Notes: generated by a model not told the origin, from the letters alone. A stretch of 64,000 nucleotides of DNA from Stegostoma tigrinum (GCF_030684315.1 NC_081362.1:96579187-96643186), one strand, 5' to 3'; counted from the stretch's first letter, positions 1 to 64,000 are shown. A program made the numbers and translations.

Positions 1-1752
1 CAGGCAGGGCTGCCCACTCTCTCCTGCCTTGTTCGTGTGCTGTGTGGAGCCCTTCGCCGCATCCATCAGGAAGGACGTGAGCCTGAAGGGCGTGACTATC
101 CCAGGGAGCGGAGTCCTTCAGGTCAAGTCCTCCATGTACATGGACGACATTGCCGTCTTCTGCACGGATCGTCGGTCGGTCAGTAGGCTGTTGGACACCT
201 GCGGTCAGTTTGAACTGGCCTCGGGTGCCAAAGTCAATAGGGGTAAGAGCGAGGTCATGTTCTTCGGGAACTGGGACGACCACTCCTTCATCTCCTTCAC
301 CGTCAGGACAGACTACCTGAAGGTGCTGGGTGTTTGGTTCGGTGGAGCTGGGGCGTGCGCTAAGACTAGGGAGGAGCGTATCACCAAACTGAAGCAGAAG
401 CTGGGCAGGTGGACGCTCCAGTCCCTCAACATCGCGGGTAAGAACCTGGTTGTCAGGTCCGAGGGGCTTTCGGTACTGTTGTATGTGGCGCAGGTTTGGC
501 CTATTCCCTAGACCTGCGCCGCTGTGGTCACTCGGGCCATCTTCCACTTTATTTGGGGGTCGAGGATGGGCCGGGTCCACAGGGACACCATGTACAAAGA
601 CCTGGAAAACTGGGGAAAGGGCGTACCGAGCGCCACCCTCGCTCTGACAGCTACCTTTGTGTGCGGCTGCATCGAGCTGTGCATAGATCCTCAGTACGCA
701 AACACCAAGTGTCACTACTTACTGAGGTTCTACCTGTCCCCGGTGTTGCGAAGGATGGGCCTGGCCTCGTTGCCGCGGAACACTCCGAGTAGTTGGACCG
801 TCCCGTACCACCTGTCCTTCGTGGAGAAATTTTTGAAAGGAAACACCTTTGACCACAAGGCCGTCAGGCAGTGGTCAGCACATAGTATCCTCGAGACCCT
901 TCAGGAAAAGGAGAGGGTGGATCCCGTCCTGTGGTTCCCCACGCAGACTGCCAAAGTCGTTTGGCAGACTGCCTCATTGTCAGAACTTTCAAACAAGCAC
1001 AAGGACGTTGCTTGGCTGGCGGTGAGAGGGGCTCTGCCAGTGAGATCCTTTATGCATGCCCGGAATCTCTGCGCCACCGCACACTGCCCTCAAGGCGGCT
1101 GCGGGGGGGGTGGGGGACGAGACTGTCGATCACCTCCGAATGGAGTGTGCCGATGCACAGGAGATCTGGAGGGGGATGCAGTGGTATTTGTCGAGGTTTG
1201 TCCCAAGCAGCTTCGTGACACGGGACTCCGTGCTCTACGGGCTGTTTCCCGGGACGCACACCGAGACCAACATCAACTGCCCCTGGAAGACCATCAATGT
1301 GGTGAAAGACGCTCTTTGGTCTGCCCACAACTTGCTGGTCTGCCAGCTGAAAGAACTGACCCCGACCGAGTGTTGCAGACTGGCGCACTCCAAGGTCCAG
1401 GACTACACGCTGAGGGACGCGCTAACTCTTGGGGCAGCCGCCGCCAAGGCGCGGTGGGGAAAGACCACCATATGAAACCCCTCGTCCAGAATAGAAATAA
1501 TAGCCCTATCTGGTAACTGGGCCCAGCTGGTGTCTTCCCCACCTGGTCAGGGGGCCAATGGGGACTGTGCGGGGAGACGCCTGCCGGGGTATTTTCTTTG
1601 CTTTGTTTTTTTTCTTCTTTGTTTTGTTTTTTCCTTTAGTTGGTGTACGTACCCCCTGGGTAACCCGGAGCGGCTTGCATGACTGGGTAGGTGTATAAAT
1701 GTTTTATTTTTTGTACATTCTATGAATAAAGCATATTTTTTCAAATTAAAAA
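1..1752 (+). mobile_element. Tx1-clade (L1-like) non-LTR retrotransposon, 3' part of ORF2 plus 3' UTR, inactivated
   Basis: RT motif YMDD, ASGAKVNRGKS, C-terminal Cys/His zinc motif (C..C...ETVDHL..EC); in-frame TAG at 509-511 and a frameshift in the G-run near 1103-1115; AATAAA ~1725 and A-rich tail. Confidence 0.85.
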
Positions 1753-4069
1753 AATGGTGACGAAATGTCTGAAAATGAACCTTCCAGCTCAGCGAGCAAA
1801 CTTACACCCAGAACCTCAACCTGAGCTACAAATCTTCTCAAAACCCGTTATTATGTGCTCTGATAATTATCCAATCTACTTTAAAGGCGTCACAAGGTGG
1901 AGGAGCAGTTCACATTTTCTCACATCTTGCAATCCCAAAGCTGATTTTAAACGAGTGTGTGGGCATAGACATTTAAGAACTGCAAGGACACTCGAGATAT
2001 TAGAAGGAAAGACTGCTTTTATAAATTTGTATGTGTGTCTATCTTGCATTTCACAATAATAAACCACCTCTCATGGTAAATCATGTCTCATTATCAGTGT
2101 AAAATGAAACCCACTAAGTAAACAAGTAAATCAGATCATATGTAAAGAAAACATATCGTTCACATAGAGGATAAACCCTTTCTGGCCTCCCCTGTGAGCC
2201 AGCTGTCCCCGACTAGCTATACCACATTCAATGGAATTAGACAATGTTGCAGTCCTAAGGGTAGGTGCTAAGGCAATGCACAGGTTTTGTCATGTATGAA
2301 ATGTAAACTATTTAACTGGATCAAATTATTACCAAATCCCTGGTTTATGTTGTCTTTTATGAATTGCAGTTGAGATGATATTGTGACTGTCAGTAACTGA
2401 GGGAGGATAATGTAGGAGCTGTTGAAATTTCAGATTTATATTAAAGTGAAACAGAGTCAGGTTGGGCGCTGGTGGATGGATTGCCAGGAATATGGATGTC
2501 GCTGCTGTTATCCCCCTTTTCCCTTCCTCCTGAGGTGTTTCTGGCATCCCTGATGCCAAGCACTGTTCCATCTTTGGGCGCAGTATGTAGGGGCCCATCA
2601 CATTTCAAGAAGCCCCTCCTTGAGAGTCCAGAGCACCTCCTCCAGCACCGTCTAAGCAACAGTACTATCGCGAGGTTCAACACCTCAGCCACATTGTCGG
2701 TATTTCTCAGGGTGGCGCATGGCTGTCCCTGCTCGCGGACTGGCCACGCCTGCTTGACTTGTGAAGGGAAACATTGAACCAGACAGCAGGTAGTTCCAGC
2801 GGCCCTGGCCCAGAGGACTTGTTCAGAATCAATATACTGGGACAGTGGGCATTCGCCAGACTGTGGGTGATGCTCACTCAACGGCCCTTGAGGTAGCTGT
2901 GAGCTTTGTGATGGGGTTACAGTTGGTGTAATGATGTGGCACGTGGCCGGCCAGGTGTGTGCAGTCCTTCATGGCAGAGGGAGGGTGGTTCTGACAATAC
3001 CACATGTACACTTTGTCTGTGCTCTCGGAGAATAGGGGAGACCCCACTGTCTGGGGATACAGCATGTGTCACCTCACTGATACAGCAGTGGGCAGTGAAC
3101 TGGATCAATGAGATTGGATGTATGTTTCAGTTTTTCGGAACTCAGGGTCACTGTCATTTTCTCAGCCACTGTCAGGACTACCCTATCCTGCCTGAGATTG
3201 TAAGTCTGGACTCAAGATGTGTACAGCTCTCTGAGTGATTCCCATAGCAATCCCAAAGGCTGCACACACAGTCCCTGGCTACACTGGGATAAGAAACATG
3301 CTTGCTGAATGGCCAGAATGGAGATATAGGTTCCTACAGGGTCCCCTCTCTCCGAACCTTTCCCTCACCTCTATCTCCCTGTCTGTCTCTGAGTTCTGAG
3401 CAGATTCTCTTCCTCTTCACCCTCTCTCCTATTCTGAGGGAAGATGATGCCTACTATCAATGGGTAAGTGGTAAGTCAGTTCAAAGGGCCTGCTCTCAAA
3501 ACCAATACTTGTTCCCCTTCCTGCCAACTGTGTCAAGCTCCTGAAACCGTACAGTATTTCCACAAACCCAGAACGAGCAGCAAACAGGCAGCAGAACATG
3601 CAAAATTTGCTCATGACCCAATAAAATACCATTGGGATTAAGTAGGAGTGGGAGAGGGGTGGCTCATGTTGTTGAATCATGTCTGACTGTGTCTTCTGTT
3701 TCACTCCTGTTAAGTAAGGAAGAAAAATGGCAGCTTTGGCTTCAATTAACAACAGGAGGAGGTGTGAGTGTTGTGGCACTGTCACTGGACTCGTGATGTA
3801 GATGAAATGCTGTCATGGCATGAGTTCAAACTCCACCATGGCACATGGTGGAATTTAAATTCAATAAATCATCAGGAATTAAAAGTCAAAAGAGGCCTAC
3901 CTTGACACTGGGAGCAATTAATTGAATTTTCCAACTAAGTTCCAGGAGTCAGATAAGATTCTCACTATTAAGCAGCAAGATGCCCATTAATGGTTTCACT
4001 TTATTTATTTTTCCTGGCAGAGCACAGAATGGCATTGAGTTCTTGTTGCATTGCTAAGTATTCCTCCAG

Positions 4070-5195
4070 ACAGTTGACATCAATTCCACATTCGACCAAG
4101 TGTGGCATCAAGGAACCCTTGCAAAACTAACCTCAGTCATATCAGGAGGCAAACACTCTGCTGGCTGGAGTCAAACCCGACGTGTTGGAATGTGGGCGTG
4201 GTTGTTGGAAATCAGTCACCTCAGCTCCAGGACATCTGTGCAGGAGTTCCTCAAGGTAGTGTCACAGGGACAACCATCTTCAGCTGCTTCGTTGTTGACC
4301 TTCCCTCCATCATAAGGTCAGGAGTAGGGATGTTTGTCAATGATTGCGCAATGTTCAGCACCATTTGCGACTCTTCAGAAACTGAAGCAGCCCATGCTCA
4401 CATGTTACAAGATCTGGACAATATCCAGACTTGAGCTGACATGGACAAATAACAACCATGCAAATATCAGGTAATGACCATCACTGCTAAGAGATAATCT
4501 AACCACCACCCTTAACATTCAGTGGAGTCACAAAAACTGAACACCCCTCCCTTAGCGTCCTGGGGGTCACCATTGACCAGAAACTCAACCGGACTCACTA
4601 CTTAGGCATTGTGGCTACAAGAGCTGGTCAGATACTAGGAATACTGAAAACAGTAACCACCTTCTCACTCACAAAAGCCTGTCCAACATCTACAAGGCAC
4701 AATTCAGGATATCCCCCACTTGCCTGGATGGGTGCAGCTCCAACAACACTCAAGAAGCTCAACATCGTGCAGGGCAAAGCAGCCTTCTTGATTGGCACCA
4801 AGTCCGCGTCTACTCCCTCCACCACCAATGTCCAGGAACAACAGTGTGTACTATCTACAAGATGCACTGCAGAAATTCAGCAAAGATCCTCAGACATCAC
4901 TTTCCAAACCTACAACCACTTCCATCTAGAAGGGCAAGGGCATCAGATACATGGGAATACGACCGCCTACAGGTTTCTTTTGCTGCCCTGACTTGGAAAT
5001 ATAACTCTGTCCCTTCAGTGTTGCTGAGTCAAATCATGGAAGTTCCTCCCTGAGAGCACTGTGGATCAATCTGCAACACATGAATTGCAACGGTTCAAGA
5101 AGGCAACTCACCACCACCTTCTCAAATGGCAGCTAGGGAAGGGCAACAAATATTGGCCAGCCGAAGATGTCCATATCGTACCAATGAATAAAAAT
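4070..5195 (+). mobile_element. Degenerate LINE (CR1/L2 group) 3' fragment
   Basis: RT remnants GVPQGSV.G and FVND(=FADD); 3' tail ccaccaccttctcaa...gggcaacaaatattggcc, shared with the SINE at 63640. Confidence 0.75.
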
Positions 5196-5315
5196 CTTAA
5201 GGGATTACAGAGATATTAAGTGTAAAAAGTATTGAAGGGCTTGATCAGCTATGATTGAATTATTTGGTTGGGAGAGGCTCAACGGGCTGAATGGTCTACA
5301 CCTGTTCCTGTGGAA

Positions 5316-5581
5316 GCACAGTGGCACAGTGATTAGTGCTACCACCAAACTACACCAGGGGCCTGCGTTCAATTCTGGCCTTGGGTGACAGCACAGAGTT
5401 TGCGCATTCTCCCTGTGTTTGCGTGTGTTTCCTGCCACAGTCCAAAGATGTGCAGGTCAGGTGGATTAACTTTGCTAAACTGAACATAGTGTCTATGCAG
5501 GGGGGTGTCTCTGGGTGGAATGCTCTTTGGAGGGTTGGTGTGCACTGAATGGCCTGCTTCCACACTGTAGGGGTTCTATGA
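5316..5581 (+). mobile_element. HE1-like V-SINE
   Basis: tRNA-like head (gtggcacagtgattagtgct...gttcaatt), central gagtttgc...cagtccaaagatgtgcagg, CR1-type tail ggcctgcttccacactgtagggttctatg. Confidence 0.75.
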
Positions 5582-6649
5582 AAGCAAAATTACAGCTGTT
5601 TTGATGGAGGTGAACTCTACAGCTGCATAATTTGAAGACGTTCATATAATTGCCAAAGAGATTTTTTAATGGAGAGCACATGTGAAGGATGGTGAGTGCT
5701 GTGGCCCCCATGGACTCGTGTAGAATGTGGTTACTGTATAACTCATTGTATGTTTAAGAGTGGCACGTTGGGCAGTTAGGTAGCTTGGATGGCTGGTTTA
5801 CAATGTAGAGAGATGCCAACAATGTGGATTTAGCTCTTGAACTGGTTTGAGGTCACTATGGAGGTCCTGTCTTTGATCAAGGGGAACTCTCGGACCGAAA
5901 TACAACCAATTATCTCTCTCCAATGAGACAGTAGGATTCTAGCAACTTTACCTTCAATGTCAACAATGTGACTGCTGTAAATGTGCAATCCTGCTGAGAT
6001 AACTTTAGATCGGGTAATGCAACTACATTATTCTTTCATTATTCTTTGCAAGGCGATGTACTATAGCTGTGTGATTTATATATGTTTACTTTTATTTATT
6101 TGTATCTTTTGTTCCCCCCATGGCTCCTGGGTTTATGGAGCGGCCCCTGATGCTACCAAAGCAAGAATTTCCGGACCAGATACACCATACTGCCACTGCT
6201 GAAGCCAAATGGAAGCCACTGCAACACTGACATAACAAGGAGGGACAGACCAGTCCCACCAAGTCACCAACACTCAAGCCGTCACTCAAACCAGCACCAC
6301 TTCAGTCACTGCCCAAAGCCACAATAGCCACAGGGAATGAACCAGGCACATCATGCTGCCACAGCTACAGTCACCGCTAACTGCCTCACCACTGCCAGGA
6401 GGAACAGACCAGACCCACTGACAATGAAGCCTTTGATAAAACCATGGCCCTTATGGCCACAGGGAAAGGACACTGGGTTCACACGCGGCTGCTGCTGTAG
6501 GCCCTCGCAACCAACTTCCTCCACCATAGTGACAGAAGAAGAAGTGAAGGTGAGTATTGATACAAACGAGAAATGAAGAAACAAAACAAAACATAAAGCA
6601 AAGAAGATAGTGGCCACCAAGTGAGCAGGGCTGTACAGGCTGAGAGCTG

Positions 6650-7460
6650 GGACACTTGCTGCCCTGCAGGCGATGCCATCTTGATATGTTTCCTACAAGA
6701 GAAACCGTTGTGCACAAAGCACAGAAAGTTAACACTCAGGGGCAGTAGATAATCAGGAAGTCTAATGAAGCGAGTTGGAGTATAAGAGTAGAGAAGTCCT
6801 AAAACTTTACAAGTTGTGGGTGAAACTGTATGTGCAGTACTGTGAGCAGTTCTGGTTCCATTATTAAAGAAAATATAGCATTTCATTAGAAGCAATTCAG
6901 AGAAGGTTCACCAGGATGTTCCCTGGTGTGGACGGATTATCATATACGCAAAGGCTAAACAGGTTGACGTTCTACTCACTGGAGTTTAGAAGAACGAGAG
7001 GTGATCTCATTGAAACATACAGGATTCTTAATTGGCTTGATAAGGCAAAGGTTGAAAGAATGCTTCCCCTCATGGGACAAATTCAGAAATCACCCGAAAC
7101 CAGATTACAGTCGATCAGGTTTATTTGAAAAGACAAGCTTTCAGTACCGCATGGGAGAGTCTAGGATCAGAGGCAACAGTTTCAATATAAAGGGACCATC
7201 AATTTAAAAATGAGATGAGGAGGAATTTCCTCCCTCACAGGGTTTTGAATCTTTGGAACTCCTTGCCACAGAACTTGTGGAAATAGAGTCTTTGAGCATA
7301 TTTAAGGCTGAGATAGAGAGAGAAATGAAATTATTCGAAGAATAGTGGATGATGGGGAAAGGTTAGCAGAAGTGGACTTGAGGAATGTTGATCAGTCACA
7401 ATTCTATTGCAACAGGTTCAATGGATGAAAATCCTGCTCCTATTTCTTATAGTTTTACTA
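6650..7460 (+). mobile_element. CR1 LINE 3' fragment
   Basis: Remnant RFTRMFPG...YSLEFRRTRGDLIETY, typical of the CR1 ORF2 C-terminus. Confidence 0.75.
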
Positions 7461-7789
7461 CAGTTCAGTTGATGTGGAAGGGATGGTTCCTCTCACTGAT
7501 AGGGTGAGCCTTGGGTGTCATGGCTCCCATTCAAGGTATGGCTAATCTGGAGGATATGATTTCATGAGATAAGGTTAATGTGAGGGACATGCTTCTGACA
7601 CAAGATAGGGTTAATTTGGGGGTGAGGTTCTGATAGGAGATAGGGTTATTGTTTGGGATATGAATGAACCCAGTATGAACACCATTTTGCTGCTGGTACT
7701 GTGCCTGTAATGCTGAAATTACTCACTATACAGCTGCAACTCACACCTCAGAAGATCACTTCATTCCAGAGAGATGGTGAGGAAAACAG

Positions 7790-9960
7790 GTTGCATGGTG
7801 TCTGAGATTGGAATGAAGTCAGCCAGATGGATCTTTGAGATCCCTGATTGGGACTGTTGATCTTGTCCAATCAGCGAGTCCTGTTTATATCTGTCATCCA
7901 CGAGTGTTAGGGGTTCTCAAAGCCAGCTCTGTGCCAGCCTAGTCTGTGTCATGTATTATATATATGTAAACAATTCCTCAGTTTTGAGGAATGGTCACCG
8001 GACCCGACACGTTAACTTTGTTTTCTACTCCACAGATGCTGCCAGGGCTGCTGAGTTTTTCTAGCAACTTTGTTTTTGTTCCAAGTTGCCATTTACCTGG
8101 ATCATGTGCTAATAAAAAGGAAAGCCAATAAAAATCAATCGGAGAACTTGGACATGGTGTGAAAACATTTCTCCAAGGCAGTAAAAATGAGTGTTCCAGG
8201 CAGTCCAAGTGACCTACCGTTCCAGTACCTGGAATACCAACAAGGACAAAACGTACTTGACCGTGATGCCCATAGCTTCAGGTCAAACTCAGCGGTGGGC
8301 CCTTATTCTAAATGAATTTAATGACAAGTTGGAACACCATCCAGAGGGCCAAGTGGCAAATGTGGATGCATTGAGCCGCCTCCCACTGGCAGATACAACA
8401 CCGGTGATACCACCACTAGAAGACTCCATTCTGGCTTTAAATATACTGGACAGCCTTCCAGTCACTCCTGATAATATCAGACTGTGGGCACAAAAAGATC
8501 CCATCCTGGCAAAACTAAAACATCTTGAGAAAAATAGTGGGTATCACAGCCAGAATTGAAACCTTTCTGGACCCAGTGGGACCTGATCACCGGAGAGGAT
8601 GGCATATAATTATGGGGAGCAAGAGTGATTGTCCCCAGCAAATATCACCATGAGATACTGGCTGAACATTTCCATGGTCATTCAGGTTTCCAAAATGAAG
8701 ATATTGGCAAGAAGTCACGTCTGGTGACCAGGATTGGATGCCAACATAGTCGCATTTGTAGTGCAGTGCCTGGAATGCCAAAAAGGACAAAACATACCAC
8801 CAGCAGCTCCCCCACATTCGAGGGAATAACTAGGTAAATCCTGAACTTGGTTGCATTTCGTCTGTGCCAGTCCTTTCATGGGCTCTGTGTTTTCATTCAT
8901 TTTGTGGACGCCCAGTCAGTGGTTGGATGTGCATAGAGTTCATTTGTCAAACAGGTGGACAACAATTGAAAAGTTGTGAATTTCTGGCATAATGCAAATA
9001 TGTGCAGAGGTGTTGGCCACAGATAGTGGGCCATCATTTACCAGCAGGGAATTCATTTGGCATGCAAGGGCATCTTTATAAGTTCCATTGTCCAATGATC
9101 CAGTGAAAAGATCAGTCCAAACTTTGAAGGCAGCCTTAAAGAAATAGCTCATAACTTCATTCTCTATGGAACTGTCCTGGTTCCTGTTTGAGTATAGGAC
9201 CAATGCTCATGCAACTTCAATGACAGCTGCACAGTGTTGTCGGTGTCGAGAAGACTCCTAGGGAGGAGAGGGAAACTGCGTTTGAGAAAAGAGTCCTCTC
9301 AGCGAGAGAGGCAGTTTACTGCAGGGGATGAAGTTCAGTGCCAAAGCCATGGGAATGGGCCTGCATGGGTAAGAGGCATGGTTGACACCATGTCAGATCC
9401 TGTGACATACAAAGTTAAGGTAGGTGAAGTGGTCCTGAACAGGCACATGGACCACAGGAAATCTGAAACCTCACAAACTTGGCAGGAACAAAATATACCC
9501 GGCCCCTCAGAATTTCCGCATGGCTGTCAGAATCCGTGGGTTCTCCCTTGCTATGTAGCTTTGAAGAAATTTCTGAGGAGAGATATACACAGCCGTTGTT
9601 ACAGCCTCGACACCATTACTGCTTAAAGAAGATGAGATTTGGCCAAGATGATCTGGTTGCAAAAGATCGGCTACAGACCAGTGCACACCACCACTATCTG
9701 AGGCAGGGAAGGAGGAACTGGAGCTGGTGTAAAAATGCTTCAGGAAAAGCGAAGGAAAGAGAATAGGCCGATGTCATAGGACTTGCACGGAGAGGGATGT
9801 AATGATTGGAATATGATCAGCCATTGGATATATAGGCTGTTAATCTGGTCCAATCAAGAAGTCTTGGCTGACAGATATAAACAGGAGTGGCAGGGATTCT
9901 CCTGGAGACTAAGTTGATAAACAAAACACAAACCTGAATTGCTTTGACTGCCAGTGCCGC
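7790..9960 (+). mobile_element. Degenerate Gypsy LTR retrotransposon (RNase H end, integrase, PPT, LTR remnants)
   Basis: QRWALIL...NVDALSRLP, integrase HHCC and core remnants at 8600-9200; polypurine tract ggagaggga before TGT at ~9798; similar LTR-like sequence at ~7790-7975 and ~9798-9960. Confidence 0.7.
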
Positions 9961-10719
9961 AGAAACCTGACATCGTCCTGCCAGGCTCATGATCCTGCGA
10001 GTTTACTAAAAGTTTCAGTGTGGATAAGAATTCAGGATGGATGCACCACAATGCCTGGTCACTGGTTAAAATCATAGAATTCTCACATCTCAGTTTGCTG
10101 GATCTATCTGATGGAGATTGGAATATAGACAAAGATAAACAAGATCTATGTTCAGGGCTCATTCCAGTTTAGAACAAAAACAGGGTCTGCTGGAGAAAAT
10201 CAGCAGGCCTGGCAGTGTCTGAGGAGAGAGAAACCAAGTTGACATTTTGAGTCCAACATGACTTTTCACCATACTGGACTCAAAATATTGTTTCTGTCCA
10301 CAAATACTGTGCCAGATCTGCTGAGTTTCTCTGCAGCTTTTGTTTCCAATTGCCAGCATCCATCCTATTTTACTTGCAAATGATTGTAATTTGCTGTGTT
10401 CTGTGTAGTATTACAATGCAACATGTCTGTCACTTCAGAAAGCTGAATGAAGAAATGGCGACACCTGACTGTGTTTCCTTGTGGGTTGAACCAAAGCAAA
10501 CAATATTCAGGGTGTTGGATTGTTGTGGGCAATTCCTGATGCTGCTGGGCCTGCTGTGTTCATCCAGCTCCACACTTTGTTATCTTGAATTCCTGAACAT
10601 GCACTGAGATACAGTGTGGACACCATTTAGATCCCATGTGGACACTACTTAAAATGAGAGACCATAGTTTAAAGCTAAAGAATAGCAGATTTGAAACAAA
10701 TGAGGAAGACAGAGGTGCA

Positions 10720-13700
10720 GATATGTCATCAGATACTGGAAAGGGGTGAAAAAAGCAGGGTAGCTGTGGTGGGTAACTTCAACTTTCCTTTTATTGACTG
10801 GGACTCCCTTAGAGCCAGGAGCTTGGAACAAGAGTTATTTGTTAGATGTGTCGGGAGGACTTTTTGAAACAATATGTTGGCAATCCAACCAGAGAGGAGG
10901 CCATACAAGACTTGATATTAGGGAATGGGCCACAAAAAGTGATCAATGTTACAGTAGGAGGGCTTAGTAACCATAACTCCATAAGATTTTGAGTAGTCAT
11001 GGACAAGGACATGAGTGGCCCTTGGGTGAGGGTGTTTAATTGGGCAAGGGCCAATCACATCCAAATTAGACAGGAGCTCGGGAATGTGGGTTATGGGCAG
11101 TTATTTTAGGGCAAATCTATGTCTGGCATGTGGATGATTTTAAAGACCAATTGATTTTAGTGTAGGGCATACATGTCCCTGCAAAACTGCAGGATAGCAA
11201 TGTCAGGATTCAGAAACCATGGATGACAAGGGAAATTGCAACCTTAAATGAAAGGAAGAAGGAAGCATACAATAGGCGTAGGCAGCTACAAACTGACAAA
11301 GCCTTTGAGGAGTATAGAGAAATTAGGACGGAACTTATATTCGGAATTAGGAAGGCTGAAAGGTGCTATGACATGTCTTTAGCAAACAGGATCAAGGAAA
11401 ATCCCAAGGCTTCTTATTCATATATTAAAAAAAGAGTGTAGCAAGGGAAAGAGTAGGCCCATTCAAGGACAGAAGGTGGGAAGTCATGTGTGGAGCCACA
11501 GGAATTATGAGAGATCCTTAATGAGTACTTTGTATCAGTATTCATCAAGGAGAAGGACATGGCTGCTGATGCATTAAGCTAGACAAGTCTACAGAGCCAG
11601 AAGGGGTCTATCACAGACTGCAGTAGATGCAAGGGAAGAAATAATTGGGGCATTAGCTGATATCTTCTTTATTCTTTCATGGGGTGAGGGTATAGCTGGC
11701 TAGGCAGCATTTATTGCCCATTCTTAATTGCCCAGAGGGCAGTTAAGAGTCAATGACATTGCTGTGGGTCACATGTGGGCCAGACTGGGTAAGGATGACA
11801 GTTTTCTTCCCTTGAGATGTCATTGGGATAGGATTCTATTGATTTCTATATTCTCAATAAATTAATGCTGTTTATCTGCTTGCACAGAGGTATGTAGACA
11901 CTGCCTTAAAACTTCCTGCCTGAATAGAATTAGGTATAAAACTCTGTAAATCCTTGTCTTCCTACACATAGGTGGAAAGACACTGCCTTAAGCTTCCTGC
12001 CTGAATAGAATTAGGTATTAACTTTGTCAATCTTTATCTTCCTGCAGAGGGATATGTGGAAACTGTCTCAAATAAGATTAGGTGGTCAGCATTTGTCAAG
12101 GTGTGAGACTTCTGAGATCCTCTCAAGAATGTAACTTCCATTTCTGTTAAAGGGGCCAGGTCACTGACTTTTGTTCAAGCCAGACACTTTGGCGGCTTGA
12201 AATTACATTCTGTCACTTCAGCTACTTGAAATCGCCTCCTGCCGTTAGCAGCCACTACATGAATGATCAATACTGTATCCTGCTCTCTTTATGTTTTCAA
12301 TGTAGTGATTGTTTCATAGATCATGCCATTGTGGGATGTAAAATTGCTTTATGTATTATACACTCGATAAAGTATAAAAAGTGGGGGCTGTCCGTTGCTC
12401 AGGGAGAATCGCTTATGAGACTCTGCACTCTGTGTTGGGTTGAATACAGTAATCCTCCACAGCTTGTAATTGATTGTAATAAAGGATTTGTGTTTTTCTA
12501 TACAGGTCAGTGTCTTGTCAATGCATCAAGTCTGTGAGGGTCTCTGAAAACAAGCCTAAGACCCTGAAGCACATTAGTGAACTAGATGGGTTTCTCCATC
12601 AATTGACAATGGATTCACGGTCATTGTTAGACTCTTAATTCCAGATTTTGTTTTTAATTCAAATTCTGCCATCTACTGAGGTGGGATTTGAACCCGGATC
12701 CTCAAAACATTCATCCAGCTCCACACTTTGTTATCCTCCTCAAAACATTATCTGCGTTCTTGGATTAACATATCAGTTACCACTAGACCATGGCCTTCAC
12801 CTCATCTTCATATCCTCTTTGACCACAGACAAGGTTCCAGAGGATTGGAGATTAGCCAATGTCATTTCATTGTTTAAGAAAGGAAGCAATGATAATCCAG
12901 GAAATTATAGGCTGGTGAACCTAGCATTTGAGTTGGGGAAAGCTCTTGGAGTAGATACTGAGGGACAAGATATATGGACATTTGGAAGAAAATGGGCGAA
13001 TTAGCAAGAGCGGCATGGTTTTGTATGGGTAAGTTCATGTTTCACCAATCTGTTGGGATGCAGTTTGTATGGACTTTAGTGAGGCGTTTGATTGACGTCC
13101 CAAGTGGCAGGTTGGTACAAAAACTGAAATCACATGAAATTTGGGGTGGGCCTGCTAGATGAATGCAAATCTGGCTTGGTCATTGAAAACAGAAGGTAAT
13201 AGTGGAAGGGTGCTTTTCAGAAAGGAGGCTGATAACTAACGTTCTGCACAGTTCAGTCTTACGTCCTCTGTTGTAGAGTACATAAATGATCCGGAGGAAA
13301 ATGTGGGTGGTCTGATTAAGGAAGTTAGAAGATGACATGAAGGTTGGTGGTGTAGCTGATAGTGCTGTTGATTGTAAAAGGATATAACAGGATATAAATA
13401 GATTGGCGAAGTGAGCACAGAAATGGAGGATGGAGTTTAATCCAGAGAAATGCGAAGTGACACATTTTGGAGGATCAAATTTACGTCTGAATTATACAGT
13501 AAAAGACAGAACGCTTAGTGACATTAGCAAACAGATGCATGCAGGTCCACAGTTATCTAAAAGTGACCAAAGTGATTCAGAAGGCATATGGCATGCTCAC
13601 CTTCATTGGTCAGGGCATGAAGTACAAGAGCTGGCAAACCATGTTGCAGCTGCTACATTTGGAGTATTGTGTGCAATTTTGGTCACCACATTACCAGAAG

Positions 13701-14190
13701 AATATGGAAGCTTTGGACAGAGCACAGAGAAAGTTCACCAGGATGTTGCCTGGTCTCTAGTGTTTGACAATGAGGGAAACTTAAAAAGACGAGGATTGTT
13801 TTCACTGGAAAGATGACGACAGAGGGGAGGCCTGATAGAGGTCTACAAAATTGCGGAGCATGGATAGGATGGATAGTCAGAGGCTTTTTCCCAGAGCTGG
13901 AGTTTCAGTTACAAGGGGGCACAGCTTCAAAGTTAGAGAGAGAAGGTTAAGCGAGATGTGTGAGTGAGGTTTTTCATGCCAAAAGTGGTAGGAGCTTGGG
14001 ATGCACTGCCAGAAGAGGTGCTGGAAGCAGGCATGTTGGAGACATTTAAGAGGTGTTTGGATGGTTACATGGGGAGGGAGGGAATAGAGGGAATCAGACT
14101 GAATAAGGGCAGATAGTTTGTTTTTATAGTTGTGTGAGGCATGATGAACAGCACAGGCTTGGAGGGCCTGTTCCTGTGCTGTACTTCTCC
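10720..14190 (+). mobile_element. Old CR1 LINE interrupted by a SINE that is itself interrupted by a solo LTR
   Basis: Endonuclease/RT remnants (GNFNFP.IDW, KENPKA, VPEDWRLANV, MEFNPEKCEV, HLEYCVQFWSP) collinear across the insert at ~11670-12800. Confidence 0.75.
11813..12561 (+). mobile_element. Solo LTR
   Basis: Starts with TG, flanked by a CCCT duplication (11809-11812 / 12562-12565), splits a SINE; internal ~80-bp tandem duplication, TATAAAAA and AATAAA. Confidence 0.6.
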
Positions 14191-14913
14191 TTTGTTCTTG
14201 GTTCTCTCTTGAGGAGGAAATATTTCCCTTGTCGGGCCATGAATCTGTGGAATTCACTAACCCAATGAGTGGTGAATACTGGGACATGGAATACGTTTAA
14301 GGAGAAGACAGATTTTTAATGGTAACATTTCAAAGGTTTATGAGGAATGGGCATTAAAGTGGAGTTGAGGCAAAGATTAGATCAGCCATGACCATGTTCA
14401 CTGGTGGTGCAGTCTAGAGGGGCTGAATGGTCGACTTCTGTTCCATGTTTTTCAGAGAGAGGATAGTGCACCACCCATTTAACTGAATTGTCCATCAAGA
14501 CTGGCAGTGGGTCTTGTGAGAGGAAGAGTGACTTTGAGGCAAGACGGTGTTTGAGAGTACCGATGATAGTGTCCTGTGTAGAAGTGAGATCCTCTGGTAA
14601 TCAGTTAATGAGGCAGGAAGGGGATAAGTCATTGTGGATTCATACTGGTATCAGTAGTCACACCTGTGTTGCTAATTCCCCAGGGGAAGGAGAATGCAGT
14701 GTTTATTTTCTGTGTTCCACGTGTCTGTATTTTTGTTGCTATTCTAATGAGATACACTCCACTCCAGGGTAGAGGGTAGAATCTTGTCTTGTTCCTGGGA
14801 ATGGGAAGAAAGCAGGATGGAGGACTTTTTGGGATGAAAACCAATTTCCAGGAAGTGTGATGATCATTTGGAATTAAGTTCTTGGAATATTAAAGCAAGC
14901 TGAATTTATTGAT

Positions 14914-15130
14914 TCAGAGATAGCAGGAACTGCAGATGCTGGAATCTGAGATAACAAGGTGCAGACCTGGATGAACACAGCAGGCCAAGCAGCATCAGAG
15001 GAGCAGGAAAGCTGATGTTTTGGACCTAGACTCTCCTTCAGAAAAGGGTCTAGGCATGAAAAGTCAGCCTCCCTGCTCCTCTGATGCTGCTTGGCCTGCT
15101 GTGTTCATCCAGCTCTGCACCTTATTATCC
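14914..15130. mobile_element. Short palindromic Penelope-like terminal insertion
   Basis: Two inverted copies of the PLE terminus (ctggatgaacacagcaggccaagcagcatc / its reverse complement); TSD ctgaattt(a/c)ttgat at 14900-14913 and 15131-15144. Confidence 0.7.
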
Positions 15131-15736
15131 CTGAATTTCTTGATATTAAGTTTCAGGAAGCTTGAATTGAATTCCCCTTTACAATGAAGTTGTCAATGAT
15201 TGTAGAAAACCTATTTTGAGATTCCTGACTGAACGGTAGCAACATGTAATGGGCAATGATGTTTTCCAAATGGTTTGCAGACAGCAGCAATGATTGTACA
15301 CCTTTTGCTCACTGAGGCATTTGGATGGTGCTGTCCAACCAAACAGGAAACAGACAGGTAGCCTGCACAGCTTGAAAAGAAAAGAAGAGTGTCCAGGTGA
15401 AAAGGAAGGAGGGTAATTGTGTCTGGTATATGGCGATCCCGATAAGGCCATAACATATAGGAGCAGAATTAGACTATTTGGCCCATTGGGTCTGCTCCAC
15501 CATTCAATCATGGCTGAAATGCTTCTCAACTCATTGTCCTGCCTTCTCTCTGTCGCCCTTGATCTCCTTACTAATGAAGAAGTTACCGATCTCTGTCTTA
15601 AATGCACTCGATGACTTGGTCTCCATGGCCCTCTAGGCAATGAATTGTACAGATCAACCAGCCTCTGGTGGAAGAAATTCCTCCTCATGTCAGTTCTAAA
15701 GGGTCATTTCTTCAATCCCGAGGCTGTGCACTCAGG

Positions 15737-17733
15737 AGGCAACCACGGCTGACTAAGGAAGTCAGGGATAGCATAAAATCAAAAGAGAAACTATATAATG
15801 TGGCAAAGGGCAGTGGGAAATGAGAGGGCTGGGATGCTTACAAGGACCAACAGAGGGCACCAAAAATGAAATAAGGAGGGAGAAGATTAAATATGAGGGT
15901 AAGATAGCCAGTAACATAAATGAATACTGTAAGAGTTTCTTTAGGTTGATAAAGGACAAAAGAGGGGCAAAAGTAGACATTGGACCACTGGAAAATGATG
16001 GTGGAGAGATGGTAGTGGGGAACAAGGAAATGGCTGAGGAACGGAATAATTAATTTGTGTCAGTCTTCATGGTGGAAGACACAAGTAATATCCCAAAAAT
16101 TCAAAAGAATCGGGTCTGAGGTGAGTATGGTGGCCATCACCAAGGAAAAGGTGCTTGTAAAACTGATCAGCCTGAAGGTGGACAAATCACCCGGACCAGA
16201 TGGATGGCACCCCAGAATTCTAAAGGAGCCAGCTGAAGAGATAGTGGAAGCATTAGTGGTGATCTTTCAGGAATCGCTAGAGTCAGGGCAGGTCCCAGAG
16301 GACTGGAAAACCGTTAATGTGACACCCCTGTTTAAAAAGGGAGTAAGGCAAAACTTACAGTCTGATTAGCCTAACCTTAGTCATGGGTAAGATTTTGGAA
16401 TGCATTGTAAATGATGAGATTGCTGAATATTTGAAAGTGCATAGTAAAGTCAGGCAAAGTCAGCATGGTTTCATCAAGGAGAGTTCTAGCAAATCTGCTA
16501 GAATTCTTTGAGGAAGTAATGAGCTGTGTAGACCAAGGTGAGCCGACAGATGTTATTTAGCTGGGCATCAAGGAGGCCTTCGATAAGGTGCCACACTGGA
16601 GACTGCTGAGTGAGATAAGGGCCCCTGGTGTTACAGGCTTGGTGCTAGCATGGATAGAAGATTGGCTGTCTATCAGAAGGCAGAGTAGGGATAAAGGGGT
16701 CTTTCTCAGGATGGCAGCTGGTGACAAGTGGAGTTCCGCAGGAGTCAGTGTTCAAACCACAACTTTTCACTTTATACATTAATGATCTAGATGAAGTAAC
16801 TGTGGGCATTCTGGCTAAGCTTGCAGATGATACAAAGATAGGTGCAGGGACAGGTAGTATTGAGGAGGTAGGGAGGCTGAAGAAGGATTTGGACAGGTTA
16901 GGAGTGTGGGCAAAGAAGTGCAGATGGAGTACAATGTGGTAAAGTGTCAGGTCATGCGCCTTGGTAAGAAAAATAAAAGCATGGGCTATTTTCTAAGTAG
17001 GGAGAAAAGTTAGAAGGCTGAAGAGCAGAAGTTCTAGTCCAGGATTCTCTCAAGGTAAACTTGCAGGTTGAGTCAGTCATCAGGAAGGCAAATGCAATGT
17101 TGGCATTTATTTTGAGAGGACTTGAATATAAAAGCAGGAATGTACTACTGGGGCTTTACAAGGCTCTGGTCAGGCCACATTTGGAGTATTGCATGCAGTT
17201 TTGGGTCCCATACATTAGGAAGGATGTACTGGCCCTGGACCAGGTTCAGAGGAGGTTCACAAGGATGGTCCCAGGAATGGAAAGCTAAAAATATTGGGAA
17301 CATTTGGGGACTCTGGGACTTTACTCACTGGAGTTTAGATGGATGAGGGGGAACCTAATTGTAACTTCCAGAATACTGAATCGCCTGGAAAAAGTGGATG
17401 TTGGGAAGATGCTTTCATTGGTAAGAGAGTCTAAGACCCAAAGGCACAGCCTTTGACTACAGGGAAGACCTTTTAGAATGGAGATAAGGAGAAACTTCTT
17501 CAGCCAGAGAGTGGTGAATCTATGGATTTCACTACCACAGAAGGCTGTAGAGGTGAGGTCATTGAGTACATCTAAGACTGAGATAGATAGCTTCTTGATT
17601 ATCAAGGGGATCAAGGGTTACAGGGAGAAAACAGGAGAATGGGGTTGAGGAACTTATCAGCCATGATTGAATGGGAGAGCAGACTCAGTGGGCCAAATGG
17701 CCTAATTTCTGCTCCTATGTCTTACGGTCTTAT
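15737..17733 (+). mobile_element. CR1 LINE (degenerate RT and 3' end)
   Basis: DKSPGPDG.HPRILKE, VPEDWK, SGVPQ.SV, LADDTK, VRPHLEYC; 3' tail ctcctatgtcttacggtcttatgg. Confidence 0.85.
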
Positions 17734-20679
17734 GGGCTTAGTCTCTCCTACTTGTGGAAGTATTTTCCACACCCACTCTGTCCAGGCCTCTCAGTATTCT
17801 GTAAGCTGCAATTGAATCCCCTTTCTTCTTCTAAACTGCATTAAACGCAGACCCAGAGTCCTCAATTGATCCTTGTATGACAAGCCCTCATCTCCAGAAT
17901 AATTCATATTAACCTGTTCTGGAACACAACCAATGGTAGCAGATCATTCCTTAGATAATGAGACCAAAACTATGAACAATATTTCAAACGCGGTCTATCT
18001 CTGATCTTAGATAATAAAATGTGAGGCTGGATGAACACAGCAGGCCCAGCAGCATCTCAGGAGCACAAAAGCTGACGTTTCGGGCATAGATCCTCCATCA
18101 GAGAGGGGGATGGGGTGAGGGTTCTGGAATAAATAGGGAGAGAGGGGGAGGCGGACCGAAGATGGAGAGAAAAGAAGATAGGTGGAGAGTATAGGTGGAG
18201 AGGTAGGGAGGGGATAGGTCAGTCTAGGGAAGACAGACAGGTCAAGGAGGTGGGATGAGGTTAAAAGGAGAGGCTTGGGGTGGGAGGAAGGGATGGGTGA
18301 GAGGAAGAACAGGTTGGGGAGGCAGAGACAGGTTGGACTGGTTTTGGGATGCAGTGGTGGAGGGGAAGAGCTGGGCTGGTTGTGTGGTGCAGTGGGGGGA
18401 GGGGATGAACTGGGCTGGTTTAGGGATGCGGTGGGGGAAGGGGAGATTTTGAAGCTGGTGAAGTCCACATTGATACCATTGGGCTGCAGGGTTCCCAAGC
18501 GGAATATGAGTTGCTGTTCCTGCAACCTTTGGGTGGCATCATTGTGGCACTGCAGGAGGCTCATGACGGACATGTCATCTAAAGAATGGGAGGGGGAGTG
18601 GAAATGGTTTGCGACTGGGAGGTGCAGTTGTTTGCTGCGAACTGAGCGGAGGTGTTCTGCAAAGCGGTCCCCAAGCCTCCGCTTGGTTTCCCCAATGTAG
18701 ATGAAGCCACACCGGGTACAGTGGATGCAGTATGCCACTTTGGCAGATGTGCAGGTGAACCTCTGCTTAATGTGGAAAGTCATCTTGGGGCCTGGGATAG
18801 GGGTGAGGGAGGAGGTGTAGGGGCAAGTGTAGCATTTCCTGCGGTTGCAGGGGAAGGTGCCGGGTGTGGTGGGGTTGGAGGGCAGTGTGGAGCGAACAAG
18901 GGAGTCACGGAGAGAGTGGTCTCTCCGGAAAGCAGACAGGGGTGGGGATGGACAAATGTCTTGGGCGGTGGGGTCGGATTGTAGATGGCGGAAGTGCCGG
19001 AGGATGATGCGTTGTATCCGGAGGTTGGTGCGGTGGTGTGTGAGAATGAGGGGGATCCTCTCTGGGCGGTTGTGGCGGGGGCGGGGTGTGAAGGATGCGT
19101 TGCGGGAAATGCGGGAGATGCGGTCAAGGGCGTTCTCGACCACTGTGTGGGGAAAGTTGCGGTCCTTGAAGAACTTGGACATCTGGGATGTGCGGGAGTG
19201 GAATGCCTCATCGTGGGAGCAGATGCAGCGGAGGCGGAGGAATTGGGAACAGGGGATGGAATTTTTGCAGGAGGGTGGGTGGGAGGAGATGTATTCTAGG
19301 TACCTGTGGGAGTCGGTGGGCTTGAAATGGACATCAGTTACAAGCTGGTTGCCTGAGAGGGAGACTGAGAGATCCAGGAAGGTGAGGGATGTGCTGGAGA
19401 TGGCCCAGGTGAACTGTAGGTTGGGGTGGAAGGTGTTGGTGAAGTGGATGAACTGTTCGAGCTCCTCTGGGGAGCAAGAGGCGGCGCCGATACAGTCATC
19501 AATGTAACAGAGGAAGAGGTGGGGTTTGGGGCCTGTGTAGGTGCGGAAGAGGGACTGTTCCACATAACCTACAAAGAGGCAGGCATAGCTGGGGCCCATG
19601 CGGGTGCCCATGGCCACCCCCTTAGTCTGTAGGAAGTGGGAGGAATCGAAAGAGAAGTTGTTGAGGGTTAGGACGAGTTCAGCTAGGCGGATGAGGGTGT
19701 CTGTGGAGGGGGACTGGTTGGGCCTGTGGGACAGGAAGAAGCGGAGGGCCTTGAGGCCATCTGCATGCGGAATGCAGGTGTATAGGGACTGGACATCCAT
19801 GGTGAAAATGAGGTGTTGGGGGCCAGGGAATTGGAAGTCCTGGAGGAGGTGGAAGGCATGGGTGGTGTCACGGACGTAGGTGGGGAGTTCCTGGACCAAA
19901 GGGGAGAAAATGGAGTCCAGACAGGTGGAGATGAGTTCGGGGGGGCAGGAGCAGGCTGAGACGATGGGTCGACCAGGGCAGCCAGGTTTGTGGATTTTGG
20001 GAAGGAGATAGAAACGGGCCGTGTGGGGTTGGGGAAGAATGAGGGTGGAGGCTGTGGGTGGGAGGTCCCCTGAGGTGATGAGGTCATGAATGGTGTTGGA
20101 GGTGATGGTTTGGTTCTCGGGTGTGGGGTCATGATCGAGGGGGCGGTAGGAGGTGGTGTCGGAGAGTTGGCGTCTGGCCTCGGCGATGTAGAGGTCAGTG
20201 CGCCATACTACCACTGCGCCACCCTTGTCTGCGGGTTTGATGGTGAGGTTGGGGTTGGAGCGGAGGGCTGCCCGTTCTGCGGGGGAGAGGTTGGAGTGGG
20301 TGAGAGGGGTGGAGAGGTTGAGGCGGTTAATGTCTCGACGGCAGTTGGAGATGAAGAGGTCGAGGGAGGGTAGGAGGCCTGGGGGTGGTGTCCAGGAGGA
20401 GGATTGTGTTGGAAGAGGGTGAAGGGGTCAGTGGAGGGAGGGTGAGGCTCCCAGTTAGATAAGTAAGCATGGAGGCGAAGACGGTGGAAAAACTGCTCTA
20501 TGTCCAATCATGACTGGTATTGGTTGATGTGTGGTTGTAGGGGGACAAAGGTGAGCCCCTCACTGAGGACTGACCGTTCGTCCTCAGTCAGTGGGAGGTC
20601 TGGGTGGAAGGTGAACATGCGGCAGGGCCGGGTGTGGCTGTCTCCTCTGGGGTTGCCGGCTGTGGGCGGAGCGATGAGG

Positions 20680-20886
20680 TCGTCGGCCGTGGGCGGGGTT
20701 CCGTCGGCGTCGGTCGTGGGCGGGGTTCCGTCGGCGTCGGCCGTGGGCGGGGTTCCGTCGGCCGTGGGCGGGGTTCCGTCGGCCGTGGGCGGGGTCCCGT
20801 CGGCGCCGGCCGTGGGCGGGGTTACGTCGGCGTCGACCGTGGGCGGGGTTCCGTCGGCCGTGGGCGGGGTCCCGTCGGCCTCGGCC
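20680..20886. repeat. GC-rich 21/27-bp minisatellite inside the PLE N-terminal ORF
   Basis: About 8 copies of ccgtcg(gcgtcg)gccgtgggcggggtt, encoding (AD)ADGTPPT on the minus strand. Confidence 0.9.
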
Positions 20887-20891
20887 CCTCT

Positions 20892-20920
20892 CTGATGAAG
20901 GGTCTCGGCCCGAAACGTCA
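20892..20920 (+). ncRNA. Minimal hammerhead ribozyme core (PLE pseudo-LTR)
   Basis: CTGATGA-agggtctcggccc-GAAA-C-GTC-A: conserved HHR core, stem II hairpin, palindromic ACGT in place of stem III. Confidence 0.7.
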
Positions 20921-22549
20921 GCTTTTGTGCTCCTGAGATGCTGCTTGGCCTGCTGTGTTCATCCAGCGTCACACTTTGCTGTCTTGGATTCTCCAGCATC
21001 TGCAGTTCCCATTATCTCTATCTCTGATCTTGTTTTCTTGCCCTCTTGAAATGAATGCCAACATTGTGTTTACTTTCCTAACCAGCAATTTAACATGCAT
21101 GTTAATCCTAAAATAATGCTGAATTAAGACTCCCAAGTCCCATTGTGCTTCTGATTTCTGAGGCCTTTCATTTAGGAAATGATCCATGCCCCTATTGTTC
21201 TGAACAAAGTGCATAATCTCACATTTTCCAACATTCCATCTGCTACTTCTTTGCCAAATCTCCTAGCTTATCCAAGTCCTTCTGCAGCCTGCCCACTTCG
21301 TCAACACTAACTGTCCCTCACCTATCTTTATGTCACCTGAAAGCTGAGCAATAATGCTCTCAGTTCCTGTGACCAGATCATTAATGTATCACGCAAGCTG
21401 TTGTGGTCCCATCGCTGAGCTGGTGGAACTCCACTAATCCCTGGCTGCCATCCTGAAAAACAGCCTTTACCATTGCAGTGAGATACAGGTGGATTGAACT
21501 TCAGGACTGTGGTAGCAGATAGTTTTAGCAGGGTGAAGTGTCACTGAATGTTACAGAAACAGGAGTGAACCAAATGGGTGTTTACAACAATCAAAGGCAG
21601 TTTCATGGTCACCATCGCTGAGACTAGGATTTAATTGCAGGATTTGTTTCAACAATAAATAATAACTGAAATCCCACCAGGTCCTCTCCTCGGTTTGGTA
21701 CCAATGCACCTGACAGCCCTGATATACACATAACGTCACATAATCTCACTGGACTATAGAGCAATTCTCTCGTGAAAGAGGGATGAGTGGGGGAGCTTTA
21801 ACCTGCCTCAGATGATGGGACAGATTGAAAAGGAGAGTCCTACATGGTGTCCTCGGCTGCTGGCGTCACAGTGTGTCGGAAGCCAGCCATCCAGCCAACT
21901 GAGCTAACTGCAACACCACCGCGCACCCCCCCCCCCCCGCACCCAGTAATGAGCAAGTGATGGAGAGGGTAAGGCAACATTGGCATTAGTATTCAGGCGT
22001 GAGATCCTGAAGAATGAAGAAGTATTCTGTAACTGCAAGGGATGCCCTATCACCCAGGTCATTCAGTGCAAATGTAGGGAATTTTACAAAAACCTCCCAG
22101 GATCCAATGATCATTACTCTGAGGGATAGGGAACCATCCAAACATTGACCAGGCCACAACTTACCTGAACAGGCATCCAAATCAGATCCAAATTTGGACC
22201 CAAATCCAAAACGAACTCCCAGCGCTTTCGCCTGAGCCTTTAGATTCCTATAAAACAATGATATTGCCACTCTGCCCCCAACCGTCCGACTAGAACAGGA
22301 AAGACCAGAACAACATGTTCAGCGAGCTGGGAACGGAGAGACTGTTGGCAGCAAATCAATGTGGTGAAAATTATTCAAACTGATGGCAAGAAGTGTTTGA
22401 TCATTTCTTTCACAGCACAATCTGGAGCAGCTGATGATCCAAACACAAATGCAGATTATGAAAATATGAGAACGGTGTTGTTTTAAGGCTGTTGGATTCC
22501 GCCATGACAAGGCACTGTTTGACGGGATCCGTCTGACCGTGTGTTTGAG

Positions 22550-22682
22550 ATAACAAAGTGTGAAGCTGGATGAACACAGCAGGCCAAGCAGCATCTCAGG
22601 AGCACAAAAGCTGCCGTTTCGGGCCGAGACCCTTCATCAGAGAGGGGGATGGGGAGAGGGAACTGGAATAAATAGGAATAAA
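22550..22682 (-). mobile_element. 5'-truncated Penelope-like terminal fragment
   Basis: PLE terminus only; 16-bp TSD tgaccgtgtgtttgag at 22534-22549 and 22683-22698. Confidence 0.8.
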
Positions 22683-22699
22683 TGACCGTGTGTTTGAGT

Positions 22700-23450
22700 C
22701 TGTCACTGAGCGCCGTATTTCCAAGTTGGAAGAGAGAGGTGTCACACATATCACTTCCTGACAGCGAGGGTCCATGGAGATCACAGGAAACAGGAAGACC
22801 TTCGAGCCCGCTCGACCGTTCAAAAGCGTCATGTCAGATCACGACGCCGTTGATGAAAGGCCCGGCGTTATTTGTGGATACTCTCACTTCTGAGGAATAG
22901 CGTCTTCTTGTGGGAAGGGCAGGTAACGGGGTGGGGGTGGAGGCGGGGGGGGAGGGGGCTTTAATTTCATCAGAGGTCCCTGCTCTTGAACATGATCCTC
23001 TTCATCCGCGCGATCAGCTGCGAATGTGTGTCTGGGACCCCATAAGCAGAGGGACACCGTGTAAAGCTTTCCAATCTAATCTTTCACATCCTCGGCTCAT
23101 GAACCTTGTACTTTCATTGTTTGAAATCTGCTCCGTGACAATTCCTCACCCCCTCAGCTGATTGCGTTTTGATGCAGTTCCCAGAACTTTATTTTTGTAG
23201 CTGCCTGATTCTTCCGACCGTAGTCTCTGTGTTTCGGGGAATATCCTTCGGTTTGTCAGGACATCGTTGGAGCTGTGTGTCACTGAATGTTGTGCGGAAA
23301 TCAGCCTTTGCGATATGATTAACTCACACACACAGGCGCGCCCGCGTAACCGTACTGAAAGGCCCCTGTTCCCGAGAGTGACCATACTGAGTGTCTGCAA
23401 TTGGGGGAGACTGTACTGACAGGCCCCTGCGATCTCGGAGTAACCAGACT
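22700..23450. promoter_or_regulatory. CpG-rich unique region, candidate promoter/first exon(s)
   Basis: CpG visibly enriched in non-repeat sequence, ETS-like CACTTCCTG, GC-box-like gaggcggggg; splice donors on both strands (+ near 22923, - near 23149). Confidence 0.4.
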
Positions 23451-23612
23451 AACCTGTATTAAAGCTCAAGCATATGGACGTACATGGAATAGTGTAGGTT
23501 AGATGGGCTTGAGATCGGTATGACAGGTCGGTACAACATCGAGGGCCGAAGGGCCTGTACTGTGCTGTAATGTTCGATGTTCTATGTTCTATGCAGAGCT
23601 CAAACCCGAGTT

Positions 23613-23900
23613 TAGATTCTCTACAGTGTGGAAACAGGTCATTCGGCCCAACAAGTCCACACCGCCCCCTATAGCACCCGACTCATACCTATCCCCATCC
23701 CCATAAACTCTACGGGCAATTTAGCATGGCTGATCCACCTAGCCTGCCCATCTTTGGACTGTGGGAGGCCACCGGAGCACCCGAAGGAAACCCACGCAGA
23801 CACTGGAAGAATGTGCCAGCTCCGCACAGTTACCCGAGGGTGGAATCAAACCCTGTTCCCTGGCGCTGTGAGGCTGCAGTGCGAACCACCGAGCCACCTT
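23613..23900 (-). mobile_element. HE1-like V-SINE (after a CR1 3' tail at ~23465-23592)
   Basis: Reverse complement of the SINE family at 5316-5581. Confidence 0.75.
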
Positions 23901-24029
23901 GCCGCCCTGAGACCTTAGACGTTCATTCCAAATATCTTTAATTGCCCCATTTTACAGCACTGGTGTTTAATTTTACTGCAACAGGCAAGAAATAGACAAA
24001 GGACAATTGAACTGCTGAAAAAAATCCCC

Positions 24030-24800
24030 TGTAACTGCACGAAGTGCTACACGTGCCCCTGCACCTCTCCCCTCATCCCCATCCCAGGCTCCAAGAAAAC
24101 CTTCCACATTAAACAGATGTTCACCTGCACATCTGCTAAAGTGTCACACTGTATCTGCTGTTCCCAATGTGGCCTCCTCTACATCGGGAAACCCAACGGA
24201 GGCTTGGGGCCACTTTGCAAAACACCTATGTTCGGTTCGCAATAAACAACTGCACCTCCCAGTCGCGAACTATTTCAACTCCCCCTCCCAGACCTCAGAC
24301 GACATGTCCATCCTGGGCCTCCTGCCGTGCCACAATGATGCCACTCAAAGGCTGGAGGAACAGCAACTCATATTTTGCTTGGGAACCCTGCAGCCCAATG
24401 GTATCAATGTGGACTTCACAAGCTTCAAAATCTCCGCTCCCCCGACCTCATCCCAAAACCAGCCCAGCTCGTCCTGCCTCCTTGACCTGTCCGTCTTCCC
24501 TCCCACCTACCCGTCCCGCCCTCATCACTGATCAAACCCCATCGCAATTCCCTGCATACACTCACCTTTACTGGCTCCATCTCCACGTCCTTGACCTGTC
24601 TATCTTCTCTCCATCTATCTGCTCCTCTGTCCACCTTCCATCATAACCTCTCGCTCTCTCTATTTATTTCAGAGCCCACCCCCTCCCCTATTTCTGAAGA
24701 AGGCTCTGATGAAGGGTCTAGGCCCAAAACATCAGCTTTTGTGCTCCTGAGATGCTGCTTGGCCTGCTGTGTTCATCCAGCTCCACACTTTGTTATCTTG
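24030..24800 (+). mobile_element. Older Penelope-like 3' fragment (GIY-YIG end and terminus)
   Basis: HLPVANYFNSPS...LEEQQLIFCLGTLQPNGINVDF; mutated HHR core at ~24706-24734. Confidence 0.85.
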
Positions 24801-26803
24801 TATTCCTGATATTGCTCTTGTTTTTTTTTTCTCTGGGATCTGCCTCTTTCCAGGAGCTGTATTCCTCGTCCACTCGGCTGTACTGTCAGCTGTTCACAGT
24901 TATGTTTCAGAAACTATTTGGTAAATCAGCCACTTTCATGAAATTAGAAACATTTCAAGACTGTAATTCTTGACCCTGCCTTATCACCATTCAGTCATGT
25001 CCCATTTCATAACGATCACTGACCCAATCTTTCTTGTTTCCATCTTACCACACAAATTGAAAGATTCTTCATAAGATTCTTACTCAACATACAGGGTAAA
25101 TATCTCACTTTGCAATTAATACCTGGGTTTTACAAAATTCATCCTATTCCCAAAGAGTCCTCTTTCTGAATTTCCATTGGTACCATCATCTGACTGACAT
25201 CTCTATCCACCAATCACCATCAATGGAAATGAGCTCAGTGACTGGAATCCTGATTAAGTACAATGCTGGATTCTGAACTCAAATTACAGGGATCTTCCTG
25301 CTCGGGTCTCATATTACTGTCTCTACTGTCTGATACTATTGCTTTCCAATCACAGGTTCAAACCACCATCCCGTGAACCCCCACCTAGAACCCAAAGTTC
25401 AAGTGTCATCCCCTACCACTTGGCCCTACTGTCTGTCTGCTATCCCTTCCTCCCACATGCACAATGGTCTCCTCAGTCACTCAAACATCAGGAGCCAGCT
25501 GTGGTCAGCACTGTATTCCACAATCACAAGCAAGAAGTAATATTTTCCATTTATATCACTCTTCTCACAACCTCAGCATGGCCTGGTAGCATTTATACTA
25601 AGTGAAGTGTTTTTGAAGTGTGGTCACTTATCAGGAAGAGAGGAACCAATTTAAACACAGTGAAGACATTGGGAGAACAATGCTGCTGTAGAATAGAAGG
25701 GCATAAGAAATAGGAGCAAGTGCAAAGCCAAAAGCTCCTCCAAATTCTTCCATCATTCAATACAATCCTGGTGGATAACCTGCCCCACTTCCATTCTTCC
25801 AGCTGCTCCTCATATCCTGGAATTTCTCGGAGAGACCAGAGGTCTATTCATTTCAACCTGAAATGCTTTCAACTGAAACATGGTCAAGTATTTTACAGAG
25901 AGAATATCAGAGGTTAACAATCTTTTGAGGAAAGAAATTTCTTCCAGAAAGATCATCTGTTCACTTGATTATAAAGACAGGGCTTCATTTTGACATCTCA
26001 TTGAAAAGCCTGTCCTGCTAACACTGCTGCACTGCCTCCGCACTGCACTGAGGAACTAGTCTGGATGGTATGATCAAATCTCGGGACTCGGCGTTCTATC
26101 CAAAATCTCCAGACTCAAAAAATAAATGTTTATCCACTGATCTGACACTAATTAATGTTCTCATGTTAACATGCTTCTGGCTCCAAGGACAGAAATCCAT
26201 TTTGCCCAAAAGAGCAAATATTAGTCGACATGAAATAATTCTAAATCAGACATTATTGTGTCCATGTTAATAGACCACAGTTTTTGACATTTTTTCTTTT
26301 TCCTGTCGCACTGCAGCAATGGCATCGCTCTATTAACAGTGAGCGTAAAGGTATGTTTCTACTTTTACCTCCAACATGGTATTTAGCCTGATGCAGCAAT
26401 GTTGATGTTATCTCCTGTGACAAGAAAATATTTACAAGTCTAAAAGCTGCTATTATGTATAACTACTTCAGAAATGGAGGAGGCTCCCATTACAGAAAGG
26501 TACAACCTTCCCCAGGCATGCCAACATCTGGGCTAACATTATCAACTGTGTTACACAGAGCTGGATTATTTCCAGTGAAGTCTCATGCTTCATGTGATCT
26601 GATACAAGATGGAGCCTAAGATCCTTGTACTCTCAGGCCACAGGCTGTGATTCAGTGAAGATCTCATCAGCATGTTGAATCATAGAATTTTTAAGTATAA
26701 AACAGGGCCTTAGCCCATTGGGTGTGTTTCCATGAATAACAACTCCCCAATACCCTACCACGTGCATACAGCAGGCCAAGCAGCATCTCAGGAGCACAAA
26801 AGC

Positions 26804-26832
26804 TGACGTTTCGGGCCTAGACCCTTCATCAG
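26804..26832 (-). ncRNA. Minimal hammerhead ribozyme core
   Basis: Reverse complement reads CTGATGAAGGGTCTAGGCCCGAAACGTCA. Confidence 0.7.
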
Positions 26833-28838
26833 AGAGGGGGATGGGGAGAGGGAACTGGAATAAATAGGGAGAGAGGGGGAGGCGGACCGAAGATGGAGAG
26901 TAAAGAAGATAGGTGGAGAGAGTGTAGGTGGGGAGGTAGGGAGGGGATAGGTCAGTCCAGGGAAGACGGACAGGTCAAGGTGGTGGGATGAGGTTAGTAG
27001 GTAGCGGGGGGTGCGGCTTGGGGTGGGAGGAAGGGATGGGTGAGAGGAAGAACCAGTTAGGGAGGCAGAGACAGGTTGGACTGGTTTTGGGATGTAGTGG
27101 GTGGGGGGGAAGAGCTGGGCTGGTTGTGTGGTGCAGTGGGGGGAGGGGATGAACTGGGCTGGTTTAGGGATGCAGTGGGGGAAGGGGAGATTTTGAAACT
27201 GGTGAAGTCCACATTGATACCATATGGCTGCAGGGTTCCCAGGCGGAATATGAGTTGCTGTTCCTGCAACCTTCGGGTGGCATCATTGTGGCAGTGCAGG
27301 AGGCCCATGATGGACATGTCATCAAGAGAATGGGAGGGGGAGTGGAAATGGTTTGCGACTGGGAGGTGCAGTTGTTTGTTGCGAACTGAGCGGAGGTGTT
27401 CTGCAAAGCGGTCCCCAAGCCTCCGCTTGGTTTCCCCAATGTAGAGGAAGCCGCACCGGGTACAGTGGATTCAGTATACCACATTGGCAGATGTGCAGGT
27501 GAACCTCTGCTTGATGTGGAATGTCATCTTGGGGCCTGGGATGGGGGTGAGGGAGGAGGTGTGGGGACAAGTGTAGCATTTCCTGCGGTTGCAGGGGAAG
27601 GTGCCGGGTGTGGTGGGGTTGGAGGGCAGTGTGGAGCGAACAAGGGAGTCACGGAGAGAGTGGTCTCTCCGGAAGGCAGACAGGGGTGGGGATGGACAAA
27701 TGTCTTGGGTGGTGGGGTCGGATTGTAAATGGCGGAAGTGTCGGAGGATAATACGTTGTATCCGGAGGTTGGTAGGGTGGTGTGTGAGAATGAGGGGGAT
27801 CCTCTTGGGGCGGTTGTGGCGGGGGCGGGGTGTGAGGGATGTGTCGCGGGAAATGCGGGAGACGCGGTCAAGGGCGTTCTCGATCACCGTGGGGGGAAAG
27901 TTGCGGTCCTTAAAGAACTTGGACATCTGGGATGTGCGGGCGTGGAATGTCTTATCGTGGGAGCAGATGCGGCGGAGGCGGAGGAATTGGGAATAGGGGA
28001 TGGAATTTTTGCAGGAGGGTGGGTGGGAGGAGGTGTATTCTAGGTAGCTGTGGGAGTCGGTGGGCTTGAAATGGACATCAGTTCCAAGCTGGTTGCCTGA
28101 GATGGAGACTGAGAGGTCCAGGAAGGTGAGGGATGTGCTGGAGATGACATTCCACATCAAGCAGAGGTTCACCTGCACATCTGCCAATGTGGTATACTGC
28201 ATCCACTGTACCCGGTGCGGCTTCCTCTACATTGGGGAAACCAAGCGGAGGCTTGGGGACCGCTTTGCAGAACATCTCCGCTCAGTTCGCAACAAACAAC
28301 TGCACCTCCCAGTCGCAAACCATTTCCACTCCCCCTCCCATTCTCTTGATGACATGTCCATCATGGGCCTCCTGCACTGCCACAATGATGCCACCCGAAG
28401 GTTGCAGGAACAGCAACTCATATTCCGCCTGGGAACCCTGCAGCCATATGGTATCAATGTGGACTTCACCAGTTTCAAAATCTCCCCTTCCCCCACTGCA
28501 TCCCTAAACCAGCCCAGTTCATCCCCTCCCCCCACTGCACCACACAACCAGCCCAGCTCTTCCCCCCCACCCACTACATCCCAAAACCAGTCCAACCTGT
28601 CTCTGCCTCCCTAACCGGTTCTTCCTCTCACCCATCCCTTCCTCCCACCCCAAGCCGCACCCCCCGCTACCTACTAACCTCATCCCACCACCTTGACCTG
28701 TCCGTCTTCCCTGGACTGACCTATCCCCTCCCTACCTCCCCACCTACACTCTCTCCACCTATCTTCTTTACTCTCCATCTTCGGTCCGCCTCCCCCTCTC
28801 TCCCTATTTATTCCAGTTCCCTCCCCCCATCCCCCTCT

Positions 28839-28867
28839 CTGATGAAGGGTCTAGGCCCGAAACGTCA
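28839..28867 (+). ncRNA. Minimal hammerhead ribozyme core
   Basis: CTGATGAAGGGTCTAGGCCCGAAACGTCA. Confidence 0.7.
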
Positions 28868-30019
28868 GCTTTTGTGCTCCTGAGATGCTGCTTGGCCTGC
28901 TGTGTTCATCCAGCCTCGCATTTTATTATCTTGGAATCTCCAGCATCTGCAGTTCCCATTAACCCTACCACGTGCCCCCACTTTTATTACATCTGGTTTC
29001 AATCCACCCTGTCCCTGCCCCTCACAATCTCATGCACCTCACTAAGATGCTGCTTGGCCTGTTGTGTTCACCCAGCTCCACAATTTGTTATCTCGGATTC
29101 TCCAGCATCTGCAGTTCCCATTGTCTCAGATCACACCAACCTTCTCTGCTCCGAGCTAATCCAAGCTTGCTTCATCACTGAACTGTTACATCCCAGGAAA
29201 CAAACTGGTGAAACTCCTCTGATCCCCTTCCAGTGTAATCACATCCTTCCTATGGTGTGGTGACAAGAACGGCACACTACACTCCAGCTTTGGCCTGACC
29301 AAAGTTCTGTACCGCTTCAACATAACCTCCCTGTTTGGATAATCAATGGCTTGTCTGATAAAGGTGTGTCCCATATGCCTTCATAATGACTCTATTAACC
29401 TGTCCCACCCATTTCAGGGTTCTGTGGACAATCTCCCCAAAATCCCTCTGTTCCTATTATCTTCCTAGTGTCCTGCCATTCATTGAAAGCTCCCTGACCC
29501 ACTGACTGTGAGACTGAACACAGCAACCAATGATTTCAAATTAAAACTTGATAGTGGCTATTGAATGCCTTTTCTCCACCTTGCTCGTGTTTTGTCAAAA
29601 AGATAATGAGTGAGTCAAACATATTTTCCTTTTCTCAAAACCATGGTGACTCTGCCTGTCTTCACTGAGATTTTGAAGTCTCTTGTTATATCACTCTTGG
29701 AAATGAGTTTGAGCATTTTCCCCCTCACAAGCAGCAAGCTAACTCTTTCTAATCTTTTTACAAGATTGGAGGTGAACGTTCAAGGGTTGCTGTTCCTATG
29801 TCACTGCTACCCCTGCCCTGAAAGATGGAAGTGGTCATGGGTTTGTCAGGTACTACCTGAGGACCTTTAGTGAATTTCTGCAGGTCATCTTGGGGAAGGA
29901 ACACACTGCTGCTGCTGAATGTCAGCGGTGGATGGGTCTTTGTGGATGTAGTGCCAATCAAACAGGCTGCTTTGTCCTGGATACAGTCAAGCTTCTTGAG
30001 TGTTGGTATGTTTAAAGAA

Positions 30020-30390
30020 ATGGAGCTGGATGAACACAGCAGGCGAAGAAGCATCTTAGGGGAAGGAAAGCTGATGTCTCGGGCCGAGACCCTTCATCAG
30101 AAATGGGGGATTGGGGTTGGGTTCTGAAATAAATAGGGAGAGAGGGGGAGGCGGATCGAAGATGGATTGAGGAGAAGATAGGTGGAGAGGAGACAGACAA
30201 GTTAAAGGGGCCAGGATGGAGCCTGTAGAGGTGAGTATAGGTGGGGTGATGGGGAGGAGATAGGTCAGTCCAGGGAGGGGAATGAGGTTAGTAGGTAGGA
30301 AATGGGGGTGCGGTTTGAGGTGGGAGGAGGGGATAGTTGAGAGTAAGAACAGGTCAGGGAGGCGGGGTCGAGCTGGGCTGGTTTTGGGGG
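30020..30390 (-). mobile_element. Older Penelope-like terminal fragment
   Basis: Similar to the PLE 3' terminus, with a mutated HHR core. Confidence 0.7.
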
Positions 30391-30808
30391 TCATCTATTA
30401 TCTCTGTTTCAAGAAATGTTGTGTTGTAGATCACATGGCCTACACTAGAATGGGTGATACCTCCTCACTACTTCTGCATTGGACAATGTGATTGTCTGTG
30501 TGCACTGTCCTGTGTCTGTATCTGTGTAATGGCCCTTCCCTGACATGTACTTTTCATTGAAAATAGCAATTGTATTTCTTTAAATTATCAATGTTCAGAT
30601 TGGACATGGACCTCTCTGTCTTTGCTGCATTGAGAATATTTTGAATTGACTTTATTTTAAATTGTTTCCAAATGCTGTGAGTAATTTATTGAACTGCAAA
30701 GAGGCAGGTTTGATTAGACCAGAATCAACATTGTCAAAGGCACATTAAAAATCCCATGTGAAAGGGAAGGTCGCTCAGTGACCCTGAACCAGCTCTCCTT
30801 CGATTGAA

Positions 30809-32465
30809 TCAGAAAAATTGGGAACTGCAGATGCTGGAGAATCCAAGATAATAAAATGTGAGGCTGGATGAACACAGCAGGCCAAGAAGCATCTCAGGAG
30901 CACAAAAGCTGACGTTTCGGTCCTAGACCCTTCATCAGAGAGGGGGATGGGGTGAGGGTTCTGGAATAAATAGGGAGAGAGGGGGAGGCGGACCAAAGAT
31001 GGAGAGAAAAGAAGATAGGTGGAGAGAGTATAGGTGGGGAGGTAGAGAGGGGATAGGTCAGTCCAGGGAAGACGGACAGGTCAAGGAGGTGGGATGAGGT
31101 TAGTAGGTAGATGGGGGTGCGGCTTGGGGTGGGAGGAAGGGATGGGTGAGAGGAAGAACCGGTTAGGGAGGCAGAGACAGGTTGGACTGGTTTTGGGATG
31201 CAGTGGGAGGAGGGGAAGAGCTGGGCTGGTTGTGTGGTGCAGTGGGGGGAGGGGACGAACTGGGCTGGTTTTGGGATGCAGTAGGGGAAGGGGAGATTTT
31301 GAAACTGGTGAAGTCCACATTGATACCATTAGGCTGCAGGGTTCCCAGGTGGAATATGAGTTGCTGTTCCTGCAACCTTCGGGTGGCATCATTGTGACAC
31401 TGCAGGAGGCCCATGATGGACATGTCATCTAAAGAATGGGAGGGGGAGTGGAAATGGTTTGCGACTGGGATGTGCAGTTGTTTGTTGCGAACTGAGCAGA
31501 GGTGTTCTGCGAAGCGGTCCCCAAGCCTCCGCTTGGTTTCCCCAATGTAGAGGAAGCCACACCGGGTACAGTGGATGCAGTATACCACATTGGCAGATGT
31601 GCAGGTGAACCTCTGCTTAATGTGGAATGTCATCTTGGGGCCTGGGATAGGGGTGAGAGAGGAGGTGTTGGGGCAAGTGTAGCATTTCCTGCAGTTGCAG
31701 GGGAAGGTGCCGGGTGTGGTGGGGTTGGAGGGCAGTGTGGAGCGAACAAGGGAGTCACGGAGAGAGTGGTCTCTCCGGAAAGCAGACAGGGGTGGGGATG
31801 GAAAAATGTCTTGGGTGGTGGGGTCGGATTGTAGTTGGCGCAAGTGTCGGAGGATGATGCGTTGTATCCGGAGTTTGGTGGGGTGGTGTGTGAGAACGAG
31901 GGGGATCCTCTTTTGGCGGTTGTGGCGGGGGCGGGGTGTGAGGGATGTGTTCCGGGAAATACGGGAGACGCGGTCAAGGGCGTTCTCGATCACTGTGGGG
32001 GGAAATTTGCGGTCCTTGAAGAACTAGTTCCCACCGCAACCCTAAACCAGCCCAGTTCGTCCCCTCCCCCCACTGCACCACACAACCAGCTCAGCTCTTC
32101 CCCTCCACCCACTGCATCCCAAAACCAGTCCAACCTGTCTCTGCCTCCCTAACCTGTTCTTCCACTCACCCATCCCTTCCTCCCACCCCAAGCCGCACCC
32201 CCATCTACCTACTAACCTCATCCCACCTCCTTGACCTGTCCGTCTTCCCTGGACTGACCTATCCCTTCCCTACCTCCCCACCTATACTCTCTCCACCTAT
32301 CTTCTTTTCTCTCCATCTTCGGTCCGCCTCCCCCTCTCTCCCTATTTATTCCAGAACCCTCACCCCAGCCCCTCTCTGATGAAGGGTCTAGGCCCGAAAC
32401 GTCAGCTTTTGTGCTCCTGAGATGCTGCTTGGCCTGCTGTGTTCATCCAGCCTCACATTTTATTA
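30809..32465. mobile_element. Penelope-like insertion with inverted ~440-bp terminus
   Basis: Minus-strand GIY-YIG ORF 31163-31993, switching to plus orientation at ~32026; 15-bp TSD tctccttcgattgaa at 30794-30808 and 32466-32480. Confidence 0.92.
32376..32404 (+). ncRNA. Minimal hammerhead ribozyme core
   Basis: CTGATGAAGGGTCTAGGCCCGAAACGTCA; partner copy on the minus strand at 30910-30938. Confidence 0.7.
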
Positions 32466-35400
32466 TCTCCTTCGATTGAACATGTAATAAAAGACTTTCT
32501 TGGTCACACTTTGGGGAAATAATGTCAGTGTCCCTTCAAATTAGCATCTTTGTCGCTTTTTATCTGAGCACATCTGAAACATTCTGTGTGCAAGTTAACC
32601 CTTTAAAATATCCAATTATTTCACATGTGCCTGTTTTCTAAGGGGCGGGTTTTATAACAATCGACAACTGTATTGATTTTAAAGTTGAGTGGGACACTGT
32701 AAATAAAGTGACTGTTCTGCTCATTGCCTTCTCTTCTAGCCCCTAATGGAGGAGCAGTTTTCAAGTACCTGCTTTGGGAGACCCCAGTACCCAGTGACAC
32801 ATGCCCAACTTAAGACTATTTACTGCTTGTCTCTCCTACCCCCAACCTCTCCTCCCCACCACCACACCCCCACGCCCTCCCCCACCATGGGAATCCAATC
32901 CCAGTTTGTCTAAAATGCTCGGGTTTATGGTCAAGCTTGTTCCCCATGCTCGCCGTCTTTTGGGGCTGATATGTCGAATGAAGTGATGAGAATTGAGTAT
33001 GAGACAGGAAACTGTCTCAGACAGAAAAAAAGAACATGTTTACCATCAAACAGTATGGCATAGAAGGTAGCCATTTGGCCCATTGTGATGATGCTTTTTC
33101 CTTGATGGGGATATCCAATAAGCCTCACAATTCAATTTCAGAAATCCATCCATTGGTGAAATAAAAAGCGGGATTGAACCTTTACTCAGGATTACATATA
33201 TTTACAGAGACAGACAATATTAGCATAGACCTCTGAACCCAACCCAATAAGTTTCAACACTCTTTGTTTTTGTGAAACTGAAATTGAGACCCTGCACCAA
33301 CAAACCTTCTCTAAAGCCTCCAAATCCTTTTGTAAGTGTGGCAACCAGAGTTGGACACAATATTTCAAAAATGGCCGAACTAAAGTTCTATCCAGCTGCA
33401 GCTCAATCTAACAGGCAACTCTTCCCCCATTCCCATCGCTGTTTGTCCTGGAGCAGGAAATACCAACACAAACCTGTTTCAATGATTTCAAACCCATTAT
33501 GACATACCCACAGACATTTCAGAATGTGTTTCATTTTTGGGATGCACTGGGCATTAATACCAAACAAAATCACAGTTTCAATCTCTGCACAATGTAGCTC
33601 ACAGTGCCCATAACCATAATACTGACAGTTCCAGTTTTCATTCTCCTGAAAGATCTTTCATCATCCTGAATTTTCTTTAATTTCCTTGTTGTAATCCACT
33701 GATACATCCTGAAATAAGCATGCTTGGGGAGGACAGAAGCAGACTCACCAGAGATAGGATTCAGGTTGAATGTTTTTCCAGATCTCACTGTGTGGATTCA
33801 TAGTCTGACTCAGAGTTTTCCAAATGAATGTTGCTGCATGGACCAATATATTGGACAGTCATGAGGGATTTAGTGCACATTCCAGAAGTTACATTGACCT
33901 GTACCCAACCCTGTGAGAATTGACCTCAGAGATCTTGATGTTGTATTGACTGACATTCTGAGTCAAAGACACGTTTACAGAGCATAAAGAATATGAAGGA
34001 TTGTCAGGCAGTTGTCTGGTCAGAGGGAGCTGTATCCTCAGGAGCAGGCATGCAGTTGATGATTTACAGATCTGCATCGACTGTTTACCATCAACTCAGC
34101 GTCAGAGAAATGTTCTTGAATGTGTTTACGGGCTAAGTGTTACAGAGCAGTTGTGGAGAGGGAACTGCAACGAAAATTATGGCATCAAATCCTTCCTCTT
34201 GCGGTGAGCTGTCAAACAGTCTGTGGTCACAGCCTCCAATTCACTTCATTATTCTGAATTATCTGGCTGCAATTTAACTTCCCTCCTCCGGCCATGTTTG
34301 TGCCATTCGGGAGGGAAGTGGCTGCTGGGGCCAGGGCCAATATGCGTGCAGGTGCAGAGAGCCTACACAACAGCACATCCCATTAATTTATATTCCCAGA
34401 GGCCTGGAGTGTTCCGAACCATTAGTATCAGGATCAGAAGCAGGACGGTTGGTAAAACAGGGCCAGGGGCAGGGAAACCACTGGCCCTTGAGCTCCCCAA
34501 TCCTCATCCTGATCCAACATTCCTGAGGCTCACAGTGAAGCCAGTCAGCCGCTTCACTAACGTGCGTACTGACACAATCTGGTTTTCCTCTTTCTCCCTC
34601 ATTGACTGGATTCCAATCAGATTACAAGTTTTGATCCCTCAAGGGATCTTGAGGCCGCACCAATCAGGCTCAGGGTGTGCGTCCCGGTTCCTGGATGTAT
34701 TGAAAGTGCTGGAAAAGTGACATTGAAGAGGGAGCTAGTTGGGGAAGGGAGGGGAAGGGGGCAGCATGAGTGGAATCACTGTGAGGGTCTGAAATGAGAT
34801 TGTCCCTCACCCACTTGGACCAATGGGATGGTCAACCATTAAAGCCACAGTTTGACAGGGCTTGTGAGGGAAACATTGAGGGGAATGGTGGTGGGGGGAA
34901 TGGCCTCTACAATGAGCGCGTGAAATAAGGGGAGGGTGAGGGGCAGAGAAAGACAAAAGAAGTTTGGAGAAAGGATGGGAGATGGAGGAGTTTGAAAGGA
35001 GGGAAGGAGTGCATGGAGGGAAATGCTAGAAGTAATGGAAAGGGAACAGACCCCTGTTTTCAACAGAAACTATCTGAGAGAGGACCAAGATTCTGATATG
35101 AAGGTAACAAGCACAGGATGATCCAGGACAGAGCTAGCATTTCCTCAGGGGCATATGTAGAATGATTTCAGTCTGATGTGAGTCTAATTCCCATTTCCTG
35201 TTGCCACATTGACGCTGCAAGTCACTCTTGGCCCTCCTTTTTTATAGCCCTATCCTGTCCATTGGCTGCCAAAGGTTTTAACAGAAGAGGGAGTCAAGGG
35301 GTCAGGGGTCAGACAGGAAACTAGAGGGAGAACATAACTGGACAAGCCACCATCTTATTGAACAGGATAGCAGATTCAAGGAGCTGAATGGTCTACTCCT

Positions 35401-36179
35401 GCTCCTATATTCCTGTGTCACAAAAATGAGGACAACAATTCGGAAATGACTGGCAAAATAAAACCAACACAAACTGCATGACCAGGCAAGGCTAAAGCAT
35501 CAATGAAAACAGAAACTGAGCCCATCACATTGAGAAGCAGGAATGGGTCTAAACCTGAGACCCAGGCAAGGTTCTGGGGAGTTCAAACTTTAATGAACAG
35601 CCTGTCAATCATTATTTTTCCCAACAATGTCAAGTGTATCCAATTTAAGGCACACTTTGCCTCAACCTGATCAAGCTCAGCTCTGCCTGGCACTGTCAAT
35701 CGGCCCATTGCTGGCGGTTAAATGGGAAATTCCAGTAAGCAGACCCTGAAGGGCTGAGATTCTAAATCAGAATGGGCTGGAACCTGGAGGCAACTCACAA
35801 TTCAAGCTGTTTCCACAATGCCCCTGCTGTTGTTCTGCGCAACACTAGAGACAGCAGCAGAAATAGCTCCAAATAATCTCAGTGACAGACTGCACTGTGT
35901 CTTGCATCTTACACCCGCATGCTGAGCTGCTGCACTGTCTCAGGACCCTGTAATCTCAGGGTCTGAGAGAGTCTGGCTTAAAAAGAAGGGAATGATTGTT
36001 TTCTCTCTGATCATTTTCTATCTGAGCCTGTTGTGGAACAGAGACTTTCTGTTTGTTACAAGTTACGATTTGTAAGCGTTCTGGTGATACTGAAGTTCCG
36101 CAATGATGTGGCCCCTGTTTCTTAAAGTCCGTGCATGAAAAATGCTGCAAAAACCAACAGCTGTGTCCCATTTCCTTAC

Positions 36180-36223
36180 CACAACAGGAGCAACTGCTGC
36201 TTGCTCACTGCTGTGTGTTCAAT
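36180..36223 (-). other. Candidate downstream 44-nt exon (3' UTR or relict cytoplasmic exon)
   Basis: Flanked by strong sites ttttctttcag| and |gtaagg; lies downstream of the donor at the end of the TM exon. Confidence 0.45.
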
Positions 36224-38817
36224 CTGAAAGAAAATACAATGAGACCTCTTCAGAACGGAGTCAAGTCATGATTGAGCTCTTTAAACTGGGAAGGAAAGTG
36301 AGGGAAATTGCCAGTGTCATTTTGGGTAGTTTTAGGGGGAGGCAGCTGATGGAAATCCTGGGTACTGCTGTCGTTAAAATGGTCATCATGCCAATTCTAG
36401 ACACTCAGCACAGAGAGAGGACCATCAGCCAATCACACCCATATTAGACCTTTGAAAGTGTCATTGTCCTTAACCACACAATCCTGGTCTTTATCAATAA
36501 CTCTTGATGTCAGTCATCCTCAAATGTTTGTCCAAAACCCTCTTCAAATTCCTCATGGAATCAGTCTCAAACACCTTTTCAGATCGAGTGTTACAGATCC
36601 CAGCAACAATCTCCAGTGAAAACATTTCTCCTTATCAATGCTCTCTACGTTTTTGTTTTTTTTCCTGATGAATGGTGTGTAAAATATATCAGTTTTGAAA
36701 CGTTGAATGATTTTAAAAGAGCCATATATGAACAAAGCTTAGTTTTGTGGGGATTCTTTTAAATGGTTAGAAGGTCATTCTGGAACAGTGATTCAATGCA
36801 GTTGCTCCAAAAAGATATGTGAGTGCCATCAGGGTGTTGGGTGAACATCTGGCATTTTACGGAAATAAGTTAGATATATTTCTGAGTTCATGACAAGCAA
36901 TGTAAATGCATTAAGCTTTTAATTTTGTTTTGAGTTCATTTCAAAAAAAATCCCCGATATTAAATTGAAAAGAAAAGAGTTGAATTCAGAATGAAGTTTG
37001 AATTTCTCTCCCAGCTGAAGTGTTCAGTGGAGAAGAAACCAGTCACGAGAGCAGCAATGTTTTTCCAGTTTGGGAATTTTTTCACACAAGGAGAATTTGG
37101 GACAGAAACCTTCAGAGCTTTTTTTTAAAGCAGTTGAACCACTGGAACAGTGATAGCTTCACGCAATTGGATTCAGAGAAAAAAATACAAAATTAATTTG
37201 ATTGTTCAAAACAGAGAAATGGGCAGGAGTTGGCTTTTTGGAAAATAAAGAGTTGAAATTGGAGTATAACTTCTCTAGACTCGAGTATCTGTCATGGACA
37301 GTAATGGGAATGTTGGTGAAATAATGTTCTGATTCAAGTGTTCAAGTTCTTCTCAATGAAATAAATGGATACACAGTGTGATTTGTTTTGTTTTTCCTCT
37401 CTCTTTGGTGGAATGCACTTAATTTCAATTGTTATAAAACAAAGTCCTGTACGAATATGTCTCAGTGACTGACAATGATGACATATTGAGTTAATCAGGC
37501 AAATGAATTGGCTGAACCATGAGCTTCTTGATTACATCAGGAATCTAACCACGTAAAGCTCATTTTTGGAACAAAGAATAATTCTTGCCTAACATCGTGA
37601 CAAAGATTAAATTAGTTTGATATACATTTACTGTTTCTTACACAGCATTCTGCTCTTCAACAGGGCTCCTAAATAAATGTCACACATTAGATTTATTGAA
37701 CATTTACTACAAAATAACACTGGGATCATCATACTGTCGGGGCTGATGGATTTTACGCAATGCACCACAGGCTTTTCACATCAGCCAAAAAGACAAAATG
37801 GATGATCCGGAAACTTGGATCATTTGCTAAAAAGAGCAGAATTTGTGTGAACAAAACAGGAAAAACATTCACCACATCTAGACAGCATTGTGGGAAACTT
37901 GACCAAGTTGTTGCTGATCCTGTCTGTGGAATGGAGAGATTTCGTCAAGAAACTCACTGCACTTTCAGCTGGTTAAGACCGAGAGTAAACTGAGAAAGAG
38001 AACTGCAACAAGACAATCAAATGGCTGGTATAAGTACAAACAAATACAAAGAAAGGCTTCAGAATCTCATTAAATCATTGGAAGGACACAGGCATAAAAT
38101 GCATTAAAGGGACAATGAACAGGTTGGAAACAGTCTGTCGAGGGGCTGAAGAATGAAGGATCATGGATAAAAAATACAACAGAAATGATTGAGTCCAGAC
38201 ACTCTGCAAATCCATTCACCCAGAGGGTGGGGAGGTTCTGGGAGGTCACAGCAGATTAATGGAAGAGTTACAATCAATGTTAACATTGAAGATTTGATTG
38301 GAAAATGGTGTGAGGATAAATGGGATTGAATGGACAGGATAGGACAGAGAAATGTGGCTTGGGATTTCTGCTGATGTGGAAGTGAAAGACCAGCACAGAT
38401 TGTTGGACCGAGTGGTCTGACACTCCCTTGGCCTTCCCAGCAGTAGACACTGTCCTGCCAGTGAGCCACCAGCATGAAGGCGGACCCCAACACTGGGCTC
38501 TGTGGTATTGATCTGGTGCCTACTGGGGATCCTGCAGGGGATATCTAATGCTTGACCTATTCAAAGCTTTCTGACTGTCACCAGAAGGAGTCTGCGGCCT
38601 GGCACTGAAGGACGTATGATACCACAGAAGAAGCAAACTAGCAGCGACTGGGCATCTGGATGTGCGGGATGGCCTCAACAGTCACTGATCCACCAGTGAC
38701 AATGGATCTGTACAGTGCAGTGAGAATATCAGCACTCACTAAAAACAATCACCTCAATGTCATAAACAATAACTGTGCAGTGACAGAATCAAACCTAAGA
38801 TGGAATGGGATTTACCC

Positions 38818-38966
38818 TTATGTGGAGTCCTTTACTGATGAGCACAGCTTTTTTTTCTGAAGGAGAAATGTGAGCAGGACAATGCAGATCATAATAGCGA
38901 AGCCCAGAATGGTGCCAATGAATAAACTGTGCTTTGAAGTCCGGGGACTACCATAAGAAGAGTCTT
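38818..38966 (-). CDS. Stalk/transmembrane/short cytoplasmic tail exon
   Basis: ttttgcag|AA..., reads EDSSYGSPRTSKHS-LFIGTILGFAIMICIVLLTFLL-QKKKLCSSVKDST*: a 22-aa hydrophobic segment followed by a KKK stop-transfer signal. Not in the ORF track. Confidence 0.85.
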
Positions 38967-41900
38967 CTGCAAAATATCAGAATCACACACACAATCACTT
39001 TAGTCTGACCAGTGTCTAACAACTTCAACAACATAATTCTGAGTTCCTCAGGATATTAACTCCCCTCCCTATCTCCAAAGCCTGTCCACTATCGATAAGG
39101 CACAAGTCAGGAGAGTGATGGACTGCTGGGTGAGTGCAGTTCCAACAACACTCAAGAAACCTAACACCAGCCGGGAGAAAGTAACCCACTTGACTGGAAC
39201 CACAGCCAAAAACATTCACTCCCTCCGCCACCAATGCTCAAAAACAGCAGTATGTATTACATACAAGATGCACTGCTGAAGCTCACCAAAGAAAATCAGA
39301 CAGGATGTTCCAAACCCACGACCTCCTCTATATAGAAGGACAAGGGCAACAGATACATGGGAACACCATCCCCTGCAGTTTCCCCACCAAATTACTCACT
39401 ATCCTGCCTTAGGAATACCTGGCCTTGATGACCATTCTGCCCCTCCACTGATAAAGCACAGCAGCTGTGTGCTCCCTTCCCTGTTCACACCGGCATTCCC
39501 TCCCATTGCCTTACCAGTTACATCAAGCTGGCTCCCTGTTCCATCGACGTAGCTCCACACACTGCAACGGAACACAGCAGTATCATTGACAGTCACATTC
39601 ACAAGTCTCAGAATGTAACTGTTCCTGCTGACATTCCTGGAAACGTGAACACGATCGTGGAAACTCTGGGCCTTGGCGAGGGTGCCATTCACAAACTGGC
39701 TTATCACCCACTCTCTGTTGCTGCCAGGTCGCTGGTAGTGCCAGTGGACATCAGTGTCATTCACACTGGCATTGTACATGGCACACTGGAACTCGACAGT
39801 TTCACCCTCTGGTACCTTGCTGGCCACTGGATACTGAATGAGGACTGGATCAGCCAATGGATCTGTTCATATTGAAGAGAAGAAATAATGTAAATTGAGC
39901 TGTAATATTTTCTAAAATCTCCTCCAGTTTCAATGATGATTTGTAGATTATGACCCATACCGGCTCTGCCTGCTATCACAGCTTCTTGTCCCTGAGCCAT
40001 GTCTCATCTCCAATTCCCTAATCCAAGGGATGTGAGCACCCTTTGGAGAAAGGTTTTCAGGAAACTTTCCCCTTCCCTGATTTGACACAATGTCTGCAGC
40101 TCAGGCTTCAGCTCCTCAACTCAAATCCGACATCCTCAAGCCTGAAATATTTACTCCAGATATAAAAACTGAAAGAACTGTGGGTGCTGTAAATCAGGAA
40201 CCAAACCAATATTGCTGGAAAAGCTCAGGCATATAAACTGATATTTTCCCAGCCATCATCAGTTCTGAGGAAGGGTCACCAGGCCCGAAACGTTAACTCT
40301 GTTTTTCCCTTCACAGATGCTGCCAGACCGGAGCGTTTCCAGCAAATCTGTTTTTGTTTACTCCAGATACGTTCCCTGGATGCCATTCTGTTAAACTCTC
40401 CGATCTCTGTTATTAATGATAAATACAGGCTGATGGAGCGACATTGAGAAACCATTACTGTGTGCATCCTTGGCATAGAACCCTTCACTACAAGAATAGA
40501 GTGTTAGATAATTACAGAATCACACCTTCTACCACCCAGGCTTCTCATGGGCAACATCCATTTGCCTGTTTGTTGTATTTAGTTACAGCGAGTTATAACA
40601 TAACAATACACAACAATTCCAGGCTAACTGAGAGCTGGAACATGTCACCTGAATTCCTGTGTTCCCATCAATTTTTGTCAAAATCATTGGATTCTCTAAA
40701 TCCTTCAGGGAAGGAAATCTGCCATCCTTATCTGGTCTGGCCTGTGTGTGACTCTAGATCCAGTGCAATGTGGTCTGTTCTGATTTCCCGCTGAAATAAC
40801 CAGCTCAGAGACACAGTTTGAAGGCAGTTCGCGATGCAGACCAAATTCTGGCCTTGCCAGAGATGCCCACATCCTATCCAAAAATAAGAAAAACTTCTCT
40901 GAGTCACTCTTCACCTGTCAATTAACTTGAGCGAAATAAAACCCAAAAGAACTGCGGATGCTGTAAATAAGGAACAAAAAACAAGTTGCTGGAAAAGCTC
41001 AGCAGGTCTAGCAGCATTGCTGAAGGAGAACAGTTGTGAATGGGGATTATTAATGATGAACAACAGGTGGTGTGCAATGGCAGGCTCTATTCTGCTCGCA
41101 AAAAAGATCTTGAACTACCTGTGACCTGCCACTTCAATGCACCACCCTGCTCCACGGCCAACATCTCTGTCTCTGGCTTGCTGCAGTGGTTCCAGTGAAA
41201 CCCAACATAAGCTGGAGGAACAATACCTCATTATCTGCTTGGGTACCCTATAGCCCTCCGGACTCAACATTGAGTTCAATAATGTTCAGGCTTAAACTCT
41301 CCAATGTCCTAGTCCCCCCGCCCCACACACATAATCTGCCATTACACACCTTCTATTATTAATCACTCACAATCCCCAAGAACAACTATGCACCTTCCCA
41401 GCCTGATTGCTATCAACCCCCTTGTCTGTCCGACTGTCTTTCTCTGTCTTTGGGCTCTATCCTGTTGTTTACTCCCTACCCCATCCACCTCCCTATTTTC
41501 CGCATATAAACTGATGTTTTCCGATTCACCATCAGTTCTGAGGAAGGGTCACCGGACCCAAAATGTTAACTCTGTTTTCTCCTTCATCAATTAACTTCAG
41601 CAGACTGACGGTACCATGGCTTTGAGAGGTTTCATGCGTCGTGTTTTGTTTTTTGAAGAGAGGTTTGAAGACGAAGGTTTGTTTGTTTGAATGCAATAAA
41701 TTAAACAGCTTGTGAGGTCTTGAGTATTTTTTTAAAGTTGGAACAATAGAACCAGCCTGAATGGGTGGGGTCAAGCTGCCACAAGACCAAACGTTTTAGT
41801 TTTAGTTTTTCAGTAGTAGTTGCTGCTGGGTCTTAAAGTCAGGGATGACAAACTGCAGTTTATCTCTCCCTCCCACTATCTCTCTCTTTCTCTCAGAATT

Positions 41901-44900
41901 TTCTCATGATGCTTTTTCACCTGGACTGGAGCATCACATGTGAGGACACAAGCCATTTCAATGAATTTGTCTTTACCAAGGCTGTGTTTATGGGATGTTA
42001 CTGTATTGGAACAGTTACTGTTTAGTAGTTTAAATAATTTATTACTTTGTTATATTTCCCAATAGAGTTAAGCTGTCCCAACTTCTTCATTTTTCTCTTT
42101 GAACTGTCATGTATGAATGAAGTGTTTTGCTTCAAACATGGAGGTTTGACCAATCGAGTGGCATCTAGAACACAACACTTAGCATTTGCCTTTTAAATAA
42201 GAAAATGTTCGGATCTAGCTATCTTCTTAGTATATTTTGAGGGGTTTGGTCTGGTCCATAACAGCAGCATAATAAAAACTATGGCTACAACAGCAGGTTG
42301 AGGTGAGGAGCTTTGAGGAACTCTGAGTTCCACAGCCTGCCTCGCATCTAATTACAAAGCAGAAATCGGGAGTATGATGGAACCACTTGTCTGGGTGAGT
42401 TCAGCTCCAACACTCAAGAAACCTCTCACCACACAAGACAAAGCAGCCACTTGATTGGCACTCCATATAACATCTTCAACATTTCCTTCCTTTAACACTG
42501 ATTCGTGGGTGTACCATCTACATGATGTCCTGCAAGTACTCACCAAAGTTCTTCCAACAGTAATGTTTGAACTTACAATCTCTACCATCTGAAATGACTG
42601 AGAAGAAATGAGATGGAGAAGCAGAAAGACAGAGATATGAGAAAGAGTTTGAGATTGAAGAACTGGTCCAAGAGAAGAAACAGTTTATTCTATCAGTGAA
42701 TAATACAAGAGAAAGTAACAGCTCTGTGCTTATATTGACCTCCCTGCTTTCACTTTACCAGAGGAACTTGACATTTCCTCAATTCCAATTAATCCAAGTG
42801 GAAGCGATTACTGGGTTAGATTGTGGTAAGATAAACAGGACATACCCATTACAGTCAGCTGGGATCCATTCCCACTGATATCTCCCCACACATTACAATA
42901 ATAGACCCCAGTGTCACTGGGCTGCACGTTTGTGATGGTCAATATGAAGCTGTTATTGGAAGGGTCTCTGGAAGACTGGAATCGCTCAATGAATCCTGGG
43001 CTCCATTGTGTGATGTTCCTTACGTCATCTGTTAAAATCCACTCCATGCTATTTCCTGGTTGCTCCCGATGCCAGTGAACATCAGTGTGTGTCACTGCAG
43101 CCTTCCTCATGGTGCACTGTAGCTGAGCACTGTGACCCTCAGTGGCACGTTCTAGGCTCGGAGACTGGAGAAGGACTGGGACATTTTCACCTTTAGGGCA
43201 AAAAGGGTGAATAAATTAACACTAGTCTGAACTTGAAGAACAGTTCACAGTCATAAATAAAGAACAGATTGTAAATATGAATCAGAGGTTAATTACTCAA
43301 AATAAACAAGAGATTTTGGACCATCAGGCCACCAAATAAAGGGGCGGAATTAGACCATTCAACCTCTCAAGTCTGATTTGCTATCCAACAGGGGATCATT
43401 GTTTCTCAACTCCATTCTCCTGCCTTGTCCCTGAAATACTTGATACCCTAACTGATCAAGAAGCTTTCAATCTCTCTCTTCAATACACCTAATGAATTGG
43501 CCTCCACTGATTTCTGTGGCTATAAGTTTCAGAGATTCACCACCTTCTGGCTGAAGAAATTCCTCCTTATCTCAAATATAAAGGGTTACCCCTTCACACT
43601 GAGACTGTGCTCTCAGGCCACGGTCTCTCCTACATGTGGGAATATATTCTCCATGACAACTCTATCCAGGCCTCCCAGTATTCTGTTGGTTTCAATCAGA
43701 TCACACCTTAGCCTTCTGAACTCCATCCAACATAGAATCAGAGTCCTCAACTGCTCTTCATGTGACATTCCCTTCATCCCCCGGTCATCAATGTGAACAG
43801 AGAAACATAGAAGATGGGAGGAGGCCATTTGGCCCTTTGTGCCTGTTCTGCCATTCATCATAATCATGGCAGATCATCCAACTCAATAGCCTAATCTTGC
43901 TTTCACCCCACAACCTTTTATCCTGATCACCGCAAGTGCTCTATCTAGTCGCCTCTGGAATACATTCAATGTTTTTACATCAACTACTTCAGGCTCACCA
44001 TTCTTTGGGTGAAGGAATGTATCCTCATCTCTGTTCTAAATGGTCTATCCCAAATCCTCATACTGTAACCCCTGGTTCTGGACATGCCCAACATTGGAAA
44101 CACCTTCCCTGCATCTATCCTGTCCAGTCCTATCAGAATGTTAAAAGTCTCTTTGAGATACCCCGTCATTCATCTGAGATCCAGCAAAAACAATCCTAAA
44201 CTAGTCAGTAGCTCCTCATACATCAGACCCACCATCCCCGGAACCAGCCTAGTAAACCTTCGCTGCACTCCCTCAACAGCAAGAGCATTCTTCCACAGTA
44301 AACTGGACACAATATTCCAGGTGTGGTCTCCCCAAGGCCCTGTACATTTGCAATAACACATCCTTGCTCCTAATACCATAAGACATAAGAGTGGAAGTAA
44401 GGCCATTCAGTCCATCGGGTCCACTATGCCATGGCTGATGGGCATTTCAACTCCACTTCCCTGCAGTCTCCCCACAGCTCTTGATTAATTGTGCGATCAA
44501 GAATTTATCAATCTCTGCCTTGAAAACATTTAACGTCCCGGCCTCCACTGCGCTCCGTGGCAATGAATTCCACAGGCCCACCACTCTCTGGCTGAAGAAA
44601 TGTCTCCTCATTTCCATTTTAAATTTATCCCCTCTACTTCTAAGGCTGTGCCCATGGGTCCTAGTCTCCCTGCCTAACAGAAAGAACATCCCAGCATCTG
44701 CCCTTTCTAAGCCATGCATTATCCTGCACTTGAAATCTCTCGCAATGCCAACAAACCGCTTGCCATCTCTGGACCCACTCCACCGTCAGCACATCCTTCC
44801 TTAAAGCCTATTGTTAGAAATAAAGCCACATAAAATCATTGAAAAAAAAATCTTTTAATAAATTCAGACCACTTGAGGTTCTCAGAATTCAGCCTCAAAA

Positions 44901-47900
44901 GTAAAGCTATTTCCTTCAATGTTCAAATCAAGGAGGCAAGTCGGGTTCATAGAGGTATGCCCATGGGAAAAGGAGTCAATCTAAAAGGTTTGGGATTTCT
45001 GTTACCAGAATCAATTTTCAAAAATGCAGCTGAAAAGAATGAAGACAAAGAGAATTCGGCTGATATGTTCACAATATCTTCTTGAACATAAATATAAGAA
45101 ACTGGATCCTGCATTGGTACAGTTTTATAAAACAGCCTCCTCAGAATTGGAATCACAAGCAGTCCCAGAGTGTTATTACTTGAAAGACAAAGTATTAATG
45201 ATGAAATGAAGCCTGCCCAAGTACCAGGAGTTGAGGAACGGACAGAGGTCCACCAGGTCATAGAATCGTAGAATCCCTACAGTGTGGAAACAGGCACTTC
45301 GGCCCAATGAGTCCACACTGACTCTCAGAACATCCCACCCAGCCGCATTCCCGCATTCACCTAATCTATCCATCCCTGAACACTACGGGGAACAGCGTGG
45401 CCAATCCACCTAACCTGCACATGTTTGGACTGTGGGAGGAAATCGGACGAAACCCACACACACACTGGGAGTATGTGCAAACTCCACACAAGCAATTTCC
45501 TGAGGGTGGAATCAAAACCAGGTTCGAGGTGCTGTGAGGCAGCAGTGCTAACCGCTGTGCCACCTTGCCACCATGTAAATTGCTCAACCCGAGGATCAGA
45601 ATAAAATATTACAAATTAGTTCATGAAATTACAACGGCAAACATTTACAGATAAGCAGCAAACAATCTAAAATATTGCAACATTTTTCTTGGTCAGGATT
45701 ATGTAAAGATGTTAAATTTTACCAGACAAGCTGGTCCATATCAGGACTTAGGGGATCCCCAAACCTGAATTAAAACTTCACCTTTGATTCTGATCACAGC
45801 TTTTGAAGAACCACTTAACAGGGTCTGCGTAGGAGCCAAATCTAAAACCAGGAATGGAAACCAATGGGTCACTGCAGTGGCGCAAGAAAGCTGTTCACTG
45901 CCACCTTCTCAAGCGCAATAAGGGTGGGCAATAAATGCTGGCCAAGCTGACACCCACATCTCACAAAGCAAATGAAACAATTGCTGAACTTGAGCTCAGC
46001 TTCCTCCCCACAGTGAATCCATCCCTGAAATCACTGTCCATCACCTCCTCAATCGACTTGATCACAAATATTTTTAAAAAGCTATTTTTAAAGAAAATAG
46101 CTTTACTTTTTAGACTAAATTCTGAGCACCTCAAGTGGTCCGAATTTATTAAAAGATTTTTTTTCAATGATTTTATGTGGCTTTATTTCTAACAATAGGC
46201 TTTAAGGAAGGATGTGCTGACGGTGGAGTGGGTCCAGAGAAGGTAAGCGGGATGTTGGCATTGCGAGAAATTTCATTCATTGGGCTAGCAGTTTTTGCTG
46301 GAGGATGTTATCTCTACTTACTGGTGATATTTAGCAGGATTCCTCTCCCATAGATCCGTCCCTGCACTGAGCAGTAATAGACCCCAGTGTCACTGGGCTG
46401 TACATTTGTGATTGTCAGAATGAAGCTGTTATGGGAAGAATCTCTGGAAGGCTGGAATCGCTCAGTGAATCCTGGGCTCCATTGTGTGGAGCCACTTCTC
46501 GGATGTGTTAAAATCTGCTTCATAATTTGGTTCAGAGACAGCCAGTACCAATGGACATCGATATGTATCACTGCAGCATTCCTCATGGTGCACTGTAACT
46601 GGGCAGTTTGACCTTCGGTGGCATGTTCCAGCCTCGGAGATTGGAGAAGGGCCAGGCCAGTGATACCTTCCAAGGAAAAGATAATAATAATAAGTTTATT
46701 TCCATAAGAGCAGATCCTCCATATTGCTGCATTGAAAGGATCTGACAGGGTAGTAGGAGTTTTCAGTTAAACAGAAAGAACACACTGTTACACTAAATTA
46801 TTGAGCTACATCTGTGACTGATTCAGATAAAATAAAAGCCATGACAGAAGTTAAATAAATAATATGATGCCAAATCATACTTCTTAACTCCCTTCAGAAT
46901 CTCATCACCATTCTAGATGTGCCATTTTCTAGAAGAACAAGGGCAGCAGATACATAGGAACACTATCCCCAACAAGTTCCACTCCCCCAAGCCACTTCCC
47001 ATCCTGACTTGAAAATATATCACTATTCTTTCTCTGTCACTCAGTCAAAATCCTAGAACTTCCTCCCTAAGAGCATTGTGGGTAAACCCACAGCACATGG
47101 GCTGCAGGAGTAAAGAACATAGAACTTCACAGCACAGTACAGGTCCTTCGGCCCTCGATGTTGTGCCGACCTGTCATACCGATCTCAAGCCCATCTAACC
47201 TACACTATTCCATGTACGTCCGTATGCTTATCCAATGGCGACTTAAATGTACCTAAAGTTGGTGAATCTACTACCGTTGCAGGCAAAGCGTTCCATTCCC
47301 TTACTACTCTCTGAGTAAAGAAACCACCTCTGACATCTGTCCTACATCTTTCACCCCTCAATTTAAAGCTATGCCCCCTCGTGCTCACTGTCACCATCCT
47401 AGGAAAAAGGCTCTCCCTATCCACCCTATCTACCCCTCTGATTATTTTATATGTTTCAATTAAGTCACCTCTCAACCTTCTTCTCTCTAATGAAAACAGC
47501 CTCAAGTCCCTCAGCCTTTCCTCGTAAGACCTTCCCTCCATACCAGGCAACATCCGAGTAATTCTCCTCTGCACCCTTTCCAAAGCTTCCACATCCTTCT
47601 TATAATGCCAGAACTGTACACAATACTTCAAGTGCGGCCGCACCAGAGTTTTGTACAGCTTCACCATAACCTCTTGGTTCCAGAACTCGATCCCTCTATT
47701 AATAAAAGCTAAAACACTGTATGCCTTCTTAACAGCCCTGTCAGCCTGGGTGGCAACTTTCAAGGATCTGTGTCCATGGACACCAAGATCTCTCTGCTCA
47801 TCTACACTACCAAGAATCTTACCATTAGCCCAGTACTTTACCTTCTGGTTACTCCTACCAAAGTGCATCACCTCACACTTGTCTGCATTGAACTCCATTT

Positions 47901-50900
47901 GCCACCTCTCAGCCCAGCTCTGCAGCTTATCTATGTCTCTCTGCAACCTACAGCATCCTTCGTCACTATCCACAACTCCACCGACCTTAGTGTCGTCTGC
48001 AAACTTACTAACCCATCCTTCTACGCCCTCATCCAGGTCATTTATAAAAATGACAAACAGCAGTGGACCCAACACCAACCCTTGCGGTACACCACTAGTA
48101 ACTGGCAGCTCCCTCCCAGTAATAGCAGCAATAATAATAACGGAGATAGTGAAGATGGTGATGGTGATGGTGATGACGATGATGCTGATAGTGATGGTGA
48201 TGACGATGGTATCAGTAGAACATTTAGAAATATAAAATATGATCCAACAGAATCATAATGATATCATTAAGGATAAATAATGTCACAGAAATTGACTGGG
48301 ATTTTTTGATGAGGTAAGAAGCAGGATAGATAAAGGGAATCCAGTCAATGTAAAGCATTTGGATTTTCAAAATGTTTTTGATAAGGCACCACACATTAGG
48401 CTACTGAATAAGTTGAGATTCCTTGGTGTTGCAGGTAGTATGGATAGACAAGTGGCGAACTAAACGATGACAGAGGGTTGGGATAAAGGTGGCATTTTTA
48501 GGATAGTAACCCATAATTTGTGACCTGCCACAGGGCTCAGTGCTGGGACCACAATTATTGACAATATATATCAATGACTTGATAAGGTTAGTGAGTCTAT
48601 GGCAGCCAAGTTTGTAAATGGCACAAAAATAAATGGGAAGGCAAGAAGTGAGAATGACGCAAAGAGTCTCCATGGAGTGGGAGTAGTGGGTGTTGATGAG
48701 GATAGAGTAGTGGGTGTTGTCTGCACAGTTGTTACTGAAACATTTGACAACGCCTCTAATGTTGGGCTGATTAAGTCACATGGGATTCATGGTAAGTTGA
48801 ATATAAGATAACAAAGTGTGGGGCTGGATGAACACAGCAGGCCAAGCAGCATCTTCGGAGCATAAAAGCTGACGTTTCGGGCCTAGACCCTTCATCAGAT
48901 GCTGCTGCTTGACCTGCTATGTTCATCCAGCCCCACACTTTGTTATCTTGGATTCTCCAGCCACTGCAGTTCTCATTATCTCTAAGTTGAATATAAAATT
49001 GGCTTGGTGAAAGAAGACAGATGGGTGTTTTCCTATCTGGAGGTCTGTGACCAGTGGTGTTCCACAAGGACAAGTACTGGGGCATCTAATGTTTGTCATA
49101 TACAGAAATAATTTGGATGAATATGCAGGTGGAATGATTATTAACCTGCAGACTATATGAAAATCGGTAGAGTTGTGGATCATGAGGAAATTTGTCAAAG
49201 GATGCAGCAGGATATTGCTTCTTTGGAATGTTGGGCAGAGAAATAAAACATGGAGTTTAATGTGGCCGAGTGTGAGGTGATGCAGTTTGAGAGGTCAAAT
49301 GTAAGAGGAAAGTATACAGTAAATGGCAGGATCCTTCGGGCATTGATATACAGAGAGGCCTTAGGATGCAACTCCAGAGATACTTGAAAGTGGCAAATAA
49401 GTGGATAACATGGTAAAGAAGGCATACGGCATGCCTGCCTTCATTGGTTGGGGCATTGAAAGCTGGCGAGTCATGATGCAGCTGCATAAAAGTTTTGTTT
49501 AACTACATTTGGAACGCAGTGTGAAGTTCTGGTTGTCAAAGTACAGGAAGGATATGGAGGTTTTGGAGAGGGTGCAAAAGATGTTTACCAGGATGTTGGC
49601 TGAATTGAAGTGTATTAGTCTATAAGGAGAGGGTGGACAAACTCAGATTGTTTCTGCTAGAGCATTGGAGACCAACGGATGATCTGATGGAAGTTTATAA
49701 AAGTATTTTAGCATGGGCAGTCAAAGTCTTTATTTACATTGTAGAAATATCATACACAGGGGGCATACGTTTAAGGTGAGATGGGAAATGCTTAAAGGAG
49801 ATAGGCAAGGCAAATGTTTTACACAGAGGAATGTGCTGCGAAGGTGGAACATAGAACATATATAGAACATAGAACATTACAACACAGTACAGGCCCTTCG
49901 GCCTGCCGACCTGTCATACCGATCTCAAGCCCATCTAACCTACACTATTCCATGTACGTCCATATACTTGTCCAATGACGACTTAAATGTACCTAAAGTT
50001 GTCGAATCTACTACCGTTGCAGGCAAAGCATTCCATTCCCTTACGACTCTCTGAGTAAAGAAACTACCTCTGACATCTGTCCTATATCTTTCACCCCTCA
50101 ATTTAAAGCTATGCCCCCTCGTGCTCGCCGTCACCATCCTCGGAAAAAGGGTCTCCCTATCCACCCTATCTAACCCTCTGATTATTTTTTATGTTTCAAT
50201 TAAGTCAGCTCTCAACCTTCTTCTCACTAATGAAAACAGCCTCAAGTCCCTCAGCCTTTCCTCGTAAGACCTTCCCTCCATACCAGGCAACATCCTAGTA
50301 AATCTCCTCTGCACCTTTTTCAAAGCTTCCACATCCTTCTTATAATGCGGTGACCAGAACTGTACACAATACTCCAAGTGCGGCCGCACCAGAGTTTTGC
50401 ACAGCTTCACCACAACCTCATGGTTCCGGAACTCGATCCCTCTATTAATAAAAGCTAAAACATTGTATGCCTTCTTAACAGCCCTGTCAACCTGGGTGGC
50501 AACTTTCAAGGATCTGTGCACATGGACACCGAGATCTCTCTGCTCATCTACACTACTAAGAATCTTACCATTAGCCCTGTACTTTGCCTTCCGGTTACTC
50601 CTACCAAAGTGCATCACCTCACACTTGTAGGTGGTAGAAGAGATAAGTTGGCAATGCTTAAGAAGCATTTAGACACAGCCATGAACAGGCTGAGAATAGA
50701 GGGATATGGGCAATGTGTAGGCTGATGGGATGAGTTTAGAATGGCAGCATATTTGGCATAGATATGGTGGGCTGAGGGCCCTTTTATAATTTATTCATGG
50801 ATGAGGACTTCCCTAGTTCTGCCAGCACTTAATGCCCAGAGAGCAGTTAAGTCACAACCGAAGTCGAGAGGCTCTGGAGTCACATGTAGGCTAGATCAGG

Positions 50901-53900
50901 TAAAAGTGGCAGTTTCTATCCCTAAAGGACACAGTAAATGAGATGAGTTTTTTTCTGATAATCAATAATGATTCATGATCATTATTAGAACCTTAATCCC
51001 AGACTGTTTTTGGTGAATTCAAATTCCACCATCTGCCATGGTGATTTTCAAACCCAAGTCTCTGAATTAACATTGTCGTGGTTATAACTTCTGTGCTGCT
51101 CCTTTGCTTAACTATTCCATGTTTTAAGTTTGATGTTCTGTGTTCTAGAGAGGAGGATGCTGCACCCACCCATCCCCCACCCCCACCAACTCTAATGAAA
51201 CTGAAACACTACTCACATTGCAGATTCAGGCACTGCTCTCTCAGGGTACCCGTCTGACTGATCCCCTTCTCAGTTTCCTCTCAGCACCAGTCATATCGCC
51301 TCGAGACTCTGATCATCTCTGTTGTGTCCCCAGGGCAACATTCCCAAACGTCTTGCAATTGTCATTTCACCCTCAAAAACCTGCTCAACCTTTCCATTTG
51401 CCCCATTACTGCACTATCCCTCCACCTCCACCAATCATCCCAAGGCTGTTTCCACTCTCCCTTCAGCTCAGCAAACAGCCACTTGGCACTAACACCCATA
51501 GATGATGCCTGGGGTTAACTGCAGACAGAGGCAAATTTAGGGAATTACTGAACCTGAACCGACCTTATTGCTCACAGTGATTCCATCTCTGATATCACTC
51601 TCCATCTCCCTATCACCTCCTTAGATTTCTTGATAACAAACTGATCTCCAATTCATTCACAGACTGGAGGTGATTAACATGTAAACTGTACTCACTGTTT
51701 ACAATGAGGTGGCTTCCTCCACCAGGGACATTTCCCCAGGCTGAGCAGTAATAAACCCCAGTATCACTGGACTGCACGTTTGTGATGGTCAGAATGAAGC
51801 TGTTACTAGAGGAATTTCTGGAAGGCTGGATTCGATCAATGAAACCTGAGATCCATTGGATGTAACCATTTCTTTCATGTGTTAAAAGCAGTTTCATATG
51901 ACTGTCTGGTTCTTGTCTGTACCAGTGAACATCGGTGTGTGTCACTGTGGCATTCCTCATTGTGCACTGCAACTGGGCAGTGTGACCCTCAGTGACACAT
52001 TTAAGGATTGGAGACTGGAGAAGGGCCAGACCAGATGTACCTTTAAAGGAAAAACATCAAGAATTTCAGAATCAATTCTCTGGGTTACAATGTGCGGCCA
52101 GTTTTCAAACAAACATTTCAGATGGAACAAGTTGTAGATTAAGTCAAGGAATGGTTTCAGATAGAACCAGTGGAGTTGCAGCAGATCAAACAAAACTTAA
52201 TTCAGTAATTAAATAACTATAATAACTGTTACTATAAATATTGAAAGAGGATCAGCAGTGACAGTGTGTAGAGTGATGTTGCCTGAACAAAGGGTAGCTC
52301 CTGATTACAACTCCCAGGCTCAAGTTCTCTCCACTCTCTGTCCCCACCAGAGGCTCTGAGCTCCTCATGTCTCCCATTCCCTTCTCCCTGATCCCAGCGC
52401 CATCTGGTGACCCATTCATTGCTCAGATAATGCAGCATCTTCTGTGAAGCTATTTCATTCCCTTCCCATACTGTTCACTGCTTTCCTTGAAATGGTCACC
52501 TTTCCCTGAGCCTGTCTCCTCACAATCCTCTAACTGCCATGTTCACAGCAACCCTGAGTATTCACTGGGACTAGATATCCCTTGGGACTGGGGGTATCCT
52601 CATTACTAACTGACCCAAGATCCAACATAAAAGAAACAATCCAATTCCATCAACCTGAAAGCACCCTAACGATTTCAATGTTTACTTTGTTTGTTCATAA
52701 AATCTTTCAAAATGCAAACAAATTCCCATTATCTCTCCAAGAACTCTTTCTGTCAGGTTTTTGTTTTACCGAAATCATAACTCCAGAAGTATTAACATGT
52801 AAATATTTAAATTCCCTCAAACTCACAGAGACCAAAACGTACAGAGACCAAAACCAAATGCCATGTGTTCAAAATCCAAATTCCAAACTAAATGATATTA
52901 AAATTACATGGAAGCCACACACTCACATCACAGAGTTTAAACTCTATGAGGGAGTGCATGAGTAATCAAGCCCCAAATGACCGCAAAGCCACACTGAGTC
53001 AACAATACAGCCAATTTATCTCTCATCTGTCCTCCAGTCCAAAGTTTAAAAAAAAATCAAAACAGTTTGGTAAATGACCTCAAAACCAACGTATTTATTA
53101 TCAACAAGACAAATTCTTGAAACAAGCAGACAATGTGATTAGCAAGCGCATTTCTGTCTACAATTAAAATATATTCCATTCATCTCAAACATATCTTCAT
53201 TCACAGCCAAGGAAACACTGCTCTGCAGAAATAGTTCAGGTTGTTTCTTTAAAAAAAAAGGCCAGAATGAAAGGCTTTTCCAATGCTGCAAGCAACTTAC
53301 ATCGAAAGGTAGAATGTGTTGACTTCTCAGATTCCTTCGATTTCTTGTCAATGAGGCTGATTCTTGAAAGTTATGTCATGGTGGGAGATCTCCTGACCAT
53401 ATTTCAGATTCCAACGGGAAATAACTTGAAGTTCTGATATTGTAAATGTTATCTTTACAAATCCTACGTAAAGAGATCTTATCTGCTTTTTCCTTGTCTT
53501 TTATTTACTGAGAGGGAGAAATTGTGTAGCTGGGCCTGCTTGAAGTTTCCTTCTGTTTTTTTTACCAGAAGAGAGGGATCTCTCCTCACTGCTTTTGGTC
53601 AGCTTGACATTTTAATTCAGCTGCTCTCCTTTTGGTCTGTGAAAGCACACAGCAACTCAAGCCCAGAAACTGTTGCTAGGCTGCAATCAAAATCAATCAG
53701 CCCAGCAACTTAACAATAAAACCCATTTCTTATATTTTCTTGGCATCTTTGATTGATTGGAAGTTAATTTGAATTTTGTAAACTGTAACAGATTTTTGAT
53801 CATGTGACAAAACTTCTTCATTCAAGAGATTGCCAAACAGTTTCATATTCCAGTTTCTCACAGGCCATATATTTTTATGTTGTCTGAAAATGAGTTTCTC

Positions 53901-56900
53901 TTCAGTGTTTTCTTTTTGCTACAGAATTTGAAAGTGTTGTTCTTACATTACCGTGTGAAGTTGATGACTTTTTTTTAAACTAAAAAGTATACACCTTGGT
54001 CTGTCTCCAAACATCCATTAGAATTGCACTTCTAATTAAAATTTTCTCTACTGCTCTCATTTCTCCAACTAATCTGAGTGTCCTCACATCTCTCTGCATT
54101 AACTCTGATCTGATATTAGCTGTCCACTCACCCACAATGGGGCAAGTAGAAGAGAAAACCCCAGAAACTACCTGAACCAGAATGGGGGTGGGGGGAGGGG
54201 TGAAGACATGCTCTCAGCAATATTCAACACGAAACTCCAGCTAATTATGTTGGAAACTCCCAGAATACTGTGATCACTCTTCCCTAGTCATGTAGCTCAG
54301 ATGGCTGGAGTATAATGTCGCATAATGACAATGTCCCAGCTTTAATCGCAGTCTCAATTGTGGGAGCTTGGATGGATCGAAAGGAAGGATCGAAACTGAA
54401 GCAAAAGTGAAGTGGGAATGGAGTTTATGATTAAGGAAAAAGTTACTACTGTAACAAAAGAATATATTTCTGAAAAATCATTCAGTGAAAATATATGGGT
54501 TGAAATCAGAAATAAAAAGGGAATGATTACCTTGATGAGATAGTATTTTAGATCCCCAATGTTCAGATGGAAATTGAGGACCAAATAGGCAGAGAGATCT
54601 CAGATATATATGGGACTGCCATCATGTTAAAGATTTGGATTGTGAAGAATTTGTCAAATTTTCTTGAAATGTTCCTATTAGAAAAGGAGCAAACTATAAC
54701 CTTCACTTAGGTAATAAGACTGGGCAAATGATCGAAGTGATCGTTGGTAATAATTCTATTTATTTTTAAATTGTTATGGAAACAAAATAAGACTTCCATA
54801 AAAATTAAAGATTTTTTAAAATCAGACTAAGGTAAATTTTAGTGGTATGAGACAAGAAATGTCAAAATTTGATTGAAATAGACTGTTCACAAGTAAAGGG
54901 ATGTCTGATAAGTCATGTGGTGACAGAGTCATTATGTTCTTATTAGAATGAATCGTATGGCTGATAGGATTAGAAAACAATGGATAAATAAAGATGTTGA
55001 GGTTATGGTCAAGATTTAAAACAAAATACACAGTCGATGTAAGCAACTGGGTTCAAATGAATCTCTTGAGCAGTATAAAGAGTGTCAGGGCTTTGTTAAG
55101 ATGGAGATCAGGAAAGCAAAAAGAGGATATGAGATAGACTTGGCAAGTAAGGTCCAAGATAATCCAACGAGATTCTGCAAGTACATTAAGAGGGCAGGGC
55201 CTGTTCAAGATCAAAGAGTTCATCTTTGTGTTGAGCCTCAGAAGATGAGATTAAATGACAACTTTGTGTCAGTTTTTTACTGAGGAGAAACCAATAGAAG
55301 CTGGAGTACTTCGGGAAATAAATATTGATGTTTTTAAAACAGTTCGTTTGACAAAAGAGGAAGTGCTGTAGGCCTCGGAAAATATCAAGATAGATAGATC
55401 TTCCTGACATGATCTAATGCATCGTGGGAATTTTTGGGAAGTTAGGAAAGAAATTTCAGGGCCCCATGCAAAAATATTTGTGTCATTCATAACTAGGTGA
55501 TGTACTGAATGATTGGAGAGTAGTCAATGTTGTGCCTTTGATGAAGAAAGGATGTATCTGGGGGAACTATAGACCTGTGAGTCTGACTTCGGTGGTGGCT
55601 AAGTTGGAAGTGGTTCTGAAATATAGGATTTATATGAATTTGGAGAGGCAAAGAATGATTAGGGATGATCAGCATGGTTTTGTGTGAGGGAAATTTGTCT
55701 CACAAACTTGAGTGAGTTTTTGAGGAAGTAACTAAGAAGATTGATAGGGGCAGCACAGGAGGCATTGTTTATTTGGATTTTAACAAAGTCTTCGACAAGG
55801 TTCCTCATGGTAGACTAATTAATAAAGTTAGATCGCCTGGGATTCAGGGTGGACTTGCCAACTGGATACAAGTTTGGCCGAATGGCAGGAGACAGAGAGT
55901 GATGTTAGAGAGCTGTTTCTCAGGCTGGAAGCCTGTTACCAGCAGTGTTATACAGGGATCAGTACTGGGTCCACTTTTGTCTGCCATTTATAGAAATGAT
56001 TTAGATGAGAATACAGAAGGTATGGTTGGTACATTTGTGGAGTACACCAAGATTGTGGTATAGTGGAGAGTGTATAAGATCATCTAAGATTACAAAGAGA
56101 TCTCGATCAATTAGGTCAGTGCATTGAGGAGTGGCAGGAGGCGTTTAGTTTTGATAAATGCAAGGTATTGAATTTTGGTCAAACAAACAAGGGTAAGACT
56201 TATACAATTAAAAGCAGGGCCTTGGGTGGTGCTGTAGAACAGAAAGACAAAGGAATTCAGGGACATAATTCTTTGAATTTTGCATCATGTATAAATAGGA
56301 TCTTTTAGAAAGCACTGAGCATGCTGGCCTCATTGCTCAGACCTTTGAATATGGAAGTTGGGACATCATGTTGAACTTGTACTGGACATTACTGTGACCT
56401 TTTCTAGAGCATTGTGTCCAGTTCTGGTGTATTGTTATATGAAGAATGTAATGAAGTTTCGAAAGGGTCAGAAGAGATTTACCAAGCCGTTGCTGGGAAT
56501 GGAAGGTTTCAATTGTGGGGAGATGTCAGATGCTGGGACATTTTTCACTGGAGCATAGGAGATTGAGGGGTGAGATTTATGAAATCATGAGAGGTGGAGA
56601 TAAGGTGAAAGGCAGGTCATTTCCTTAGGGTGGAGATTTCAAGATTGTGGGCATCTGTTTAAAGTGAGAGAAGAAAGATTTTAAAAGGCATGCAGGGCAA
56701 TATTAGTACACAGAGTGGCTCATGTGTGGAATGAGCTTCTACAGGAAGTGGTGGATGCAGGTACAGTTATGACATCTCAAAGACATTTAGATAAGGACAT
56801 GAAAAAGAGATGTTTGGAAAGATAGGGGCCCATTGCAGGCAGATGGGACTAAAGTTCTTGAGTAGATTTGTAGCTCAGGTTGTGGATGCTGTGGTCGGTT

Positions 56901-59390
56901 TGTTCGCTGAGCCGGTTCGCTCGTGTGTAGATGTTTCAACACCCTCCTGGGCAACATCATCAGTGCAGCCTCTGATGTTACGACTCATTTATTTTGGGAT
57001 TCTGGTCAGCAGGGACTGGTTGGGACGACAGGTCTGTTTGTGTGATGTATAATTCAAAGAGTGAGCCCCTCCTCTTGCTCTGTGCTCGATGTGGAGTGGC
57101 TCCCTTTAACCTGGATCAAATAAAAATGTCTCTTGAATGGAGAGAGATGTGTGTGCCCCTTTGTGAACTATGGTTCATTTCCAATCCCTGGGAGATTCCC
57201 TGCAGATGTGGCGCCTGACAGAGCAATCTCCCTGACTCTGCTCATCCAGCCCAATGGTACTGACACTCTAGTGAATCAAATGGAATTTATATCAGTCATT
57301 CCGCAAGACAAAGCTTCACATTTCCCACAAAATCTTCCTCCCATTATCACAAAAACACACCCTTTCTCCCACAAACCTACCAACATCGAACCTGAGCTCA
57401 GCTTCCTCCTGACAGTGAATCCATCCCTGAGATTACTCTCCAATCCTCAGGATTATTCATCATGAACTGATCCCCAAATCATTCATTGGGCAAGAGGTTA
57501 TTGCTGGAGAGGTTTGTTGTGTAAACGCTACTTACTGTCTACAATGAGCCGGCTCCCTCCACCACTGATCCTTCCCCAGATTGAGCAGTAATAGACCCCA
57601 GTGTCACTGGGCTGCACGTTTGTGATGGTCAGAATGAAGTTGTTCCTGGAGGAGTTTCTAGAAGACTGGAATCGCGTTTTCAAACCTGAGTACCACTGCT
57701 TGTGATTCCATGTGTAATAAGCTAGGTACCGTTGTACATAATTCCACGAGTAATGCACCAAAATCCACTCGCTCCTTCTTCCTGGTCGCTCCCGGGACCA
57801 GTGAACATCGATGTGTGTCACTGCGACGTTCCTCATGGTGCACTGTAACCGGGCAGTGTGACCCTCGGTGATTCGTTCCATGATCGGAGACTGGAGAAGG
57901 ACTGGGAAATTTGCATCTTAAAAATAGTTAAAAATAAATCAATAAATGAACAGCAGTCTGTTTGTTCGAAACTCCCACTAGGATTTAACGGCACCCTCCC
58001 AGTAGTCTTTGGCCTGAAAAACAACAGAGCCAAGGAGGGATTGATTAATGTTTGATTAAGGAAGTAATTTTGTGGGGAACATGTTACTGATTCGAACGGT
58101 TCCCGGAGGCTGATGGTGAAGATAAATATCATTCCCTTACAATCAGAAAAGAGGAATTTATAATAGGGAATAAAGAATTAGCTCACCCACTAATACAAAC
58201 CTTGGTTCTGTATTCAGAAAAGAGATCTTAAGTAACATTCTTAATAAGATCCCACACATTAGGCTGCATAAGACGATCAGATAATAGTATGGATAAAGGA
58301 ATAGGCATTGAAGAGAAGACAGACAGTTGGGGAAACGTGTCCTTTTAAGAATGACAGCCTGCAGCTATTGGAGTGTCGCACGGATCGGTGCTGGCGACAT
58401 AATAATTGACGATGTACCCAGAAAACAGTTTGTTTTCTTGTCTGTGTTCCGAGCCTGTAGACCTCGATGTCAGCTTGACGAAACAGTCTCCAGACAGTGA
58501 TAAATCTTTGCAAAGAACAAAGAAAGTTACAGCTCAGGAACAGGCCCTTCAGCCCTCCAAGCCTGCATCGACATGCTGCCCATCATAACAAAGACCTCCT
58601 AACCTTCCGGGGACCTATATTCCCATTCTATTCATGTATTTGTTAATATGCCTTTCAATGACGCTATCGCATCTCCACTGCCTCTACCTTCCCTAGCAGC
58701 GAGTTTCAGGAACCCAGCACCCTCTGCGTAAAAAAAAACTCGCCTTGTACATCACCTTTAAATCTTGCCCCTCACATCTTAAACTTATGCCCCCGAGTAG
58801 CTGAATCTTCCACCTTGGGAAAAAGCTTCTGACTGTCCAGTCTCTCCATGCCCTCCTTCATAATCTTGCACACTTCTATCAGGTCACCCCTCAACCTCTG
58901 TCATTCCAGTGAGAACAACGCAAATGACTTCAACCTCTTTTCACAGCTAATACCCTCCAAACCAGGCAACATCCTGGTAAATCTGTCCTGCACTGTCCCC
59001 AAAGCCACCATATCCTTCTGGTAGTGTGGTGACCCAAATTGAACACAATATTCCAAGTGTGGCCTAACTAAAGTTCCATAAAGCTGCAACATTACCTGCC
59101 AATTTATAAACTCAATGCCCTGGCTGATGAAGGCAAGCATGATGTATGCCTTGTTGACTGCCTTCTCTATCCGTGTTGCCACTTTCAGGAACCTGTGTAC
59201 CTGTACATCCAGATCCCTGTGATACTTGTGACACTCCCCTCCAGTTCAAACTTATAGAATTCACACAAACTCCTCAATAGCACAAACCATGGGAAGGTCT
59301 TTTATAACAAGGTAAACTCCTCCAAAGCAAACACTTACCCAAAGCACCATAGAGGCACAGGGTCACGGCGATTAGAGTGCCACGGATCAT
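38818..59390 (-). CDS. Multi-exon gene: type I membrane IgSF receptor, Leader-(VJ)x5-TM-short tail, 654 aa; exons 59390-59339, 57916-57536, 52040-51696, 46666-46322, 43190-42846, 39862-39515, 38966-38818
   Basis: Manual splicing: every junction is GT-AG and phase 1. Exon lengths 52+381+345+345+345+348+149=1965 nt give one open frame ending in TAA. Each V exon has the canonical Cys, Trp, DxxxY/FxC and a GxG J-like strand. Confidence 0.85.
39515..39862 (-). CDS. Ig VJ-domain exon 5 (membrane-proximal, divergent, glycosylation-rich)
   Basis: gaacag|AT..., reads DPVLIQYP...FQC...VHWHYQRPG...DTAVFRCSVWSYVDGTGSQLDVT, ends G|gtaagg; 348 nt. Confidence 0.92.
41605..42263 (+). mobile_element. Probable solo LTR (Gypsy-type)
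   Basis: TG...CA ends (tgacggtacc ... gtctggtccataaca), T-rich U3-like body, no ORF. Confidence 0.5.
42846..43190 (-). CDS. Ig VJ-domain exon 4
   Basis: ccctaaag|GT..., reads VPVLLQSP...LQC...VHWHREQPG...DTGVYYCNVWGDISGNGSQLTVM, ends G|gtatgt; 345 nt. Confidence 0.92.
43330..44720 (-). mobile_element. Cluster of three CR1 3' fragments
   Basis: Repeated CR1 C-terminal remnants (EFRRLR.DLIET, QRRFTRLVPG, MRRHFFSQRVVGLWNSLP) with 3' tails. Confidence 0.8.
44731..46275. repeat. Inverted repeat pair, ~185-bp arms (44731-44916 and 46091-46275), in the intron between V3 and V4
   Basis: tgaaatctctcgcaatgccaac...gtaaagctattt is the reverse complement of aaatagctttac...gttggcattgcgagaaatttca, with scattered mismatches. 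Confidence 0.85.
45260..45573 (-). mobile_element. HE1-like V-SINE inserted in a Gypsy integrase remnant
   Basis: SINE reverse complement; flanks encode Gypsy-like remnants (AVPECYYLKDKVLMMK before, AFEEP after). Confidence 0.7.
46322..46666 (-). CDS. Ig VJ-domain exon 3
   Basis: ccttggaag|GT..., reads LALLQSP...LQC...VHWYW...DTGVYYCSVQGRIYGRGILLNIT, ends A|gtaagt; 345 nt. Confidence 0.92.
47114..48103 (-). mobile_element. Young CR1 LINE 3' fragment with open RT C-terminal ORF
   Basis: ORF 47200-48078 VLGPLLFVIFINDLD...KFADDTK...RGDLIETYK; (gttctat)n-like tail. Confidence 0.92.
48120..48212. repeat. Trinucleotide microsatellite (AAT)n/(GAT,GGT)n
   Basis: aataataataa followed by gatggtgatggtgatggtgatgacgatgatg. 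Confidence 0.85.
48806..48982. mobile_element. Short palindromic Penelope-like terminal insertion with HHR core (48870-48898, minus)
   Basis: Inverted termini; TSD taagttgaatata at 48793-48805 and 48983-48995; inserted in an old CR1. Confidence 0.8.
49847..50626 (-). mobile_element. Young CR1 3' fragment (same family as 47114-48103) nested in an older plus-strand CR1
   Basis: Nearly identical to the 47114-47880 copy; KCEVMHFGRSN...VRPHLEYCVQFWSP. Confidence 0.9.
51696..52040 (-). CDS. Ig VJ-domain exon 2
   Basis: cctttaaag|GT..., reads LALLQSP...LQC...VHWYRQEP...DTGVYYCSAWGNVPGGGSHLIVN, ends A|gtgagt; 345 nt. Confidence 0.92.
54430..56850 (+). mobile_element. Old CR1 LINE
   Basis: Remnants IRKAKRGYE, DFNKVFDKVPHGRL, QGSVLGPLL; many stops. 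Confidence 0.8.
57536..57916 (-). CDS. Ig VJ-domain exon 1 (membrane-distal; extended CDR2)
   Basis: ttttaag|AT..., reads DANFPVLLQSP...LQC...VHWSRERPG...DTGVYYCSIWGRISGGGSRLIVD, ends A|gtaag; 381 nt. Confidence 0.92.
58513..59218 (-). mobile_element. CR1 3' fragment in the leader-V1 intron
   Basis: LVRPHLEYCVQFGSPHYQKD...RFTRMLPGL. Confidence 0.85.
59339..59390 (-). CDS. Leader (signal peptide) exon MIRGTLIAVTLCLYGAL
   Basis: ATG followed by a hydrophobic 17-aa stretch ending G|gtaagt (phase 1), the typical IgSF leader exon, 1.4 kb upstream of the first V exon. Confidence 0.85.
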
Positions 59391-59459
59391 CTCAATAGTG
59401 ACACCACTTAGTCACACCGTTTATTGTACGTCCAGTTAATACACAAAGCTCAAAGGGTC

Positions 59460-59555
59460 CAAGCCATCTGCAGCTTCTTTAATGTCTCAGTCCTCAGGAG
59501 TTAAAGAAGTTAAAGTGTTAGTAAAGGGGAAGCAGTGATAATAAACCAATGGCTG
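59460..59555 (-). promoter_or_regulatory. Possible proximal promoter of the VJ-receptor gene
   Basis: Unique, non-repeat sequence just upstream of the leader with an E-box (CAGATG), a PU.1/ETS-like AAAGGGGAAG, TGATAA and CCAAT. Short motifs only. Confidence 0.25.
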
Positions 59556-59729
59556 CTGTCTTCTGAGGGAGGATATTACTGGTTGGAATTTCTGAATGTG
59601 GCATGGTGAAGTTCATTTCAGGTGTTAATTATTTATTCAGTGCAAGTTCCTCATACTCACTCACTTAAACATGGAGAATTCACACATTTGATGCAACCCT
59701 TTAAATGGTCCAAACATCCATGGAAAATC

Positions 59730-61362
59730 ATTGGGTTGGTCTTTATGGTAGAAGATACATTGAACATTCCAATAAAACTAAAGAACATTAGGGAGAGAGT
59801 CAGTCCTATCTCTGTCACTGAAGCAGCCGTGTTAGATGAACTCATGGGGCTGAGGGCAGATCAGTCCCTGGCCTTGATGGCTTGCATCCTAGGATCCTGA
59901 AAGAAGGAGCTACAACAATATTAGATGCATTGTTTGTAATTTTCCAATACTCCTTGTATTCTGGACAAGTATGAGATGATTGAAAAGCTGAAAATTTGAC
60001 ACTCCTAACTGAAAATGAGGGGGGCAAATCATGCATTTCTGAATACCAACAAGCAGAATATCTGTTGTTGAAAAATTGCTGGAATCAATTACTAAAGAAT
60101 CAATTTGGAAAATCATAGTCTAATCGAGCAAAGTCAGCAAAGCTTCATGAAAGGGAAATCATGTTTGACTAATTTATTGGAGCTTTTCAAGGAATTCTCA
60201 ACCCAAGTGGGTAGAGGGGAACCAGTAGTTGTACATTTTTGGACTTCCAGAAGGTGTTAAACAAGCTACCTGTCAAAAGGTTCAGTCAGTAGATAAGAGC
60301 TCACCATGATGGAGGGGATGTATTGGTAAGGAATATTGAGAATTGGCTCAAGGGATTCCTTTCAGGTTGATGATCCATGACCAATGGGCTTCCTTAAGAA
60401 TCAGTGCTGGAATTGCCACTGTTTACAATGTACATTAATGATGAGGAGTGGGGAAGTGAAAATTCTGGAGCCACATTTGCAGCTGACACAAAAAATAGAT
60501 GGAAAGGCAGATTGCATAAGGAATACAAACAGTTTACAGAGAGATATTGGTAGACTAAGTAAGCAGGAAGAAAGCTGCCTGATGGAGTACACTGTAGGCA
60601 AATGTGAAGTTGTTCATTTTTAAAGGGAGAACAAAATAATGGAATATTATTTAAATGGAGAGGAACTACAGGAAGCTGCAATGAAAAGGGACTGGGGGGG
60701 ACTAGTGCACAAAACACAGAAAGCTAGCACACAGGTGTAGCAGGTAATCAGGAAGGCGAATGGAATGTGGGCCCTTACTGTTGGAGAACAAGAGTTTGGA
60801 AGTCTTACTGCAACTGTGCAAGGTGCTGGAGAGATTATGTATACTTGGTTTCATTATTTAAGAAAAAAAAATATCAGAAGCAGTTCTGACAAGGTTCACT
60901 CAGGATGATTCCTGGAATGGAGGGACTGCATTCTGGACAAAGTTTAAATAAGTTGAAATTTTCCTCACTGGGGTTGAGAAGAAAGAGAAGAGACCTAATT
61001 GAAACATGTATAATTGTAAAGGGGCTTGCCAGGGTAAATGCTGAAAGAGAGTCTCAGACTACACTGTTGAGAGAGTCTAGGAGGAGAGGACATTCTCTCA
61101 GAATAAAGAGACATGAATTTCCTCTCTCAGAGCGTTATGAGTCTTTGGAACTCCTTGCCACGGTGAGTTGTGAAGGAAGAGTCCTTATTTATATTGAAGG
61201 CTGAGACTGATAGATTCTTGATCAGTCAGGAGTCAAGAGTTGAGGAAATTGCAAGAAAATGGGTGTGTGGAATGCTGGAATAGTGTGATCCTGCTGAATG
61301 GCAGAGCAGGTTCATAGGGCTGACTGGCCTACTCCTGTTCCTGTCGTTCATTGTCTTATGGT
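59730..61362 (+). mobile_element. Old CR1 LINE
   Basis: Remnants GFMKGKSCLTNLLE, DFQK, KCEVVHF, RRDLIET. Confidence 0.75.
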
Positions 61363-63639
61363 ATTAATCACTCACTGGCATTTATAAAGCAGTATGCACT
61401 CAGTAAAATGATTTCAAATCTTTACACAAGTGAGAAAAGAAAAGAATTATCACAAGTCAAGGAATGAGAACTCAAGGCAAAAAAACTCAAAAACCTCATC
61501 AAAACACAAAAATTGCTGCAGAAACAGAGTAGGTCTGGCAGCATCTGCAGAGGGAGAAACAAAGTTACCATTTCTAGTCCAATGTGACTCTGTTTCACAA
61601 ACTTGATCAAATGTTTAAGTCTGAAGCAGAGACTGAAAGGGGAGGTGACGATGGAGAAATGGGAAAGTTTAAATTCGAGACCCCCTGACAATAGGCTCAG
61701 GGGTCTCAAAGTGCTTAACTCACAGCCATTCATTACAGTATCAGCTGGAGATCACCAAACAGAACACAGCATGTGTTATATATAGAGCTAGCCCTTACAC
61801 CACTGAAGAGCTGGCAGATGACATGGAAATTGGTGGAGTTCTTGGATTGGTATGCATTAGCCATAAGGAGAGGTTGAAGAAACTTGGATTATTTTCACTG
61901 GAGTATCAGAGACTGAGGGGGTACCTGATAGAAGTATATAAAATTTTGAGGGGCATGAATAGGGTGAGTAATCAAAGTCTTTTCCTCAGGGTGGAAATGT
62001 GAAATACTGGGGTGCATAGTTTTAAGCTAAGAGGGGGAATGTTTAAAGGAATTGTGTGAGGCAGGATTTTTACGGAGAGGGTGCTAGGTGCAAGGTCCAC
62101 TGTCAGAGGGTGTGGCAGAAACAGATATGATAGCAGTGTTTCAGAGGCATTTTGATAGACACATGGACAGGGAACAGAGGGACATAGACGATGTGCAGGT
62201 AGATGGGATTGGTGTAGAATGGCATCGTTGTCAGCGCAGACGTGGTGGGCTGAAGGACCAGTTCCTGTGCTGTACTATTCTTTATGTTCAATATGACGTT
62301 ACTTCTCAGCAACCTATGGGGACGTGTTATACCAGAGGGTGGGACGTGATCCTGGACCTTGTTGTCTACAGTCAGAGACACCGCCAGTGAGCAACAGCAC
62401 CTGATCCTGACATTGTTCACATGTCACAAGGGCAGCATCTTCTCTCAAGCAAGTGACTCAAACCATTGGTCATTTCTGTAGCTGTTTCGCGACAAGGTAG
62501 TTGTTGATAGTACATGAATACACAGCAAATGTGATGTGGGAGTTGAAAACTATGGCACAAATCCAATTGGGAATTCTGAAGAAACCTCTTTCCTAAGAGA
62601 GACTTTGAGAAAGTGGATTTCATTATCACAGGGAGTAGTTGAAGTGAAAACAGAGGTTCACTTCAGCAGAAGTTGGGATAGTAAATAGAGGAGAAGAGTG
62701 GATAGCTATATGCAGAAGGATGGTCAAAAGTTCAAGTACAGCAGAAACACCAGCATTGACTGATTGGACCAAATGGTCTGTTTCTTTGTCTCATCTGTGA
62801 TATAATTCTATGAGCTAATTCACACACAGTGGGCACTTGGGATGGGCTATTTTACACTTGTATTCCAAGCTCCATTGCAATGAAAGCCTCTCTGAGAAGA
62901 ACATCATTTTGACTCAGACATTTCTGTTGTATGGTTCAGTGGGCCAAAGCTGGGCAGAGGAAGTGGGTTTATTCAAAGATACTTGTGTCTGAGAAGGCTG
63001 CCTTTTGAATGGTTTGTTTACACTGTGGAAAGCCATTGATGGGACAGTCTGCACCTGAACCAGGATGGGGCCAACACTCTTGTGGGTGAGTTTTCTCATG
63101 CTCTTGGGAGGAATTTAAAGTAATTCCCCAGGGGAAGGGGTCACAGAATGTTAGAATGTAAGGGCACAGCAGATTGAGTTCAACCATGTTGAGTTTCAAA
63201 GGATGGCCTGTACATTTATGCCTGGAGTTTATTAGGTAAAATAGATGGGTTAAGGGCATGGAATGACACCTGGAATTGTTGTTATCACAGGGACATGGAT
63301 GAGGGAGGGGTTGGGCTGGCAGTTCAACAGTCTGAGGTACAGGATCCTCAGGCAGGACAGTGGAGGGTGTCAAAGAGAAGGTGGTGTTGTATTATTTACA
63401 AAGGAGATCGTTCCCACAGTAAGGAGGGATGACATCTTAGGAGGGTCTGCAAATGAGACTTTGTGGGTACAGTTTAGGAATAAACACAGGACACTCATGT
63501 ACAGGGAGAGTATTGTTGATTCCCAAAAGTGCACAGGCAATAGAGGAGCAGATATGTGCACAATTCACCTAGGTGTGTAATAAATGGGTAACTAAATTAG
63601 GGAATTTCAAATTCATCAACATTAATGAGAGCAACAATG

Positions 63640-63945
63640 GGAGGCAATGGCCTAGTGGTATTATCGCTGGGCTGTTAATCCAGCAATCCAGGTTTGAATC
63701 CTGCCATGGCAGATGGCGAAATTTGAATTAAATAATGAATTATGAATCCACTGTTGATTGTCAGAAAAACCCCATCTGGTTCACTAAAGTCCTTTAGGGA
63801 AGGAAACTGCTTTTCTACGTGGCCTGGTCGATATGTGACTCCAGCCTTACAGCAATGTGGTTGACTCTAAACTGCCCTCTGGACAATTAGCGATGGGCAA
63901 TAAATGCTGCCTAGCCAGTGACAGCTTCATCCTGTGAATGATGAA
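63640..63945 (+). mobile_element. tRNA-derived SINE (second family)
   Basis: A-box/B-box-like head (tggcctagtgg...ggtttgaatcc); tail gatgggcaataaatgctg shared with the LINE at 4070-5195; other copies at ~11670-12700 and ~50790-51060 (minus). Confidence 0.7.
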
Positions 63946-64000
63946 AGAAAACAAAAAAATAGTGTAAAAGGTTTAGAGGAACAGATTTCTTAAAATGTGT

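What the first reader, a model, noticed from the sequence alone, without database searches (positions are those of the whole stretch)
57690..57761. 36-nt tandem duplication creates an aromatic, doubled CDR2 in the distal V domain
Seen: V1 is 381 nt versus 345 nt for V2-V4. The excess is a diverged 12-codon duplication, LVHYSWNYVQRY / LAYYTWNHKQWY (57726-57761 and 57690-57725), containing 6 Tyr, 3 Trp and 2 His. Inference: the frame is preserved and the two units differ mostly by amino-acid-changing substitutions, suggesting a selected, protruding ligand-binding loop on the outermost domain.
Basis: partly seen in the sequence, partly recalled or inferred. Interest (0 to 1): 0.7.

Follow-up and report, generated by a model that had tools for sequence, protein, structure and literature searches.

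The report
Doubled loop on shark decoy receptor
A 12-amino-acid stretch in the outermost domain of a zebra-shark immune-type receptor is doubled here and in three other carpet sharks, and this gene has lost its signalling tail, so it likely acts as a decoy whose binding surface was likely reshaped by the extra aromatic loop.

Summary
The duplication is real. V1 is 381 nt against 345 nt for V2-V4. Whale, epaulette and brownbanded bamboo shark orthologues carry it too, and these domains form one clade, so it arose once, likely over 66 million years ago.

The selection argument fails. Per site the units differ more at silent than at amino-acid-changing positions. AlphaFold2 folds V1 as a normal V domain, uses unit 1 as CDR2 plus C'' strand, and leaves unit 2 as a low-confidence loop.

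The gene (leader, five pre-joined VJ domains, membrane anchor) belongs to a clustered cartilaginous-fish family with ITIM- or ITAM-type tails, closest to one light-chain type. The scan found this family before on other DNA. This member is signal-dead: the last ITIM exon is deleted and the tail exons hold stops, yet its ectodomain is intact while an inverted copy lost all five V exons.

Best reading: a likely decoy with a likely reshaped binding edge. Expression and ligand are untested.

The parts
59339..59390 (-). Leader exon (52 nt, ATG, GT donor, phase 1)
   Evidence: matches the leader of whale shark orthologue P0060; absent from NCBI model P0001
57536..57916 (-). V1 exon, single-exon VJ-type V-set domain, 381 nt
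57719..57754 (-). Duplication unit 1 (from base 2 of the His55 codon); predicted C' end, CDR2 turn and C'' strand
   Evidence: models
57683..57718 (-). Duplication unit 2; low-confidence loop before strand D; 9 of 12 residues invariant in four orthologues. The junction codon TAT (Tyr67) is inferred to be a hybrid of the Phe and His codons that flanked the ancestral unit
51696..52040 (-). V2 exon, 345 nt
46322..46666 (-). V3 exon, 345 nt
42846..43190 (-). V4 exon, 345 nt
39515..39862 (-). V5 exon, 348 nt, membrane-proximal type, five N-glycan sequons
38816..38966 (-). Transmembrane exon, no charged residue in the anchor; ends in TAA (38820-38818) where the inverted copy has Gln, leaving a tail of about 13 residues without Tyr
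37626..37668 (-). Remnant of cytoplasmic exon 1: Tyr codon changed to TAA in this copy; normal donor lost in both copies
36180..36223 (-). Remnant of cytoplasmic exon 2: stop right after the acceptor, in both copies; a V5-to-C2 splice would give a secreted five-domain protein
35975..35978 (-). Junction of a deletion of about 1.3 kb that removed the last cytoplasmic exon (the one with the ITIM-type motifs in intact paralogues)
   Evidence: homology to paralogue L027 jumps from 5020 to 6314, the exon lies at L027:5896-6015; no match to that exon in the window
56000..60000 (.). Tract about 99.4% identical (23 mismatches in about 4 kb) to the inverted copy, against about 95% on either side; likely gene conversion over leader and V1

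Best explanation
An in-frame 36-nt tandem duplication, shared by four carpet sharks, adds a second aromatic 12-residue segment to the outermost V domain of a five-V receptor whose signalling exons are deleted or stopped, so the protein likely works as a membrane-bound or secreted decoy and the extra segment likely reshapes its binding edge. Shown: the duplication, its presence in four species in one clade, the intact leader-V1-V5-TM frame, the dead tail, the family context with ITIM- and ITAM-type tails. Predicted: V1 keeps the V fold with unit 2 as a surface loop between C'' and D. Inferred: origin by slippage or unequal crossover starting at base 2 of the His55 codon; V1 does not pair like a light chain (Ser where the J motif has Phe), so its front sheet and C'' edge would be free to bind; the ligand is likely a microbial or self structure also seen by inhibitory sisters; the decoy would soak it up without signalling. 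Untested: expression, ligand, any effect of the loop on binding.
For: Duplication in P0060 (whale shark), P0063 (brownbanded bamboo shark), P0005/P0061/P0062 (epaulette shark). 6 of 180 domains have Cys-Cys spacing 85, all V1 of these genes; 174 have 71-75. The five duplication-bearing domains form one clade (SH-aLRT 90, quick tree) that follows the species split, inside a group of single-unit N-terminal domains. Unit 2 is 9/12 invariant across four species against 72/103 for the rest of V1, and 12/12 identical between zebra and whale shark. A pseudo-exon with the same duplication has stops in both units and a branch of 0.59 against 0.015-0.093 for the open copies. The inverted copy (about 95% identical) has 5 of 5 V exons disabled; the window copy has 0 of 5. 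Tail: last exon deleted, stops in TM end, C1 and C2. 0 of 6 duplication-bearing protein models has a tyrosine motif, while 44 of 55 family proteins with a membrane anchor have ITIM-, ITSM- or ITAM-like motifs. V1 has one N-glycan sequon against five in V5.
Against: No positive-selection signal between units. Unit 1 is less conserved (6/12) than the rest of the domain, and V1 as a whole evolves fast (88/120 identical between zebra and epaulette shark), so constraint on the insert is no stronger than on the framework. The loop is unresolved in both models. The NCBI zebra shark model P0001 starts at an internal Met and omits the leader, so use of the leader-V1 splice is not established. Tail loss outside zebra shark rests on automatic gene models, one of them truncated (P0063). 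That one gene lineage has both the duplication and the dead tail is a single event pair, not a correlation.
Confidence: 0.5

Rival explanations
1. The insertion is a tolerated passenger: it loops out harmlessly at the C''-D link, fixed by drift, and the gene is kept for the rest of its ectodomain.
For: Both models leave it unstructured; conservation about equals the framework (15/24 vs 72/103); pN < pS between units; indels of 1-2 residues occur elsewhere in the family.
Against: No other insertion this large in 180 family domains; seven Tyr/Trp positions plus His55 are invariant in four species; 9-11 exposed aromatic residues in 24 would likely be costly if useless (inference).
Confidence: 0.27
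2. One reading: unit 2 supplies the C'' strand, unit 1 loops out at the tip as a long CDR2 that was driven by positive selection to bind antigen.
For: Either unit could in principle form C''; unit 2 is the more conserved and is closer in DNA to single-unit sisters (23-26/36 vs 20-21/36), which fits unit 2 holding the structural role; unit 1 varies more among species.
Against: Both AlphaFold2 models put the strand at residues 61-64, in unit 1; no excess of amino-acid change.
Confidence: 0.15
3. The gene is a dying or non-translated copy: tail lost first, leader not used, ectodomain merely not yet hit.
For: Four separate lesions in the tail exons; NCBI model lacks the leader; many pseudogenes in the cluster.
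Against: About 1,770 nt of V exons open while the 95%-identical copy lost all five; open V exons in three other species; canonical splice sites at all ectodomain exons.
Confidence: 0.08

Closest known systems
Ig light chain clusters on G000:C60, taken to be sigma-2 (sigma-cart, NS5, type I); isotype label recalled, synonyms from PMC5985310
   Same: Closest V domains outside the family: mean 41% identity against 31% or less for every other class, best match for 24 of 24 family domains; that cluster includes pre-joined VJ exons, one with the same short CDR3 length.
   Different: No constant exon in the fetched cluster DNA, no recombination signals, several V domains in tandem, membrane anchor, tyrosine-motif tails; V1 has Ser at the J-motif Phe.
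Paired ITIM/ITAM receptor families with decoy or soluble members (CEACAM, SIRP, LILR; recalled)
   Same: Clustered genes, similar ectodomains, opposite tail motifs (33 ITIM/ITSM-type, 11 ITAM-type), gene conversion at the distal domain, members without a signalling tail.
   Different: Ectodomain is made only of light-chain-like VJ domains; no homology beyond the Ig fold is claimed.
Non-rearranging single-exon VJ genes NCR3/NKp30 and UrIg/UrIg2 (PMC12227049)
   Same: V and J in one exon, no rearrangement.
   Different: Five V domains rather than one; no charged membrane residue (NKp30 feature recalled); no C1 domains (UrIg has three per PMC12227049); only 26-28% identity to the NCR3-like exons on C44 (label is my guess).
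Duplication-type insertions in antibody CDRs made during somatic hypermutation (recalled)
   Same: In-frame tandem copy of local sequence lengthens a V-domain loop.
   Different: This one is in the germ line, fixed across species, and covers a whole strand, not only the loop.

Membership tests
V-set Ig domain | B-F disulfide, C-strand Trp, D-x-x-x-Y-x-C motif, Pfam V-set above cut-off | tested here: met
   V-set 58.1 bits (cut-off 26) for V1; 5 of 5 domains pass
V-set Ig domain | V fold kept despite the insertion | tested here: met
   predicted only: pLDDT 77 and 86; best VIA Z 18.2, rmsd 1.4-2.1 over 111-114 residues to antibody V domains
Rearranging Ig/TCR gene | Split V and J with recombination signals | tested here: not met
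   no heptamer or nonamer in or after V1; the two heptamer-like words in V2 and V4 are inside coding sequence; J-like strand is in the same exon
Ig light chain sigma-2 | VJ followed by a CL exon | tested here: not met
   CL query finds the C60, C34 and C282 loci but nothing in the window or 40 fetched cluster loci (not the whole cluster was fetched)
Ig light chain sigma-2 | V domain descends from this isotype | tested here: inconclusive
   identity favours it and a split with SH-aLRT 95 separates family + C60 + C282 from other IgL, TCR gamma and VH, but the 62-row tree leaves deep forks open: family + C60 in 4 of 400 bootstrap trees, with C282 in 31 of 400
NCR3/NKp30 | Single VJ domain and charged membrane residue (recalled) | tested here: not met
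   five V domains, uncharged anchor
NCR3/NKp30 | One clade with NCR3 V domains | tested here: inconclusive
   0 of 400 bootstrap trees, but AU test p 0.134 does not reject; identity of the C44 exons as NCR3 is a guess
NCR3/NKp30 | MHC linkage | not tested
   flanking genes were not mapped
UrIg/UrIg2 | One VJ plus three C1 domains, secreted only | tested here: not met
   exon structure; definition from PMC12227049 introduction
Paired ITIM/ITAM receptor family (mode of action) | Clustered similar ectodomains with inhibitory- and activating-type tails | tested here: met
   motif level only: 33 ITIM/ITSM-type and 11 ITAM-type of 55 anchored proteins among 80 scanned (isoforms included); cluster
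Paired ITIM/ITAM receptor family (mode of action) | Phosphatase or Syk recruitment and opposite signalling | not testable with these tools
   needs cell assays
Decoy receptor | Intact ectodomain without signalling motif | tested here: met
Decoy receptor | Expressed and competes for the ligand of a signalling sister | not testable with these tools
   no ligand known

The most novel reading that the evidence does not exclude
A pre-joined antibody light-chain VJ exon was recycled into a paired innate receptor family of sharks, rays and chimaeras, the route proposed without an example in PMC2193156. In carpet sharks one member then became a decoy: it dropped its inhibitory tail and doubled a C'-C'' segment into an extra aromatic hairpin that grips a microbial ligand of the inhibitory sisters, with gene conversion refreshing that domain.
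Probability: 0.2. Interest if true: 0.8.

Novelty: new variant of a known kind. Interest (0 to 1): 0.48.

Why it matters
Single-exon VJ genes are sought as clues to the origin of antibodies and T-cell receptors (PMC12227049). This family is closest to one light-chain type, so it may show the reverse traffic, from adaptive to innate immunity. The finding adds a worked case inside it: a datable, single-origin doubling of a strand-and-loop unit in the distal domain, paired with loss of signalling. That gives a clean natural experiment: single-unit inhibitory sisters against a double-unit tailless member. It also shows that a V domain likely tolerates a whole extra C'-C'' unit. Without a ligand or expression data the loop alone is a modest curiosity.

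Tried and rejected
Assembly artefact: rejected; orthologues in three other species carry the duplication. A DNA contig covers 57621-57841 with 0 differences (run X12), but it may come from the assembled sample and cannot tell the two identical copies apart. Positive selection between units: rejected. Expression: no RNA holder listed; seven runs guessed to be RNA, of other organisms, showed V-to-V joints of family members, but no listed contig covered the doubled segment; this is no evidence either way. V1 homodimer prediction: no verdict, score 0.22 against a mark of 0.32, alignment not used; no evidence either way. ESM Atlas: unavailable. Tandem Repeats Finder missed the repeat. Alignment A1 split multi-domain proteins across domains and was discarded. 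Polarised dN/dS on the V1 branch was too thin to read (4 synonymous, 14 non-synonymous). Deep phylogeny was unresolved. A search aimed at the doubled segment found only the two known clusters among 2 candidates, weak evidence for restriction to carpet sharks. Literature: searches listed no paper describing this family or duplication (I saw titles and abstract starts only). Three likely relevant papers were not held and most subscription journals are outside the library, so absence from print is not established. No supplements were read; genes listed there could bear on novelty.

Full report
Observation. On the minus strand the window holds five V-set exons. With splice sites mapped, V1 is 381 nt, V2-V4 345 nt and V5 348 nt. 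2 of 1000 codon shuffles reach 24, and V2-V5 score 19-21. The units are therefore 57754-57719 and 57718-57683. This register starts at base 2 of the His55 codon and ends at base 1 of the codon after Gly, which would make the Tyr67 codon a junction product rather than a substitution (inference). The aromatic counts are right. The claim about amino-acid-changing differences is not: per site pS exceeds pN in both registers (1.08 vs 0.24; 0.67 vs 0.29), on small counts.

Age and spread. The window is G000:C11:96579187-96643186. Its gene model is P0001, labelled Stegostoma tigrinum. The same 12-residue excess is in V1 of whale shark P0060, brownbanded bamboo shark P0063 and epaulette shark P0005, P0061, P0062. 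6 of 180 parsed family domains have Cys-Cys spacing 85, all from these genes; 174 have 71-75. Two more copies lie in the own genome: a near-identical one at 96302922 and a stop-ridden one at 96494647. In a 144-row quick tree the duplication-bearing domains form one clade (SH-aLRT 90), split into bamboo + epaulette and zebra + whale + pseudo-exon, among single-unit N-terminal domains. Sparse columns were dropped, so the insert should not drive that grouping. PMC8529718 (passages read) has these families diverging before the K-Pg boundary, except whale and zebra shark, so the event is likely older than 66 million years (boundary date recalled).

Constraint. Across four species unit 1 is 6/12 invariant, unit 2 9/12 and the rest of V1 72/103. 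The insert is held about as tightly as the framework, not more. Single-unit domains carry 0-3 Y/W/F in the matching 12 residues (82 distinct 12-mers; 5 have three), while the doubled segments carry 8-11 in 24. So the aromatic load was partly inherited, doubled and somewhat enriched. The gene as a whole is under purifying selection. An inverted copy at about 95% identity has a frameshift and lost donor in V1, a deletion of most of V2, stops in V3, V4 and V5 and a frameshift in V4, while the window copy has none of these. Leader and V1 sit in a 4-kb tract about 99.4% identical between the copies, likely gene conversion.

Structure. Two AlphaFold2 runs (23- and 18-row alignments; the second includes the orthologues) give mean pLDDT 77 and 86 and a standard V fold, matching antibody V domains. 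Both place C' at 49-55 and a strand at 61-63/64, and leave 66-78 or 69-78 below pLDDT 50. The extra segment is thus predicted as a loop between C'' and D, with its shape unknown. A short extra hairpin, or the swapped register with unit 1 at the tip, remains possible. V1 has Ser at the position of the J-motif Phe, so light-chain-style pairing is unlikely (inference). It has one N-glycan sequon against five in V5, which fits a distal binding domain on a glycosylated stalk.

The gene is signal-dead. The leader exon is intact, though NCBI's model omits it. The TM exon ends in TAA, exon C1 has a stop and lost donor, exon C2 starts with a stop, and the last exon, which carries ITIM-type motifs in intact paralogues, was removed by a 1.3-kb deletion at about 35976. 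The deletion, C2 stop and C1 donor loss are shared with the inverted copy, so they predate it. Whale and epaulette shark models read through the C2 donor or end early, and 0 of 6 duplication-bearing models has a tyrosine motif; these are automatic models and one is truncated. Predicted products are a membrane form with a tail of about 13 residues and, by V5-to-C2 splicing as in two orthologue models, a secreted form.

Family. The gene lies in a cluster of dozens of related exons, with relatives in sharks, rays and Callorhinchus. Of 80 proteins scanned (isoforms included), 55 have an anchor: 33 ITIM/ITSM-type, 11 ITAM-type, 5 other Tyr, 6 none. V and J are in one exon without recombination signals. 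The nearest outside V domains are the light-chain clusters on C60 (41% vs 31% or less; best for 24 of 24), which I take to be sigma-2 from recall. PMC5985310 (passages) gives the synonyms and notes joined sigma-2 VJ in other lineages. Trees do not resolve descent. PMC2193156 (passages) proposed that a rejoined Ig gene could become a novel receptor and said it had no direct example. PMC12227049 (abstract, introduction, passages) describes UrIg and names NCR3 as single-exon VJ genes, neither matching this architecture. PMC10751288 (passages) added nothing on it. I reached the family reading before looking (note). Eight unreviewed scan notes on other genomes say the same, and no note matched my word search for this duplication.

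Mechanism and verdict. Most likely (0.5) this is a decoy or ligand sink of a paired receptor family, whose distal domain gained an aromatic surface segment that likely alters binding. The feature is real, old and retained. Its function is inferred, and expression and ligand are untested. Interest 0.48.

Noticed in passing
G000:C11:~96297000-96360000 (L003-L009) vs window 4391-63545: Inverted segmental duplicate of most of the window; identity about 99% at 4-27 kb and 56-60 kb, about 95% elsewhere; its copy of the gene has all five V exons disabled.
   Followed up: yes
L034:1204-7081 (G000:C11:96491204-96497081): Third, older duplication-bearing copy (leader, doubled V1, another V), with stops in both units; keeps ancestral-type residues at the unit junction.
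   Followed up: partly
L035:6580-7092: The short tyrosine-bearing cytoplasmic exon of a paralogue is repeated seven times at 76-nt spacing; at least two copies in L031:9249-9378.
   Followed up: no
window 59339-59390: NCBI model P0001 (two accessions) omits an apparently intact leader exon and starts at Met13 of V1.
   Followed up: partly
L041:3688-7182 (G000:C60): Pre-joined light-chain VJ with its C exon and a CDR3 as short as in the receptor family; a candidate for the donor type.
   Followed up: partly
L050:3701-4536 (G000:C282): Divergent pre-joined VJ followed by a light-chain-like C exon; isotype not identified.
   Followed up: no
G000:C11:97363325 (L039): A family V exon lies in a 1546-codon open frame; relative P0077 has a V followed by a long Asn-rich repeat, possibly a mucin-like stalk.
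   Followed up: no
window 18007-20427, 27000-32500: Several copies of a retroelement, one with an 806-codon reverse-transcriptase-like frame (type judged from recall, Penelope-like), downstream of the gene.
   Followed up: no
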